64,000 nucleotides of DNA from Dehalococcoidia bacterium (GTDB taxonomy: Bacteria > Chloroflexota > Dehalococcoidia > E44-bin15): NCBI GenBank assembly GCA_035528575.1, contig DATKYK010000029.1, positions 14,824 to 78,823 of the forward strand. The letters are read 5' to 3'. The position numbers and the translations under genes are program-made. Below, piece by piece: positions 1-64,000 of this stretch (position 1 is the stretch's first letter; each line of letters opens with the position of its first letter). The notes under the pieces were generated by a model, which saw nothing but the letters and a program-made list of their open reading frames with translations, was not told the origin of the DNA and searched no databases.

Positions 1-2
1 TG

Positions 3-275
3 GTGAGCGGGCTTTTCGGGCTTCCTGAAGATAGCGTTGTCGCTATCGTGGTTGGCTTTTTGCGCAAGGATGTGGCTATCGGGCTGCTGGCCCCGCTGTC
101 ACTGAGCGCCACGCAACTGGTGGTGGGCTGCGTCGTGCTGACCATGTTCCTCCCCTGCATCGCTGCCTTCGTTGTCCTGGCCAGGGAGCTTGGCGTTAAG
201 GGCTTGCTGGCTGCCATCGGAATAATGCTCGCCGCCACCGCAATTGTAGGCGGGCTTTTGAACCTGGTTTTATAG
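3..275 (+). CDS. feoB: Ferrous iron transporter FeoB, C-terminal fragment (5' end outside window)
   Basis: C-terminal hydrophobic segment with the conserved FeoB-type pattern ...FLPCIAAFVVLARELGVKG... (YIPC.AT.A.I.RE.G.K-like). The ORF runs off the left edge of the window. Confidence 0.5.
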   Translation: MSGLFGLPEDSVVAIVVGFLRKDVAIGLLAPLSLSATQLVVGCVVLTMFLPCIAAFVVLARELGVKGLLAAIGIMLAATAIVGGLLNLVL

Positions 276-291
276 CGTGCTGGCTTAGGAC

Positions 292-331
292 GCTTGACTT
301 TTCCTCCTGATGGCGGTTTGATTTATCAGTG
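292..331. repeat. Left copy of ~40-bp imperfect direct repeat (gcttgacttttcctcctgat + 20 nt) flanking the AT-rich island
   Basis: Twenty of the first 20 nt and about 35 of 40 nt overall are identical to 5413-5452. It lies 17 nt after the feoB stop codon. Confidence 0.8.
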
Positions 332-431
332 TTTTCGCAACAGCCCCCAAGCGATGCCCGTAAGCTTTTATTTATCCATATTCTTGTCACGTGATAAAAT
401 GTCCAATCCACTTATACCTACGCTATATAGT

Positions 432-460
432 TTGACATACAAATAACCGCAGAGTATTAT
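432..460 (+). promoter_or_regulatory. Sigma70-type promoter candidate (TTGACA-17-TATTAT) for the 513 ORF
   Basis: TTGACA at 432-437, a 17-nt spacer, TATTAT at 455-460, and the RBS gagggaa just before the ATG at 513. Confidence 0.45.
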
Positions 461-512
461 TCTCTCACACCATGAACTACCTCGGCATTCTGAAAAGAGA
501 TGAGGGAATACA

Positions 513-773
513 ATGACACAACAAAAGTGCACTGATGCTAGCGATGTCGAATTTGCCCTTAAGAATCATTTCGAGAGTAAATATGGAAAGAAACTACTAA
601 ATGTTAAATTTAGAAGTGTGTATTATCAAGGAGGCTCTGTTAGAGATGTCTGGGAAGCTGATGGTGATATTATTCTCAAAGGATTTCTTTGGAGAAAAAA
701 GCGTCAATCATTCCGATATCAAGTTGACCCAAAATCAGGCAAAATAATCGGATACCAAGAAGTAGGGCGATAG
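513..773 (+). CDS. Hypothetical small protein (86 aa), island-encoded
   Basis: ORF with an RBS in an AT-rich region. No recognisable motif. Confidence 0.4.
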   Translation: MTQQKCTDASDVEFALKNHFESKYGKKLLNVKFRSVYYQGGSVRDVWEADGDIILKGFLWRKKRQSFRYQVDPKSGKIIGYQEVGR

Positions 774-864
774 TGCTGAAATAATACAAATTAAGCTCAG
801 CTAGGCGGATTTGGCAAATCAAATAATATTCCGACCCACTTTTTCAGCGAACTGACATATAATC

Positions 865-893
865 TTGACATATATAACCTGGGGGGTTATAAT
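865..893 (+). promoter_or_regulatory. Strong sigma70-type promoter (TTGACA-17-TATAAT) giving a near-leaderless transcript of the toxin operon
   Basis: TTGACA at 865-870, a 17-nt spacer, TATAAT at 888-893. The ATG at 899 is only 5 nt downstream of the -10, which implies a leaderless mRNA. Confidence 0.5.
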
Positions 894-898
894 GTATT

Positions 899-1255
899 AT
901 GCATTTTATTGAGTATTATACTGATAAAAGGGGGCGGCAACCGGTAGTTGAATGGCAAAACCGGCTTGATATAAGGAACGACCATATAATCGATAACAAG
1001 ATTAAAAAGCTTATGGAGAATGGTCTTAAGGTTCTAGATACCAATATGTTTGATGTAATACAAGGCGATGATTCAGATTTTTATGAGTTGAAAGGAGGTC
1101 TAAATAAACAATGTAGGATTGCCATTTATCATGATAAAAGGAGAAATACCTTTATTCTTCTACATGGGTGGTTGAAGAAGAAAGGGCGAGATGAGCAAAA
1201 TATAGAACAGGCTCGCACTATTCTACATAGGTATTTATCAACACAAGGAGAATAA
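899..1255 (+). CDS. Type II toxin, RelE/HigB superfamily (Gp49-like / HI1419 'addiction module killer' family)
   Basis: 118 aa. The C-terminal motif NTFILLHGWLKKKGRDEQNIEQAR is typical of Gp49/HigB-like toxins. It is followed 1 nt later by an XRE antitoxin gene. Confidence 0.65.
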   Translation: MHFIEYYTDKRGRQPVVEWQNRLDIRNDHIIDNKIKKLMENGLKVLDTNMFDVIQGDDSDFYELKGGLNKQCRIAIYHDKRRNTFILLHGWLKKKGRDEQNIEQARTILHRYLSTQGE

Positions 1256-1256
1256 T

Positions 1257-1742
1257 ATGATGGTTAGGACACCAATACAAGAAATAAAGGAGAAGCTGCT
1301 AGATTTTGAGTACAGAAAACGCTTTGGGGCTGCCGACGCAAAGAATGAGTTTGCGATTACTCTAGCGACGGTCCGTAGGGACTTGAATATGACCCAACAG
1401 GAGCTAGCAGATAGATGTGGTGCAACACAACCATATATCGCTAAGTTGGAAGGAGGGGAGGCAAACCCAACGCTGGGTACTATAGGTAATATGCTAGCAG
1501 TAATAGGTTGTCGCCTTGCAATGGATGCAAAGCCACTGCTGCAAGATGTACCAGCACCGCCGTCTACAATTACGGTCAGTCAAAGCAGCACTGTTGCTGA
1601 CACAGGAACACTCCCATTGGATTGGGAATGTATTTACGAGGCAAATGGTTCTGGTGGCTATACTGCGCCGCTGACATCAGGCAGGTATCCAATAACCGCC
1701 GCTAAATCAGATTCCCCTGCTTTAGTGGGAGGATATAGATAA
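1257..1742 (+). CDS. XRE-family HTH antitoxin (HI1420/HigA-like) with a ~65-aa low-complexity C-terminal extension
   Basis: HTH signature LNMTQQELADRCGATQPYIAKLEGGEANPTLGTIGNMLAVIG. The tail is rich in Pro/Ser/Thr. The 1-nt gap after the toxin gene indicates an operon. Confidence 0.65.
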   Translation: MMVRTPIQEIKEKLLDFEYRKRFGAADAKNEFAITLATVRRDLNMTQQELADRCGATQPYIAKLEGGEANPTLGTIGNMLAVIGCRLAMDAKPLLQDVPAPPSTITVSQSSTVADTGTLPLDWECIYEANGSGGYTAPLTSGRYPITAAKSDSPALVGGYR

Positions 1743-2161
1743 TGAACGTATCTAAAGAAATGCAGGAACTATTCACCAATGAGATCGATTTTGTTATTGA
1801 GCGAATGAAAGGGACAAATAGTGCACCCGAGAAAATGTATTTCTTTAGTGGTACATATGCATGCGCCCTAAGGATTATTAATATCGAGTTTGATGCAGAA
1901 CTAGCCTTTATTCATCACGTTCTACAAAGTGCACATCAAATGATAGATGCACGGATAACAAGACCACAGCAGGGGCAAGATAGACCTATTGGAATACCTG
2001 AGAAGTTGTTTGACAGACTTGAAGATGCTTTGAAGGAAATGTTAGCAAGGATAAAGAAGGGTGATGAGACGTATCCCGTGCTTCAGACAATCTTTAATCT
2101 AGCCTATAGCACAACGGGCAATGGCTATTATCTATACTTGAAGGGTTTGTTGCCTGTATAG
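1742..2161 (+). CDS. Hypothetical protein (139 aa) translationally coupled to the antitoxin gene (TAATG overlap)
   Basis: Its start overlaps the stop of the upstream gene (ATAATGA). There is no recognisable domain and the region is AT-rich. Confidence 0.5.
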   Translation: MNVSKEMQELFTNEIDFVIERMKGTNSAPEKMYFFSGTYACALRIINIEFDAELAFIHHVLQSAHQMIDARITRPQQGQDRPIGIPEKLFDRLEDALKEMLARIKKGDETYPVLQTIFNLAYSTTGNGYYLYLKGLLPV

Positions 2162-2290
2162 CAATCTACCCTATCTGAAAACCTGCTATTTGAACATTCT
2201 TATCTCAACGACTATATCTTATGCATTACGGTTACAACTCCCTGTGCGGGCGACATTTCATCATTATCCCAACGGAGTCTTGTAATACTT

Positions 2291-2357
2291 AAAGCTATCA
2301 CCAACGCTGACAGAGCGAGTATATCGCTGCACCATTTCCAGGCTTTCCCACCTGCCT
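2291..2357. repeat. ~60-bp repeat element, copy A, upstream of hicB
   Basis: Core gctgacag..gtatatcgct.gcaccat.tccaggcttt.cccacctgcc is about 88 % identical to 3118-3182. Confidence 0.7.
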
Positions 2358-2379
2358 AAGTCCCCCTATACTGCATAGA

Positions 2380-2407
2380 TTGACAAATATCCTATTGACA
2401 ATATAAT
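2380..2407 (+). promoter_or_regulatory. Sigma70-type promoter candidate (TTGACA-16-TATAAT) for hicBA
   Basis: TTGACA at 2380-2385 and TATAAT at 2402-2407, about 70 nt upstream of hicB. Confidence 0.45.
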
Positions 2408-2478
2408 GCAAGGGTGTGGTTTTGCATGGTTTAATTTGGTTGTTCATGGCTTCGTTAGGTAAAACAAAAGGGGGTTGA

Positions 2479-2838
2479 ATGAAAGGGGAGAAGCGACAGG
2501 CTACAGCGGTCAGTCCGAAGGGTTATGTACACCTAACTCTTGAATTCTGCAAAGAAGGCAAGAGATGGACTGCCTGTTGTGAAGAACTTGGCACCGCTAC
2601 TTTTGGTCGCTCACTTCCTGAAGCAGAGGAAAAGCTTAAGGAAGCTGTTCTACTTCATCTGAACGCTATTGAGGCTGTCGGTGAGCGGGAACGATTTTTT
2701 AAAGAAAATGGCATAATTCTTCATCAGACCAAACCCAAATCACTCACAATACATATAACTCCCAACCCAAATGTATTTATTCAAGCCCTTGTCCAGCCTA
2801 TCCCTCAAAGTCCTTCCAAGGAGCGTGTCCCTGCCTGA
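2479..2838 (+). CDS. hicB: HicB-family antitoxin (UPF0150 / RNase H-like fold)
   Basis: The motif ...EGKRWTACCEELGTATFGRSLPEAEEKLKEAV... is typical of the HicB N-domain. A HicA gene follows 43 nt downstream. Confidence 0.6.
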   Translation: MKGEKRQATAVSPKGYVHLTLEFCKEGKRWTACCEELGTATFGRSLPEAEEKLKEAVLLHLNAIEAVGERERFFKENGIILHQTKPKSLTIHITPNPNVFIQALVQPIPQSPSKERVPA

Positions 2839-2881
2839 GTATACCCAGATTCCTGCTATTTAAGGCAAGCAATTAATTAGA

Positions 2882-3091
2882 TTGCTTAAGAAAGACGGCT
2901 GGGAAGCTCTCAGAAAAGCCAAGCATGGTATTGCTTTATCAAAATCCTTCGGTGACCGCAAACGAGTCACAGTCATTCCAGATAGTCGAGCATCACTCCC
3001 TGATGGCACTTTATCGGCAATACTTGGTGTCAAGCAAACAGGACTTGGTAGGGCTGAATTACTCAACTTGATTATTAAACGTGGGCTTTAA
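2882..3091 (+). CDS. hicA: HicA-family toxin (YcfA-like mRNA interferase); probable non-ATG start
   Basis: The in-frame upstream residues give LIRLLKKDGW, a HicA hallmark. Later residues RKAKHG...K fit the family. An upstream TAA at 2861 limits the ORF, so a TTG or ATT start is used. Confidence 0.55.
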   Translation: MLKKDGWEALRKAKHGIALSKSFGDRKRVTVIPDSRASLPDGTLSAILGVKQTGLGRAELLNLIIKRGL

Positions 3092-3117
3092 CCCAAAGGC
3101 GGCTTATAGAACCTCAG

Positions 3118-3182
3118 GCTATCTTCAAAGCTGACAGGATAGGTATATCGCTTGCACCATCTCCAGGCTTTTCCACCTGCCG
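3118..3182. repeat. ~60-bp repeat element, copy B, immediately after the hicA stop
   Basis: See copy A. It starts 27 nt after the hicA stop codon. Confidence 0.7.
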
Positions 3183-3448
3183 AAAAAGCCAACTACCTTC
3201 ATAAAAGCCCCTTTTCAGCCCCATACTGGCAAAGCCGCCCTTTATAACGCTGTAACTACTTCATGAACACCTACGTAGAGCCATAGACGCCGCCCACCTG
3301 GCTACATTTTATCGGTTGTGTTGCTGTCCTGCATGTACCGGACGAGTAGGTTCTCTTGCATTTAGGTGGTTATGTTCCCCTTGATTGTGGTTGACATATT
3401 ATCCTCATTACTATATTATCCTATATCATCAAACAAAAGGAGGGCTTT

Positions 3449-3619
3449 ATGACTAGTGATGTAATAACCCCTGATATTGCCATACTTTGGGCAGCCACTG
3501 AATTAACTAAAGCATGGGTAGGTACTGGGAAAATAGACCCTAGCACAATTGTTAATACCTTTAATACAATCTATACTGGTATATCAAATACTGCAACGTT
3601 TACTCCTTTTTCTCAGTAA
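3449..3619 (+). CDS. Possible small ORF (56 aa) with a strong RBS (aaaggaggg)
   Basis: A Shine-Dalgarno sequence lies 4 nt before the ATG, and TTGACA-17-TATTAT is about 55 nt upstream. It falls below the ORF-track length cutoff. Confidence 0.3.
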   Translation: MTSDVITPDIAILWAATELTKAWVGTGKIDPSTIVNTFNTIYTGISNTATFTPFSQ

Positions 3620-3799
3620 GGACGCCCGAAAAACTCTCTTGACAGAGCCATTGAATCTCATCAAGTTCTAGCCCTTTGCCTTTCAGAAGTAGAAAGATGT
3701 CTAATCTCTCTTGTATCGCTTCAGGTATTCTCACATCAGAATTATTATCCATTATTATAACCTCCTCTTTACTACACTAATTAATCCTTATACAGGAAC

Positions 3800-4624
3800 T
3801 TAATCTTTACTTAGATACTCCACTAATCCTATCCATGTATTAAATGGCAACTTTAACCCAGCATATACCGCTGGTGTTTTACCCTTCAATGTCATATGTG
3901 GTCTTAGGAAGTTATAGTGAATGATAAAACCTTCAGAGATAGCTATGGCTGAATCTAATGTCTTTAATCCCCTAAAAACCTTCGTGCGCTCTTTGACGGT
4001 TCCCTGGAATCTCTCGATTATGTTAGTATTTACTTCTGCCGTAAGTCCCTTAGCCCTTATATGCTCACTATCAGCACCAAATACTCTCTCAATAGCATCT
4101 GGATACGCTGGCATACCATCCGAGACTATTTGCTTCGGTAGACCTATAACACGGTTGTACGCTTCAGACAATACCGCTACGGCAGACCGCATATCACGGC
4201 TTTTAGTTATATGTGTAGCTAGTAAAAAGCGACTTCTCGAATCTATAACGTCCCATAGCCAGAGTTTTCCCCCTGCTACAGAAATCATCGTCTCGTCGAT
4301 GACCCACTGCCACGATGTTTTTACCTCTAGTTTATTCAGGATACGCTCAGACTTCTTAGAATACTTAATAATCCAACGCCACACTGTAGCAGGGTCAACA
4401 ATGATTCCCTCAGTAGCGACAAGGTGTCTACTAATATCTGCCAGCGATAACCCATCATAGAATAAGCCTAGCGATTCGCCGATTGTCTCAGTAGTGAACC
4501 GCATTCCTTCGGGTGCTAGAGTACCAGCGAATTTACGCCCGCAAGCTTTGCATTTGTAATACTGAGTACCTGCCTTAAAGCCGTATTTCATGGTGCTGGG
4601 TGATTGGCAGAATTTACATTTCAT
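3800..4624 (-). mobile_element. IS6-family (IS26/IS240-like) DDE transposase with an N-terminal zinc ribbon
   Basis: The protein aligns with IS26 Tnp across the catalytic core: TVWRWI.KY, W.IDET.I.V.G.W.W.VIDS, SDGMPAY. The N-terminus has CxxC...CxxC. Terminal inverted repeats could not be recognised. Confidence 0.7.
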
Positions 4625-5274
4625 TTAATATTCATTCTCCAATATTTACCAAATAACCTTACCTCACGAATCTTAATATCACTTACAGACCAATGATAAT
4701 TTGGGCGTGGTTCAATTATCTCAACAACAATTAAATAAACAGGTTCTGGAGTATCAATTGTAAAAGATATATTATGTCTTAACCCAGAGCATTCCTGCTC
4801 CCATTCCTTTAAAATACCTGATGCCCCATTAAGTATTACCCTCCACTTCTTTGGATAATCTGGTGAATCCTTACCATGCATAAAAACAACTTTATCTATT
4901 ACACGAGCTTTGCCATAATCCCAATACCTTATCTTTTTAAATACCTTTGAGGTAGCCTTTAAAATGTAATATATAATTTTGTTAGGACTTTTACGTATAT
5001 CTAAAACGAAAGTATCACCTGTTTCTTGTTGTCTATGGGTTCTCCATTTAGTAGCTTCTTTGCCTTCAAGATAATCTGTACTATTAAGTAAATCAGCCCT
5101 CCAATGTGTCCTATCAGGCCATAATAACCTAGAAATAAATATCCACAAACCTATAACAACTGCAAAAGAGCTAGAAACAATAATAGTTATCATTCTAGGC
5201 GTCCCCGCTAACCCTTCGATTAGTGCGCTTATAACAACACCAGCAACACACATCTTGAGTATTGTCATTAACAT
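4621..5274 (-). CDS. Hypothetical membrane-anchored protein (2 N-terminal TM helices); its stop overlaps the transposase start
   Basis: It overlaps the tnp ATG by 4 nt (ATGA). The region is AT-rich and the protein has no recognisable domain. Confidence 0.45.
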   Translation of the reverse strand: MLMTILKMCVAGVVISALIEGLAGTPRMITIIVSSSFAVVIGLWIFISRLLWPDRTHWRADLLNSTDYLEGKEATKWRTHRQQETGDTFVLDIRKSPNKIIYYILKATSKVFKKIRYWDYGKARVIDKVVFMHGKDSPDYPKKWRVILNGASGILKEWEQECSGLRHNISFTIDTPEPVYLIVVEIIEPRPNYHWSVSDIKIREVRLFGKYWRMNIK

Positions 5275-5412
5275 ATTTATATAATCTTCCCTGCCCTATA
5301 GGTATGAGTATACCAATCTTAAATAAAGAGGCAATTACTCCCGTTAAGAGGAGTATACCACCACTATAAAATTGCCTCAACCCCCTACGCAAGAGAACCG
5401 ACGAGTATAAAA

Positions 5413-5452
5413 GCTTGACTTTTCCTCCTGATAGCTGTTAGATTTGTCCGTG
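5413..5452. repeat. Right copy of ~40-bp imperfect direct repeat flanking the island; contains a putative -35/-10 for the downstream surface protein gene
   Basis: It matches 292-331. It also carries TTGACT-17-TTAGAT upstream of the surface-protein start. Confidence 0.8.
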
Positions 5453-5476
5453 TCTCGGTTCAAGCTCCTACAAAAG

Positions 5477-7012
5477 ATGGCTCTACGATTCGCAACATCT
5501 TTTATTCCTCTAACAATTATAGCATTGCTGACGGTAAGCACCCTTTCCGCTGGAGCCGTGGATAATCTTTTGCAGAACCCAGGCTTCGAGTATGGACCTT
5601 CGGGCTGGTTAAGCTATGGTGGTGGCGCTCTCTCCGTAGTTGGGTCACCAGTCCACAGCGGAGATTTTGCCGCTGCCTTCGAAAGCGACACCGCAACAAC
5701 AAAGTGGATTTATCAGGTCGTATCTGTATTGGGGGGAGAAAGCTATACCTTTTCTGGCTACGCCATAAAAAATGATCCTAATATTGAGACAATTTTCCTA
5801 CGGATCTCCTGGTACCAGAGCCTAGATGGCTTCGGAACCGAGATGGCTCACCACGACTCCCTCACTGTTCTGATAGATGACGAGCCCCAATACCGTCTTT
5901 TAACTACTGATGAGCTTACCGCTCCAATAGATGCACATTCGGCACGAGTTAAAGCGATACTGGAGCCGGTCTCCGACGTGGCAGCAATTGCCTATTTTGA
6001 CGATCTACGCTTCGAAGGGCCTCCGCCAGCTACTCCTACTCCCACGCCGACACCGACTCCTACTCCAACACCAACACCAACACCAACACCAACACCAACT
6101 CCTACACCCACACCCACTTCTACTCCTACTCCTACCCCAACTCCTACACCTATCCCTTCGCCAACGCCTACGCCCACACCAACCCCTACTCCCACGCCTA
6201 CTCCTACGCCTAATCCCACTCCTACTCCTACTCCTACTCCAACACCAACCCACAACGGCACGATCGCCGATATTGGCGATGTGCTGATTAATGAGATCCA
6301 ATACGATTCTCTGCAACCGGGTGTTGATGCTTCCTTCGAGTGGGTGGAGCTCTTTAACTGCACACAAGAGCCTGTTGAGCTTGAAGGATGGAGAATCAGC
6401 GATAACTATGGCAGCGACCCGGTTCCCTCACTACACCTGCCCCCTCAGGAATTCGCGGTAATCGCCGCCTCTCAGGACTTTTACACCAGCTTCCCTGACT
6501 TCACGGGCACCATAGCCTTCATAGACGATAGCCGTGTTGGCAACGGATTGAGCAATGACGGGGACTGCCTCATCCTTGAGGACAGTGCGGAAACTGTTAT
6601 TGATGCTATGTCCTACGGCGATGATAACAGTATATTGCTGCCGCCATGCCTGGATGTGGCCGAAGGCCACTCCCTGGAGCGCCAACCCGCCGGCTTTGAT
6701 ACCGACCAGGCCAGCGACTTTACGGATAATTCAGAGCCCACCCCAGGCTACGGCCTTTCTCCCTCCACATCCTCACCCACACCCACCATGACACCAACGC
6801 CAACAGCGGGTCCCACCGCTACGCCCACTACTACACCGACAGCGACACCTACAACCTCACCTCCCAGCAGTCCCACCCCTGAGGGCACAACGCCGCCGCC
6901 TCAAGAATCCCCGGCTCTCTCTGGAATGGCGTTGCGCGCTATTCTCATTACAGCAGCATTAGCCTTCTTTGCCGTTGTTTTCTGGTTTGGAATGAGAAAG
7001 AGGAGAAAATAA
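5477..7012 (+). CDS. Cell-surface protein: signal peptide, CBM4/9-like domain, PT-repeat linker, Lamin-tail domain (LTD), second S/T/P-rich linker, C-terminal TM anchor with basic tail
   Basis: [11 protein letters not shown] is a CBM4_9 start. (PT)n spans about 60 residues. INEIQYD...EWVELFN...EGWRISD is an LTD signature. The C-terminus is a hydrophobic helix followed by RKRRK. The start is probably MALRF at 5477 rather than the TTG at 5444. Confidence 0.7.
6023..6250. repeat. Tandem hexanucleotide-like repeat (CCNACN)n encoding the PT linker
   Basis: Runs of ccaacaccaacaccaacacc and actcctactcctac appear directly in the DNA. Confidence 0.85.
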
Positions 7013-7118
7013 TTGCCTTGCACCCCTCTCTGGGATATAATTACGCACTAGGCCAATGCCGAAGCCATCGATAATCACCATAGATGGTTGAGATTTTAGA
7101 TATGATGGAGGAAAGCTG

Positions 7119-7763
7119 ATGCCCTGGTTTTATTATCTGGGGACAATGCTCATGAAGCTCCTGCTCTTCCTTCTGGCCCGCTGGCAGGTCAAAGGGAAGG
7201 AAAATATACCCGCCCGGGGACCCCTTATCGTGGTGGCCAATCACCTAAGCATCGCCGACCCCCCGCTGCTCTCGGCAAGCATTCATCGAAGGATCATCTT
7301 TATGGGCAAGGAGGAGGCATTTCACAATCCAGTCTTTGGCCCGCTAGCGCGCGGCTGGCGAGCCTTTCCAGTGCGCCGCGGCGTATTCGATAGGGTAGCA
7401 CTCCGCCGTGCCGAGGGGGTATTAGCGGAGGGTCAGGTATTAGGGATGTTCCCTGAGGCGATGAGGAGCCAAAGAGCGCAACTGCAGCAGGGCTTGACAG
7501 GTACCGCCCTCATCGCCCTACGAAGTGGTGCCACTATACTCCCCGTGGGCATCATCGGGACGGAAAAAATTGAGGGGATAAGCGTTATCTTCCGCCATCC
7601 CGCCATAATCGTAAACATCGGTGAGCCCTTTAAACCTCCCTCCATAGATGGCAGGTTAACCAAGGCTCACCTAGCCGTGGCCACTGATCTTATAATGGGG
7701 CGGATTGCTGAGCTTCTCCCACAAAGCTATCGAGGGTATTATAAAGATGGAAAAGGCTGCTGA
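7119..7763 (+). CDS. plsC: 1-acyl-sn-glycerol-3-phosphate acyltransferase (LPLAT family)
   Basis: The H(x4)D motif VVANHLSIADP and a FPEG-like motif are present. The length is 214 aa. Confidence 0.75.
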   Translation: MPWFYYLGTMLMKLLLFLLARWQVKGKENIPARGPLIVVANHLSIADPPLLSASIHRRIIFMGKEEAFHNPVFGPLARGWRAFPVRRGVFDRVALRRAEGVLAEGQVLGMFPEAMRSQRAQLQQGLTGTALIALRSGATILPVGIIGTEKIEGISVIFRHPAIIVNIGEPFKPPSIDGRLTKAHLAVATDLIMGRIAELLPQSYRGYYKDGKGC

Positions 7764-8120
7764 AAAATATATCGGGGTTAACTCTTTACATTCCATCCCC
7801 GACGATGCCTAAATACTATCTAATGATAATAGAGCAGCATGCCTGAAAGGAATCGAATCGTGAAACAAAAAGTGACACAAAAATTTGGTATCTATCTGAA
7901 CACCAAAGAACTGAAAGTGGCTAGGATCAATTCCCCCCACTGGATCCCCTCCGAGCCGGATTGGGTATTCCTTACGCCAGAGGTTAATATGACCCTGCTC
8001 AAGATCCGCCAACTGGCTGAAGAGCAGAAGCTTGTGAGCCAGCCCGATAAGCTGGTCTGGATCTAGCATTTGTATCCGGGGATACTTGCTTGGCTAACAG
8101 ATCTAGGTGTTATCTGGGTG

Positions 8121-8148
8121 TTCAAAAAAACCTTTATATGTTATAATA
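8121..8148 (+). promoter_or_regulatory. Sigma70-type promoter candidate (TTCAAA-16-TATAAT) for ppsA
   Basis: The -10 TATAAT is at 8143-8148, 35 nt upstream of the ppsA start. Confidence 0.35.
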
Positions 8149-8183
8149 TCGACCTAGCTAGCTCGAAAAAGTTATGAGGGCGT

Positions 8184-10529
8184 TTGATGGATAAGGAACG
8201 CAGGGTCGTCTGGTTTGAGGAAGTAGGAAAAGAGGACCTTCCCCAGGTCGGCGGGAAGGGGGCAAACCTGGGGGAGATGATCAGGGCCGGCATTCCCGTC
8301 CCCCCCGGCTTCATCGTTACCGCCCAAAGCTACTTTTACTTCCTCGAGAAATCAAGCCTCACCGATACAATTCGCAAGCTACTCTCCGATTTGGATCCCA
8401 ACGACAGTGAAAAACTACAAAAGACCGCCTCAAGAATTATGAGGTTTCTCAATGCGGCCGTCATGCCCAAAGAGGTCGCCCGGAAAATCGCCCAATCCTA
8501 CGGCAAGCTAGGTAGCGGCGCGGTTGCGGTGCGCTCCTCAGCCACCGCAGAGGACCTGCCAGAGGCATCCTTCGCCGGCCAGCAGCGCACCTTCCTAAAC
8601 GTAACAGGGGAAAGTGATGTAGTCACCGCAGTGCAGGGCTGCTGGGCATCCCTCTTCGAGCCGCGAGCCATCTTCTACCGGGCCAATCAGGGCTTCGATC
8701 ACTTCTCCGTCGGAATCGCGGTGCCGATACAACGGATGGTGCAGTCGGAGGCCTCGGGCGTTATGTTTACCATCGACCCAATCACCAACGATCGCAGCAA
8801 GATAGTCATTGAAGCGGTCTACGGTCTGGGGGAAGCTATCGTTTCCGGCGAGGTAACACCTGACCTATATGTGGTGGATAAAAAAGAGCTGGAGATAATC
8901 GATAAGAAAATCGCCCGGCAGGAATGGCAACTGGTGCGCAATGCTAAAGGAGGCAAAGACTTCGAGAATGCTAACATCAAAGTGGACATCCTCGAAGCGG
9001 AGCAAGCGAAGCAGAAATTTTCCGACGAGGATATCGTTGCCCTGGCGAAGATCGGCAAACGAATCGAAGACCACTACGACTTCCCCCAGGATATCGAATG
9101 GGCTAAAGAGGGGGAGGACTTGTTCATTGTTCAAACCCGCCCGGTGACCACCATAAGGGAGACCACTGAGCAAAAAGGGGAGACAGGAACAGTGGAGACG
9201 CTCTTGCTTTCCGGCTCACCAGCAAGCCCGGGTATGGCCTCCGGGCCAAGCCGGATAATCTACCGACCCTCTGAGATCGATAGGGTCTTGGAGGGCAATG
9301 TGCTGGTCGCCGAGATGACCACACCTGACTATGTGCCCGCAATGAAGCGGGCAGCGGCCATAGTAACCGATCGCGGTGGTAGAACCTGCCACGCCGCAAT
9401 CGTAAGCAGGGAGCTAGGCCTCCCCTGCGTGGTGGGAACGGAGAATGCTACCAAGGTACTAAAACAGGAGCAAATCATCACCGTCGATGGCTCCACAGGG
9501 AATGTCTTTGATGGCCGGCTGGTCACGGAGAAGACCACTACTCCCACTTTCGAACCCAGGATTCGCGTTAGGACGAACACAAAGGTTTACGTTAATCTCG
9601 CCGAGCCGGAACTGGCGGAAAAGGTTGCGAGTCGCCACGTCAATGGCGTGGGGCTGCTTCGCGCCGAGTTCATAATCGCCCAGATCGGAGAACACCCCCG
9701 CCATATGATCAGCCAAGGGCGGGGGGAGGAGTTCGTGGAGCGGCTCACGGAGGGCGTTACTACGTTCGCAAAGGCATTCAAGCCCCGACCGGTAGTCTAT
9801 CGAACTACCGACTTTAAGACCAATGAATATCGCAATCTCAAGGGCGGGGAGCAATACGAGGATATCGAAGAGAATCCCATGCTTGGCTACCGGGGGTGCT
9901 CCCGCTATGTGCAGGAAGCCGATCTCTTCAAGATGGAGATAGAGATGGTCAAGCGGGTGAGGGAAGATTATAAGAATCTATGGATAATGATCCCCTTTGT
10001 AAGAACAGTTAAAGAGATGGCTCATTTGATGAGCACATTGAAGGACGAGGGTCTTAGCTCCTCCAAGGACTTCAAGATTTGGATGATGGTTGAGGTGCCC
10101 TCCAATATCTTCCTTATCGACGAGTTCATCGATGTGGGCATCGATGGCATCTCCATCGGCTCAAACGACCTGACTCAGCTCATACTCGGGATAGATCGCG
10201 ACAGCCCAAAGCTAGCAGATATATTCGATGAGCGAAATGAGGCGGTAATGCTGGCACTGAAGAAGGCGATAAAAGCCGCAGCCAGAAGAGGGATTACCGT
10301 TTCCATCTGCGGGCAGGCGCCCTCGGTCTACCCGGAGCTTACCGAGAAGCTGGTAAAATGGGGGATTACCTCTATCTCGGTAAGCCCTGATGCCATCGAG
10401 AGTACCAGGGAGATAATCGCCAAGGCTGAGGGGAGAATGGTCAGCCCCTCCCTGTGGAGACGGAAGGCCCGCAACCCCCACAAGCTTTACCAGCCGGCAA
10501 ATACTAAAAGCGCCCCAAGAGAAAGGTAA
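8184..10529 (+). CDS. ppsA: Phosphoenolpyruvate synthase (pyruvate, water dikinase)
   Basis: The N-terminal ATP-grasp motif GGKGANLGEM, the phosphohistidine motif GGRTCHAAIVSRELG.PCVVG, and a C-terminal PEP-utilising TIM-barrel domain are present. The length is 781 aa. Confidence 0.9.
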   Translation: MMDKERRVVWFEEVGKEDLPQVGGKGANLGEMIRAGIPVPPGFIVTAQSYFYFLEKSSLTDTIRKLLSDLDPNDSEKLQKTASRIMRFLNAAVMPKEVARKIAQSYGKLGSGAVAVRSSATAEDLPEASFAGQQRTFLNVTGESDVVTAVQGCWASLFEPRAIFYRANQGFDHFSVGIAVPIQRMVQSEASGVMFTIDPITNDRSKIVIEAVYGLGEAIVSGEVTPDLYVVDKKELEIIDKKIARQEWQLVRNAKGGKDFENANIKVDILEAEQAKQKFSDEDIVALAKIGKRIEDHYDFPQDIEWAKEGEDLFIVQTRPVTTIRETTEQKGETGTVETLLLSGSPASPGMASGPSRIIYRPSEIDRVLEGNVLVAEMTTPDYVPAMKRAAAIVTDRGGRTCHAAIVSRELGLPCVVGTENATKVLKQEQIITVDGSTGNVFDGRLVTEKTTTPTFEPRIRVRTNTKVYVNLAEPELAEKVASRHVNGVGLLRAEFIIAQIGEHPRHMISQGRGEEFVERLTEGVTTFAKAFKPRPVVYRTTDFKTNEYRNLKGGEQYEDIEENPMLGYRGCSRYVQEADLFKMEIEMVKRVREDYKNLWIMIPFVRTVKEMAHLMSTLKDEGLSSSKDFKIWMMVEVPSNIFLIDEFIDVGIDGISIGSNDLTQLILGIDRDSPKLADIFDERNEAVMLALKKAIKAAARRGITVSICGQAPSVYPELTEKLVKWGITSISVSPDAIESTREIIAKAEGRMVSPSLWRRKARNPHKLYQPANTKSAPRER

Positions 10530-10542
10530 TACGGCTCATAAG

Positions 10543-10989
10543 TTGAGCAAGATCGACCGTATCATAGAGAAATACCGAGCGGATAAAAGCGCCTTGATCC
10601 AGATGCTTCTTGAGATCCAGCGGGAAAAACGCTGGCTTCCCCCCAAGGCTCTGGCGAGGGTGAGCCAGAGGTTAGGGATCCCCATTAACCAGATCTACCA
10701 CATAGCTACCTTTTATAAGGCCTTCAGCCTGATCCCCCAAGGTCGTCACTCCGTCTCAGTATGCCTGGGTACCGCCTGCCACGTGCGCGGCGCCCCTCGC
10801 CTTCTGGACAGGGTGACAGATACGCTACACATTGAGCCAGGGGAGACCAGCCCGGACATGAAATTTACCCTGAGCACGGTAAACTGCCTCGGCTGCTGTG
10901 CCCTGGGACCGGTGATGGTAGTTGACGGTGAATACCTCGGCAATCCCTCCGCGAAAGAAATTAAAAGGGTCATCGCTAGCTGCAACTAG
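10543..10989 (+). CDS. NuoE/HoxE/HydC-like thioredoxin-fold [2Fe-2S] subunit
   Basis: Cys ligands CLGTACHVRG ... VNCLGCCALGP. The gene starts 13 nt after the ppsA stop. Confidence 0.8.
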   Translation: MSKIDRIIEKYRADKSALIQMLLEIQREKRWLPPKALARVSQRLGIPINQIYHIATFYKAFSLIPQGRHSVSVCLGTACHVRGAPRLLDRVTDTLHIEPGETSPDMKFTLSTVNCLGCCALGPVMVVDGEYLGNPSAKEIKRVIASCN

Positions 10990-10997
10990 AAGGAACT

Positions 10998-12923
10998 ATG
11001 ATAAAACTGAAATCGGCTGCTGATCTAGCAGGCGTAAGGCAGCAGTTATTGTCCCAGAGAGACCCCAGCAAACCTTGTATTACTATTTGCTCAGGCACAG
11101 CTTGCCACGCCTATGCCAGCGAAAAGACCGCTACAGCATTTGTCAGTGAGATCGAAAGGAATGGCCTCAAAGGTAAGGTGGATATACGGCGCACCGGGTG
11201 CCACGGCTTTTGTGAGCGGGGGCCCATAGTCGTTATCTTCCCCGAGGAGATCTGCTATCTAGGAGTTAAGCCCGAAGATGTTCCTGAGATCGTCTCCACT
11301 ACCCTCATGGAAAACAGGCTGGTCAATCGATTGCTATACGATGATAGCAACGGTGGGAAAATAGTACGCGAGGGAGAGATTCCATTTTATAAGCATCAGA
11401 GCCGGATTGTCTTTGGCAACAATCGGCTCATCGACCCCAAGAGCATCGAGGACTACATTGCCATAGGCGGCTATTCTGCCCTGTCAAAGGCGCTCTTCAA
11501 GATGAGCCCTGATGAGGTAGTTGAAACGGTAAAGCGGGCCAACCTCAGGGGCCGAGGCGGCGGCGGTTTCCCCGCCGGACTAAAGTGGGAGACTACCCGC
11601 AACGGCCCAGGGAAAGTAAAGTACGTAATCGTAAACGCCGATGAAGGTGACCCCGGCGCCTACATGGACCGCAGCCTGCTTGAGGGCAACCCCCACAGCG
11701 TGCTGGAGGGCCTGATCATCGGTGCCTATGCTATTGGCTCCCATGAGGGTTATATCTATGTGCGCCAGGAGTACCCGCTCGCCGTAGAGAATCTTTCCAT
11801 TGCCCTCAGTCAGGCACGGGACTACGGTCTTCTGGGGAAAAACATCCTCGGCTCCGGCTTCAATTTTGATGTTACCATCCACCGCGGTGCCGGGGCCTTC
11901 GTTTCAGGTGAATCGAGTGCCTTGATGACCGCCATCGAGGGAAAAGTAGGGGAGCCGCGGCCAAAGTATGTTCGCACCGCGGTGAGCGGGATCAGGGAAA
12001 AACCGAGCAACCTGAACAACGTGGAGACCTGGGCTAATATACCTCTTATAATCAGCAGGGGTGCTGATTGGTTTGCCAGCATTGGCACCGCGGGTAGCAA
12101 GGGGACCAAGATTTTCTCCCTGGTGGGCAAGGTGAACAATACCGGACTGGTGGAAGTGCCCATGGGGATGACGCTCCGCGAGATCATATACGACATCGGG
12201 GGCGGCATTCGCTATGGAAAGAAATTCAAGGCAGTCCAGACCGGGGGACCCTCAGGGGGGTGCCTTCCCCAAAGCCTCCTTGATATACCGGTGGACTTCG
12301 ATGAGCTTACCCGGGTAGGTTCGATGATGGGCTCCGGCGGCATGATTGTAATGGATGAGGATGATTGTATGGTGGATGTGGCCAGGTATTTCCTGAACTT
12401 CCTCGCCGAGGAGTCGTGTGGAAAGTGCATCCCCTGCCGTGAGGGGATAAGGCAAATGCTCAATATACTGAACAGGATTTGTGACGGAGAGGGCCGGATA
12501 GGGGATATCGAGCTTCTGGAGGAGCTATCCGAGGTGGTCCGGGATGCCTCCCTCTGCGCCCTGGGGCAAACCGCTCCCAACCCGGTGCTCAGCACCATCA
12601 GATACTTTAAGGATGAGTATGAAGCTCATATCAAGGAGAGGCGTTGCCCTGCCCGGGCATGTAAAGCGCTTATATCCTACTATGTCCAGCCGGAAAAATG
12701 CCAGGCCTGCCAGATCTGCCTCAGAGAATGCCCGGTGGGGGCGATAACCGGGGGCAAGAACCTGGTGCATGTTATCGACCAGGACAAGTGCACCAAATGC
12801 GGGACCTGCCTCGAGGTCTGCCCACCACGCTTCGGCGCCGTGGTGAAACTCTCCGGCGAGCCGGTTCCGGAAGCACCTCCCCAGGGGACCAAGGTGGAGC
12901 GCACCAAAGGGGCACGTAAATGA
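10998..12923 (+). CDS. NuoF/HoxF/HydB-like NAD(H)-binding FMN flavoprotein with N-terminal 2Fe-2S and C-terminal 2x[4Fe-4S] domains
   Basis: The glycine-rich motif GRGGGGFPAGLKWE, the motif ESCGKCIPCREG, and the C-terminal CQACQICLRECP / CTKCGTCLEVCP motifs are present. Confidence 0.85.
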   Translation: MIKLKSAADLAGVRQQLLSQRDPSKPCITICSGTACHAYASEKTATAFVSEIERNGLKGKVDIRRTGCHGFCERGPIVVIFPEEICYLGVKPEDVPEIVSTTLMENRLVNRLLYDDSNGGKIVREGEIPFYKHQSRIVFGNNRLIDPKSIEDYIAIGGYSALSKALFKMSPDEVVETVKRANLRGRGGGGFPAGLKWETTRNGPGKVKYVIVNADEGDPGAYMDRSLLEGNPHSVLEGLIIGAYAIGSHEGYIYVRQEYPLAVENLSIALSQARDYGLLGKNILGSGFNFDVTIHRGAGAFVSGESSALMTAIEGKVGEPRPKYVRTAVSGIREKPSNLNNVETWANIPLIISRGADWFASIGTAGSKGTKIFSLVGKVNNTGLVEVPMGMTLREIIYDIGGGIRYGKKFKAVQTGGPSGGCLPQSLLDIPVDFDELTRVGSMMGSGGMIVMDEDDCMVDVARYFLNFLAEESCGKCIPCREGIRQMLNILNRICDGEGRIGDIELLEELSEVVRDASLCALGQTAPNPVLSTIRYFKDEYEAHIKERRCPARACKALISYYVQPEKCQACQICLRECPVGAITGGKNLVHVIDQDKCTKCGTCLEVCPPRFGAVVKLSGEPVPEAPPQGTKVERTKGARK

Positions 12924-13546
12924 AAAAGGTCCTAAAAGTCAGTTTAACCATCAACGATAGAGAGATCAAGGCAAAAGAGGGAATGACCATCCTCGACGCA
13001 GCCCGCGATGCCGGGATCTATATCCCTACTCTTTGCTACCATGAGAAGCTGGCTCCTTACGGCGCCTGCCGCATTTGTACCGTTGAGGTATCCAAGGGCA
13101 AAAAAAACAGGCTGGTGACCTCCTGTGTCTATCCGGTGGAAGAGGGACTGGTGGTAAACACAGATTCACCCAGGGTTATCAAGCTGCGTAAAATGCTCCT
13201 GGAGCTGATGCTAGCCTCCTCTGCGGCGAAGACCATACAGGATTTGGCCCGCCAGTATGCTGTTACCCAGCCACGCTTCGAGGCAGAAAAGACCAACTGC
13301 ATCCTCTGCGGTCTTTGTGTACGTTACTGCAACGAGATCAAGAGAGCTAACGCTATTGGATTTGTGGGGAGAGGCACCGAGCGCCGGGTGGTGTTCTACC
13401 CACAGATCGCTTCTACAGTATGTGCGAGTTGTCGAGAGTGCTTTAGCCTCTGTCCCACAGGTAAACTCCCCTCGGAAACCGACGGTGTCTGCTTCGATGA
13501 CCTTACGCTCGAGGACTTCCTCAGCGCAAGACAAGCCACCGTTTAG
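12920..13546 (+). CDS. NuoG/HydA N-terminal-like ferredoxin subunit (2Fe-2S plus 4Fe-4S domains only, no catalytic domain)
   Basis: LCYHEKLAPYGACRICTVEV is the 2Fe-2S motif. CILCGLCVRYC is a 4Fe-4S motif. The protein is only 208 aa and overlaps the nuoF-like stop by 4 nt. Confidence 0.7.
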   Translation: MKKVLKVSLTINDREIKAKEGMTILDAARDAGIYIPTLCYHEKLAPYGACRICTVEVSKGKKNRLVTSCVYPVEEGLVVNTDSPRVIKLRKMLLELMLASSAAKTIQDLARQYAVTQPRFEAEKTNCILCGLCVRYCNEIKRANAIGFVGRGTERRVVFYPQIASTVCASCRECFSLCPTGKLPSETDGVCFDDLTLEDFLSARQATV

Positions 13547-13853
13547 AGAAGCGGAAAGGCAACGGTGAATCGCCCCTCAGCAAGCTGAGGAGAATCTGAA
13601 AGTTCCTCGAATATACGCAGTTAGAAGGAGTACTCCCCGTGGTTTTAATGTTCAATATATTTCCGCCAGTACTTGGGTACCCAGACCACTTGGCACTTAA
13701 TGTCAGAAACGGCATGCTTTGTCCTTCCAATCCCAATGCCAATGTTATACACGAAAAGGCTTTAATTAGGAAAGCGCCACAAAGCCGCCCTGCGGCGAGC
13801 CGCTTTCCTCCCTCGAGCTTGCTTGCGAGTATCCATCCGGAGGTTCTATAAAA

Positions 13854-14894
13854 GTGTCGCCCCCTATTGATATTCGCCATTGGCTCGAGGAAAGGGAAGA
13901 AGGCCTTTCTCCTTACGCCGCAAAGAGCAGGTTGTCTCGAGGCAGGAAGCTTGATGAAGAGCCCTGTCCCATGCGTACCGCATTTCAGCGCGATCGCGAC
14001 CGGATCATACACTGCAAGGCATTCCGCCGCCTGAAGCATAAAACGCAGGTATTCATCGCACCACTGGGCGATCACTACGTAACCAGGCTCACCCATACCC
14101 TTGAGGTATCCCAGATCGGCCGTTCCATCTCTCGTGCCCTGAACCTGAACGAGGATCTCACCGAGGCCATCGCCCTTGGTCACGACCTGGGCCATACCCC
14201 CTTCGGACATGAGGGCGAAGAGGTGCTCAATAATCTCTACCCCGGGGGATTCAGGCATAACGAGCAAAGCCTCAGGGTAGTGGACATACTGGAAAAGGAT
14301 GGTCGAGGGCTCAACCTGACATGGGAAGTAAGGGAAGGAATCCTTAAACACGCCAAGACCGGGGCAGATATTCTGGGCGAAGAATGGGGATCAGTAGATA
14401 CGCTTGAGGGTCAGGTATGTAAGATTGCGGACATCATCGCCTACATCAATCATGACATCGGCGATGCGGTGCGGGCAGGCATTCTCAGCGAGGATGACCT
14501 TCCTCATCAGGCTGTAGCCATTCTGGGGCACTCCCATTCCGAGAGGATCAATACCCTAGTCTCAGATGTTGTCAATTTCTCCTGGGCTGCAACGGGTGCC
14601 GATGGTGGAACGCCCTCAATCGGCATGGGCCAGGTGACTCAGGAAGCGGCAAATACCCTGCGCCAGTTTTTGTTTAAAAAGGTGTATAATATAGCTAGGG
14701 AGGAGGCTGAGCGGGCCAGGGAGGTGGTTCGTCTTTTATACCAGTATTTCACCGCTCACGATGAAGCCCTGCCTCAGGAATACAAGCTCGGCGACGATAG
14801 CGTGGAACGGAGGGTGGTAGACTATATCTCGGGGATGACCGATAATTACGCCCTGAGTATAGCGGAGCAGATTATTCATCCGCAGCATGAATAA
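13854..14894 (+). CDS. dGTPase-like dNTP triphosphohydrolase (HD domain)
   Basis: Motifs RTAFQRDRDRIIH, HSLEVSQIG and HDLGHTPFGH are present. It uses a GTG start. Confidence 0.8.
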   Translation: MSPPIDIRHWLEEREEGLSPYAAKSRLSRGRKLDEEPCPMRTAFQRDRDRIIHCKAFRRLKHKTQVFIAPLGDHYVTRLTHTLEVSQIGRSISRALNLNEDLTEAIALGHDLGHTPFGHEGEEVLNNLYPGGFRHNEQSLRVVDILEKDGRGLNLTWEVREGILKHAKTGADILGEEWGSVDTLEGQVCKIADIIAYINHDIGDAVRAGILSEDDLPHQAVAILGHSHSERINTLVSDVVNFSWAATGADGGTPSIGMGQVTQEAANTLRQFLFKKVYNIAREEAERAREVVRLLYQYFTAHDEALPQEYKLGDDSVERRVVDYISGMTDNYALSIAEQIIHPQHE

Positions 14895-14952
14895 AAAGCC
14901 GTATTTAACCAAACAGTGTTGAATGGTTTAAATAACAGAGCCGGACGAAATA

Positions 14953-16794
14953 ATGGGCGTTATCGATGAGATAAAAGGCAGACTCGACATCGTGGATATA
15001 GTCTCGGATTATGCTACCCTGCAGAAGTCGGGGCGCAATTTTAAGGCGATATGCCCCTTTCACACCGAGAAAACCCCCTCTTTCTTTGTCTTCCCGGAGC
15101 GGGGGACCTGGCACTGCTTCGGCAGTTGCGGCACAGGCGGCGATATATTTTCCTTTATTATGAAACAGGAAGGCATCGACTTCGGCGCAGCGCTTCGAAT
15201 CCTTGCTGAGCGGGCCGGGGTAACCCTGGTCTCAAAGCAAAAAGAGAGGGACGTGGACAAGGAGACGGAAAGGCTATACCTGATAAACGCGGCTGCAGCA
15301 CAGTACTTTCATCATCTGCTGCTCAATGCCAAAGCCGCTGAGACAGCTCGACGCCATCTAAGCGAGCGAGGTATCTCCAAAGAGATTATCGATATCTTCG
15401 AGCTCGGCTTCAGCCCTAATAGCTGGGATGCACTATACCAGCACCTCAAGAGCAGAGGCTATGAGAGCGATACGATGGTGAGCGCAGGTTTGTCTATCGC
15501 CAAGGAGGGAGGGGGATTCCGCGACCTGTTTCGAAATCGCCTGATGATTCCCATCAGAAATGAGGATGGGAAGGTAGTTGGTTTTGGTGCCCGCGCCCTC
15601 GATAACACTACCCCTAAATATCTTAACTCCCCCCAGACAGCCATCTTCAACAAGAGCAGCCTCCTTTACGGGATCGACCGCGCCAAGGAAGCGATCAGGG
15701 AGCAGGGCCTGGCCATCATCGTGGAAGGATACATGGATGTGCTCACCGCCCATCAGCATAGCATAGCCAACGTGGTAGCCCCCATGGGCACCTCCCTTAC
15801 CCATAAGCAGTTGGAGATAATCAAACGGTTGACCAGAAACCTCGCCCTGGCTCTCGATGCCGATGCTGCCGGCGAGCAGGCCACGCTCCGCGGGCTGGAG
15901 GTGGCAAGGCAAGCGTTCAGCGAGCGGGTCGACCGCAGAGAGAAGAGATGGCTGGAGGGAGACTCCAAGATGGAGGGGAAGGTGAAAGTCATCTTCATGC
16001 CACAGGGAAAGGACCCCGACGAGGTGATTCGGGAAAGCACGGAGGAGTGGCAGAGGATGGTCAGCGAGGCCTCGACGGTGATGGACTACTTTTTCAACGC
16101 AGTTATCTCCAAACTGGATATGAGCAGCGCGAGCGGAAAACTGGAAGCTAAGAACCAGCTCCTTCTCTTTATCTTGGAAACCGCAGATGAAGCTGAGAAG
16201 GATATCTATTTGAAAAGGCTCAGTGAACTGACGGGTATAGACGAAAAGACCCTCGTCGGCGAGGCAGCCCGGCTCAAACCCACCAAGCGAGAGAGAGCCA
16301 AAGCAGCGGTACCGCTTCCCTCCACCCAGGCCCCCAGCCACCCGCTGGATGAATACTGCCTCGCTCTCCTTTTGCAGCATCCGGGGCTGCGAGATCAGGG
16401 TATTGCGATCCCCCCACACTATTTCGAAGGAACGGAAAATCGCGAGCTCTTCCTCGCCTGGCTGAATAACACAGATGCGGAGAATATCCGCCATAGCCTC
16501 GATGTTAGCCTCCATAAGCATCTCGACACATTGATGGCCAGGGCGCTGCCCCCAGCAAGCGAGCGGGAGATGAAGACTGCCCTAGCCGACTGTACCCGCC
16601 GCCTGGGGGAGCAACAACTGAGGAGGCTCAAGGTACTGGAGGAGATGCTCCTTTCAGAGGCGGAGTCAGAGGGGGATAAGAATGTGATAAAAGAGCATGT
16701 GGAAACTCTACTGCAAAAGGCTCTAGAGCCAACGACCCAGTTAAAGGGCCTGTTTGAAAAAGCTAGGAGAGAACGAAAAGGGGTGCGGCAATGA
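14953..16794 (+). CDS. dnaG: DNA primase
   Basis: A CHC2 zinc finger ([11 protein letters not shown]...HCFGCG) and a TOPRIM motif (IVEGYMDV). It lies directly upstream of rpoD, the conserved macromolecular-synthesis operon arrangement. Confidence 0.9.
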
Positions 16795-18353
16795 CCTTGG
16801 GAAATCACGAAGAGCTGGATAACCTGTTTAAACGGAAGCGGGACACCGAGCCTTCCGAGGGAGTCTCCAACCTGTCTGCAGAGCACGCCCTGGAGTCACT
16901 GGCAGATCTCTACGCCGCTTTCTCGGGCAGCTCTATATTGAGCAAGGAGGCGAAACCCCACGCCGCCTGGTCAGAGCAAGAGGTCGCCGAACCGGCGGTG
17001 GAGGAGGATGAACCAGGGCATGAGACCGAACCTGAGGCGCCGCTGCAAGAGAACGTGCTGGAATTTGAAGAGCAGGATGTCATGGATGACCCGGTACGAA
17101 TGTATCTCCGTGAGATTGGCAACGTAGCCCTCCTGAATGCTAACGAAGAGAAGGTCTTGGCAAGCAAGATGGAGCAGGATAGACATATCAAAAATATCAA
17201 GAATGATTGGCTCGCCAGAAATGGCACCACTCCCTCAGCAACCGACGTCATGCTCACCATACTGGAGCAGCTATGCCAGTCAGCAACGCTCATCGATTCC
17301 GTGGAGAAAGAGCTTGACCTGACTCCCGCCGCCAGTCTGGCAGAGAGGATCTCAGACCCAAGGTTTCGTGCTGCCGTTGACAATGCAATTGACCCACAAT
17401 TAATCGGCACAATCGCAGATAGAGTGAATGAAGAGCGAGCCACTATAGGGCGGGATATTATAGAGCTGTCGATAAATAGCAAACTCCTCCCGCCGGGTAT
17501 ATTGGAGGCTATAGAGGGCAAAACCGCCGCCGAGGTAAGCGCCAGCTTATCTGAGCCTGATTTCATTATGCAACTACAGTTCAAAGAAAAAGAGTTCGCA
17601 GCACACCTGAAGATGATCGCCCATGAAGCGGCCAGGGCGTCAAGTCACCTTACCGAGGCTAACCTTCGCCTCGTGGTCAGTGTGGCTAAAAAGTACATTG
17701 GTAGGGGGATGTCGCTCCTCGACCTGACTCAGGAGGGCAATATTGGGCTGATCAGGGCAGTAGAGAAGTTCGATTACCGAAAGGGCTACAAGTTCAGCAC
17801 ATACGCTACCTGGTGGATCAGGCAGGCGATTACCAGGTCCATTGCAGACCAAGCGCGCACCATCCGCATTCCCGTACATATGGTGGAGACCATTAATAAG
17901 CTGCTGCGAATTAGCCGCCGGCTGGTTCAGGAGCATGGACGAGAGCCCACCAGTGATGAGATCGGTAAGGGTATGGAGGTCACCCCGGAGAAGGTGAGGG
18001 AAATTATCAAGGTGTCCCAGGAGCCAGTATCCCTAGAGACCCCTATTGGTGAGGAGGAGAATAGCCACCTAGGCGATTTCATCGAGGATAGCAGCGCCCT
18101 ACCACCCCCGGATGCGGCCTCACACCAGCTCCTTAAGGAGCAGATCGACGATGTGCTCTTTACTCTCAATGACCGGGAGCGCCGGGTGCTGCAACTGAGA
18201 TTCGGGCTCGAGGATGGGCGGAGCCGCACCCTGGAGGAGGTGGGTCGCGAATTTGGGGTCACCAGAGAGCGCATTCGTCAGATAGAGGCCAAGGCACTGA
18301 GAAAGCTGCGTCACCCGAGCCGCTCCAAGAAGCTCAAGGATTACCTGGAATAA
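16791..18353 (+). CDS. rpoD: RNA polymerase sigma factor RpoD (sigma-70)
   Basis: Region 1.2 [11 protein letters not shown], region 2 [15 protein letters not shown], and a region 4 HTH. It overlaps the dnaG stop by 4 nt. Confidence 0.9.
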
Positions 18354-18354
18354 A

Positions 18355-18948
18355 TTGAATAGAAATATCATAAGAACCTTATTCCTAACCTTGGGCGCTA
18401 TCTCCTCCCTACTACTACTTATTGCCGGCATAGGGGGCTATTTTATCACCGGTCAGGCACCCATAGATAATTGGGGGAAATGGGTGAAGCCGACCGATGA
18501 AGCGGTCAGTAGGCTGGATGAGGAGATCGAAGCATTCGAGGATGAGATGGATGAAGCAGTTGTGGGAGAATATATCGCACTGGAGCTAACCGAGGAGGAG
18601 GCCACCTCCAAACTGGACCAGCTCGCCAGGGCTGGAAATCTTTCCATAGATATAGAATATCCCCAGATCTACTTCAGGGATGGGATGGTGCGGGCTTTTG
18701 CCATAGTTGAAATGGGTATCGATGTGCAAGTAGCTATTCAGGCTAACATAGGGGTTAATGGTGAGATGCCTGACATAACGATTGAGAGCCTCAACCTGGG
18801 TAGAATTCCGATCCCCAAGGCACTCATCAACAGTATGATGACTGCCATAGAGCGAGCATTGGAGGAACGGTGGGAGGATCTTCACTTGCTGCTACAGGAG
18901 GTCACTATCGAGCAAGGCGAGATAATGATCGTGCTGGCAAAAAATTAG
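18355..18948 (+). CDS. Hypothetical membrane-anchored protein (single N-terminal TM) immediately after rpoD
   Basis: A hydrophobic N-terminus followed by an acidic soluble domain. There is a 1-nt gap after rpoD. Confidence 0.5.
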   Translation: MNRNIIRTLFLTLGAISSLLLLIAGIGGYFITGQAPIDNWGKWVKPTDEAVSRLDEEIEAFEDEMDEAVVGEYIALELTEEEATSKLDQLARAGNLSIDIEYPQIYFRDGMVRAFAIVEMGIDVQVAIQANIGVNGEMPDITIESLNLGRIPIPKALINSMMTAIERALEERWEDLHLLLQEVTIEQGEIMIVLAKN

Positions 18949-18951
18949 CCT

Positions 18952-20265
18952 TCAACGGAGCAACGACTTCAGGCTTCCTCCCCGCGCCATCTGTTTCATG
19001 AGCTTTTGTGTCTGGCGGAACTGGTTCAGGAGTTGATTGATCTCATGAGGCGTGGTGCCACTGCCCCGGGCGATGCGACGCCTCCTGCTCCCGTCGATAA
19101 TCTCCGGGCTGCGCCGCTCCTGGGGGGTCATTGACAGGATGACCGCCTCAATAACCTTTAGTCTCCCCTCATCTACCGCGTCAGGGGCACGGCGGGCGAT
19201 GGAGGAGAGCCCCGGTATCATCTCCACCAGTTGGCTCAGAGACCCCATCTTCTGCATCTCGCGGAGCTGCCCCAGAAAGTCTTCCAGATCGAGGGTTGCA
19301 TGGCGCACCTTTTTCTCCAGTTTCCGCGCCCGCTCCTGGTCGAAGGTCTTCTCAGCCCTTTCGACCAGGGTGAGCATGTCACCCATCCCCAGGATACGCG
19401 ATGCCAAACGGTCAGGGTGGAATGTTTCCAGGGCATCCAGTTTCTCACCGGTTCCGATAAACTTTACCGCCACCCCGGTGACCGCCTTAATTGAGAGGGC
19501 CGCCCCGCCTCTAGCATCGCCATCCATCTTGGTGAGGATGAGCCCGCTAAGCCCCAATTTTGTATGGAATTCCTCAGCGGCGCGAACCGCGTCCTGGCCG
19601 GTCATCGCATCCACCACCAGAAGCACCTCATCAGGCTTGAGCTCCCGTTTGATCTCCACCACTTCCTTCATCATAGCCCCATCTATATGGAGACGTCCGC
19701 CGGTGTCGGCTATTACCCAGGTAGCGGCCAGCTCCTTAGCACGCTTCAGTGCTTGGGCGCATACAGATACCGGGTTCGCATCCGCCCTATAAACGGGGAT
19801 CTCCAGCCCCTTGCCCAGTGTAACGAGCTGCTCTACGGCAGCGGGTCGGCGGAGGTCAGCGGCAACGAGCAGCGGGCGCTGTCCCGAACTCCTTAGGTGA
19901 AGCGCCAGCTTTGCCGCTGTCGTTGTTTTCCCCGAGCCCTGAAGCCCAACGAGCATCATTACCGTCGGGGGACGAGGGGCCTGCGCCAGGTGACTGGGGG
20001 CTCCCCCTAAAATGATGGTAAGCTCCTCATTTACTACCTTGATCACCTGCTGCGACGGGGTGAGGCTCTCCAGCACCTCGCTACCCAGGGAGCGCTCCCG
20101 CAATCTAGCGATAAAATCCTTTACCACCTTAAAGTTAACATCAGCCTCCAGAAGCGCCAGCCTTACCTCCCGGAGCGCATCATCGACATCCTTTTCGGTG
20201 AGCCGACCCTTGCTCCCCAGCCGTTTAAAAACGCTCCCCAGCCTCTCCGATAATACCTCGAACAT
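18952..20265 (-). CDS. ffh: Signal recognition particle protein Ffh
   Basis: The N-domain, a G-domain with GLQGSGKTTT and DTAGR, and an M-domain. Confidence 0.9.
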   Translation of the reverse strand: MFEVLSERLGSVFKRLGSKGRLTEKDVDDALREVRLALLEADVNFKVVKDFIARLRERSLGSEVLESLTPSQQVIKVVNEELTIILGGAPSHLAQAPRPPTVMMLVGLQGSGKTTTAAKLALHLRSSGQRPLLVAADLRRPAAVEQLVTLGKGLEIPVYRADANPVSVCAQALKRAKELAATWVIADTGGRLHIDGAMMKEVVEIKRELKPDEVLLVVDAMTGQDAVRAAEEFHTKLGLSGLILTKMDGDARGGAALSIKAVTGVAVKFIGTGEKLDALETFHPDRLASRILGMGDMLTLVERAEKTFDQERARKLEKKVRHATLDLEDFLGQLREMQKMGSLSQLVEMIPGLSSIARRAPDAVDEGRLKVIEAVILSMTPQERRSPEIIDGSRRRRIARGSGTTPHEINQLLNQFRQTQKLMKQMARGGSLKSLLR

Positions 20266-20718
20266 AAGCCACCTCAGACCAGCATCATTCTAATTGGCGT
20301 TGCGCCATTAATCAAGCTATAAGCTCTTGGCTCGGTTATGCTAGAATAAAGACTGTAACTGGAATGGGGTTATTATCACCTTGCTCACCTTTCATAGTGG
20401 CGTTGGGGAAATCAGCGGTAAAATTGCCTCTCCCAATATGGGACACCCGAATTTTTCTATATTTTTGGAGCGAGCTTTGCCCTGAAAGTAAGCTTCTGTT
20501 AGGAATTATTACCGCCATCAACAAATATTCAGCCTGGCGATTTAACTGATCTGGATATAATGCTCAAAGTCACGGGATTTTAAAAGGTAGAGGTTTTAAC
20601 GATTCATACCGATAAGCCCGGAGCATTCCGACCTGTAATAAAGGTCTAGATAGGCAGATAGAAGTTATCGCCGATAATACAATTCTTGTGACCAATCCGA
20701 CCTTAGAGGAGGTAAAAG

Positions 20719-22854
20719 ATGATCCCCATTAGAATTGCGCTGCGAAACTTCATGTGCTATCTAGAAGGGGAGCTCTCCTTCGAAGGGCTTCATGTGGCCT
20801 GCCTTTGCGGCGACAACGGCAATGGAAAGTCGGCGCTCCTCGATGCGATAACCTGGGCACTGTGGGGGAAGGCAAGGGCAAAAAGCGACGACGAGCTCAT
20901 TTATTTAGGAAGGACAGAGATGGGGGTGGAGTTCGAGTTCGCTGTTATGCAAGAAGGACGGGAGCGATACCGAGTTCTGCGCAAGCGGTCAAAACCAAAG
21001 CTTCGGGGAGCAGGGAAGACCCTGCTGGAGCTTCAGCAAGCCACGGATCAAGGCTACAGGTCAATCAGCGGAAACAGTGTTCGGGAAACGCAGCGAGAGA
21101 TCGAGAAAATCTTGCGCATGAATTACGATACCTTTATCAATAGTACCTTCCTGCTCCAGGGTCACGCCGATGAATTCACCAAGAAGGAACCTTATAGACG
21201 CAAGGAAATCCTAGCTGACATCCTGGGTCTTTCCCGATACGATGAGCTGGAGGATCGGTCAAAGAATTACGCCAGGCAAAAGGATAGAGCCAAAAGGGAC
21301 CTAGAGATTGCCATCGATAATATCAACGCCGAGTTGGCGAACAAAGCGGAGTACCAGACTCAGCTCCGAGAGGTGGGCGAGGCAATAGCCGAAGTGGAGA
21401 AGGAGCGGTGTGAATGGGAGAAGAAGGTCAATGCCCTTACAAATCAGAAGAGCGAGCTGGATTGGAGAAAAAAGCAACAGGAGGAGATAGAGGGACGCAT
21501 TAAACAGGCGGGGGAAACGGTAAGCTCTTTCGAGTATCGGGTTCGAGATCATCACCAGAGGGCAGAAAAGTACGAGAAGGTGATTGCGGGCCACGAGGAG
21601 GAGCTTGCTAAAGTTCGTGTTCACCTCGATGCGGTGGCCAAGCAGGAAAGCGTGTTGGTGGGGAGGAGGGGAGAGTATGAAAAAACCTCCAATTTAATCC
21701 ACCATGTCACCTCCGCCAATGCCAGCTTAAAGGAAGAGATGAAGCAGCTCAGAGAGAAGCTCGACATGCTATCCCAAGAGGAGGCAACGTGCCCCTTATG
21801 TGGCACCGAACTGGGAGTTGAGGGAAGGAGGAAGATTATGGCAAGCTACGAGGATGAGGGGCGGCAGAAGAAAGAGCTCTTTCGCACCAACGAGGATGAA
21901 AAAAGGCGCTTGGAAACGGGGTTAAATGCCTTGAAGCGAGAGATAGGCGAACTGGAGAGGATGACAAGGGAGGGGCGGGCACAATGGGATCGAGGCGCAG
22001 AGACCCTGGAGAAAGAACACACCGAGGCGGAAAGCTCCCTACCCAAGGAGAAGGAAGCCCTGGCCATGGCAGAGGAAAACCTGAGGCGCTGGCGCTCCAC
22101 ACTCGATGCCGATACCCAGAGACGGGATTCCATTAATGCAGATCTTGCCATCCTCCCTGAGCTCGAAGACAGCCTGAGCAGTGCACAGCAGACCCACAAT
22201 GAGCTAACCAGAAGGGAGGCGCAAGGTCGCCAGAAGCTGGGGGAGATCCAGGCGAATCTGGGACGCTTCTCTTCCCTGGAGCTAAGCAGAGGAGAGAAGA
22301 AGGCCGAGCGCGATAATGTGACCAGGGAAGAAAAGATATACGAAGAGCTGGCCGCCGCCTTTGGCAAGAAGGGGATTCAGGCGCTCATCATCGATACGGC
22401 GCTCCCCGAGATCGAGGAGGAGGCTAACCGGCTGCTTGCCCGGATGACCGATAACCGGATGAGTGTGAAGATCGAAACGCAGCGGGCTTACAAGACCAAG
22501 AAAGAAGAGTCGGTGGAAACCCTCGATATAAATATATCGGACGAACTGGGCATGCGACGCTATGAGATGTACAGCGGCGGTGAGGCATTTCGGATCGACT
22601 TCGCGCTGCGCATCGCTCTTTCAAAACTGCTGGCACGGCGCGCGGGAGCACCCCTGCCCACGCTGATCATCGATGAGGGATTTGGCTCCCAGGACTCCAG
22701 CGGCAGGGAGCGGCTGGTGGAGGCTATAAACTCGATTCAGGACGACTTTGAGAAGATTTTGGTCATAACGCACATCGAGGATTTAAGGGATGCCTTCGAT
22801 GAGCGCATTGAGGTGACCAAGGGCACTGAGGGCTCGCTGCTCAAGGTGAGCTGA
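20719..22854 (+). CDS. SbcC/Rad50-family SMC-like ATPase with coiled coil and CPxCG zinc hook (711 aa)
   Basis: Walker A GDNGNGKSALLDAITWALWG, a central coiled coil with CPLCG, the signature MYSGGEAF, Walker B LIIDEGFGSQD, and an H-loop ITHIE. No SbcD/Mre11 gene is adjacent. Confidence 0.75.
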   Translation: MIPIRIALRNFMCYLEGELSFEGLHVACLCGDNGNGKSALLDAITWALWGKARAKSDDELIYLGRTEMGVEFEFAVMQEGRERYRVLRKRSKPKLRGAGKTLLELQQATDQGYRSISGNSVRETQREIEKILRMNYDTFINSTFLLQGHADEFTKKEPYRRKEILADILGLSRYDELEDRSKNYARQKDRAKRDLEIAIDNINAELANKAEYQTQLREVGEAIAEVEKERCEWEKKVNALTNQKSELDWRKKQQEEIEGRIKQAGETVSSFEYRVRDHHQRAEKYEKVIAGHEEELAKVRVHLDAVAKQESVLVGRRGEYEKTSNLIHHVTSANASLKEEMKQLREKLDMLSQEEATCPLCGTELGVEGRRKIMASYEDEGRQKKELFRTNEDEKRRLETGLNALKREIGELERMTREGRAQWDRGAETLEKEHTEAESSLPKEKEALAMAEENLRRWRSTLDADTQRRDSINADLAILPELEDSLSSAQQTHNELTRREAQGRQKLGEIQANLGRFSSLELSRGEKKAERDNVTREEKIYEELAAAFGKKGIQALIIDTALPEIEEEANRLLARMTDNRMSVKIETQRAYKTKKEESVETLDINISDELGMRRYEMYSGGEAFRIDFALRIALSKLLARRAGAPLPTLIIDEGFGSQDSSGRERLVEAINSIQDDFEKILVITHIEDLRDAFDERIEVTKGTEGSLLKVS

Positions 22855-22915
22855 GGATTGACAACGGGGCATTTTACGCTTAATCTTATTTTTATACTGC
22901 TCTAAGGAGGTTTAT

Positions 22916-23392
22916 ATGGCAATCGATGTAACGGTCAAAAAAACAGAGCCGATAACAGTGGCCTTCGTCTCAAAGAAGGGGCCCTACAGCCTGATTAGCG
23001 AGACATTTGGTACGCTCTATCGCTGGATCGGGGAGAAGAGCTTTGTGCCCGCCGGAGCGCCAATTGGGGTCTATTTCAACGCCCCCGGGCAGGTTCCCGA
23101 CGAGGAACTGTTATGGGAACTCCGCAGCCCCATAGCGGGGGATGTAGCCCCGAGTGGTCCTGACGAGCAAGGCCTTGGTGTCAAGAAAGTGGAAGGTACA
23201 CAGGTGGCTTCCACCATGCATAAGGGGCCTCATGATCAGGTGGGGGCTACTTATGGCGCGCTTGCAGGATGGATCGCGGAGAACGGATACGAGATCGTGG
23301 GCCCTTCGGAGGAAGTCTACCTCAGCGACCCGGATAAGACTCCTCCAGAGGAGCTGCTTACCGAGGTCCGCTTCCCGGTGCGCAAGCGATAG
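22916..23392 (+). CDS. GyrI-like small-molecule-binding domain protein
   Basis: 158 aa with a duplicated beta-alpha-beta-beta fold pattern typical of PF06445. Assigned by overall similarity. Confidence 0.5.
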   Translation: MAIDVTVKKTEPITVAFVSKKGPYSLISETFGTLYRWIGEKSFVPAGAPIGVYFNAPGQVPDEELLWELRSPIAGDVAPSGPDEQGLGVKKVEGTQVASTMHKGPHDQVGATYGALAGWIAENGYEIVGPSEEVYLSDPDKTPPEELLTEVRFPVRKR

Positions 23393-23479
23393 AGGGCTGG
23401 GGCTTTGCGAAGTGCGCAACATTTGGGCCAGCGAAGTATAAATTAAACACGCCTTTATATCCAGTTGTAAGCGAAAAAA

Positions 23480-23911
23480 TCATGGATCATTTTCCCCAAG
23501 AGGAACACCCTCTATTGTAACGTATGTTCCGGTTCCAATAGCTATAAGCTCTCCACTGGAAGCCGACACTCGCATCTCAGCTACAGAAATGCGCTTACCT
23601 GACTTAATTACCCATCCCTCAGCGTGAAGTTCGCTTTCTTTCACCGGATTCAATAGGTGAATCTTAAATTCGCTTGTAGCAATCCAAATACCTTCATTGT
23701 GAGCTGCCACCGCAAACCAACCGGCGGTGTCTAACATAGTTGCTATTACTCCTCCGTGGATACCCTTGGCTGCATGATCAAGATTTGGATTATATGGGAG
23801 ATTTATATATGCATGTCCTTGCTCATCAAACGAAAGAGCCATACCGAACAGTCTTGCTATCGGCGCTGCGCGAAATAGTTCAATTAAATTCTGTTGCCAA
23901 GCGGCATTCAT
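23480..23911 (-). CDS. PaaI/4HBT-family hotdog-fold thioesterase
   Basis: The motif HGGVIATMLDTAG is typical of PaaI thioesterases. Confidence 0.7.
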   Translation of the reverse strand: MNAAWQQNLIELFRAAPIARLFGMALSFDEQGHAYINLPYNPNLDHAAKGIHGGVIATMLDTAGWFAVAAHNEGIWIATSEFKIHLLNPVKESELHAEGWVIKSGKRISVAEMRVSASSGELIAIGTGTYVTIEGVPLGENDP

Positions 23912-24046
23912 TTTCCCTCCTCATTATCGTGGTTTATCGATACAATTGCACATGATAGCCACACATGCGAACCCATAGATAGCTCCATACCCTTTACCAC
24001 CCAAGCTCTGCAGACTAGCTTCGTGCGAAGCATTTAGGAAAGCGAA

Positions 24047-24074
24047 GGGAGGCGTAATCTGGTGTTCGCCTCCC
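24047..24074 (-). terminator. Possible intrinsic terminator hairpin (8-bp GC stem gggaggcg/cgcctccc) downstream of the DUF4870 gene
   Basis: A perfect 8-bp stem with a 12-nt loop. The flanking sequence is only weakly U-rich. Confidence 0.3.
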
Positions 24075-24111
24075 AGTCTATTGTTGTAATGCCAATACCC
24101 CGTGTTTAACC

Positions 24112-24429
24112 TTATCGCTTTGCCGAATATTTCTCTGCCAAGTCACCGGCAATGGGCAGCTTGAAGCGCTCCCCCTGGTAGGCCTTCACCATTAGTATGA
24201 TCCACATCACAAAGGCAAAGAGTCCCCCGAGCGACGTGAGCACCATGAATAGAAGACCGATGAAGGGGATCAACTCCAAGATGCCAAAAACGATCATAAC
24301 CGCGGTTACGGCACCGAAGAAAATGATGGACTGCACAGCGTGAAAGCGGACATACTCATCCTTCTCCTCAATCAGGTAGAATATCAGCCCGGTTATCCAG
24401 CCCAGCACATACGACAGCAGTGCGGCCAC
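24112..24429 (-). CDS. DUF4870-family small membrane protein
   Basis: Three predicted TM segments and the motif ...HAVQS.IFFG.... The length is 105 aa. Confidence 0.5.
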   Translation of the reverse strand: MAALLSYVLGWITGLIFYLIEEKDEYVRFHAVQSIIFFGAVTAVMIVFGILELIPFIGLLFMVLTSLGGLFAFVMWIILMVKAYQGERFKLPIAGDLAEKYSAKR

Positions 24430-24503
24430 GTTGGGGTCAAGTCCAGTACTTTTCTTATCCTGGCTAATTTTTCACCTCCTCCATCGATGTCATTACATCA
24501 ATT

Positions 24504-25106
24504 TTACAAGCCTATCTCATCGGCAATCGCTTTCATCGCCTCAAGACCCAGGGCGATGAACTCCTCAAGCTCAAGGCCGAGCTCGCTGCACGTGGTGATC
24601 TGCTCCCGATTTGCCCCGGCAGCAAATCTCTTCTCGCCGAAGCGCCTCATAAGCGACCTGGTGGTGAGTCCCTCAAGTTTCTCATCCGGGCGCACCAGAG
24701 AAGCGGCAACGATGAGCCCGGTGAGAGGGTCAGCGCAGAAAAGGGCCTTTCCCAGCAGGGTTTCAGGGGAGATACCGTGAGCTTCATTGTGGCAGAATAT
24801 GGCTTGCGCCATCTCCTCCGATGCGCCAAGCTCCCGGGCTATGTCCGCCCCCAGCTCGCTATGAGCAAGCATATCACCCTCGGTGAGCTCTACATCGATG
24901 TCATGGAGCAGTCCGGTAAGCCCCCACACCCCCTCATCCTGGCCAAATTTTCTGGCCATCGCCCTCATGATAGACTCGGTGGCCAGCATGTGGTAGATGA
25001 GGTTCCGATTTTCCACATTGGCCTCGATGGAGTCCAGGGCATCGTCTCTGGTGAGTCTCTCTACCTCCACTTTTCGCTCTACGCCTCTCTCTCTGTCAAC
25101 ACCCAA
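24504..25106 (-). CDS. HD-domain phosphohydrolase
   Basis: H...HD motif (LLHDID), 200 aa. Confidence 0.6.
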   Translation of the reverse strand: MGVDRERGVERKVEVERLTRDDALDSIEANVENRNLIYHMLATESIMRAMARKFGQDEGVWGLTGLLHDIDVELTEGDMLAHSELGADIARELGASEEMAQAIFCHNEAHGISPETLLGKALFCADPLTGLIVAASLVRPDEKLEGLTTRSLMRRFGEKRFAAGANREQITTCSELGLELEEFIALGLEAMKAIADEIGL

Positions 25107-25133
25107 TAAGTCATACTGCCGAATTTATCCAGC

Positions 25134-25667
25134 CTATTTCCCCCACCTGCCGCGGGAAATCCTTGAGAGCAAGCGATCCCAGGTGTTGCCCGAAAGGTTG
25201 CCAACCCGGATCATACGCAGTATTAGATTTATCGCTTCCGCCTTTTCAGCGCCGTAGGCCTCATCCAGCCTTCCAACTGCTTCAGGGTCAGGCCTGGCAT
25301 CGGAATCGGCCCAGTGCTGGGCATAGAGCAATGCTATGGCCTCATCTTCAGGGCAATTGTCCATGCTACCGGTGAGAAGCCCGGCGATTTCCTCTTGCTC
25401 AACCCCGCTCCGCAGGGCTTCTCTGGTGTGAAGCCAGCAACAGTAGCGGCAACCATAGACAGAGGTAACCGAGAGCATAAGCCTTTCTCTGAAGGCACTG
25501 GGTATCCGCTTTTCCCTCATTACCCGTCTGACATTCCTTACGTTCTTTGTTAGAAAGGATATATCCACAAAAAATTCCCCGATGCCATATGTCCTCTTAC
25601 TGAACTTACGGTTCGCTATCCATGAGCTAGGTTGTCCTGTGTCTCTGGCCACATCAGGCTTCCTCAT
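25134..25667 (-). CDS. Carboxymuconolactone decarboxylase (AhpD-like) family protein
   Basis: The motif CRYCCWLH is an AhpD-like CxxC..H signature. Confidence 0.6.
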
Positions 25668-28549
25668 GCTTGAACCGCTTCCAACCTGTCGGAGTGCTTC
25701 GCCAGCATCCCCTTCAGGTATTGCCCGGTTAAGGAGCCATCCTCTTGAGCCACCTCCTCCGGCGTTCCTGTGGCGATGACATATCCCCCGCGATCGCCCG
25801 CACCCGGGCCGAGGTCGATCAGGTAGTCTGCGTTCTTAATCATATCGAGGTGGTGCTCGATGAGGAGCACGGTATTACCCCAATCGACGAGGCGATGGAG
25901 CACCCTGAGCAATGCGGCGGCATCCTCGAAGGAGAGCCCTGTAGTCGGCTCATCGAGGATATATAGCGTCTTTCCCGTAGAGCGCTTGGAAAGCTCGGTG
26001 GCAAGCTTCACCCGTTGCGCCTCACCTCCAGAGAGGGTGGTTGCCGGCTGCCCCAGCTTGACGTATCCCAATCCAACATCCTTCAGTGTTTCCAGCTTGC
26101 TTTTCACCTTGGGAAAATGCTCAAATAGCGATAGCGCCTCCGCAACGCTCATCTCCAGGATCTCGGTAATGTTCTTTCCCTTGAACCGGATCTCCAGCGC
26201 CTCGCGATTATAGCGCTTCCCCTCGCAAACTTCGCAGGGTACGGTTACATCGGGCAAAAACTGCATCTCGATTTGGATATAGCCTCCACCGCGACAGGCC
26301 TCACACCTGCCACCCTTAACATTAAACGAAAAACGCCCCGGGGGATAGCCGCGCATTCGAGCCTCAGGCACGGTGGAGAATAGCTCACGAATCAGGGTGA
26401 AGGCACCAGTATAGGTTGCCGGGTTTGAGCGAGGGGTTCGCCCGATGGGCGACTGGTCGATATTCACCACCTTATCGATGTGCTCCAGCCCCTCGATGCC
26501 ATCACACTCGCCAGGGCGGTCCTTGGCTTTGTAGAATATCTGGGCCAGCTTCTTATAGAGGATCTCGTCGATAAGGGTGCTCTTGCCCGAACCCGATACG
26601 CCAGTGATGCAAACGAACCTCCCCAGAGGGATAGTGACATCGATATCCTTGAGGTTATTCTGACGCGCCCCCCTAATCACCATTTCCTTCCCGGAGCCGG
26701 GGCGGCGCCTTTTAGGGAGTGAAATCTCCTTTCGCCCACTCAGGTAATCGCCAGTGCTGGAACCGTGACAGTCCATGATCTCAGCGATGGTTCCCGTGAC
26801 AACGATCTCCCCCCCACGCTCACCGGCACCGGGGCCCATATCTATAATGTGGTCGGCGGCTCGCATCATCGCCTCATCGTGCTCCACCACCAGGATAGTA
26901 TTACCCAGATCCCTCAACTTCTTCAGGGTCTCGATGAGGCAATAGTCATCAGCAGGATGGAGTCCCACCGTAGGCTCATCGCAAATATATAGTACCCCCA
27001 TGAGTCCGCTGCCGATCTGGGTGGCAAGGCGAATTCGCTGCGCCTCTCCGCCTGAGAGGGTACTTGATGGACGATCGAGGTTGAGATAGTCCAGCCCCAC
27101 ATCTCTCAAGAAGCCGAGGCGAGCGTTAATCTCCTTGAGGATCTGGCGGCCGATGAGCAGTTCGCGCTCGCTGAGCAGCGCCTTCCCACTCCCATCGCCA
27201 CTGAGCTGTCCCAGCCATGCCATCTCCTGCTCAATGGACATCGCGTTAACCTGAGCGATGTTTTTATCCCAGATTGTTACTGACAGGGACTCTGGCTTTA
27301 ATCTCTGCCCCTGACATACGGGACAGGGGTGGATTGTCATAGAGCGCTCTATCTCGGCACGTATGTACTCGGACTCGGTTTCCCTGAAACGCCGTTCCAA
27401 ATTTGGGATCACACCCTCAAACGGTATATCATACTGATAAGTTCGCCCTAGCTGAGTCTCATGCCTCAGTGTCACTCGCTGGCTGCCGCTGCCGTAGAGG
27501 ATAATGTCAATCTGCTGCGGGGTGAGGTTCTTAACCCGCTCGTTAATCGAGAAGCCATACCTTCGGGCTATAGACTCCAGCATGCTGGCATACCATGGAC
27601 TCATTGAGCCTGCCCGGGTCCAGGGCCGGATTGCCCCTTCAGCAATGGATAGCTCTCGATTGGGAAGGACCAGGTCGGGGTCGATCTCCATCTTTACCCC
27701 CAGCCCGGTGCAGACGGGACAGGCACCGTGGGGGCTATTGAAGCTGAATGTTCGGGGTTCGATCTCGCCCAGGTTTATACCGCATCGCATGCAGGCAAAG
27801 TGCTCCGAGAAGAGAAGTTCCTCCCCATCGATGACCTTAACCAGCACCACCCCACTCCCCAGCTTGAGCGAGGTCTCCACTGAGTCGGCGAGGCGACCTC
27901 TCTGCTCCGCACTCTCAATGACCAGCCTGTCTACCACTGCCTCAATACTATGCTGCCTGTATCTATCCAGGTCGAAATCCTCGGCGAGGTCATGGATGCT
28001 GCCATCGACCCTCACCCGCACATATCCTGCCTTTCGCATGTCCTCAAAGACCCCCTCATGCTCTCCCTTTCGGTCCTTGATCAACGGGGCCATGACCATG
28101 ATCGCAGTCCCAGGGGGGAGCTCCAGAAGCGCATCGACGATCTGCTGAATCGTTTGCTGGGAGATCTCTTGTCCGCAATTGGGGCAGTGGGGGTGACCCA
28201 CCCGGGCAAAGAGCAACCTTAGATAGTCATAGACCTCGGTCACCGTGCCCACTGTGGAACGGGGATTTCTCCCCGGCCCCTTCTGGTCGATGGAGATGGC
28301 CGGGCTGAGCCCCTCAATATAGTCCACATCTGGCTTCTCCATCCGACCGAGGAACTGGCGGGCATAAGCGGATAGGGATTCCACATAGCGGCGTTGCCCT
28401 TCGGCATAAATAGTATCAAAGGCTAGCGAGCTCTTACCAGAGCCTGAAACACCCGTGATTACCACCAGCCTGTCCCTGGGGATGGCGACATCGATATTTT
28501 TCAGGTTATGCTCTCTGGCACCTTTAACGATTATTGCATCCAGCGGCAT
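25664..28549 (-). CDS. uvrA: Excinuclease ABC subunit A
   Basis: Two ABC ATPase modules ([10 protein letters not shown] and [10 protein letters not shown]), zinc fingers, and the 960-aa core. The start is assigned to the ATG at 28549 ([10 protein letters not shown]). The ORF-track version carries a 47-aa N-terminal extension that is probably not translated. Confidence 0.9.
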
Positions 28550-28803
28550 GGCAACTGCCTCATTAGTAATGTATTTGGTAACTCTCCATTTTAGCACGGT
28601 AGAGAAAGCCAAACAAGTTATATTGCATTTGTAGAGCCACTGGTATATACTCATTTCTAAGGTTGACCTAGATTGGCGTTTCGGCGTCACGGCCCCGCGC
28701 CGGTGGTCTGGTGGTTTATTCAGGTAAAAGTAAACACCGGCAAACCGGGTCTTGAAGCTGTATCGACAAGAGTTAACCAGACAGTAAAGGAGGGAGGGTC
28801 GAT

Positions 28804-29082
28804 ATGGCTTTCCAGGACAAGACTCTGGTATGTCGCGATTGCGGCAAAGAATTCGTATTCACTGCTGGCGAGCAGGAATTCTACATGTCGCGCGGACTAG
28901 AGAGCGAACCCACTCGTTGCAAGGAGTGTCGCTTGGAGAAGCGACGAACTCGCTTTGGTGGAGCCCGTGAGATGCACTCTGCAATCTGTGCTACTTGCGG
29001 TCAGGAGTGCGAGGTTCCCTTTGAGCCCAGGGGTGATCGACCAGTGTACTGTAATGAATGCTTTGCCAAGAGTAAGAAGTAG
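28804..29082 (+). CDS. Zinc-ribbon domain protein (duplicated CxxC...CxxC)
   Basis: CRDCG...CKEC and CATCG...CNEC motifs. The length is 92 aa. Confidence 0.55.
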
Positions 29083-29157
29083 CCGCTGATACTCCAACCG
29101 CTTGAAAGCCGAGATGCCCCATAAGCATACCTCGGCTTTTTTATCCTGGAGGGTACG

Positions 29158-29451
29158 ATGAATGTTGGCACCTGCAAGGTTAGGCTTCGCCTGCCAGAGA
29201 ACGGCTCCCTCAAAGGGAAGCGACAGGTTTCAAAGTCCATCATTGAACGTGTGAAGAATAGATACAACGTTTCTATAGCCGAGGTCGATGACCAAGACCT
29301 CTGGCAACTCCTCACCCTGGGGATAACCTGTGTCAGCACCAGCGGGCCTCATGCCAATGAGATCCTATCGAAGGTGGTGTATTTCATACAGCAGAGCAAG
29401 TTTGATATGGAAATGCTCGATTACGAGATAGAGATCATCCACGCCCCCTAA
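29158..29451 (+). CDS. DUF503 (YlxP-like) family protein
   Basis: 97 aa with the motif SLKGKRQV...FNVSIAEVDDQD. The gene ends 1 nt before the helicase gene. Confidence 0.5.
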   Translation: MNVGTCKVRLRLPENGSLKGKRQVSKSIIERVKNRYNVSIAEVDDQDLWQLLTLGITCVSTSGPHANEILSKVVYFIQQSKFDMEMLDYEIEIIHAP

Positions 29452-29452
29452 A

Positions 29453-31777
29453 ATGGACACCCTAGCCTTTCTTGACCAGCTTAAAGAGCACCCCTCCTAC
29501 AGGAATCAGATTGCCCATGTTGAGCAGATAGCCAGCCGCCAGCAAAGCTATGGCGAGCTGGCCGAACCTCTCCACCCCACGCTCCATAGCTACCTGGAAG
29601 CGGCGCACCTGCTCCCCCTTTATAGCCACCAGGCGCAGGCGATAAACGCCGCCCGCTCGGCGAAGAATGTCTTTATAGTCACCCCCGCGGCCAGCGGCAA
29701 GACCCTCTGCTACAACGTGCCGGTGCTGGATGCGGCACTTAACGACACGAGGAGTTGTGCTCTCTATCTCTTCCCCACCAAGGCGCTCTCACAGGATCAG
29801 CTCCGGGGCTTACGAGAGCTTTTCGCTCTGCCCCAACCTTCATCCCCCATTCTTGCCCTCCCCGGACTGGATTGTGCCATCTTCGATGGCGATACCCCGC
29901 CAGAGGAGCGGGGTGAGATCAAGCGGTCATCTCGGCTGGTGCTCACCAACCCCGATATGCTTCACCTGGGCATTCTACCCAACCACCAGTCCTGGTCAAG
30001 GTTTCTGCACCATCTTCGCTATGTGGTAGTAGATGAGGCCCATGTCTATAGGGGCATCTTTGGCTCCCATGTAGCCAACGTGCTGCGCCGGCTGAGGCGG
30101 CTCTCGGCCCTCTATGGGGCAAATCCCCAGTTTATCTGTTGCTCGGCCACCATCGCCAACCCAGGAGAGCATATCGAGCGTCTGGTGGACCTCCCCTTCG
30201 AGGTAATCGATAAGGATGGCTCCCCCTACGGAGGGAAGGATTTCGTCTTCTGGAATCCCCCGGTCATTGACCGTGCCAGGGCAACCAGGCGCAGCGCCAA
30301 TACCGAGGCCACCCTGCTACTCACCGAGCTGGTGAGCGGGGGGTGGCGAACCATCACCTTCGCCCGAACACGTAAGCTCACCGAGCTCATCTACATCTAT
30401 GCCAGGGAACAACTGGCCAAGGATAGAGCTGAGCTGGCCCAGAGAATAAAACCCTACCGGGCTGGCTACCTCCCGGAGGAGCGACGTCAGATTGAGCGCC
30501 AGCTCTTCGAGGGTGATCTTCTGGGAGTGGTGGCGACCACCGCCCTGGAGCTTGGGATCGATATTGGAAGCCTCGATGCCACCGTGCTCACCGGCTACCC
30601 GGGGAGCATTGCCAGCACCTGGCAGCAGGCGGGAAGGAGTGGACGGGGTGGGGAAAGGTCACTCAGCTTTCTCATCGCTCTGGACAACCCCCTGGACCAG
30701 TATTTCATGCGACATCCTGAGGCATTCTTCGGTAAGGGTTTCGAGTATGTCCTCATCAATCAGGCTAACCCCTATATACTGAAGCACCATCTCCTTTGCG
30801 CCGCCTGGGAGCGCCCCCTGGATGACAGAGATGGAGATATTTTCGGTACCAGCTTCGCCCGGGCAAGGGATGAGCTCATGGATGAGGGGCTACTCAGGAA
30901 TCGCCAGAGGAGGTATTATCCCTCGCCCCGCCTCACCTACCCCGCCGAAGGGGTGAACATCCGTTCCGCATCCTCGGATCGCTATACCGTGGTCGATGTC
31001 TCTCAAGGCAACCGGGAGATGGAGACGGTAGAGGCGGCGGTGGCTTTTTTTCAGATTCACCCCGGCGCCATCTACCTTCACCAGGGGGAATCCTTCCTGG
31101 TTAGTGAGCTGGATATCCCATCGCGCACCGCATATGCCCGGCCCATAGATGCCGATTACTACACCCAGACAAAAGACACCACCGACCTCTCGATCTCCAA
31201 GGTGAATTTGGAAAAGGAGGCACTAGGGGTTAAGGTCCACCTAGGCGAGGTGACGGTGACCACGACAGTAGTGAGCTTTAGAAAGCGCAGGCAGTTCACC
31301 GAGGAAATTATCGGGGAGGAGCCACTGGATCTGCCATCACAGACCTTTCCCACCATCGCCCTCTGGTTCGATATCCCGAGCCATGTTATCCCCCAGCTTG
31401 CCACAGGGGGGCTCGATCTCGCCGGCGGTCTTCATGCTACTGAGCACGCAGCCATCGCACTCCTCCCCCTTTTCGCTCTGTGCGATAGAAACGACATCGG
31501 GGGCCTTTCCACGCCGGCCCACCCCGACACCGGGAATGCCCAGGTATTTATCTATGATGCCTACCCCGGCGGAATCGGCATCGCCGAGAAGGGCTTCGAA
31601 CTGATCGAGCAGCTCTGGCAGGCAACGCTTAAGGCGATCTCTGAGTGCCCCTGCGAGAGCGGCTGTCCCAGTTGCATTCAATCGCCCAAGTGCGGCAATA
31701 ACAACGAGCCCCTGGATAAGAGGGCAGCACAGCTCATCCTGGAAGCGCTGGTGAGGCGTAACACTCCAGTGCCGTAA
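29453..31777 (+). CDS. DEAD/DEAH-box helicase with C-terminal DUF1998 zinc-binding domain (MrfA/YprA-like)
   Basis: Motif I TPAASGKT, motif II VVDEAH, motif VI QQAGRSGR, and a C-terminal CPCESGCPSCIQSPKCGNNN motif. Confidence 0.8.
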   Translation: MDTLAFLDQLKEHPSYRNQIAHVEQIASRQQSYGELAEPLHPTLHSYLEAAHLLPLYSHQAQAINAARSAKNVFIVTPAASGKTLCYNVPVLDAALNDTRSCALYLFPTKALSQDQLRGLRELFALPQPSSPILALPGLDCAIFDGDTPPEERGEIKRSSRLVLTNPDMLHLGILPNHQSWSRFLHHLRYVVVDEAHVYRGIFGSHVANVLRRLRRLSALYGANPQFICCSATIANPGEHIERLVDLPFEVIDKDGSPYGGKDFVFWNPPVIDRARATRRSANTEATLLLTELVSGGWRTITFARTRKLTELIYIYAREQLAKDRAELAQRIKPYRAGYLPEERRQIERQLFEGDLLGVVATTALELGIDIGSLDATVLTGYPGSIASTWQQAGRSGRGGERSLSFLIALDNPLDQYFMRHPEAFFGKGFEYVLINQANPYILKHHLLCAAWERPLDDRDGDIFGTSFARARDELMDEGLLRNRQRRYYPSPRLTYPAEGVNIRSASSDRYTVVDVSQGNREMETVEAAVAFFQIHPGAIYLHQGESFLVSELDIPSRTAYARPIDADYYTQTKDTTDLSISKVNLEKEALGVKVHLGEVTVTTTVVSFRKRRQFTEEIIGEEPLDLPSQTFPTIALWFDIPSHVIPQLATGGLDLAGGLHATEHAAIALLPLFALCDRNDIGGLSTPAHPDTGNAQVFIYDAYPGGIGIAEKGFELIEQLWQATLKAISECPCESGCPSCIQSPKCGNNNEPLDKRAAQLILEALVRRNTPVP

Positions 31778-32190
31778 ACGCCTAAACACGCTCGTAAAAG
31801 AAAAGACTCAGGTTTCCACCGCGTATTAGTATTGATGAGGGTACAGGCTTACCTAGCTATGTAGACGATTAGAAGTCATCTGGTCGCGTTTATATATATG
31901 GGCGACACTCTATAGCTAGTATTATCACCTCACCCATACTACCCCGGAGATTACTTTGTCCCCTACACGTCGGGGTCCTCGCAACAACGATTCAACTGCC
32001 TGCATGCACACCACCTCTATGATTGTTTTGTAAACCGAAGCAGAAAAGCCGTACCACTTTTCGCCCCAAATCGGCATCGCAACGATAGCGCCAACTGTTT
32101 AGCGGCAATAATAAATAGTATACTGGACGAGTTCATCCTGTTTGCCATTGGCCCAGATTGTGGTAAAATTGGCGGGTAAGGTGGCTACAG

Positions 32191-33135
32191 ATGAGTACGG
32201 TCGGTAAAAAGGACGAGAAGCTAAATATCGAGACCATAAAGTGGGGCAAGATCACCTGGCTCAACATCGAAAAGCCTACCAGGTCGGACATGGATTACCT
32301 TGCTAAGAACTACCTGTTTAACCCTTTTGACCTGGAGGACTGCCTCTCAAGGATCGAGCGTCCCAAGATAGATGAATATCAAAATTACCTTTTTCTAGTG
32401 CTTCACTTCCCGGTATTTAAAATGGAGGCGCGGGTGACCGCGCCCAGCCAGGTCTCCATCTTTATCGGCGAGGGCTTCGTGGTTACGGTTCACACCGGCG
32501 ATCTCAAGCCTCTGGAGAAACTTTTTAATGATTGCCAGCAGAATGAACGGGCGCGGGAGGAGCACATGGCGCGCAGCTCGGGCTATCTCCTTTACCGCAT
32601 CCTCGACCGGCTGGTGGACTACTGCTTTCCTATCACGAATAGGATTATCGTTAATGTGGAGGAGGCAGAGGACCATCTTTTCAGCGAGCCAGCCCGTGAT
32701 ACGGTTCGAGAGATCTCGATTCTCAGACGGGACATCATGGCCTATCGCCGCATTATTCGCCCCCAGCCCTCTATCCTTAAATCTCTGGAGGTTAGGGACT
32801 ACCCCTTCCTCAGGGAGGACCTCGATGTTTACTTCGGTGACATCGGCGACCACATTGGCAAGATCTCCGAGACCTTGGATGAGTATAAGGAGGTGGTGGA
32901 GGGGCTAAGTGCCACCAGCGACTCCCTTTTCTCTCACCGCACCAATGAGGTAATGAAGATGCTCACTGTTCTAGGGACCATTCTCCTCCCCCTGCTAGTG
33001 ATCTCAGGTCTCTATGGCATGAACGTCCCTTTACCCTTCGAGGATAGCTCCTTCGCATTTCTGTTCATAATTCTGGTAACGCTGTGTGTCTCCGGGAGTA
33101 TGCTGGGCTATTTCCGCTACAGAAGATGGTTCTGA
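32191..33135 (+). CDS. corA: CorA-family Mg2+/Co2+ transporter
   Basis: A GMN motif (LYGMNVPLPF) and two C-terminal TM helices. The length is 314 aa. Confidence 0.85.
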   Translation: MSTVGKKDEKLNIETIKWGKITWLNIEKPTRSDMDYLAKNYLFNPFDLEDCLSRIERPKIDEYQNYLFLVLHFPVFKMEARVTAPSQVSIFIGEGFVVTVHTGDLKPLEKLFNDCQQNERAREEHMARSSGYLLYRILDRLVDYCFPITNRIIVNVEEAEDHLFSEPARDTVREISILRRDIMAYRRIIRPQPSILKSLEVRDYPFLREDLDVYFGDIGDHIGKISETLDEYKEVVEGLSATSDSLFSHRTNEVMKMLTVLGTILLPLLVISGLYGMNVPLPFEDSSFAFLFIILVTLCVSGSMLGYFRYRRWF

Positions 33136-33172
33136 TAAACGTTGCGACACCCCTATATGATGGTGAGTTTCG

Positions 33173-33856
33173 GTGGAAACTAGGTTCTCAGGGCGCTTCG
33201 TAGTTGTCGTCGCCATCTTCATTACCTGCCTCATCACTGCGAACATTATAGCCGTCAAGTTGATCCCCACCGGCATCGGCGGTGGTGCCCTACCCGCCGC
33301 CATCATAATCTTCCCCCTGAGCTATATCTTCGGCGACATCCTCACCGAGGTCTATGGCTACCGCACCGCCAGAAGGGTTATATGGCTAGGCTTTACCTGC
33401 AACCTGATTGCAGTCATCGCCATCTGGCTCGGAGGGTTACTACCACCAGCTTCAGAGTGGGAACACCAGACAGCTTATGAGACAATCCTGGGCTATGCGC
33501 CAAGGTTGCTTCTTGCCTCCTTCGCCGCCTACCTCATAGGGGAGTTCGCCAATTCTTTCATTCTGGCCAAGATGAAGATCGCAACCAGGGGGCGATGGCT
33601 ATGGACCAGGACCATCGGCTCCACCATCGTCGGGCAGGGTCTGGATTCCGCAGTTTTCATCTCCATTGCCTTTGCCGGGACACTATCCTGGTGGCTTATT
33701 GGCACCACCATATTGACCCACTGGCTGGTGAAGACAGGATATGAAACGGTAGCCACTCCATTCACCTACGCGATAGTAAATTACCTGAAAAAGAAAGAGG
33801 GTATCGATACCTACGATTACGACACCAAGTTCAATCCTTTACGAGTTTCGGATTGA
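33173..33856 (+). CDS. Queuosine-precursor transporter (YhhQ / VUT family, DUF165)
   Basis: The motif FPLSYIFGDILTEVYGY. A multi-TM protein of 227 aa with a GTG start. Confidence 0.7.
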   Translation: METRFSGRFVVVVAIFITCLITANIIAVKLIPTGIGGGALPAAIIIFPLSYIFGDILTEVYGYRTARRVIWLGFTCNLIAVIAIWLGGLLPPASEWEHQTAYETILGYAPRLLLASFAAYLIGEFANSFILAKMKIATRGRWLWTRTIGSTIVGQGLDSAVFISIAFAGTLSWWLIGTTILTHWLVKTGYETVATPFTYAIVNYLKKKEGIDTYDYDTKFNPLRVSD

Positions 33857-33891
33857 GCCCGTTCACCCGCGAGAAGCTACACAGATAACAC

Positions 33892-34677
33892 ATGGGGGAT
33901 ACTAATATGGAACTGGAGATACTTGGCGCTCACAACTGCGAGTCTAAGGAGGCGAGGCTCACCTCTCTACTTATCGATGGTACTATTGCCATCGACGTCG
34001 GCAGCCTCACTGCAAGCCTCTCAATCGAAGAGCAGAGAAGGGTAAGAGCGATCCTCATCACCCACCGCCACTTCGATCATATCAGGGACATGGCCACCTT
34101 CGGCATGAATGTCTACATGGCGGGTCCAATAAATATCTATGCCCTGGATAGCGTGCTCGCTGCGATTTCCACTCACATCTTAAACGACGTGCTCTATCCA
34201 GACTTCCAAAACAAACCATCCCCCCAGAAACCAGCCTTCAAATTCTGCCCCCTGGAGCCAAACAAGGAGGTGATTATCGAGGGATATGCTGTTTTGCCCC
34301 TCCCGGTGAACCATCCTGTCCCCACAATAGGCTATCAGGTCACTGCCCCAGATAAAAAGAGCATCTTTTACACAGCGGATACGGGAAGGAATCCCTCGTC
34401 CCTCTGGGAGGCGGTCTCGCCAGGGCTCCTTGTCACTGAGGTGAGCTTACCTAATAAGTACGAGCCTTTCGCACAGGAGACCGGGCATCTTACCCCGCGA
34501 CTTTTGAAGCAGGAGCTTCTTGATTTCAAGAGGGTCAGGGGATACCTGCCTCCCGTCGTCACGATCCACCTGAGCCCCCACGTTGAGGCTGAGATCGAGG
34601 AAGAGGTGGCACAGGTTGCCAAAGAACTGGCAGCGGATATAACCCTGGGCAATGAGGGAATGAAGGTCTTTATCTAG
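33892..34677 (+). CDS. MBL-fold metallo-hydrolase
   Basis: The motif ILITHRHFDHIRD. Confidence 0.7.
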   Translation: MGDTNMELEILGAHNCESKEARLTSLLIDGTIAIDVGSLTASLSIEEQRRVRAILITHRHFDHIRDMATFGMNVYMAGPINIYALDSVLAAISTHILNDVLYPDFQNKPSPQKPAFKFCPLEPNKEVIIEGYAVLPLPVNHPVPTIGYQVTAPDKKSIFYTADTGRNPSSLWEAVSPGLLVTEVSLPNKYEPFAQETGHLTPRLLKQELLDFKRVRGYLPPVVTIHLSPHVEAEIEEEVAQVAKELAADITLGNEGMKVFI

Positions 34678-34747
34678 CGAACCGGGCAAGAAGGACAAAA
34701 AGCCTCCGCAATATTTTAAAGGAGCGATATAGCTCAATTAGTTATAT

Positions 34748-35239
34748 TTGGTGATAAAAAATAAAATGAGCGCGAGCTTTATTGTGGATACCAATGTAGG
34801 CAAACTGGCACGCTGGCTCAGGATGCTGGGCTATGACACCCTTTTCATCAACGAAATCGATGACGATGAGCTTATAGCCATCGGCCTAAAGGAGAAGAGG
34901 GTGCTACTCACCAGGGATACCCAGATCATGCTGCGGCGGGTGGTCACCAGCGGTCGGCTGAAGGCTATTCTCATCCAGAGCGATGACGTCAAGGAGCAAT
35001 TGCGCCAGGTGGTGCGGATGATGAGGTTAGACCAGAAACGAAAATTCAGCCGCTGCGTGGAGTGCAACGAGCCGCTTGTCCCTAAAAGAAAGGATGAGGT
35101 ACAACAACTGGTGCCCCCCTATGTCTTCAAGACACAGTCCAACTATTACCAGTGCCCCAGTTGCCAGAGGGTCTACTGGCGGGCCACTCACTGGCAGCGG
35201 ATGAACCAGGAGCTGGAGGTGATCATGGGAGCGGAGTAA
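34748..35239 (+). CDS. Mut7-C RNase domain protein (DUF82; PIN-like plus zinc ribbon)
   Basis: An N-terminal VDTNVGKLARWLRMLGYD motif and a C-terminal CxxC...CxxC. Confidence 0.65.
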   Translation: MVIKNKMSASFIVDTNVGKLARWLRMLGYDTLFINEIDDDELIAIGLKEKRVLLTRDTQIMLRRVVTSGRLKAILIQSDDVKEQLRQVVRMMRLDQKRKFSRCVECNEPLVPKRKDEVQQLVPPYVFKTQSNYYQCPSCQRVYWRATHWQRMNQELEVIMGAE

Positions 35240-35357
35240 TGAGGGAGCCGGCGCGCCAGTTCGCCGAGCGAGGGGTGGCAGAGATTAAGCGAACCGTCTT
35301 TCTGCTTCACCGCCCTTAGGAGCGTAACAATTGCTGGAAATGCTCTACCAAACGTTT

Positions 35358-36071
35358 CTACCGCCTTGCTAACACCTTAGGGTCTTCCGTATGTAGAGAC
35401 TCCAGCTTTCTAGCCAGACGAACTCCTATTGGTCGAGAAGCCTCATCATTCTTGAACAAATAGTATTGCTTTTGCATTGACATATTGATTCCTTCTTCTT
35501 CCGTGAATAACACACCGCTTAGTTTCTGATAGCGCTTTGGGTCCGCCTCAATCTCTTGTCGGATATAGGTGAAGGCATCTCTCACGTCAATATGTCGTAC
35601 TTGTATAGTGCTACTCCAATAAACTACTATATTTATTTCTCCATACGAAAAATGACTCAATTCGCCCCCAATTTTCGATATTATATCCTGTGCGCTATTA
35701 GATGCAACAAAACCTGCCTCCGATTTCTCCCAATTATCGTCTTCTTCATTCGGGCGTCTTCTTGTTACTTCAAAATAGACAGTCTGATGGTTGTAATCCG
35801 CTTTTACGTCTGGCCCCTTAGAGGAATATTCAATGTGGATTTGTGAAAATCCATTCCTGCTGAGAATGCGAGCGAATCGCCCCTCCTTCGTAATATCCAG
35901 GTACTCTTGTCGGGTAGCAACTCTTTCTGATAATATACGAACAAATGCATCTATGCCTTGGACACCACAGCTTTGAAGTTCCGTAACCAGTTCCTTTATA
36001 CGTCTTATATCAAAATCTTCGTAGTCAGCTTGGACCATTTTAATAAACAACTTATTCATCATATGCCCCAC
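35358..36071 (-). CDS. Hypothetical protein (237 aa) in a locally AT-rich patch
   Basis: The ORF has atypical, lower GC than its neighbours and no recognisable family. Confidence 0.45.
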   Translation of the reverse strand: MGHMMNKLFIKMVQADYEDFDIRRIKELVTELQSCGVQGIDAFVRILSERVATRQEYLDITKEGRFARILSRNGFSQIHIEYSSKGPDVKADYNHQTVYFEVTRRRPNEEDDNWEKSEAGFVASNSAQDIISKIGGELSHFSYGEINIVVYWSSTIQVRHIDVRDAFTYIRQEIEADPKRYQKLSGVLFTEEEGINMSMQKQYYLFKNDEASRPIGVRLARKLESLHTEDPKVLARR

Positions 36072-36211
36072 GCCCTACGTAACTTGTAAGCGCTTTGGCA
36101 ATGTTTAACCACACAAGGCCTCAGGCTTTGCCTTGCTTGAATTAGTACACCCTTTAGTGCTAACACGGTCAATTCGTGGAAGTAATCATGGCAGCGACAA
36201 AGCAGAAGATT

Positions 36212-36484
36212 TCAGCCACCGACAGCTGCAAGCAGGATCAAGAGTTCATCACCATCCTTCAACTCTGCATCAACGGAAGCCTGTCGTCTGTTGATGAAGA
36301 GACGAACGTGAGCGGCTACCTCGCCCTGCTTGGTGAACAGCCATCGCCTGAGTCCGGGAAATTGAGCCGTCAGGTTATTCAGGCAGTCAATGTTGTTATC
36401 TGCGGTAATCTCCACCACCTCTTGACCATCTGCGAATTGGCTCAGCAGCAACTGAAGCCTCACCGTGACGCTCATTTTTACCAT
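36212..36484 (-). CDS. MoaD/ThiS-family ubiquitin-like sulfur-carrier protein (C-terminal Gly-Gly)
   Basis: The protein ends ...LLILLAAVGG. The probable start is MVKMSVTVRL. It lies immediately downstream of an E1-like gene. Confidence 0.65.
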   Translation of the reverse strand: MVKMSVTVRLQLLLSQFADGQEVVEITADNNIDCLNNLTAQFPGLRRWLFTKQGEVAAHVRLFINRRQASVDAELKDGDELLILLAAVGG

Positions 36485-36488
36485 TCCT

Positions 36489-37244
36489 TCAGAATCCGCA
36501 CACGCTGCACTCAGGATTTCTGACCAGATCGACAACGGTAAACTCTATCGTCTCCCCGTTGAAATACAACATCTTGCCGGCAAGTAAGTCACCGAAGCCA
36601 GCAAGCAGTTTAAGCGCTTCCGTAACCTGTAAAGCGGCCATTAGAGCGGGCGCGACGCCGAAGGCCGGAACCGCCCCATCTTCTGCGGGAGCCTGCGGGA
36701 AGATGCAGGCAAAACACGGGGTCTTTCCGGGGATTATCGTGGTAATCTCGCCGAGCAGCCCGTTAATCCCGGCATGGATAAAGGGTATGCCAGCACCAAC
36801 ACACGCTGAGTTCAGAATAAACCTGGTCTCAAAATTGTCCATCCCATCTATCACCGCATGCGCTCCTTCGATGATGCCCCCCACATTGGAATGAGTGATC
36901 TTTTCAAAGATAGGGGTGACCTCCACCGAGGGGTTCAACTTGGCGAGCTTTCGCGCCGCTGAGAGCGTCTTCCTCTCACCTATATCCCCCTCCCAATGAA
37001 GAATTTGCCGGTTTAGATTGGAAAGCTCCACAAAGTCGCCGTCTACTATGGTTATGTGACCGATCCCGCCACAGGCCAAATACACGGAGGATGCGGTTCC
37101 CAGCCCACCAAGTCCCGCCACCACCACATGAGACCGCTTGAGTTTCCTCTGCCCCCTTTCGCCGAAGCCGGGGTATGAAATCTGGCGCCCGTATCTGATG
37201 AGATCGCTTTCAGTCAACATGAATCTTTTTCTCCGTTTCGTCAT
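36489..37244 (-). CDS. ThiF/MoeB/HesA-family E1-like adenylyltransferase
   Basis: The motif VVVAGLGGLGTASSVYLACGGIGHITIVDGDFVELSNLNRQ is the ATP-binding Rossmann signature. Confidence 0.85.
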   Translation of the reverse strand: MTKRRKRFMLTESDLIRYGRQISYPGFGERGQRKLKRSHVVVAGLGGLGTASSVYLACGGIGHITIVDGDFVELSNLNRQILHWEGDIGERKTLSAARKLAKLNPSVEVTPIFEKITHSNVGGIIEGAHAVIDGMDNFETRFILNSACVGAGIPFIHAGINGLLGEITTIIPGKTPCFACIFPQAPAEDGAVPAFGVAPALMAALQVTEALKLLAGFGDLLAGKMLYFNGETIEFTVVDLVRNPECSVCGF

Positions 37245-37563
37245 CGAGCCACCGGAGGTAATCTATATTTCCACCCACTATGGGTAAGGCTATGACCTCG
37301 GGTATCTCATAGCTATGATTCTCCTTTATCAACCCGATCAGCTCATCCAACAGCGCCTCCCTTGTCTTAACGATCAGCAGCACTTCATCGGCGGAATCCA
37401 TCTTGCCATGCCACCAAAATATCGAATGCACCTCTGGCACGATGTTAACGCAGGCAGCCTTCCTCCCCTTAGCCAGGACATTGGCTATCTTCCACGCCTC
37501 CTCCGTGGTAGCTGCCATTATGAAAACGACCACGTAACCAGATTTTTCGCTTTGCACTTTCAC
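37210..37563 (-). CDS. cutA: CutA1 divalent-cation tolerance protein
   Basis: 117 aa, with the motif ...AACVNI.P...S.Y.W.G... typical of CutA. Confidence 0.65.
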   Translation of the reverse strand: MKVQSEKSGYVVVFIMAATTEEAWKIANVLAKGRKAACVNIVPEVHSIFWWHGKMDSADEVLLIVKTREALLDELIGLIKENHSYEIPEVIALPIVGGNIDYLRWLDDETEKKIHVD

Positions 37564-37565
37564 TC

Positions 37566-38360
37566 CTACACATCAGTGGGGCTGGAGAGCTTCACCTGGC
37601 CCCATACTCCTATCCTGTCATCCTTAATGATCACCACCCCCCTCAGCCCCACAATGCCCCGGGCAAACGCTATACCATTGGGTATGTCACTCGCCTTTTT
37701 AACCGTATTGGCAGTAGCGGTAGCGGCAGCATCAGCCAGGGCAGTGGACGGTGAGAGCACGATAACCGCATCGGCCCGGCCTAAGCTGATAGAATGCCCC
37801 ACTGTCCCCGAAGAGGTGCAAATCCCCAGAGGCGTCCCCTCAGGCTCAATCTCCAGGGCGAGCCCTCCCGAAAACGGTGAATCACCGGCATAAACCCCCA
37901 CCGTCCTCCTCCTCTGTATGTGGAGGAAAATATCCCCCCCGTTCTCCACGATCACCTCCGGGGAGAGTTTCATTAACTCCCGGCCCACCCCCTCAGCAAT
38001 GGCCCCGGCCACCGCCGCCATTGGACCTACCCCCGCCCTCTGTGCCGCCTCCGCCATCTCACGCACCATCTGAGGGGCATCCTCCGCCACAGGAATAGGC
38101 TCCATGGCAGTGAGGAAGTGGGGGTGAAGCTCGATGTATTGCTCCAGTGAGGTGCGGTATTCCACAATCGCCCTTAGCGCCTCCTCCCGGAGGTTTCTTT
38201 TCGCCCTGAGATAGAGGTCTGTTTCCTTCACCGCTACATGGAAGGAAGTTAGATCACCATCCCTGATCCAATTCCGGTAGGTCCTGGGCTGATCCACTAA
38301 AAATGAACCTCCATCGCCCTGGGTGGACAAGCCAGCACGCAAAGCTCGCAGGCGGTGCAC
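37566..38360 (-). CDS. ApbE-like COG2122/UPF0280-family protein (assignment mostly contextual)
   Basis: 264 aa, Ala/Gly-rich. It sits between the NIL-ferredoxin and ThiF genes, as in the methanogen homocysteine clusters. Motif evidence is weak. Confidence 0.35.
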   Translation of the reverse strand: MHRLRALRAGLSTQGDGGSFLVDQPRTYRNWIRDGDLTSFHVAVKETDLYLRAKRNLREEALRAIVEYRTSLEQYIELHPHFLTAMEPIPVAEDAPQMVREMAEAAQRAGVGPMAAVAGAIAEGVGRELMKLSPEVIVENGGDIFLHIQRRRTVGVYAGDSPFSGGLALEIEPEGTPLGICTSSGTVGHSISLGRADAVIVLSPSTALADAAATATANTVKKASDIPNGIAFARGIVGLRGVVIIKDDRIGVWGQVKLSSPTDV

Positions 38361-38707
38361 TTTTCCTCATCGAAATTCACCATCCTGGTTTTAGGATCGA
38401 TTGCCAGCGCCCCGGTGGGGCAAATAACCACACAGGCCCCACAATGAGTGCACCTGGCATCGTTGCGCATGATGTCCTGACCCAATGACTGAATCCCCAC
38501 CCCCGCCTCCTGTAGATAGCGGATGCCCTTATCATAGTCGCCACGGTTCCCGGATAGCTCCAGCACCATAATCCCCTCCTCCTTTGGGGTCACCGACGCC
38601 TTCAGTATGTTGAGCACCAGGTCGTAGTCCCTGACCAACCGGTGGATTATCGGCTGGTCCACCATTCGAGACGGAAAGTGCAACACCACCCTTTTAGAAA
38701 TAGTCAT
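38297..38707 (-). CDS. NIL-domain / 2x[4Fe-4S] ferredoxin fusion protein
   Basis: The N-terminal NIL-like domain is followed by CTHCGACVVICP and CTACELCVLACP. Confidence 0.75.
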   Translation of the reverse strand: MTISKRVVLHFPSRMVDQPIIHRLVRDYDLVLNILKASVTPKEEGIMVLELSGNRGDYDKGIRYLQEAGVGIQSLGQDIMRNDARCTHCGACVVICPTGALAIDPKTRMVNFDEEKCTACELCVLACPPRAMEVHF

Positions 38708-39011
38708 TTTTCAACCTCTCTTTACAGTCAAGTATCGCCTATAAAATATATCATCAACCTACTCGTGCTACTTCTTTTTTACACGGTTTGCGCTCAAGCT
38801 CCCTCTCATCCCGACAAAAAACTATTTGTGATAGCTCGGGCATAGAGAAAGTGTTAAGCCACCGCCTTCAATTGTATTTGCCACTTGTGGATGTCATCTT
38901 TGGCAAGCCTGAGGTATCGGGCGATGGTCCTGCAAGATGCTATAGTTATCCGCTTTTCCATATAGTTGACACCTATACAATACATCTCCACGGGTAACAC
39001 TTTGTATCTAA

Positions 39012-40220
39012 CTACTCCCCTATGGGCCGCTCCTTTAGAGGCTTGACGGTGATCCCCTCCTCAACACCGGGAAGCGGTGCTACCGGCTCGGTTAGCAGGA
39101 ATTCCCCCCTCATCATCCAATCCTTGAGTATATTGGCGATCTCCACCGCCCTGGGGTAGCTCGAGAGCGATGCTGTGGGTACCTCCTTGCCCTGAAGCGA
39201 TATCCTGCCGCTCCTGAGCTCGCCATAGCTAACCTCCCCGAGAATGTCAGGGCTCCGCTGCGGATAGGCGTCGCTGTAATCCACAATGGGGGCGAATATA
39301 TCTTCTTCCTTTACCGCAGTGTAGCGCAGTATCTCCTCGGACAGGATGGGTATGGGGACGCCGATGCCCACGGTCAGGGTAGCACCGTAGCCAAGCATGC
39401 TAGTTCCCACCAGCCACCTGTGGTTCATTCGCTTCAGATCGCCGATCACCGCCAGCGTTCCCGCTCCTCTCCGGGGCACCCCGTCAGTGGAGCGCAGCGC
39501 ATCAGGGCTATGCTGGGTACCATGCCAGGCGACATACCCCATGCCACCCCCCAGGAAAAGCCTCGTCCCGATACCAATAGTCTTATAGAACGGGTCGTTA
39601 AGCAGCGGGGAGAGTTGACCCGCTGAGCAGTAGTTGGCACTACCCAGTTTCGGCTTGAGCACCCCCATATATGTATAGATGGTCTTTTCTGAGAGATTCA
39701 CCGCCACATTGTAGTTCTGGTAGGAGTTTCTCATGTTAAACAGAACCGCCTCATTGAGGTCTTTAATATTAATCCAGGTCTCCAGCCTTTTTCTGGGGTA
39801 GCAATCCGTGCCGTAGGCTGAGACCACCAGCCTCACATCCCTCCCAGCTACCAGTTCCTCAATGACATGCCCGCCGCCGTAATTAAAGGGGCCGGGGCGA
39901 ACCCTGTTTCTGGGATCATCATCGGGGATGGCGGTCGCGCCCAGAAAAACGTCTACTGCGGCAACCCCGGTATAAACGGGAACATCATTGACGTAGGCTC
40001 TTCCGCCACCTACCTTTATCCTTGGCTTGGAGTGCCCCAGGTTGAAGTAGGCACTCGAGCCGCACATGGGACTGAAGGTGCCCGTGGTCACCACATCCAC
40101 CTCCCTGGCAGCCTTCTCCACGCCTTTCTTCGCCACCAGACCGATGACCTCCTCGGCGGTTACCACTACCGCCTGGCCCTTGCCAATCTTTTCATTTATC
40201 TCCGCGATGGTCTTTGTCAA
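39012..40220 (-). CDS. DUF39 (COG1900) homocysteine-biosynthesis protein
   Basis: 402 aa with the Gly-rich DUF39 core and no CBS domains. It lies adjacent to a NIL-ferredoxin gene. Confidence 0.6.
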   Translation of the reverse strand: MTKTIAEINEKIGKGQAVVVTAEEVIGLVAKKGVEKAAREVDVVTTGTFSPMCGSSAYFNLGHSKPRIKVGGGRAYVNDVPVYTGVAAVDVFLGATAIPDDDPRNRVRPGPFNYGGGHVIEELVAGRDVRLVVSAYGTDCYPRKRLETWINIKDLNEAVLFNMRNSYQNYNVAVNLSEKTIYTYMGVLKPKLGSANYCSAGQLSPLLNDPFYKTIGIGTRLFLGGGMGYVAWHGTQHSPDALRSTDGVPRRGAGTLAVIGDLKRMNHRWLVGTSMLGYGATLTVGIGVPIPILSEEILRYTAVKEEDIFAPIVDYSDAYPQRSPDILGEVSYGELRSGRISLQGKEVPTASLSSYPRAVEIANILKDWMMRGEFLLTEPVAPLPGVEEGITVKPLKERPIGE

Positions 40221-40275
40221 TTCCCCCTCCTCTTTTGGTACTAACTAAAGCTGGAACCCATAACAGCCTCTTTAA

Positions 40276-41001
40276 TCATCCGCGCGCCATCCCACGTTCG
40301 CCACCCCGCTTCTCAGGTTTCTCCTCATCCTTCTGAAGGCTGAGGGACTCCTCAATACGCCGCAGGCGCTCAGCCAGCCCGGACTGCTCAGCAATGATAA
40401 GCTTGAGTGCATCATTAACCGGGTCTGGCAATCTACCATGTTCCAGAGCCTCCGCTGGCCCCTCATCCCCCGTCACTGCACGCCCGGGAATCCCCACCAC
40501 GGTTGCCCCAGGGGGCACGGACTGCACCACCACCGAGCCGGCGCCGACCCTCGCCCCATCCCCAATGGTAATTGCACCCAGTAATGTGGCCCCCGCTCCA
40601 ACAACCACGTTGTTACCGAGGGTGGGGTGGCGTTTCCGCTTCTCATGGGTAGTTCCCCCCAGGACCACACCCTGATATAGCAGCACATCGTTGCCGATCT
40701 CCGAGGTCTCCCCGATGACCACGCCCATGCCATGGTCGATGAAGAACCTCCTGCCGATGGCGGCTCCGGGGTGAATCTCGATCCCGGTCCAGAAGCGACT
40801 TAATTGGGAGAGCAAGCGACCGGCGAGGCGGAGTCTATGCCGCCATAGGAAATGGGCGACCCGATGAAGCCATAAGGCATGTAGCCCTGGATAGCAGCAG
40901 ATGACCTCCAGATAGCTTCTCGCCGCCGGGTCTTTATCAAGAACCGTCTTCAGGTCCTCCCCTAGTATACCTAAGGGATTAGGCAACTTCATTACCTCCA
41001 A
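40276..41001 (-). CDS. cysE: Serine O-acetyltransferase (left-handed beta-helix hexapeptide repeats)
   Basis: An N-terminal SATase helical domain followed by hexapeptide repeats ([25 protein letters not shown]). Confidence 0.8.
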
Positions 41002-41917
41002 AAAGTCCGGTGCTCAGATAGCGCTCCCCGCTATCGGGCAGGATCACTACGATAAGCCTGTCCTTGTTTTCCCTTCTTTTCGCCACCTCTATTGCAGCCC
41101 AGGTTGCCGCCCCCGACGAGATGCCCGCCAGTATCCCCTCCTCCCTGGCCAACCGCTCCGCCATCACCGCCGCATCTTCATCAGTGACCGCAATGATTTC
41201 ATCAATGAGTGCCAAGTTAAGAACCTCAGGGACAAATCCTGCGCCGATGCCCTGAATCCGATGGGAGCCAGCCTTCCCCCCGGAGAGGACTGGCGAGCCC
41301 GCCGGCTCTACAGCAATGGCCCGAAAGCCCGGTTTTTTCTGCTTGATCACCTCGGCGGTCCCGGTGATCGTCCCGCCGGTACCCACGCCGGCAACAAGAA
41401 TGTCCACCCGCCCCTCAGTATCCTTCCAGATCTCCTCGGCAGTGGTCTCGCGATGAACCCATGGGTTGGCGGGATTTCGGAACTGTTGGGGCATATAGGA
41501 ATCGGGGATACTTTTCACCAGTCGCTCCGCTTCCCTGATCGCCCCGCTCATTCCCGCTGCTCCCGGCGTCAAGACCAACTCAGCCCCTAAGGCCTTGAGC
41601 AGCCTGCGGCGCTCCCGGGACATCGTGTCAGGCATGGTGAGGATCAATCGATAGCCCCTGGCGGCGCAGACAAAGGCCAGGGCGATCCCGGTATTGCCAC
41701 TGGTGGGCTCGATGATAACAGTGCCCTCTTTGATCGCGCCTTCCCCTTCAGCGGCATTAATCATGGAGACACCGATCCTGTCCTTGATACTGCCGCAGGG
41801 GTTGAAAGCCTCCAGCTTGGCCACCACCTCTGCACCCAGCCCCTGGCTCACCCTGTTCAGCCTTACCAGAGGGGTATTCCCCACCAGCCCGGTAATACTG
41901 TTGGCAATCCCCGGCAT
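40979..41917 (-). CDS. cysK: Cysteine synthase / O-acetylserine sulfhydrylase (PLP fold type II)
   Basis: The Lys motif CGSIKDR and a Gly-rich loop GTGGT. Confidence 0.85.
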
Positions 41918-42344
41918 TTATACTCCCACCGAATATGGATTATCATTTTAGCCCATATATCGTGTAGTAGCAACCCTACAAACAATAAAAAGAAAGGATA
42001 CAATTCCAGCCCTGAGAATAACTATTGAATAATGGTTTAGTGGGTATTAATACAGGTTCAGTTTACGATACCTATACCACCATTTCCCCTGAGGAAGGAC
42101 TTAAGATAGTCCACCATTAAGCCTTGGCCCGAATCCATAAGACCAGGTTTTAGCATTGCGCCCGAGCGAGACAGTGTCTTTCTCGCTGAGAATCGACCCA
42201 CACGATAAATGCCTATAAAACCATCATAGTGCTGGCCAGGGTTAAAAAGACGTCGATTACAGTTACTATTCCAAAGTTCAGCAGGCTAATGAAATCCGTA
42301 GCTATCAGTCGAGCAGGAAAACCTCCGCATAGGTTGTAACTAAC

Positions 42345-45300
42345 CTAGTCTGAAAGCGGTACTTTCCCTTTGCATTCAGGATAGCGGCTGCATACGTGGA
42401 ATCTGCTACCGGCATTCGGGCCCTTTTTTGCTGTCATTACGACTGTGGCAGAGCCGCATTTTGGACACCTGATATCACCTGTCGTTACCGCAACTCGTTT
42501 GCGGTTGCGCAGACCATCGGCCAGGCTGTAAATCACCGGAATAACCACGAGGGTCAATAGTGTTGAAGTGAACAGACCACCGATCACTACCACGGCCAGC
42601 TCAGCAGCGATAATAGTGCCCTCTCCGACTCCAACAGCCAGTGGTACCATAGCTATCATTGTGGTTAACGCCGTCATCAGGATCGGTCGCAGCCTTGTTT
42701 GTCCGCCTTCAATCAGGGCATCGTAGGCGCTCATACCACTCTTCTGCAATTGTACCACCAAGGCAATGAGGACGATTGCGTTGGTGAGCACTATGCCCAC
42801 GAGCATCAGTATACCCATCATTCCCGACATACCTAGGGTATAACCAGAAATCAGTAGACCCAAAATGGCGCCAATAGATGCCAGTGGCAGGCTGACCATG
42901 ATAATAAGGGGATTCAGTATTGATCTCATTGAGATGACAAGTATCAGCAAGGCGATGAATATTGCGGCGATTATGGCGATGGCCATGCTGGAGAAGCCAC
43001 TCGCCATCTCCTCAAATATCCCACCTATCTTTACATCTACGCCCTCAAGTCCGGGGGTAGCCAGTACCTCATCGATTGCCTCATTAACCTGGCTGTTAAC
43101 TGCGCCCATATCCTTTTCATCAACGGTACCCGATATAGCGGCTGAGAACTGCAGATCATAGTGGCTGATATGGGTGGGACTCAGTGGCAGATCTACATCC
43201 GAGATATTACCCAAGGTTCCAAATACCGGAAAGCCCATCGGCAGCGCTTCTGTCAACGTTGTGGGATCATCGGCAAAATACAGCTCTCCGGAAATCCCCT
43301 TCAGCGTAATGCCATAGCTATCACTGTCTATGCTTACCATAACATCGTCAGAGCTAGTCCCCGATGTCAAGAGATACTTCTCTTTGTACGTTTCATTAAT
43401 CTGCTCATCGCTCAGCCCCATGCCAATCATTTTGGATATATCTAGATCAATGACTAGTGTAGGCACAACCAAAGTGAGCTGGGTCTCGAGGTTCGATATA
43501 CCCTCAATATCCAACAGCCTTTCATAAAGCAATTCAGCAGCCCGGTTTACCTCATCAGAGCTTTCTCCTACAACCGATAGATCGACACCAGCTGCGCCCA
43601 TCATACCGGCGTCCGATTCCTCGCCAGTGAGAACCTTGACGAAATCGAATCCCACCCCCTCCCTTAAATCATCGAGGCCCTCATCTAGCGCAAGACGTTC
43701 CCTTTTCTCATCCGTATTCGGTTCTAGCATGATTGTGATCTCAGCGGTGTTGTCACCACCACCCTGCATTGTGCTTATGATGCCCATCAGCGATGATGAC
43801 GTCCCTATAGTTGACCAGTAGTACTGCATGCCTTGAACCTGGTTATCGATTACTGACTCAACCTGTGCGACAACATCACTGGTGTCTTGGAGCTCAGTCC
43901 CGGGTAAAAGTTCAATCTCTACCATTAGCATAGGCATACCCATACTGGGTAAAAACGAAGTCCCGATCACAGGGATAAGCATAATACTGCCAATAAATAG
44001 AATGAAGGCGATTACCAGGGTGATGGCCCGGTGGCCCAGAGCCCACTTAAGCACAGAAACGTACCCTCTCTGATACCAGCTTTGACGTGGTTTGGTCTTC
44101 TCTTCGCCGACCCTATTTCTTTGTTTGCCAACGAACCACTTCGAGAAGGCGGGTACTACTATCAGCGCTACCAACAGTGAGGCTATCAATGCAAACGTTA
44201 TTGTGAGAGCAAACGGAACGAAGAGCTCCCCCACGATGCCGCCAACAAAGGCCAGCGGCAGGAAAATGGCTACGGTAGCTAGAGTAGCGGATGTGATCGG
44301 GGCTGCTACCTCTCTCGAGCCGCCAATTGCAGCTGCTCGAAAGTCCTCCCCGGCCTTCATACGGCGATATATAACCTCCGTGACCACTATGCTGTTATCA
44401 ATCAGACGACCAACAGCAATCGCCATAGCACTCAGGGTCAGGAGATTAATGGTAATGCCGGCAAAGTACATGACCAGAAAACCGATCAATACACTCACTG
44501 GAATAGACATTGCTGTCACAAGCGAAGCGCGGAAAGCCATCAAGAAGAGAAAGACAATAAATATTGCCAAAATGAAGCCAATAATCGCCATCAGTAGCAA
44601 CTGGCTTACGCTATCCTCAATGAACTCCGATTGGTCTAAAAGTGGAACGACTGTGATATCCCCTTGCAGATCCGCCTCGATCTCACGTGACTTTTCCATT
44701 ACCGCATTTGCTGTGTCGACGGTATTTGCATCACTCTCTTTCATCACGAAGATCGCCACACTCGGCTCTCCGTTCGTTTGCGTGATAGCCTTGTTCGGAG
44801 ATGGCCCGGTTTCCACACTGGCTATGTCGTCTAGGACTACACCGTCCACACCCATAGGTGCATTCCTGATAGCATCCAGGGAATCAAATTGCCCATTCAT
44901 TCTGAGCAACGCTACCATCTGATACAAAGAGACATTTGATGCCACTAGCTGTTGAGGATCGGGTGAGATGATAACCCTTTCCTTATCACCACCCTCAACT
45001 TCCACACTGAAGACTCCCTCAACTTGTGCAAAAAACGGAATAAATTGATCCTCTGCAATATTTTTCAGCTCGTACTGGGAATAGTTACCACTGAGGCTCA
45101 GGATCACCAGGGGCATCTGGCTGAGGTCGATAGGTATAATCTGGGGATTACCTTCTAACTGCCGGACTTCATCAGGAAGATCGAGACCATCAATGGCTTC
45201 CGCTATGGCACTGTTCGTGTCATCCATATTGGTGCCGTATTCAAAAGTCATAAATAGAACAGAAATTCCACTTGCCGACGTAGAGGATATGTGCTTTAGA

Positions 45301-45572
45301 CCCCGCCCTTCAAATCGCTCCCAGATGACATCTTCAATGGGCACCGTCACTTCGCTCACAACCGCTTCTGGTAAAGCATCCGGATAAACTGTTATTGCAC
45401 TGATAAAGGGGAATTCGATGTTGGGTATCAGCTCCGTCTTAAGCTGAAAAGTGCCCCAGATTGCGGCACCCGTTAATAGGACTGCTAATAAGATCGTTAA
45501 CAGGCGGCTGCGTATACCTAGCTTAGTTAGATACCACATACTCTCTCCCTTCAGGTCTTGGACTAGAACCAC
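42345..45572 (-). CDS. RND-superfamily efflux transporter (AcrB/MMPL-like) with a C-terminal topoisomerase-type C4 zinc ribbon
   Basis: Twelve TM helices in two halves with large extracytoplasmic loops. The C-terminus is CPKCGS...FHVCSRYPECKG. The start is likely MWYLTK at 45539. Confidence 0.75.
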   Translation of the reverse strand: MVLVQDLKGESMWYLTKLGIRSRLLTILLAVLLTGAAIWGTFQLKTELIPNIEFPFISAITVYPDALPEAVVSEVTVPIEDVIWERFEGRGLKHISSTSASGISVLFMTFEYGTNMDDTNSAIAEAIDGLDLPDEVRQLEGNPQIIPIDLSQMPLVILSLSGNYSQYELKNIAEDQFIPFFAQVEGVFSVEVEGGDKERVIISPDPQQLVASNVSLYQMVALLRMNGQFDSLDAIRNAPMGVDGVVLDDIASVETGPSPNKAITQTNGEPSVAIFVMKESDANTVDTANAVMEKSREIEADLQGDITVVPLLDQSEFIEDSVSQLLLMAIIGFILAIFIVFLFLMAFRASLVTAMSIPVSVLIGFLVMYFAGITINLLTLSAMAIAVGRLIDNSIVVTEVIYRRMKAGEDFRAAAIGGSREVAAPITSATLATVAIFLPLAFVGGIVGELFVPFALTITFALIASLLVALIVVPAFSKWFVGKQRNRVGEEKTKPRQSWYQRGYVSVLKWALGHRAITLVIAFILFIGSIMLIPVIGTSFLPSMGMPMLMVEIELLPGTELQDTSDVVAQVESVIDNQVQGMQYYWSTIGTSSSLMGIISTMQGGGDNTAEITIMLEPNTDEKRERLALDEGLDDLREGVGFDFVKVLTGEESDAGMMGAAGVDLSVVGESSDEVNRAAELLYERLLDIEGISNLETQLTLVVPTLVIDLDISKMIGMGLSDEQINETYKEKYLLTSGTSSDDVMVSIDSDSYGITLKGISGELYFADDPTTLTEALPMGFPVFGTLGNISDVDLPLSPTHISHYDLQFSAAISGTVDEKDMGAVNSQVNEAIDEVLATPGLEGVDVKIGGIFEEMASGFSSMAIAIIAAIFIALLILVISMRSILNPLIIMVSLPLASIGAILGLLISGYTLGMSGMMGILMLVGIVLTNAIVLIALVVQLQKSGMSAYDALIEGGQTRLRPILMTALTTMIAMVPLAVGVGEGTIIAAELAVVVIGGLFTSTLLTLVVIPVIYSLADGLRNRKRVAVTTGDIRCPKCGSATVVMTAKKGPNAGSRFHVCSRYPECKGKVPLSD

Positions 45573-45721
45573 CCTTGGTAGCTTTGGTCATTACTGTAGA
45601 CCTTCTTAAGTGCATATATTTCCCCATCCGGCGATAGTAGTAGTAAACATAAATGCGCACATTATGTAGTTATCCTCTATCACGCGGAAACACTTCGCAT
45701 GTGGGTGCATGCTGTTGAAAC

Positions 45722-46291
45722 CTAGCGTTCCGTCTCTTGCAAGCCCCTAACCACTTTCTCCATGAGCATTAAAAACATAGTCTGTTCCTCGGCCGTCAGC
45801 TGGGAAAGCATTTGCCGGAAACGCTGTACCATATATCTCTCAGTAGTCTGGTAAAGCTCCCGTCCACCATCTGTGAGAGCTACCCGAACAACCCTCCTAT
45901 CTTCCGGGTCGGGTAACCTCTGTGCGTACCCGTTATCCACAAACCAGTCGACCATCCGCGTTGCACTGCTGAACGGCACCGATAGTGCATGGCTTAATTC
46001 ACTCATTGTCATGTTAGTTACCCGATAGAGATTGAAGCTTATACGACAGAAAAGGTTGTAGTTTATGAAGCGATGAGGTTTATCTCCGATATGTATCCCA
46101 TCAAGCAGATATTGCAGTTTCTCAAGATCTTTGGGCAACATAGCATTGAACTTTATCTCTATCTGTAGCAAGTCCTGTACAAGACTAGCTATCCGGCCAT
46201 CGTAAACCTGTTGCTGATAATCATCTGTCATTAAATTCCCCGTGAAATATTTCCATAATGGAATAATATTACGGTCCTGTTGAATTGTCAA
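45722..46291 (-). CDS. MarR-family transcriptional regulator
   Basis: A winged-helix motif SELSHALSVPFSSATRMVDWFVDNGY...DRRVVRVALTDGG. Confidence 0.75.
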   Translation of the reverse strand: MTIQQDRNIIPLWKYFTGNLMTDDYQQQVYDGRIASLVQDLLQIEIKFNAMLPKDLEKLQYLLDGIHIGDKPHRFINYNLFCRISFNLYRVTNMTMSELSHALSVPFSSATRMVDWFVDNGYAQRLPDPEDRRVVRVALTDGGRELYQTTERYMVQRFRQMLSQLTAEEQTMFLMLMEKVVRGLQETER

Positions 46292-46378
46292 TCCCTGTTA
46301 CCAGGAGTCTTATATTACCCTTTCTTGCGAAAAAGCCGAAAACAACATAAACTAATGATATCCAGTGGAGGTGGTCAT

Positions 46379-47110
46379 ATGCTAGAGGTGGAAGATTTAA
46401 CCGTAGAGGTTGAGGGCAGGGAGGTAATTCATGACATTAGCCTCAATGTCGATGTTGGCGAGACCCTGGCTCTTTTCGGCCCTAATGGCAGCGGCAAGAC
46501 CACATTGCTGATGGCGATTATGGGCTTCCCCCGCTACAAGGTAACCAGGGGACGCATCCTCTTCAATGGGGAGGATATTACCCATTTGCCGGTGGATGAG
46601 CGTTCCCGGATGGGTATCGGCATCCTCTTCCAGCGCCCTCCGGTGGTGCGCGGCGTGAAGATGAGGGATATGGTGCGGGCGTGCCTGGGCAGCAGGGAAG
46701 ACGGTGCCGTTATCGAGCAGCTTGCCGAGCAGGCAAATATGGTAGAGCTCCTCGATCGAGATGTGAACTATGGGTTTTCCGGTGGCGAGATCAAGCGCTC
46801 GGAGCTACTACAGCTAATCGCCCAGAGCCCGGAATTCGTCCTGCTCGATGAGCCCGATTCCGGGGTCGACCTGGTGAACATCTCACTGGTCGGCGAGATG
46901 ATCAACGAGCTTTTACAGAAGAACCGTATGCGCAGCAGAACCAGCTCCGGCCTGATCATTACCCACACCGGACACATCCTGGATTATGTCAATGCAGACC
47001 GGGCCTGTGTCCTGCTTAATGGCGGCATCTGGTGTCGCGGAAATCCGCAGGAGATTCTGACCAGCATAAAGAGTCATGGCTACGAAGGCTGTGCCGTATG
47101 TCAGAAATAA
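46379..47110 (+). CDS. sufC: Fe-S cluster assembly ATPase SufC
   Basis: Walker A GPNGSGKTT, the ABC signature, and Walker B. The start is assigned to the ATG at 46379, which follows the RBS ggaggtg. Confidence 0.85.
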   Translation: MLEVEDLTVEVEGREVIHDISLNVDVGETLALFGPNGSGKTTLLMAIMGFPRYKVTRGRILFNGEDITHLPVDERSRMGIGILFQRPPVVRGVKMRDMVRACLGSREDGAVIEQLAEQANMVELLDRDVNYGFSGGEIKRSELLQLIAQSPEFVLLDEPDSGVDLVNISLVGEMINELLQKNRMRSRTSSGLIITHTGHILDYVNADRACVLLNGGIWCRGNPQEILTSIKSHGYEGCAVCQK

Positions 47111-48315
47111 AACGCCCTCGAGAAACGGAGGAAAGAAAACACTCTCCCCCCGGGGATAGCATCGATCTAGATGCCTACTCCCAGGTAGCGGAGGAACATC
47201 CCTATCAAGAAGACCCCTCTCTCCTTCCGTCTCAAGACAAGGAGCGTATCCTGGGTTCGGGGGTGATGCTGGATGACCCGGCACAGCGCTCTGGTACCTT
47301 CCTCCAGATCGACCACTCGGTGGTTCACAGCAAAGCGGAGCAGGAAGGGCTGGAGCTCATGAGCACCGTTGCGGCGCTGGAGAAATACCCCTGGCTCCCG
47401 GATTACTGGTGGCAGGCAGTATCTCCCGGTGCCGATAAATTCACCGCCGAGGCGGAGCGCAACCAGCATCATGGCTATTTCATCCGCACGCTCCCCGGGG
47501 TAAAGGCCATACAGCCAGTCCAGGCCTGTCTTTATATCTCTCAGCATGGTCTGGCCCAGAACGTGCACAATGTCATTATCGCCGAGGAGGGCTCGGAGCT
47601 TCATATAATTACCGGCTGTGCCACCGCGAAGATGGAAAGGGAGGGCCTTCACATCGGGATTTCCGAGTTCTATGTGAAGAAAGGGGCCAAAATTACCTTC
47701 ACCATGATCCACAACTGGGCGCCCAGGATGGCGGTGCGCCCCCGCAGCGGGATAATCGTTGAAGAGGGCGGCACATTCTTAAGCAACTACGTCTGTCTCA
47801 AGCCGGTACGCACCCTGCAGATGTACCCCAAGGCGCGATTAGTCGGGGAAAACGCCCTGATACGTTTCAACAGCGTTCTTGTTGCCGCTACGGGATCAAC
47901 AATGGATGTCGGCTCCCGTGTCATCCTGGAGGCCAGGGGAAGCAGGGCGGAGATTGTATCGCGGGCGATCACCACCGGGGGGAGTATCATCGCCCGGGGT
48001 CACCTGGTAGGGCAGGTTCCCGATGTCAAGGGGCACCTGGAGTGCCGCGGCCTGATCCTATCGGAGGAGGGGGTAATTCACGCCATTCCCGAGCTTGAGG
48101 GATGGGTAGAAGGGGTAGACCTCTCTCACGAGGCAGCGGTGGGCAAGATTGCGGAGGAAGAGATAGAGTACCTCATGGCGCGGGGCCTCTCCCGGGACGA
48201 AGCTGTCGCGGTCATTATAAGGGGTTTCTTAAGCGTTGACATCGAGGGCTTACCGCCGGAGCTCAGCGCTCAAATGCAGCGCGCCATCGAGCTAAGCGAG
48301 CAGGAACTGCTATAA
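47098..48315 (+). CDS. sufB: Fe-S cluster assembly protein SufB/SufD family
   Basis: The SufBD beta-helix core. The probable start is MSEIKRP at 47098, overlapping sufC by 13 nt. Confidence 0.75.
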   Translation: MSEIKRPRETEERKHSPPGDSIDLDAYSQVAEEHPYQEDPSLLPSQDKERILGSGVMLDDPAQRSGTFLQIDHSVVHSKAEQEGLELMSTVAALEKYPWLPDYWWQAVSPGADKFTAEAERNQHHGYFIRTLPGVKAIQPVQACLYISQHGLAQNVHNVIIAEEGSELHIITGCATAKMEREGLHIGISEFYVKKGAKITFTMIHNWAPRMAVRPRSGIIVEEGGTFLSNYVCLKPVRTLQMYPKARLVGENALIRFNSVLVAATGSTMDVGSRVILEARGSRAEIVSRAITTGGSIIARGHLVGQVPDVKGHLECRGLILSEEGVIHAIPELEGWVEGVDLSHEAAVGKIAEEEIEYLMARGLSRDEAVAVIIRGFLSVDIEGLPPELSAQMQRAIELSEQELL

Positions 48316-48402
48316 CCTCAAGTAGTCATCAGTGTATTATTTCCGCGCATACGACTAAGCTAAAGATGGTATCTTAACTTGGACTTTGATTAATCATAGG
48401 CT

Positions 48403-48912
48403 ATGACCATCAGATGGGCTTTCGCTGAAGATGCACACGCATTGGCTCGGGTCCATGTAGCCTCATGGCAAACGGCTTATCGTGGCATGATTCAAGAATT
48501 GGTGCTCAAGGATTTCACAATCGACAAATGGGAAGACCATTTTCAGAAGGCGATTACGGAAAAAACGGAAGAGATTGTGGTAACCGAAGAGCATGGTAAT
48601 GTGCTCGGTTATACGATCATCGGGCCCAGTCGGGATGAAGACATAGGCAAAGAGAATTGTGGGGAGGTCTGGGGACTTTATATTTCACCAGATCATTGGA
48701 GGAAGGGTCTTGGCTCGCGACTTACGGAATGGGCTTTTAGTGAACTCCGATCCAGAGGTTACGACATAGTCACTTTGTGGGTCTTTCAAAGAAACGTAGC
48801 CGCAGTGAAGTTCTATGAGGCTATGGGTTTTGTCCTCGACGGCACCACCAAACATATAAGAGCCGATGCTCCATTGGCAGTTCGTTATCGCAAACGACTG
48901 AGTACCCGCTAA
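48403..48912 (+). CDS. GNAT-family N-acetyltransferase
   Basis: The acetyl-CoA motif RKGLGSRL. Confidence 0.7.
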   Translation: MTIRWAFAEDAHALARVHVASWQTAYRGMIQELVLKDFTIDKWEDHFQKAITEKTEEIVVTEEHGNVLGYTIIGPSRDEDIGKENCGEVWGLYISPDHWRKGLGSRLTEWAFSELRSRGYDIVTLWVFQRNVAAVKFYEAMGFVLDGTTKHIRADAPLAVRYRKRLSTR

Positions 48913-49019
48913 GAACTCGAGAGACCCCTTTCTCCTGTGGTAACTGCCCGTTATATAGCAGGGAGAGAAGTTTAAATAACACCGCCGTAAGATAAATCCC
49001 ATTTGACCTGCCACCGTTT

Positions 49020-50000
49020 ATGCTATATCCTAGTAATGACATGCCCAAGAAGCTCGAAAAAATGATTGTCGGTGTCGATCTAGGGGGCAGCAAGATAAAT
49101 GCGATCCTGACGGACTACCGCGGCAACATTTTAAGAAAGGAGCTGAAGGACACCCTGGCCCAAGAGGGACCGGATGAGGTCATAACGCGGGTCATCGCGT
49201 GTATCAAGCAAGTAGCTTCCGGGGCGGACATAGCGAGCATAGGTATTGGTGCTGCCGGGGCCTGCGATGTAGCAACCGGCGTAATCACCCTCTCCCCGAA
49301 CCTGCCAGGGTGGCATAACATCCCCTTAAAAGACATCCTCCAGCGAGAATTCGACCTTCCCGTCTACCTGGAAAATGATGCTACTGTCGCCGCATTAGGG
49401 GAGCACTACTTTGGCGGCGCAGTGGGCATCGCCAATCTGGTCTACTTGTGTGTAGGCACCGGGATCGGTGGTGGCATAATGATAGATGGTCAGCTATACC
49501 ACGGCGCATCGGGCAGCGCCGGCGAGATCGGGCACATGACCATCGATATCAACGGCCCCCGTTGCAGCTGTGGCAACATAGGCTGCTGGGAGACCTTCGC
49601 ATCCGGGACAGCCCTGGCCAGGGAGGCGGTGAAGCAGATCAAGGCCGGCGCCCAGACCAGTATATTGAATTTCGCCGATGGAGAGCTACAAAAGGTTAGC
49701 GCGCAACGCGTTTTTCTTGCGGCGCAGGAGGGCGACCCCCTGGCGAATGAATTGATATCGCAGACCGCCTATTATCTGGGGGTAGGGCTGGTTAATATCG
49801 TCAACATCTTCAACCCCCAGCTCATCCTCATCGGGGGTGGCCTATCTAGAATGGGTCGGCTGCTTCTCGAACCGGCCATAAAAGTGGTCAGGGATCGCGC
49901 CTATGAGCTGCCGGCTGCAGCAGTTCGTATTGAATTGGCCCGACTGGGGGCCGATGCCGAGGCCTTGGGGGGAGTGGCCCTGGTGCTACAATCAAGCTGA
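49020..50000 (+). CDS. ROK-family glucokinase / sugar kinase
   Basis: The motifs VGVDLGGSKI and C.CG..GCWE are ROK signatures. Confidence 0.8.
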   Translation: MLYPSNDMPKKLEKMIVGVDLGGSKINAILTDYRGNILRKELKDTLAQEGPDEVITRVIACIKQVASGADIASIGIGAAGACDVATGVITLSPNLPGWHNIPLKDILQREFDLPVYLENDATVAALGEHYFGGAVGIANLVYLCVGTGIGGGIMIDGQLYHGASGSAGEIGHMTIDINGPRCSCGNIGCWETFASGTALAREAVKQIKAGAQTSILNFADGELQKVSAQRVFLAAQEGDPLANELISQTAYYLGVGLVNIVNIFNPQLILIGGGLSRMGRLLLEPAIKVVRDRAYELPAAAVRIELARLGADAEALGGVALVLQSS

Positions 50001-50002
50001 AT

Positions 50003-51193
50003 CTAGGCTATGGCCCCCGATCCTAGCAATTCAGCGATATTTTCCCTGGTATAGCCCAGCCCCAGCATAATCTCATCGGTATGCTGGCCCGGCTTGGGGG
50101 CAACGCTTCTTACCTCTCCGGGGGTATCCGAAAGCTTGATGCCGATACCCACCTGCTTAACCCTACCCAGCGTTGGGTGTTCGATCTCCACCGCCATTTC
50201 GCGCTGAACCACCTGGGGGTCTTCGAAGACCTCATTAACGGATTTTACCGGGGCCACGCAGACGTCCTTTTGCCGCAGTAGCTCTACCCACTCATCCCTT
50301 GTCTTGGTGCGGAAGATCTTACGGAACTCGGCGCTAAGGTCATCCCACTTCGCCGTATCCCACTCGTAAGGAAGGAGGTCCTCACGACCAAGCAATTCAC
50401 AGAGGTTAGCGTAGAACCATGGCTCCAGGGCAGCGATACTGACATACTTACCATCTTTGGTCTCGTAGACCCCATAAAATGGAGCGCCACCGATACTGAG
50501 TAGATCGCCACGTGTAGGTACCCTGCCGGTATCAAAATAGCCTGCAGCCTCTCCGTGCATAAGCGAAATGATGCCGTCTGTCATTGAGATGTCCACGTGC
50601 TGCCCCCTCCCGGTGCGCTCCCGGGCTATAAGTGCCAGCGTTATCCCCAGGGCTGCCTGCATGCTACCCCCCGAATAATCGCCGATCAGATTGAACATCA
50701 TCACAGGAGGACCGCCACGGGGGCCGATCATGCTCTGGGCACCGGCCGTTGACATGTAGTTTATGTCATGCCCGGGAACCTGCGCATAGGGTCCATCCTG
50801 ACCATAGCCGGTAATGGAACAGAGTATTATCCCTGGATTTATCTTGCTGATAGTATCGTAATCCGCACCCAGACGTTTCAACACCCCGGGTCGGAACTCC
50901 TCGACTACCACATCGGAATCCCTAACCAGTTTATAAAATACCTCGCGTGCCCCACCCATCTTCAGGTTCAAAACGATGCTGCGCTTGTTTCGCCCCTCGG
51001 CGTTAAATGCCCGCCTCCTTTCCTCCACCTCGGCTTCCATGGTTTCGATCACCTGGGAGGCGCGCCCGCCGCCGGCCTCGACCTTTATCACATCGGCCCC
51101 CATATCGGCAAGCAGCATGGTACAGTAGGGCCCCGGCCCCAGCCGGGTGAGGTCGATTATCTTAATCCCTTCCAGCGCCATTGTCATATTCAT
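50003..51193 (-). CDS. CoA-transferase family III (CaiB/BaiF)
   Basis: The motif LEGIKIIDLTRLGPGPYCTMLLADMGADVIKVE. Confidence 0.8.
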   Translation of the reverse strand: MNMTMALEGIKIIDLTRLGPGPYCTMLLADMGADVIKVEAGGGRASQVIETMEAEVEERRRAFNAEGRNKRSIVLNLKMGGAREVFYKLVRDSDVVVEEFRPGVLKRLGADYDTISKINPGIILCSITGYGQDGPYAQVPGHDINYMSTAGAQSMIGPRGGPPVMMFNLIGDYSGGSMQAALGITLALIARERTGRGQHVDISMTDGIISLMHGEAAGYFDTGRVPTRGDLLSIGGAPFYGVYETKDGKYVSIAALEPWFYANLCELLGREDLLPYEWDTAKWDDLSAEFRKIFRTKTRDEWVELLRQKDVCVAPVKSVNEVFEDPQVVQREMAVEIEHPTLGRVKQVGIGIKLSDTPGEVRSVAPKPGQHTDEIMLGLGYTRENIAELLGSGAIA

Positions 51194-51251
51194 CCCTCCT
51201 AATTTTTAACCTAAATTTTCGAAAAGGAAGCTAGACTCATTAGCAGCGAGG

Positions 51252-52067
51252 CTAGCCCAGTATCTCACGCACCGCTGCCACTATCCGGGGCAGGGCATCC
51301 CCCGTCTTTTCCACGATGGCAAAATCGTCAATACTGGAGAAGTAGCTACCGGTGGCATTGACCTCTATCACCCTGGCGCCAGCCCTCTTGGCATAGCCGG
51401 GGAGAAGGGCGGCCGGGGTAACAACACCCGATGTACCCAGCGCTAGCATCACGTCGCAGGAACTGGCCGCTTGCTCCGCCCGTGGGAAATCCTGGACCGG
51501 CTCGCCGAAATGCACCACGTCGAAACGGGTAAGCCCGCCACACTGGCACCTAGGCATGAGCTGGGTAATATCTAAGCTCTCCTGCTTTTTAACCTCGTCA
51601 AGCTGTTTTACCATTGCGGGGAGATCCTCCCCCTTCTTCAGCTTGAAGGTCCGACCGCAGGTCAGGCATTTCAGCCGGTACATATTTCCGTGTACCTCTA
51701 TGACTCTCGTGTTTCCCGCCTCACAGTGCAGATCGTCGATGTTCTGTGTGATGACAGTGCTGAGTATTCCCATCCGCTCCAGCTCGGCCAGGGCCAGATG
51801 GCCAGGATTGGGTCTGGCCCTCTCTAAAGTGTCGACCATCTCCTGAAGGAAAGCTCGACCCGCCTCGGTTATCTTTCCCAGTGTGGCGACACCATCGGTA
51901 CCAAACGTGTCCGGGTCGTATCGGTCCCACAGCCCGCCGGGGTCTCTAAAGGTGGGAATCCCGCTCTCGGCGGAGATACCCGAACCGGTGAATGCCACCA
52001 GGTTACGCGCACTGGCGACAATGGATGTCACCTGGTGAAGCTGCTCTGTCATTTCAGCCCTCCTCAA
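51252..52067 (-). CDS. cobB: NAD-dependent protein deacylase (Sir2 family)
   Basis: The motif GAGISAESGIPTFR and a zinc finger C..C...C.C. Confidence 0.8.
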   Translation of the reverse strand: MRRAEMTEQLHQVTSIVASARNLVAFTGSGISAESGIPTFRDPGGLWDRYDPDTFGTDGVATLGKITEAGRAFLQEMVDTLERARPNPGHLALAELERMGILSTVITQNIDDLHCEAGNTRVIEVHGNMYRLKCLTCGRTFKLKKGEDLPAMVKQLDEVKKQESLDITQLMPRCQCGGLTRFDVVHFGEPVQDFPRAEQAASSCDVMLALGTSGVVTPAALLPGYAKRAGARVIEVNATGSYFSSIDDFAIVEKTGDALPRIVAAVREILG

Positions 52068-52632
52068 ATAAGCCTAACAGTTCCCGCTTGAGTGCCTCCA
52101 TCCTCTGGCTGAACTGGGATTCAAGCTCCGTAGAAAGCATTGCCCAGGCTTCGCTGGACTTCAGGTTAATCGCCCCCACCGCAGTTCCCGCGATCCTCAA
52201 TCGATGAAGCAGCTCCCTTTCGTCCTTCTCGATGCCTTCCTTTTCAATTTCGTATTTCTGCTGCTTAACATCCCGAAACTCCTGGAGAAGCCCCTTTATG
52301 TTCTCCGTTACCTCCATCACTTCACCCTTCCCCTTCAAGGTAACTAAACCCTCCAGCGCCCTTTCAATCAGATCGCCGCTTTCCAGGTCGACGGCCTCAA
52401 CCAGCCTGGAAAGCGCCGCCCCCATCACGATGCCCCTTTCATCGCCGCTATACCGCCCCACCTCCTCCTTGAGCAGTTGCTTATGGCCATGGCCCATGTA
52501 TCGCGCCGCGATTGCCCGCCCCAGGGTGGTGCATTCTGCCTCCTTACGCTCCCTCATCTCTTCAGGTGAGAGACTACCCAGCTTCTCAGCCTTTTCCATC
52601 GCCTTCTCAAAGGCGCTCTTCATCTCACCCAC
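52054..52632 (-). CDS. Hypothetical coiled-coil protein, overlapping the sirtuin gene by 14 nt
   Basis: Charged and helical, with no domain recognised. Confidence 0.4.
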   Translation of the reverse strand: MGEMKSAFEKAMEKAEKLGSLSPEEMRERKEAECTTLGRAIAARYMGHGHKQLLKEEVGRYSGDERGIVMGAALSRLVEAVDLESGDLIERALEGLVTLKGKGEVMEVTENIKGLLQEFRDVKQQKYEIEKEGIEKDERELLHRLRIAGTAVGAINLKSSEAWAMLSTELESQFSQRMEALKRELLGLFEEG

Positions 52633-52789
52633 TTCTTTTCTAACTCCCTTTTTCTAATCCCACTACGCCACATAAAAAGCTAGATTAGTTGACGCCATTC
52701 AATTATACTATTCTTTGGCTCTACCAGCAAAATAGATACTAGCTATTCCAGGCTAAAGCAAAGAGTAGTATATAGCGAAAAGGGCGAAG

Positions 52790-53530
52790 ATGAGACTGCT
52801 GGAAAATCTACACTGCTATATCTGGCCGGGGAAGGGCAATAACTGTAATAGCTATCTATTTACCCATGTGCTGCGCGGCGACCGTCCCCACGTCCTCATC
52901 GACCCGGGACATGTGCAAAATGAGCTTAACGAGCGCTGTCTGGACCAATTGCTCAGCACCATGGAGAGAGACGGCCTGAAGCCCGAGGACATCGGCCTGA
53001 TCATCAATACCCACGCCCATCCCGACCACTACGAGGGGAATCAGCCTCTGGTGGACCGTAGCAGGGAGAAGGGTGGCAAGCCAGGCCATGCTCTCGTCAC
53101 CCTTCACCAGGATGAGGATGGGTATCGCCGGGAAATGGGTGAAATCATGGCTAAGCTACTGGGACGTGGGATGGCATTCGAACCGGATTTCTACCTCAAA
53201 GAGGGTGACCTGAATCTAGGCAAGGAGAGTAAGCTAAATCTCCAGATTCTACATACCCCGGGTCACTCTCCAGGCTCCATAAGCCTTTACTGGCCCGATA
53301 ACCGGGTGCTCATCACCGGAGACGTCCTTTTCTATGGCGGGGTGGGAAGGACAGACCTCCCCGGTGGGGATAGCAAGCTCTTAAAGCAGAGCATCGAGCG
53401 GCTATCGGAGCTGGATATCGAGTACGTGCTTCCCGGGCACAGCACACAGTTCGGCGCAATGATAAAGGGCGTTAACAACGTTAAGCAGAACTTCGCCTCC
53501 GTTAGATTAAGTTACTTCCCCATGCTATAA
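52790..53530 (+). CDS. MBL-fold metallo-hydrolase (glyoxalase II-like)
   Basis: The motif THAHPDHYEGN and the motif HTPGHSPGS. Confidence 0.75.
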   Translation: MRLLENLHCYIWPGKGNNCNSYLFTHVLRGDRPHVLIDPGHVQNELNERCLDQLLSTMERDGLKPEDIGLIINTHAHPDHYEGNQPLVDRSREKGGKPGHALVTLHQDEDGYRREMGEIMAKLLGRGMAFEPDFYLKEGDLNLGKESKLNLQILHTPGHSPGSISLYWPDNRVLITGDVLFYGGVGRTDLPGGDSKLLKQSIERLSELDIEYVLPGHSTQFGAMIKGVNNVKQNFASVRLSYFPML

Positions 53531-54433
53531 TTGGGCAACGGTTGCGCAGATAAAATGGAAGCGATCAGACTTTATAGTGAGCCAAAGCTCAGGAATCCCT
53601 ACATGGTAGCGGCATGGCCCGGTATGGGGGGCGTGGCGATCATCGCTGCACGGTATTTAACCGAGAAATGGGATGCCAAGGAAATCGGCAGCATCGCACC
53701 CGAAGGCTTCTTCGACCTGAGCGGCGTGCTTATCGAGGAAAGCATAGTACAGGATGTAGAATTCCCGGAGAACACATTCTATCTGTCAAGGGGTCACGGC
53801 AGGAGGGACTGGATAATCTTAATTGGCGAGGCACAGCCCCAGATGAATGGTTACCAGCTGGCAAATCTGGTTTTAGACGTGGCCCAGAGATTTGAGGTCA
53901 AAAGGCTCTATACCTTTGCTGCTGCACCCACACATATCTACCACACCAAGAAGCCGAGGGTGTTAGCAGTAGTCAACAAGCCCAGATTGATCCCCCGGCT
54001 GGAGAAATACGACGTGGCCCCTCTTAAGCAGGGTAGCATCAGTGGCATGAACGGGCTGCTGCTAGGGGCGGCGAAAAAAAGAAACATGGCTGGCATTTGC
54101 CTGCTGGGCGAGATACCCATTTACACCACCCACATCGCAAATCCCATGTCGTCCAGAGCGGTACTCCAGGTGCTGGCTCAAATGTCGAATTTGAAAATTG
54201 ACCTGACGGACATCGATCGCTGGGCCAGAGAAACGGGTGAGCAAATAGAGGAAAAGATAAGTAATCTCAAGGAGTCTTTCGGGGAAGAGGCCAAAGAGCT
54301 CATCGACTATTTTGCGCGGTTAGCCGAGCAGACCAGCGAGGAGGAGCTTGGGCCGGAATACAAGACTGAGGAGCTTCTTAAGGAGATAGAGCGATTTCTC
54401 AAGGACAAAGGGGAGCAAAAAGAGGGCAATTAA
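53531..54433 (+). CDS. PAC2 (proteasome assembly chaperone 2-like) family protein
   Basis: About 300 aa with a Gly-rich core and an acidic C-terminal tail. Assigned by overall resemblance, which is only moderate. Confidence 0.45.
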   Translation: MGNGCADKMEAIRLYSEPKLRNPYMVAAWPGMGGVAIIAARYLTEKWDAKEIGSIAPEGFFDLSGVLIEESIVQDVEFPENTFYLSRGHGRRDWIILIGEAQPQMNGYQLANLVLDVAQRFEVKRLYTFAAAPTHIYHTKKPRVLAVVNKPRLIPRLEKYDVAPLKQGSISGMNGLLLGAAKKRNMAGICLLGEIPIYTTHIANPMSSRAVLQVLAQMSNLKIDLTDIDRWARETGEQIEEKISNLKESFGEEAKELIDYFARLAEQTSEEELGPEYKTEELLKEIERFLKDKGEQKEGN

Positions 54434-54469
54434 ACCAAGGGGATGGGTAGAGTAACGATCGAAATGGCG

Positions 54470-55759
54470 CTAAGGTGCCAGCATCTTGGCCAAACGTTTA
54501 GCCAAGGCAGCGATTGTCAGAATTTGCGGCATTCCAGATGCTGTGGGAAAAACACTGGCATCACAAACGAAAAGGTTATCTATCTTGGTATGCAGATTTT
54601 CGTCGACCACCTTTCCGATGGCGGCGGTTCCACCGGGATGACCGCCCTGCACCTTCGAAACCACGATGGACTTGCTATCCGCACCGGCTTTGACCAGTAT
54701 CTCTTTCGATATCGCCGATCCCGCCCGCAGCCTTGTCCAGTCCCTTTCGGTCACCGGCTTTGAGACCGTTCCATCGGGGTAGACACGCCCCGCAGGCTCA
54801 TCCGCAATCTTGGTCTGAATGCCGAGCAACCGGTTGGTGGGCAGGGCAAATCCCCTAACTCCAAGCTCCAAGAACCTGGTCAGCCTTGTCTGATTCATAT
54901 ATGAGGATATAATGAATCCCTTGCTCTTGTGAAATTCATAATCAACGAGCGCCATCAGCGGCTCATCGACCTGGTTGAGACCCTTCGTTACCCCATAGGT
55001 TTCCACCAGGAGATCAATGAAAAGGCCTTGGCCTGCGTCTTTGACTCCCGATTGCTGCAGGATCACAGGGGTTCCCAATCCCCCAGCGGCAAGGATGACC
55101 ACATCCGATAGGATTTCAATCCGACCATGTGGCCCTGTTCCCCTGACACCTCTTGCTTTCCCATTTTCCACCAGAACCCGTTGAATCCTGGTATTATAGG
55201 CGATGTCGGCTCCATTTTGCCTCGCCTCTTCCAGGTAATCCAGGGCCGTCCACTTGGCACCATTCACACAGCCCATCGCGCAACCCCCGCACCTCTTGCA
55301 TCTCTTAGGATTGATAAATTTGGGCATCGGCTCCATATGGTAACCCAGCTCCCGAGATACCTCAAGCATCCTTTTGGAGCCTTTCGACAATCGTCTCTCG
55401 TCGAAGGGAGCGACTCCCATTTCCTCCTCGCATTCTGCGAATTCTTCATCCAAGTTGATCCCAAAACCTGCCAGTTCTTCTTCCAGGCATCGAGTCGCGC
55501 AACCATTGGAAACGACCGTAGAGCCTCCCGCCATGAGGGCCCTCCACAGGATCACGCCCTCCCTCGACTTTCGGGGCGTCAAGGTCAACTTAGTTCCGTC
55601 GAAGTATCGCATAGATGTCCAGACGGTTCCGATCTTCTCCTCATACTTTCCCCTTTCTACTACTAGCACCTCCTTGCCCCTTTTGCTTAACTCCCTTGCC
55701 AGCGTAGCTCCGCCTGCTCCTGAACCTACGATGAGGAACTCATACCTTTTGTTATCCAT
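54470..55759 (-). CDS. FAD-dependent oxidoreductase (GMC-like)
   Basis: An N-terminal GSGAGG dinucleotide-binding motif and a Cys-rich insert (CKRCGGCAMGC). Confidence 0.6.
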   Translation of the reverse strand: MDNKRYEFLIVGSGAGGATLARELSKRGKEVLVVERGKYEEKIGTVWTSMRYFDGTKLTLTPRKSREGVILWRALMAGGSTVVSNGCATRCLEEELAGFGINLDEEFAECEEEMGVAPFDERRLSKGSKRMLEVSRELGYHMEPMPKFINPKRCKRCGGCAMGCVNGAKWTALDYLEEARQNGADIAYNTRIQRVLVENGKARGVRGTGPHGRIEILSDVVILAAGGLGTPVILQQSGVKDAGQGLFIDLLVETYGVTKGLNQVDEPLMALVDYEFHKSKGFIISSYMNQTRLTRFLELGVRGFALPTNRLLGIQTKIADEPAGRVYPDGTVSKPVTERDWTRLRAGSAISKEILVKAGADSKSIVVSKVQGGHPGGTAAIGKVVDENLHTKIDNLFVCDASVFPTASGMPQILTIAALAKRLAKMLAP

Positions 55760-55872
55760 ATTGCTTTACCCCCACTCTTGAAATAAAGCATATCAGCACT
55801 AGGGCCGCCGCGTCAACTTCGGCTAACAGCGATTTATTCGATCTCCCGCCCCCACTTTCCCTGACGTTTATA

Positions 55873-58800
55873 TCAGCTATCCACCCTCTCCAGTACCTCT
55901 TGCGTCCTGCGCAGCCAGTAGTCCATTCCCATTTCTTGCATCATCCCTTCGGCTTTTTTTAGGATTTCCAGTGCCTTTTCTTTCTGGCTCGTGTCACCGT
56001 AGAGCTCTCCGATGACAGAGTACGCTATGGCGCACCACGGTTTCATTTCCAGTTCACCCAGAACCTCTATAGAATGCAGCAAACTTGCTTCGGCCTGGGA
56101 TGACTCTAAGACCTCAGCCCAGTTGTATGTCCTTGCCAGCCAGCCTAACCACCACGCTTCCCAAAACCTTGAACCTCTATCCTGTGACGCCTTCAAGGAC
56201 TTCTCTAGGTAACTCTTGGCAGCCTCCAGGTTACCTTCATCGGTATAAACCACGCCCAACCAACCATAGGTCATCTGTGACATTAAATCAGGCATTGCTA
56301 TGTCTTGGTAAACCTTCAGGCCTTTCTCCATATATTTGCGGGCAGTATCCAGCTCACCAAGCAGGTAATATGCAACTCCAAGCAAGACCCAAGATACTCC
56401 CAAGAGATAATAGCTTTGTACCTCCTCAGCGTATTTGATGGCGCTCTCGAGATGCTCAGCAGCCTTTCGGCTTTCACCTTTAGTAAGAAACAATATACCA
56501 ATAAGTAATTGCACATTAGACAGAGTGAATGGATCATTGAGTTGCAGGGCAAAGCGGAGTCCCTTTTCGCAGTGCGCTGACCCTTGCTCGAAATCCCCCT
56601 GCATTCCAAGAGCAACCCCATAGTATGCCAGGAGCATAGAGTATGCATTGCTTCTGCCCAATGTCTCAATTTCGCCTTCTCTTCCGCTGCTCTCAAGCCG
56701 GGTTATGACCGTGGGTGCGACTTTAGCAATCTCTAAATACAGCCCATCAACGCTATAGGAAGAGCAGAGCGCAAACCCTATTTGTACTACTAGCTCGATG
56801 TCGTCAGTACCTTCTGCCGCATGAAAGGCAGTCTCGTGGTACTTTCGTGCCTGTACAGTGTTTCCCTCAAATGAATAGGCCACGCCCATGAAACCTGCAA
56901 GCCTGGCACGGCTCATGTCGTCCCCTAGTTCTCGGCACAGTTTCTCACCCTCCTGAAGGATTGCCAGTGAATCTTCGGGATGATAGCCCAGGCGAGACAT
57001 GGAGGGCAGCATCGATAAGCGCACCTCTATACTTCTCCTCTTTCTCTGCTCGTTGTCAGGCAGTACGTTGAGAGCATCTATCGCTGCTTTGTAGGAATGG
57101 AAAGCCTCCCAGGGGGAGTTACTTCGCGTTGCCTTGTCACCTGATAACTTCAGATAACGGTAGGCCTTCTCGTGGTTCTCGCTCCTGGAGTAGTGCTGGG
57201 CCAGCACCTCGTATAATTCTTCCAGCCTGTCTGAGTACAGTTCCTCTATAGCCTGCCCTATCCTCTCATGTATCTCCTGCTTTTTCTTCTGGAGCAGGCT
57301 GTCGTATGCTACCTCCTGGGTTAGTGAGTGCCTGAAGATATAGGTCGCCCTCGGGAATATCCCTCGCTCATACAATAGCTCCGAGTCACGCAGCACAGAA
57401 AGATGGGGGGTCATCTCTGGCGTGGGTATGCCCGTCACCCGCTTTATCAACTCACAGCTAAACTCCCTCCCGATGGCAGAGCCCGTCTGAAGCACACTCT
57501 TTGCTCCATCGGGAAGAGAGTCAACCCTGGCCATGATTACTTCCTGGATAGTACTGGGGATAGCTACATCCTGTATATCCTTTGCCAGATAATACCCGCT
57601 GTCCTTCCACTCAATCATCCCTAAGTCTTTAAGTGATTTTATAAACTCCTCGACAAAGAAGGGGATGCCTTCTGTCTTATTCAGGATAAGCTCCTGGAGG
57701 TCTTCGCCCATAATGTCAGTTCCTAAGATGTATGATGCCATCGCCAGTGTCTCACGGTTAGAGAGGCGATTCAGATTCACCTGGTTGTGATATGACTTGC
57801 TGCCCCAGGTATGCACGAACTCAGGGCGGTAGGTGAATATCAGGAGCAACTGGGCCCCCGATATGGCATCCAACATGTCCTTGAAGGTTTCCTCTGAGCT
57901 CCTGTCAACCCAGTGGAGGTCTTCAACTGCCATGACTAAGGGGCGCATCTCAGAAGCTTTGAGCACGATTTTCTTGAGTGCCTCCAGGGTTTTATCCTTC
58001 CTCGCTTCAGGGCTCAAGTTCAGGGCATCTATACCACTAGCTTTGACCGACAGCATCTCCGATATAAAAGGGAGTGTCGATGCTTCATCAACTCCAATTC
58101 CCTTGAGACCTGTTTTCACCTTATCCCTGATTTGGTCATCGTAGTCAGCATCCCGAATGTCGAAGGTGGCCTTCAGCAGGTCTATAACAGGGTGATAGGC
58201 TACATTGGTGCTGTAGGAAAGGCATCTGCCCTCAATGAAGGTGACATCCTCATTAGCTATTGCCTTCCTGAACTCATAGAGCAGCCTGGATTTGCCCACC
58301 CCTGCCTCACCCATGATGGAAAACGCCTGTCCCCTGCCCGACCTGGCCCTGTCAAGGCCATCCAGCAACAGCTCAAGCTCACGCTCTCTGCCACGGAACG
58401 GTGTCAGGCCACGCTCTGCGCTTACATCGAACCTGGTTCTCCTGGTGCTGGGAGCTATAACACGATATGCCTTGACGGGCGCTTCCTTTCCTTTGACCTG
58501 CCTCTCCCCCAGCGCCTCAAATCTGAACAGGCCCTCGGTGAGCTTGAAGGTCTCCTCGGTGACATATACCGTCCCAGGCTCTGCAAGACCCTCCATCCTT
58601 GAGGCGAGATTCACTGTATCACCTACAGCGGTGAACTCTACACGCAAATCATTGCCCAGGCTTCCGACTACGACAGGGCCTATGTGTATGCCGATACGCA
58701 TCCTCAAAGGTGAGCCAGTCTCTGCTTTCGTTCTATCACTGAATCTAGCTATCTCCCGCTGTATTGCCAGCGCTGAACGAATTGCCCTCTGGGGAGCGTC

Positions 58801-59280
58801 CTCAAGAGCTATGGGCGCTCCAAACAGAGCCATGACACCGTCACCCGTCATCTTATTCACAGTGCCCCCGAACTCGTTGACCTTATGTATCAGCATCTCG
58901 AAGACCTCGTCCATGAGGGAGTAGACCTTCTCAGGGCCGAGCTTCTCGGAGAGGATGCTGAACCCCTCTGCATCGCAGAACATGACTGTGACCTTCTTGC
59001 GCTCACCCTCTATCTTGCCCCTTTGTGCAAGTATCTTCTCGGTGAGACCACCAGGCAAGTAGCGCTGGATGTTCTCTAGCTTCTCTTCAAAGGAGAGCTC
59101 TACGGGGGGTGCCAGAGATGTAACGGCAAGGTCATGGCCGCACTCACCGCAGAATTTAAACTCAACTGGATTTGAAAAATTGCATTCTGGGCAAATGGTT
59201 TCTAGTCTGGCACCACATTGACCACAGAATTTCATGCCCACTGGGTTTTCAAGCTGGCACTTTGTGCATTTCATTTTCAT
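55873..59280 (-). CDS. Multidomain signalling protein: double zinc ribbon, class III adenylate/guanylate cyclase, AAA/STAND ATPase, TPR repeats
   Basis: Four N-terminal CxxC pairs. A cyclase core FCDAEGFS...GDGVMALFGAP. A P-loop GEAGVGKSRLL. A long C-terminal TPR array. There is no HTH. Confidence 0.8.
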   Translation of the reverse strand: MKMKCTKCQLENPVGMKFCGQCGARLETICPECNFSNPVEFKFCGECGHDLAVTSLAPPVELSFEEKLENIQRYLPGGLTEKILAQRGKIEGERKKVTVMFCDAEGFSILSEKLGPEKVYSLMDEVFEMLIHKVNEFGGTVNKMTGDGVMALFGAPIALEDAPQRAIRSALAIQREIARFSDRTKAETGSPLRMRIGIHIGPVVVGSLGNDLRVEFTAVGDTVNLASRMEGLAEPGTVYVTEETFKLTEGLFRFEALGERQVKGKEAPVKAYRVIAPSTRRTRFDVSAERGLTPFRGRERELELLLDGLDRARSGRGQAFSIMGEAGVGKSRLLYEFRKAIANEDVTFIEGRCLSYSTNVAYHPVIDLLKATFDIRDADYDDQIRDKVKTGLKGIGVDEASTLPFISEMLSVKASGIDALNLSPEARKDKTLEALKKIVLKASEMRPLVMAVEDLHWVDRSSEETFKDMLDAISGAQLLLIFTYRPEFVHTWGSKSYHNQVNLNRLSNRETLAMASYILGTDIMGEDLQELILNKTEGIPFFVEEFIKSLKDLGMIEWKDSGYYLAKDIQDVAIPSTIQEVIMARVDSLPDGAKSVLQTGSAIGREFSCELIKRVTGIPTPEMTPHLSVLRDSELLYERGIFPRATYIFRHSLTQEVAYDSLLQKKKQEIHERIGQAIEELYSDRLEELYEVLAQHYSRSENHEKAYRYLKLSGDKATRSNSPWEAFHSYKAAIDALNVLPDNEQRKRRSIEVRLSMLPSMSRLGYHPEDSLAILQEGEKLCRELGDDMSRARLAGFMGVAYSFEGNTVQARKYHETAFHAAEGTDDIELVVQIGFALCSSYSVDGLYLEIAKVAPTVITRLESSGREGEIETLGRSNAYSMLLAYYGVALGMQGDFEQGSAHCEKGLRFALQLNDPFTLSNVQLLIGILFLTKGESRKAAEHLESAIKYAEEVQSYYLLGVSWVLLGVAYYLLGELDTARKYMEKGLKVYQDIAMPDLMSQMTYGWLGVVYTDEGNLEAAKSYLEKSLKASQDRGSRFWEAWWLGWLARTYNWAEVLESSQAEASLLHSIEVLGELEMKPWCAIAYSVIGELYGDTSQKEKALEILKKAEGMMQEMGMDYWLRRTQEVLERVDS

Positions 59281-59537
59281 TCAGGCTGTGCGAATTATAT
59301 GCTGATTACTGGTGGGGCCATCGTAGACGATAGGGGAACTGTTGTCAATGGTTGCCTACAATTGCCGATGACAGGCATGGGTAACAAGGGGTAAGGGGCG
59401 AAACGACGAGGTATCGCTGGGCAAAAGGCCCTAATCATCTAGACCCGCTTTTTCTTGCGCCTTCAGCAAGTTGCTGGGCTAGGCATTCGTTTATCAATCG
59501 TCAGGACGTGATCGCTTTTTAGTTCTTCTCTATGCTG

Positions 59538-60533
59538 TCAGCAACAGATGAAATTCTCCGCGCCCTTCTCTTTCGCCCGGAGCTGAGAGAATACCGTAGC
59601 TTTCCATAGGCTCCTATTAACAGCAATGAATTCCTCAACCAATGGCCTTCCCAAGCCCACCGGCCGTAGCATTGCGGTGGCTCGTGGATTTTTCGGGGAT
59701 GGGTCAAGTCTAACATCCCCGACTATGATTGCTTCCTCATCCCCCAGTTGCGCTATAACGGTCCCATCCGAATCGACTATAGTCGATAGGCCCGGAAACC
59801 TTGAATCCTGCTTCCAAAATGGTATCCCAGGCATTGGCCTCTGCCATCGGCCGCATTTGTTTCCCATGACCACAGGTACCCCGATAAGGCGCGCCATGCG
59901 ACGAGCTCCTTCTCTTATTACATTGTTGTAGTATTCGATCTGCCTATGACGGAAAAAGAAGCTCTGCATTGGGGTTGGGGCTGAGAGGGGCATAAGCAGA
60001 AGGTCTGCCGATTGCTGGTGCATCATCTGCGGAATGTAGGAAGGGTAGTTTTCATAGCAGATACCCACTCCTAGCTTACCCAATTCGGTGTTTATCACGT
60101 GTGGGCCGGTGCCTCCCCTGAAAAAGTACGCCTCATAAGCAGCCGGCGTTTGTTTCCTCACCCGACCAGCTTCCTCCCCACTAGGGGTCGCTAGAACGAA
60201 CGTATTAAAGAAATCTTCTCCTTCGGCTTCGAGGAAGCTGGTTCCCAACCAGACGACCAGCCTAGTGGAGTTCTCCCTGAGCCACTTGACGGTCGGCCCT
60301 TCTTTTGGTTCCGCCCCGTCCCATATTTCCGTGGTTAATATATAGACGGTGGGCATGAACTCGGGAAGTACGATGAGCTTGGCTCCCTCTTGCGCAGTCC
60401 GGTTAACTAATGACGTGGCGTGTTTGAGGTTACCATCAATTAGGCCGTTCTTCGACTCCATCTGCACCGCCGCCACCCGAACGGTTCTACCTTTTTCGTT
60501 TGACATATTTAACGTTCTACCCTTTGGTGACAA
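59538..60533 (-). CDS. Carbon-nitrogen hydrolase family protein (nitrilase/amidase superfamily)
   Basis: The motif VRVAAVQME and the Glu/Lys/Cys triad context. The start is possibly MSNEKG at 60506. Confidence 0.7.
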   Translation of the reverse strand: MSPKGRTLNMSNEKGRTVRVAAVQMESKNGLIDGNLKHATSLVNRTAQEGAKLIVLPEFMPTVYILTTEIWDGAEPKEGPTVKWLRENSTRLVVWLGTSFLEAEGEDFFNTFVLATPSGEEAGRVRKQTPAAYEAYFFRGGTGPHVINTELGKLGVGICYENYPSYIPQMMHQQSADLLLMPLSAPTPMQSFFFRHRQIEYYNNVIREGARRMARLIGVPVVMGNKCGRWQRPMPGIPFWKQDSRFPGLSTIVDSDGTVIAQLGDEEAIIVGDVRLDPSPKNPRATAMLRPVGLGRPLVEEFIAVNRSLWKATVFSQLRAKEKGAENFICC

Positions 60534-60638
60534 TCACTCGGCAGCCTTTACAACAGCAACACCTTCTGCAGTTTGACTTGCTTATCCCTCTTTAATGATT
60601 GCCTCCCTATCTCAATTAAATTAACGGCTGCCGCTGCT

Positions 60639-61631
60639 TTAGCTCACTTTCGCGTACCCATTCTCCCTGAACCAGTTGACCGCCTTCTCGATAGTCGTCT
60701 TGACGGGTGTTTGCGGAAAACCCAGTTCATCGATAGCTTTAGAGCTGTCAAAATATGCATATCTGCTGCCAAGGCGCACCATTGGTGCGTTCATGACTGG
60801 CGGTCTCCTGATAATATTGGAAAGAAATTGGAACACATATCCCATGGTAATGGCAACTGAGTAGGGCACTTTAAATTTTGGCGGTTTAACCCCTGCAACT
60901 TCCCCAATCAACCTAAAATAATCTCTTATTGACATGTTCTCGTTACCCAGAATATACCTTTCGCCAATTCTACCTTTCTGGGCAGCCAAGATGTGGCCAC
61001 GAGCCACGTCCTCAACATCGACGAGATTCACGCCTCCATTGATGTATGCAGGCATTTTCTTGTTGATAACATCCAATATTACCTTTCCTGAGGGAGTTGG
61101 CTTTATGTCTCGCACCCCAATAATCGTGGCCGGATTTACGATTACCAAGGGAAGCCCCTTCTCACAAATCTTCCTGGCTTCAACTTCCCCCAGATACTTT
61201 GATATAGCATAATGGTCTCCGGTATCCCAGAGATTGAACTCAGCATCCTCATTAGCCGGACTTTTGGCTCCGTGAAAACCTAATGCTACCATGCTGCTGG
61301 TATAAACCACCTTTTCTATCCCCTGCTCCAGGGCTGCGTTCAAGGCAATCTTTGTGCCCTCTACGTTGACATCGTAGAGCACTTTCATGTCTGGTACCCA
61401 GAAAACATATAAGGCTGCCGTTTGATAGAAGGTATCACACCCCTTCAATGCCGATTTCACGGATTCGCCATCCCGAATATCCCCGTACGCTTTCTCGACA
61501 TCCAGACCGTCAATGTTTCTGGTATCGCTGTTCTCTCTCACCAGAACCCTTACCTCCGCGCCGTCTTTCAGCAGCTCTCTTACAATACTTGAGCCCATAA
61601 AGCCAGTAGCTCCCGTGACTAGTGTCTTCAT
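60639..61631 (-). CDS. NAD-dependent epimerase/dehydratase (extended SDR)
   Basis: The motif TGATGFMGS and the catalytic motif YxxxK. Confidence 0.8.
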   Translation of the reverse strand: MKTLVTGATGFMGSSIVRELLKDGAEVRVLVRENSDTRNIDGLDVEKAYGDIRDGESVKSALKGCDTFYQTAALYVFWVPDMKVLYDVNVEGTKIALNAALEQGIEKVVYTSSMVALGFHGAKSPANEDAEFNLWDTGDHYAISKYLGEVEARKICEKGLPLVIVNPATIIGVRDIKPTPSGKVILDVINKKMPAYINGGVNLVDVEDVARGHILAAQKGRIGERYILGNENMSIRDYFRLIGEVAGVKPPKFKVPYSVAITMGYVFQFLSNIIRRPPVMNAPMVRLGSRYAYFDSSKAIDELGFPQTPVKTTIEKAVNWFRENGYAKVS

Positions 61632-61797
61632 ACTTTACCTCCCCTAGGTGCTTATCGAGAGCTGGCGTGATTATAACCCTATCGGACCGCGCAGCTCTCT
61701 GGGGCATCGGCCTCCAGCCCCAGAAGCTACAAAGCTTTTCTACACGCCACCAACTCTGATTTATTGACTGGTAAAATAAGCAGGGGCTGGTCATCCC

Positions 61798-62736
61798 TTA
61801 CTTCTGATGCCGTAGCAACTCTTCCAAATCTAAGGGATCGCCCTTAGATGATTCCCTCTGAAGTGTTATCGCTCCATCAGGACATTTATCTTCGCAAATG
61901 CCGCAGCCCATACACTTATTAAAATCTACGACAGCCTTATTACTATCCTCATCCATTCGTATTGCATTGAAATTACAGATGTCTAAACAAATACCGCAAC
62001 CACTACAGTTATCACCTATTCGAGATACATAGCCTGAAGGGGCAATGAATGGAACTTGCCCCTCCAGTATGTTCCACATCTGCACTCCGACGCAACAGCA
62101 ACTGCAGCAGTTGCAGATAGCAATAAGCCGCCTGCCCAGTTCTTTCTTGAATTCCGCAGTGTGGAGAAAGCCTTTCTCATGCGACGTCTGAAGGATGTGG
62201 ACCGCTTCCTCCTGAGATATCTTACGGAACTTAGGATTCTCCTCCGCAATAAAAGAGGTATATGGATCACCAACAAATAGACAAACCTCCATGGGGGGAG
62301 GAAGACAGGGATTTTTGGAAATGGCACGGCAGGCACATTCCCCAACGGCAATTGAATGCGGGTTGTTGATAATAATATCTCTAGCCTGTTTGTAATGCAT
62401 TACCCTATCGGGTGTTTTTATTCTTACATCTGCCTTCTGGGTAACCAACTGAATCGCATCCCTCAATTTAACTACTTTAAGATGATAAGTGCTGGTATCG
62501 TGAGTCGCCGCAGTCTCACTGATTCGCCATACAGCGGCTTGGATCATCGCATCGACATCATCATCCAGCTTTGTCTGAGGTCTCTCTGCGGGAAGTCCTC
62601 CTGCTTGAGATAAATGATAAACAAAGTGGTCCGGATATTTGAGGAATATGTATGCGTGATAAAAGTCATTCTTCTCATCCTCAGGGAACATCTCATAGAG
62701 TGCCTTGGTTATCTCGTTATGCATAAGCTTCTCCAT
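61798..62736 (-). CDS. Cys-rich Fe-S protein with C-terminal 2x[4Fe-4S] ferredoxin domain
   Basis: CSGCGICLDIC and CMGCGICEDKCP motifs, plus an N-terminal Cys cluster CNCCSCCC. Confidence 0.6.
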   Translation of the reverse strand: MEKLMHNEITKALYEMFPEDEKNDFYHAYIFLKYPDHFVYHLSQAGGLPAERPQTKLDDDVDAMIQAAVWRISETAATHDTSTYHLKVVKLRDAIQLVTQKADVRIKTPDRVMHYKQARDIIINNPHSIAVGECACRAISKNPCLPPPMEVCLFVGDPYTSFIAEENPKFRKISQEEAVHILQTSHEKGFLHTAEFKKELGRRLIAICNCCSCCCVGVQMWNILEGQVPFIAPSGYVSRIGDNCSGCGICLDICNFNAIRMDEDSNKAVVDFNKCMGCGICEDKCPDGAITLQRESSKGDPLDLEELLRHQK

Positions 62737-62781
62737 TCGCGTTTAAAAAAAGTTCTGATGTGTACAATTCAAACTCCTCTT

Positions 62782-63087
62782 TTACTGGGATATTAAGCTT
62801 TGAATCCCCGCCATCTGCGCATTTATCAACTCACCGGCGGCCAAGATTTTACCGTAGGCTCTATCATTGTATTCACTCTCACCACTTCTTACAATTGACA
62901 TATCCCCCAGAAATCGGTCTAGGTAGCATGTGAGACTTAGGAGCTGTGAGGTGCTATTCTTTGGGCTTGACTGTTGCATTAACATATCCGTAAAGCGCTG
63001 GACTTTACTGCTCTGATGTGCACCTATGAAATAGGCGCTCTTTAACAAATCACCAGTGACATTCTCTAATTGAGAAAACCCTCTCAT
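62782..63087 (-). CDS. Hypothetical protein (101 aa)
   Basis: ORF only. It lies in an AT-richer patch. Confidence 0.3.
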   Translation of the reverse strand: MRGFSQLENVTGDLLKSAYFIGAHQSSKVQRFTDMLMQQSSPKNSTSQLLSLTCYLDRFLGDMSIVRSGESEYNDRAYGKILAAGELINAQMAGIQSLISQ

Positions 63088-63197
63088 GGAAAGAAATCCC
63101 TAAAGGGTTCGCTCATCTATCCTAAAAATATACTGCTCACCTTTGGTTTGACCTATCGTCTAATCTTCGCCTCTTACAGCCCCGCTATCAGAGTGCC

Positions 63198-63746
63198 TCA
63201 CTTGAGATTCCGTCCCCACTCCGCGGTGACATCGTAGGTCATATCCCGGAACTCCTCCTCGTCGGGAAGCGGCCTGCCCAGCCACTCCCGGTAGAAACTG
63301 TCCAGGTCAGGCAGGGCATCGAAGATGAGCGGACAGCCTACGGGTACAGCCTCCACCATGAGCAGACTGCCGCACCCCGGGCAGTAGAACTCTCGCACTT
63401 CGCACAGGTCGGGGTCGGGGCACTTCAGTCCGGGGTAAACCTCCTCCAGCTTCGCAGTGTCGTCTCTGGCGAAGATGAGAGCGTTCAGCTTCCAGTTCTT
63501 CCGCCAGTCCCCGAACTCGTGCCCGCAGTCGCACTTCACCACCCTCTCCGCGCCCTTCCGCACCACGTTGAGGTGGTCGCCCAAGGGCATTAGTATCCTC
63601 TCAGGGTAGGAGACGCGCTCCTGAAGGATCTCAACATACTTGTCGAATCTATCATCGTCCTTGGGCTTGCTCATGATTTCGAACGTCTTGTGCCAGGGTA
63701 GCCTGCCATCATAAAGGTCTCTTAAGTCCTCTTTGCTATATGACAT
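63198..63746 (-). CDS. acxC: Acetone carboxylase gamma subunit-like protein
   Basis: The CDCGHEFGDW and CPGCGS zinc-binding motifs. It is collinear with AcxC: ...YVEILQERV...WKLNA...REFYCPGCG.... Confidence 0.65.
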   Translation of the reverse strand: MSYSKEDLRDLYDGRLPWHKTFEIMSKPKDDDRFDKYVEILQERVSYPERILMPLGDHLNVVRKGAERVVKCDCGHEFGDWRKNWKLNALIFARDDTAKLEEVYPGLKCPDPDLCEVREFYCPGCGSLLMVEAVPVGCPLIFDALPDLDSFYREWLGRPLPDEEEFRDMTYDVTAEWGRNLK

Positions 63747-63755
63747 CTCTTCACC

Positions 63756-64000
63756 TCACAGATTAAAGTCATCGGGCAGCGCCCAGAAGTCCTTGAACTC
63801 CCGGGTAAAGGCATCGCTGAGCCTCATACTGCTCTGGTACATCTCCAGAATCTTGTCATCGACATTGCGCTCCATAAGCTGCTGACGCGACCTCTGCCAC
63901 CATTCCTTCGCCGGCACACCCCTTACCAGCCTCTCTTTGCGCTTTGCCTCGCGCAGTTCCCTGGTGGCAGCATCATCCACCCTCCACTGCTTCGCTTCCT
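63756..64000 (-). CDS. C-terminal fragment of the upstream gene of the acx-like operon (probably the hydantoinase-B/AcxB-like alpha subunit); runs off the window
   Basis: The ORF continues to the right edge of the window and its stop lies 10 nt upstream of the acxC-like start. Confidence 0.35.
   Translation of the reverse strand, partial: EAKQWRVDDAATRELREAKRKERLVRGVPAKEWWQRSRQQLMERNVDDKILEMYQSSMRLSDAFTREFKDFWALPDDFNL

Follow-up and report, generated by a model that had tools for sequence, protein, structure and literature searches.

A Dehalococcoidia metagenome-assembled genome joins, in one tight operon, the known anaerobic homocysteine genes with a ubiquitin-like carrier and an activating enzyme. 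The recurrent pairing of these genes in many relatives suggests that the carrier supplies sulfur for the homocysteine genes. As the best single hypothesis, which we put forward tentatively and at slightly less than even chances, the carrier would deliver sulfur as a thiocarboxylate to the DUF39 enzyme. A 2026 study centered on Thi4 had already described part of the larger sulfur island around this ThiF clade (PMC13325395). Within the window (the whole 64-kb stretch of DNA analyzed), the locus comprises eight ORFs, all on the minus strand and located as in the first-pass annotation, whose gene order (cysK, cysE, DUF39, NIL-ferredoxin, ApbE-like, cutA, ThiF, MoaD) and family calls were upheld throughout, COG2122 included by HMM:

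40979..41917, minus strand: cysK, O-acetylserine sulfhydrylase A, 312 aa (TIGR01139)
40276..40992, minus strand: cysE, serine O-acetyltransferase, 238 aa (TIGR01172)
39012..40220, minus strand: DUF39/HcyBio (COG1900), candidate L-aspartate-semialdehyde sulfurtransferase, 402 aa (PF01837)
38708..39011, no strand: AT-richer spacer between DUF39 and NIL-ferredoxin, 304 nt (no Rfam match)
38297..38707, minus strand: NIL domain fused to a 2x[4Fe-4S] ferredoxin, 136 aa (PF09383 and Fer4 families)
37566..38297, minus strand: COG2122/UPF0280, ApbE-superfamily protein, 243 aa (NF003323)
37210..37563, minus strand: CutA1-family protein, 117 aa (PF03091)
36489..37220, minus strand: ThiF/MoeB-type E1 adenylyltransferase, 243 aa (PF00899)
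36212..36475, minus strand: CysO/SAMP1-like ubiquitin-fold sulfur carrier with a C-terminal Gly-Gly, 87 aa, or 90 aa from 36484 (predicted from fold and profile)

From the reading of the junctions, the COG2122 gene most likely starts at GTG 38297, which overlaps the NIL-ferredoxin stop as TAGTG and gives 243 aa rather than 264. The ThiF gene starts at ATG 37220 (243 aa), overlapping CutA by 11 nt, and the MoaD-like gene at ATG 36475 (87 aa) or 36484 (90 aa), the start of its 107-aa ORF being rejected; the deposited gene calls agree on the COG2122 and ThiF lengths and give 90 aa for the MoaD-like protein. Successive junctions from NIL-ferredoxin through COG2122, CutA, and ThiF to MoaD measure -1, +2, -11, and +4 to +13 nt, and these five genes are translationally coupled. 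Upstream, cysK and cysE overlap, with cysE starting at ATG 40992 (238 aa) or TTG 41001 (241 aa), and 55 nt separate cysE from DUF39. The 304-nt spacer is shared only with locus L150 (91% identical DNA), other relatives having 2-160 nt at this place; it is not conserved as an element and possibly contains an internal promoter region. A weak promoter-like match lies upstream of cysK at 41973-41945.

The DUF39 protein, named "homocysteine biosynthesis protein" at NCBI, matches PF01837 (HcyBio) over its full length with 491 bits, and its Cys53 and Cys140 show no variation in 101 homologues. The NIL-ferredoxin combines a NIL domain (PF09383, 61 bits) with two 4Fe-4S motifs, whose eight cluster cysteines are all invariant in 77 homologues. 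The COG2122 protein scores 322 bits against NF003323 (PRK04334.1-3; cut-off 271) and matches PDB 2o34 with an E value of 1.6e-45; its database names are "UPF0280 family protein" (NCBI) and "ApbE superfamily uncharacterized protein (UPF0280 family)" (JGI), and PF27030 (AbpE_bact) is assigned to its homologues at related loci. Neither the 402-aa protein nor the ORF formerly read as 264 aa is thus placed in an unrelated family. The role in homocysteine synthesis earlier assigned to DUF39, NIL/ferredoxin, and COG2122 agrees with the literature, which identified these three genes as required for this synthesis in Desulfovibrio (PMC5764234, PMC4045070); because the trio corresponds to this published sulfide-dependent route, it is ordinary in itself. 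Published accounts of the DUF39 pathway (PMC5764234, PMC4045070, PMC12068725) mention neither an E1 nor a carrier.

In the cysteine branch, CysK scores 468 bits against TIGR01139 (cut-off 351) and below the cut-off of the TIGR01138 cysM model; among solved structures it is closest to M. tuberculosis CysK1 (2q3b, 443 bits), and CysM is absent from its top 60 solved relatives. By sequence, this enzyme is of the sulfide-using CysK1 type. CysE matches TIGR01172 (243 bits; cut-off 211) over residues 15-174 only and bears a C-terminal extension of roughly 65 aa.

The E1 matches PF00899 with 232 bits and falls under the cut-off of every NCBIfam equivalog, far under it for UbaA (209 bits). Its alignments with E. 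coli MoeB (165 bits) and E. coli ThiF (144 bits) run over the full length, and it retains both CxxC zinc motifs, with Pro/Val at the positions of MoeB C187 and ThiF C184; a rhodanese domain and a crossover-loop cysteine are both absent. The carrier ends in LLAAVGG followed by the stop codon, and a GG terminus occurs in 56 of 60 carrier homologues within the scanned loci. It scores 19.8 against Pfam ThiS, under the cut-off of 22.5. Its AlphaFold model is a beta-grasp (pLDDT 93.3) that Foldseek aligns with SAMP1 and CysO at TM 0.83-0.89, H. volcanii SAMP1 being the top match (0.89), and profile comparison with the PDB gives CysO at ~1e-11, SAMP1 at 1e-6, archaeal MoaD at 9e-5, and E. coli ThiS at 0.16, the best solved relatives being CysO of M. 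tuberculosis and of Amycolatopsis. The SAMP1 model is among its best NCBIfam matches, yet the score is far under the cut-off. Judged on these comparisons, the nearest relatives of the carrier are CysO and SAMP1 rather than E. coli MoaD or ThiS. The possibility that the pair groups with molybdopterin or thiamine paralogues therefore finds no support from the carrier, closest to CysO, and some from the E1, whose best HMM and PDB matches are MoeB. No MoaE, ThiG, Thi4, or JAB gene was found in the 64-kb window, no Thi4, NadA, FdhD, MOSC, NifS, or MoaE in the window or in the adjoining sequence recovered on either side of it, and no MoaE or ThiG among the annotated neighbors of related loci. CutA (PF03091, 110 bits), previously regarded as an unexplained oddity of the cluster, recurs in these sulfur islands, being encoded in 17 of 160 scanned loci and in two of six carrier-anchored ones (L165 and L167).

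The gene order of the window is repeated in L082-L085 and L150 at 83-92% DNA identity, and L081 retains CutA-ThiF-MoaD. In 12 other loci, ThiF adjoins the DUF39 module or lies one gene away, and in most cases a GG carrier gene follows it; these include L015, L020, L024, and L005, which have no Thi4 or cysK in view, and the deltaproteobacterial L050, which reads cysK-NifS-NifU-MoaD-DUF39-NILFd-ThiF. Among the carrier-anchored loci with DUF39, L167 reads HcyBio-Asd-NILFd-COG2122-NadA-MOSC-CutA-ThiF-MoaD, without Thi4. In L089, a 79%-identical ThiF and its carrier have a stand-alone NIL protein, a ThrC-family enzyme, and a PLP enzyme of Cys/Met type as neighbors, a context of the kind known for thiocarboxylate homocysteine routes and hence counted for the homocysteine link. 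At least five ThiF lineages, mutually less than 55% identical, sit with DUF39, which lies within ~5 kb in 11 of 15 ThiF-anchored loci (flanks of at least 5 kb on both sides) and occurs in four of six carrier-anchored loci. Seen from DUF39, the association is far sparser: ThiF is within reach in 10 of 80 species representatives, 70 having none, and in three of 32 full-flank loci. In the closest species representative, L001, the same operon runs through CutA and ThiF-MoaD is missing as a clean 1.2 kb difference; the pair is thus an insertion/deletion difference between close relatives. The usual island of the ThiF clade reads NifS-NifU-(ArsR-methyltransferase)-ThiF-MoaD-(MOSC)-(FdhD)-NadA-(CutA)-Thi4-DUF39-NILFd-COG2122. 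In this commonest arrangement, with NifS-NifU upstream, NadA, FdhD, MOSC, CutA, and Thi4 lie between carrier and DUF39, so that several other clients are equally near. The link of E1 and carrier to the DUF39 module is real, not exclusive: the synteny proposed in the first-pass annotation stands as a repeated, multi-lineage association but not as a specific one. Likewise, thiocarboxylate delivery to the homocysteine pathway gains from this synteny and from the CysO-like carrier, whereas specific coupling is disfavored by the 10/80 count, the indel, and the shared island. Also weighing against delivery to DUF39, SAMP1, which is just as near to the carrier in structure, functions in the synthesis of molybdopterin (PMC4443979).

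The locus may be viewed as a sulfur amino-acid supply unit, in which CysK and CysE would produce cysteine from serine, acetyl-CoA, and sulfide, and DUF39, the NIL-[4Fe-4S] ferredoxin, and COG2122 would convert aspartate semialdehyde into homocysteine by the Methanosarcina/Desulfovibrio route. ThiF would adenylate the Gly-Gly terminus of the carrier, and sulfide or a protein persulfide would turn the acyl-adenylate into a C-terminal thiocarboxylate; since the E1 has no rhodanese domain and no relay cysteine, sulfur would have to reach it from outside. In the ThiS/ThiG system, the thiocarboxylate adds to a carbonyl carbon and an acyl shift follows. By analogy, the carrier thiocarboxylate would offer the DUF39 enzyme sulfide in protected form: it would attack aspartate semialdehyde at the aldehyde carbon, the carrier would depart as a carboxylate through an S-to-O acyl shift, and the NIL-ferredoxin would reduce the remaining thioaldehyde to homocysteine. 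Such a route would dispense with a JAB-type release protease, of which the window encodes none. COG2122 and CutA would be accessory, and other clients elsewhere in the genome may also use the carrier.

A plausible alternative, if on the doubtful side, is a general sulfur-relay island whose ThiF and carrier are shared or otherwise dedicated, to molybdenum/tungsten cofactor synthesis, Thi4 thiazole synthesis, tRNA thiolation, or cofactor sulfuration, DUF39 taking sulfide directly or via COG2122. Proximity to DUF39 would then reflect only that Dehalococcoidia co-regulate and co-inherit their genes for sulfur handling. The usual island context fits this reading, as do the MoeB-like E1, the rarity of ThiF at DUF39 loci, and the indel. 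Furthermore, some members of the ThiF clade adjoin aldehyde:ferredoxin oxidoreductase (AOR) and a second MoaD-like gene, one carrier adjoins FdhD and a molybdoenzyme, and Thi4 is reported to cluster with ThiF, ThiS, CysK, NifS, MOSC, FdhD, and HcyBio (PMC13325395). However, in the window and its clade the island comprises no more than cysK, cysE, the homocysteine genes, CutA, and the ThiF-MoaD pair; the other clients sought were not found in the 64 kb or the recovered flanks, nor were MoaE and ThiG among annotated neighbors. Moreover, 13 of the 34 loci with ThiF and DUF39 have no Thi4, and the carrier resembles CysO more than it does bacterial MoaD or ThiS.

The CysO-like carrier, together with cysK and cysE on the same strand of the same cluster, would also accommodate a CysO/CysM-like route, in which the thiocarboxylate feeds the cysteine synthase and CysE supplies O-acetylserine; L056 and L149 have cysK next to ThiF or the carrier, as does L009, where a JAB protease is also encoded and the carrier ends in GG-NK. 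We consider this improbable: the enzyme is CysK1-type, the window has no JAB/Mec hydrolase to free cysteine from the carrier, the pair is coupled to the end of the cluster opposite cysK, at a distance of five genes, and 25 of the 34 loci lack cysK. With CysK of this type and no JAB present, DUF39 is the likelier client here. Most improbable is conjugation of the GG protein to target lysines (SAMPylation/Urm1-like), regulating sulfur enzymes instead of carrying sulfur. The best NCBIfam matches include the models for SAMP1 and UbaA, and SAMP1 tops the Foldseek results, but both scores are far under cut-off, a JAB deconjugase is missing from the window, the neighbors are sulfur-incorporating enzymes, and bacterial conjugation of SAMP/Urm1 type was not found in the literature examined.

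Thiocarboxylate delivery to DUF39 has partial counterparts in several known systems. As in CysO-CysM-Mec-MoeZ of Mycobacterium tuberculosis, a CysO-like carrier is found with an E1 and a CysK/M-family enzyme, but the PLP enzyme is not CysM, the window lacks a Mec/JAB protease, and the E1 has no counterpart of the MoeZ rhodanese domain. Archaeal SAMP1/UbaA offers the best structural match and a comparable minimal E1, whereas both scores fall well short of the equivalog cut-offs, the host is a bacterium, and no JAB protease is encoded in the window. With ThiS/ThiF/ThiG, the locus shares the pairing of a minimal zinc-site E1 with a GG carrier, and the proposed addition and acyl shift would mirror that chemistry; ThiG, a ThiS-like profile score, and the ThiF Cys184 equivalent are lacking. 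Wolinella HcyS/HcyF/HcyD/MetY and Streptomyces MetO/MoeZ/Mec/MetM likewise place carrier and E1 beside homocysteine-forming genes, as does L089, but the window has no MetY or MetM-type PLP enzyme; since the candidate client is the non-PLP DUF39 protein acting on an aldehyde, chemistry and product release would differ. In the Thi4 clusters of Oliveira-Filho et al. 2026 (PMC13325395), ThiF, ThiS-like, CysK, CysE, NifS, NifU, MOSC, FdhD, HcyBio, and DUF6775 genes co-occur, as in relatives of the window; there, the relay is read as serving Thi4, HcyBio being listed merely as a neighbor, whereas the window lost or never had Thi4 and other clients and joins the pair to the homocysteine module. Finally, the three families of the Methanosarcina (MA1821/MA1822/MA1715), Desulfovibrio (DvMF_1464/0262/0044), and Dehalococcoides (DET0921:DET0919) pathway are all present, in the order of the Dehalococcoides locus (PMC5764234), with both Fe-S motifs kept and Cys53 corresponding to the essential Cys54 of the Methanosarcina DUF39 enzyme (PMC12068725); what sets the window apart is the translational fusion of these three genes with CutA, an E1, and a GG carrier, and the presence of cysK-cysE ahead of them.

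The identities of the genes, their operon structure, the features of the E1-type enzyme ThiF and of its carrier, and the recurrent association of this pair with the homocysteine module are established here. All eight co-directional ORFs that the first-pass annotation had claimed at 36212-41917 on the minus strand are present at those coordinates, and their families were assigned by HMM search, with the following results for the genes outside the homocysteine module and the pair.

cysK, minus strand: TIGR01139, 468 bits
cysE, minus strand: TIGR01172, 243 bits
CutA gene, 37210-37563, minus strand: PF03091, 110 bits

By exact-sequence look-up, the deposited genome is a Dehalococcoidia MAG in which the products are called 'cysteine synthase A', 'homocysteine biosynthesis protein', 'NIL domain-containing protein', 'UPF0280 family protein' and 'HesA/MoeB/ThiF family protein', while the carrier (36212-36475) is a 'hypothetical protein'; the JGI name for the UPF0280 cluster is 'ApbE superfamily uncharacterized protein (UPF0280 family)'. 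As read from the sequence, cysK and cysE overlap, a gap of 55 nt separates cysE from DUF39 and a spacer of 304 nt separates DUF39 from the NIL-ferredoxin (NIL-Fd) gene. The COG2122 gene starts at a GTG at 38297 (243 aa) and has one base in common with the NIL-Fd stop, and thiF starts at an ATG at 37220 (243 aa), overlapping the CutA gene by 11 nt, both lengths matching the deposited calls. For the carrier, two starts come into question, 36475 and 36484, giving 87 and 90 aa respectively; the deposited form has 90 aa, and the gap from the ThiF stop is 4-13 nt. Because of these distances and overlaps, NIL-Fd, COG2122, CutA, ThiF and the carrier are translationally coupled.

The 304-nt spacer was considered as a candidate element and dropped, being common to the nearest relative (L150) only. 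An Rfam scan of 30-48 kb with E up to 1 gave only a chance microRNA match and thus neither riboswitch nor T-box, and promoter and terminator scans yielded matches not above shuffled controls. A 237-aa ORF downstream of the carrier (35358-36071) was likewise rejected as a cluster member, since the absence of a Pfam match and of any homologue in 160 loci places it outside the conserved unit. Directly upstream of the cluster lies an RND (AcrB-family) transporter gene (42345-45572) whose product ends in a topoisomerase-type zinc ribbon (28 bits, under cut-off), followed by a MarR-family gene (45722-46291) and by genes for a SufC-like ABC ATPase and a SufB/D core (46280-48315, 4-6 kb upstream of cysK); similar genes lie inside the DUF39/ThiF cluster in two homologous loci (L023 and L091). 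At the other end, positions 1-6000 have a low GC content (0.42-0.43 vs ~0.54), with an rve-family transposase gene at 3800-4624 and several ORFs without family match, and this stretch is probably a mobile insertion.

The DUF39/NIL-Fd/COG2122 half of the cluster represents a known pathway and is in itself ordinary. The 402-aa protein proposed as DUF39 indeed belongs to that family, matching PF01837 over its full length (491 bits, profile positions 1-349 of 349); with TIGR03287, the model for the coenzyme-M paralogue (cut-off 364), it scores just 115 bits. Its Cys53 and Cys140 are invariant in 101 homologues, Cys53 being the counterpart of the N-terminal Cys54 reported to be essential in the Methanosarcina enzyme (PMC12068725). 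NIL-Fd combines a NIL domain (PF09383, 61 bits) with two subsequent CxxCxxCxxxCP motifs that match Fer4 families, all eight cluster cysteines being invariant among homologues. The proposed COG2122 membership of the ApbE-like protein held (NF003323, 322.5 bits, cut-off 271; PDB 2o34, E 1.6e-45), and its length had to be corrected from 264 to 243 aa; our local Pfam copy gave no match, and precomputed tables for the carrier-anchored loci assign PF27030 AbpE_bact to its homologues. Synthesis of homocysteine from aspartate semialdehyde by DUF39, a NIL/ferredoxin protein and COG2122 has been described in Methanosarcina and Desulfovibrio (PMC5764234, PMC4045070, PMC12068725), and PMC5764234 draws attention to DET0921:DET0919 of Dehalococcoides as an instance of this pathway. 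None of these three papers mentions a ThiF or MoaD-type partner; the DUF39 literature examined puts forward an enzyme-bound persulfide and, for COG2122, a function in 'sulfur trafficking', naming no carrier. Furthermore, a gene for aspartate-semialdehyde dehydrogenase (Asd) lies between DUF39 and NIL-Fd in one relative (L167, 3140-4228), which provides direct contextual support for aspartate semialdehyde as substrate. Together with the genetics published for other organisms, this context supports as candidate activity of DUF39 the conversion of aspartate semialdehyde and a sulfur donor to homocysteine.

ThiF (PF00899, 232 bits) can be aligned over its whole length with both MoeB (165 bits) and ThiF (144 bits) of E. 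coli, and it conserves the GLGGLG nucleotide loop and the zinc-binding CxxC pairs C169/C172 and C238/C241. It lacks a rhodanese domain, and residues other than cysteine occupy the sites of MoeB C187 and ThiF C184. Every NCBIfam score is under its cut-off (PRK08762 241/449, PRK05690 213/266, UbaA 209/450 and TIGR02356 199/275 bits), and no equivalog assignment as MoeB, ThiF, MoeZ or UbaA can be made. The carrier, encoded beside this E1, is predicted to adopt a beta-grasp fold (pLDDT 93.3), and its C-terminal Gly-Gly is read from the sequence. It gives weak matches to ThiS, MoaD and SAMP1 models, with 19.8 bits against Pfam ThiS, below the gathering score of 22.5 that less diverged homologues pass. 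A single-sequence search recovered 35 close relatives only, and a profile was needed to reach the wider family, which has > 7,000 members. Foldseek ranks H. volcanii SAMP1 and the CysO proteins of M. tuberculosis and Amycolatopsis at the top (TM 0.83-0.89), true MoaD subunits giving TM 0.60-0.78; against PDB sequences, the family profile matches two CysO entries best (~1e-11), followed by SAMP1 (1e-6), an archaeal MoaD (9e-5) and ThiS of E. coli (0.16). The first-pass annotation had named kinship with molybdopterin or thiamine paralogues as a finding that would weigh against the coupling; these rankings do not group the carrier with the bacterial molybdopterin or thiamin carriers, and the phylogenetic objection thus finds no support here. 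As SAMP1-type proteins serve molybdopterin synthesis in archaea (PMC4443979), this affinity leaves room for a molybdopterin role.

Synteny was examined in 80 DUF39-anchored loci (one genome per species, 65-89% identity, covering Dehalococcoidia plus about ten further phyla), whose six-frame ORFs were searched with the window proteins. NIL-Fd follows DUF39 in 65/80 loci and is itself followed by COG2122 in 36/80, nearly all from Dehalococcoidia. The synteny of DUF39/NIL-Fd with ThiF/MoaD across anaerobes stood as a recurrence involving several ThiF lineages and fell as a general link, ThiF being found anywhere in the locus in just 10 of the 80. The arrangement in these ten loci is telling as regards the coupling. 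The gene orders in question among the DUF39-anchored loci are listed below.

L005, L015, L020 and L024: DUF39-NILFd-COG2122-(MOSC)-ThiF
L048 (Aerophobetes) and L050 (Deltaproteobacteria): ThiF immediately after NIL-Fd
L050: GG carrier immediately before DUF39, with NifS-NifU ahead of the carrier
L022, 12767-13611: three tandem MoaD-like genes straight after COG2122
L009, 3318-12977: NifS-Rrf2-ThiF-MoaD(GG-NK)-x-TusA-JAB-Thi4-DUF6775-cysK-DUF39-NILFd-x-COG2122

A MoaD-like gene follows ThiF in L005 and L020; L015 is truncated by the end of its contig, and no such gene was called in L024. Two of the three MoaD-like proteins of L022 have a GG end and the middle one ends in ...CFPRS, and the same locus has a NifU-like 72-aa ORF between DUF39 and NIL-Fd. 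L009 is the fullest version of the sulfur island, the larger cluster of relatives, and its ORF between NIL-Fd and COG2122 is aspartyl-protease-like. In the closest species representative (L001, 89% DUF39 identity), ThiF-MoaD is missing, and cysK-cysE-DUF39-NILFd-COG2122-CutA is followed by a nitroreductase gene. Comparison of L001 (about 5381-5387) with L084 (about 4830-6050) reveals a clean 1.2 kb presence/absence difference comprising ThiF-MoaD, located between the CutA and nitroreductase genes and flanked by sequences 87-92% identical.

A metagenome scan with the window ThiF provided another 80 loci (46-97% identity). The window order recurs in L082-L085 and L150, CutA-ThiF-MoaD is kept in L081, and about 20 loci display the order NifS-NifU-(ArsR-methyltransferase)-ThiF-MoaD-(MOSC)-(FdhD)-NadA-(CutA)-Thi4-DUF39-NILFd-COG2122-DHODH. 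DUF39 is present in 11 of the 15 loci having at least 5 kb either side of ThiF, and in 20 of the 35 having 5 kb on at least one side. The ThiF proteins co-located with DUF39 form at least five groups at ~55% identity. Among the 34 loci with both ThiF and DUF39, 13 are without Thi4 and 25 without cysK, and in 12 the homocysteine module is next to, or one gene from, ThiF or the carrier. Six carrier-family members on long contigs were also inspected: HcyBio-NILFd-COG2122 (PF27030 AbpE_bact) lies within 8 kb of the carrier in four of them, while of the other two, one contig stops just past Thi4 and one carrier is beside FdhD and a molybdoenzyme. One gene order ends in three genes arranged as in the window.

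L167: HcyBio-Asd-NILFd-COG2122-NadA-MOSC-CutA-ThiF-MoaD

CutA1-family genes recur in the islands, in 17 of the 160 scanned loci and two carrier-anchored ones (CutA loci include the window, L001, L002, L003, L016, L091, L101, L121, L132, L138, L142, L151, L165 and L167), where they come behind COG2122 or else are flanked by NadA and Thi4. Cys38 and ~20 further CutA residues are conserved in at least 97% of 16 sequences, and the literature examined on these pathways gives CutA no role in sulfur handling. Upstream of ThiF, the interval between NifS-NifU and ThiF repeatedly holds an arsenic-type module composed of ArsR, an SAM methyltransferase, an ArsP permease and an SBF/ACR3-like carrier (L104, L116, L119, L125, L165, L168 and others).

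A second link to homocysteine comes from L089, where a ThiF 79% identical to that of the window and its carrier are preceded by three genes, and from small stand-alone NIL proteins (~77-92 aa, MAKRRVMFTFP...).

L089, preceding genes: Cys/Met-metabolism PLP enzyme; ThrC-family PLP enzyme with N-terminal zinc ribbon; 92-aa stand-alone NIL protein
Stand-alone NIL proteins: L005, 5415-5651; L013, 12373-12612; L028, 7033-7263; L057, 9314-9547; L089, 6720-6998; L090, 122-364

Homocysteine synthesis by a ThrC homologue via a thiocarboxylate has been described for MetM with MetO, Mec and MoeZ (GapMind 2026 preprint). The L089 enzyme passes a threonine-synthase model, and the label MetM-like is therefore a lead rather than an assignment; MetO itself was ruled out as the NIL protein, the same preprint describing it as a sulfur-carrier protein. 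L090 retains NIL-ThiF-MoaD-NifS. The stand-alone NIL genes come directly after COG2122 in L013, L028 and L057, after the carrier in L005 and before ThiF in L089 and L090, positions which hint that the NIL domain cooperates with the pair; the window has none. A small ORF ahead of ThiF in L086 (946-1197), L087 (6693-6998) and L088 (1032-1325) is a chimera, its N-terminal part being that of the Cys/Met PLP enzyme and its C-terminal part that of the stand-alone NIL protein, both as in L089; it was left behind by a deletion, and in these loci the carrier gene of ThiF has been lost.

Delivery of sulfur to DUF39 by the carrier as a thiocarboxylate, which the first-pass annotation had proposed, is in our view slightly short of an even chance. 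ThiF would adenylate the terminal glycine of the carrier, and sulfide or an external persulfide (NifS-type in relatives) would yield the candidate carrier thiocarboxylate. The latter could add to the aldehyde of aspartate semialdehyde on DUF39, and an S-to-O acyl shift would free the carrier as carboxylate and leave a thioaldehyde, an intermediate already proposed for DUF39 in earlier literature, which NIL-Fd would reduce to homocysteine. Such a route would dispense with a release protease, in keeping with the lack of JAB in the window. Tentatively, and with more doubt than belief, we suggest that DUF39, at least in Dehalococcoidia and in some further anaerobes, would have as physiological sulfur donor a protein thiocarboxylate of the CysO/SAMP1 type, the product of a minimal E1, with a ThiS/ThiG-like addition to the aldehyde and NIL as docking module.

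The pair might instead be a shared or differently dedicated sulfur relay merely co-located with DUF39, a reading that deserves serious weight but that we lean against. The same ThiF clade adjoins aldehyde:ferredoxin oxidoreductase and a second MoaD-like gene in L105, L107, L109, L113 and L120 and also in L096 and L103, FdhD and MOSC often come immediately after the carrier, and these islands had been described, with Thi4 as the starting point, by Oliveira-Filho et al. 2026 (PMC13325395), who listed ThiF, ThiS, CysK, NifS, MOSC, FdhD and HcyBio as Thi4 neighbours and proposed a sulfur relay to Thi4. Against this, the other island clients are absent from the window, and CysK and the DUF39 system are the only sulfur-using clients within reach of the locus. 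Indeed, a six-frame search of the 64 kb found no JAB/Mec, TusA, Thi4, NadA, NifS, NifU, MOSC, FdhD or MetM-like gene. Pfam scans of ~40 further ORFs and the flanks recovered beyond both window ends contained no moa or thi genes, further parent-contig sequence added no sulfur, molybdopterin or thiamin genes, and neither MoaE nor other moa genes occurred in the scanned window ORFs, the recovered flanks or the annotated neighbours of the loci.

As for CysK, a role of the pair like that of CysO/CysM is very unlikely, since the enzyme is of the sulfide-using CysK1 type (443 bits to M. tuberculosis CysK1, no CysM among the best 60 matches) and the six-frame search returned no JAB/Mec; protein conjugation by the carrier is less credible still. 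The window CysE carries a ~65-aa charged C-terminal extension (40276-40480) with the end ...GMARG. Canonical serine acetyltransferases bind CysK by a short tail ending in Ile, so that the classical cysteine synthase complex may not form here.

If true, thiocarboxylate delivery to DUF39 would constitute a third, non-PLP kind of thiocarboxylate-dependent amino-acid synthesis, and the ThiF/ThiS genes assigned to Thi4 in the islands would serve homocysteine synthesis too, or instead; should the coupling prove false, this is a neighbourhood of sulfur genes of the ordinary kind. The window offers a stripped-down natural arrangement, with the pair directly joined to the homocysteine module. The compact set from NIL-Fd to MoaD, plus DUF39, is expressible, which makes the question of the DUF39 sulfur donor directly testable. 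For annotation, tools limited to the three-gene route would overlook what may be two further components, the fourth and the fifth.

Among known systems, the window differs from the CysO/CysM pathway in having a CysK1-type instead of a CysM-type enzyme and no Mec/JAB, and from the HcyS/MetY and MetO/MetM pathways in having no MetY- or MetM-type enzyme next to the carrier; O-acylhomoserine sulfhydrylase and ThrC-like MetM are absent from the window, and enzymes of this sort accompany the orthologous pair in L089 only. The extended carrier (GG-NK) and JAB of L009 resemble CysO/Mec and HcyS/HcyD. Previously known are the homocysteine route with its three genes, cysK/cysE and systems of E1 and carrier, and a partial description of the wider island appeared in 2026. 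The novelty lies in the stripped-down operon joining the pair to the homocysteine module with the other clients missing, in the repeated joining of independent ThiF lineages to this module, and in the CysO-like affinity of the carrier.
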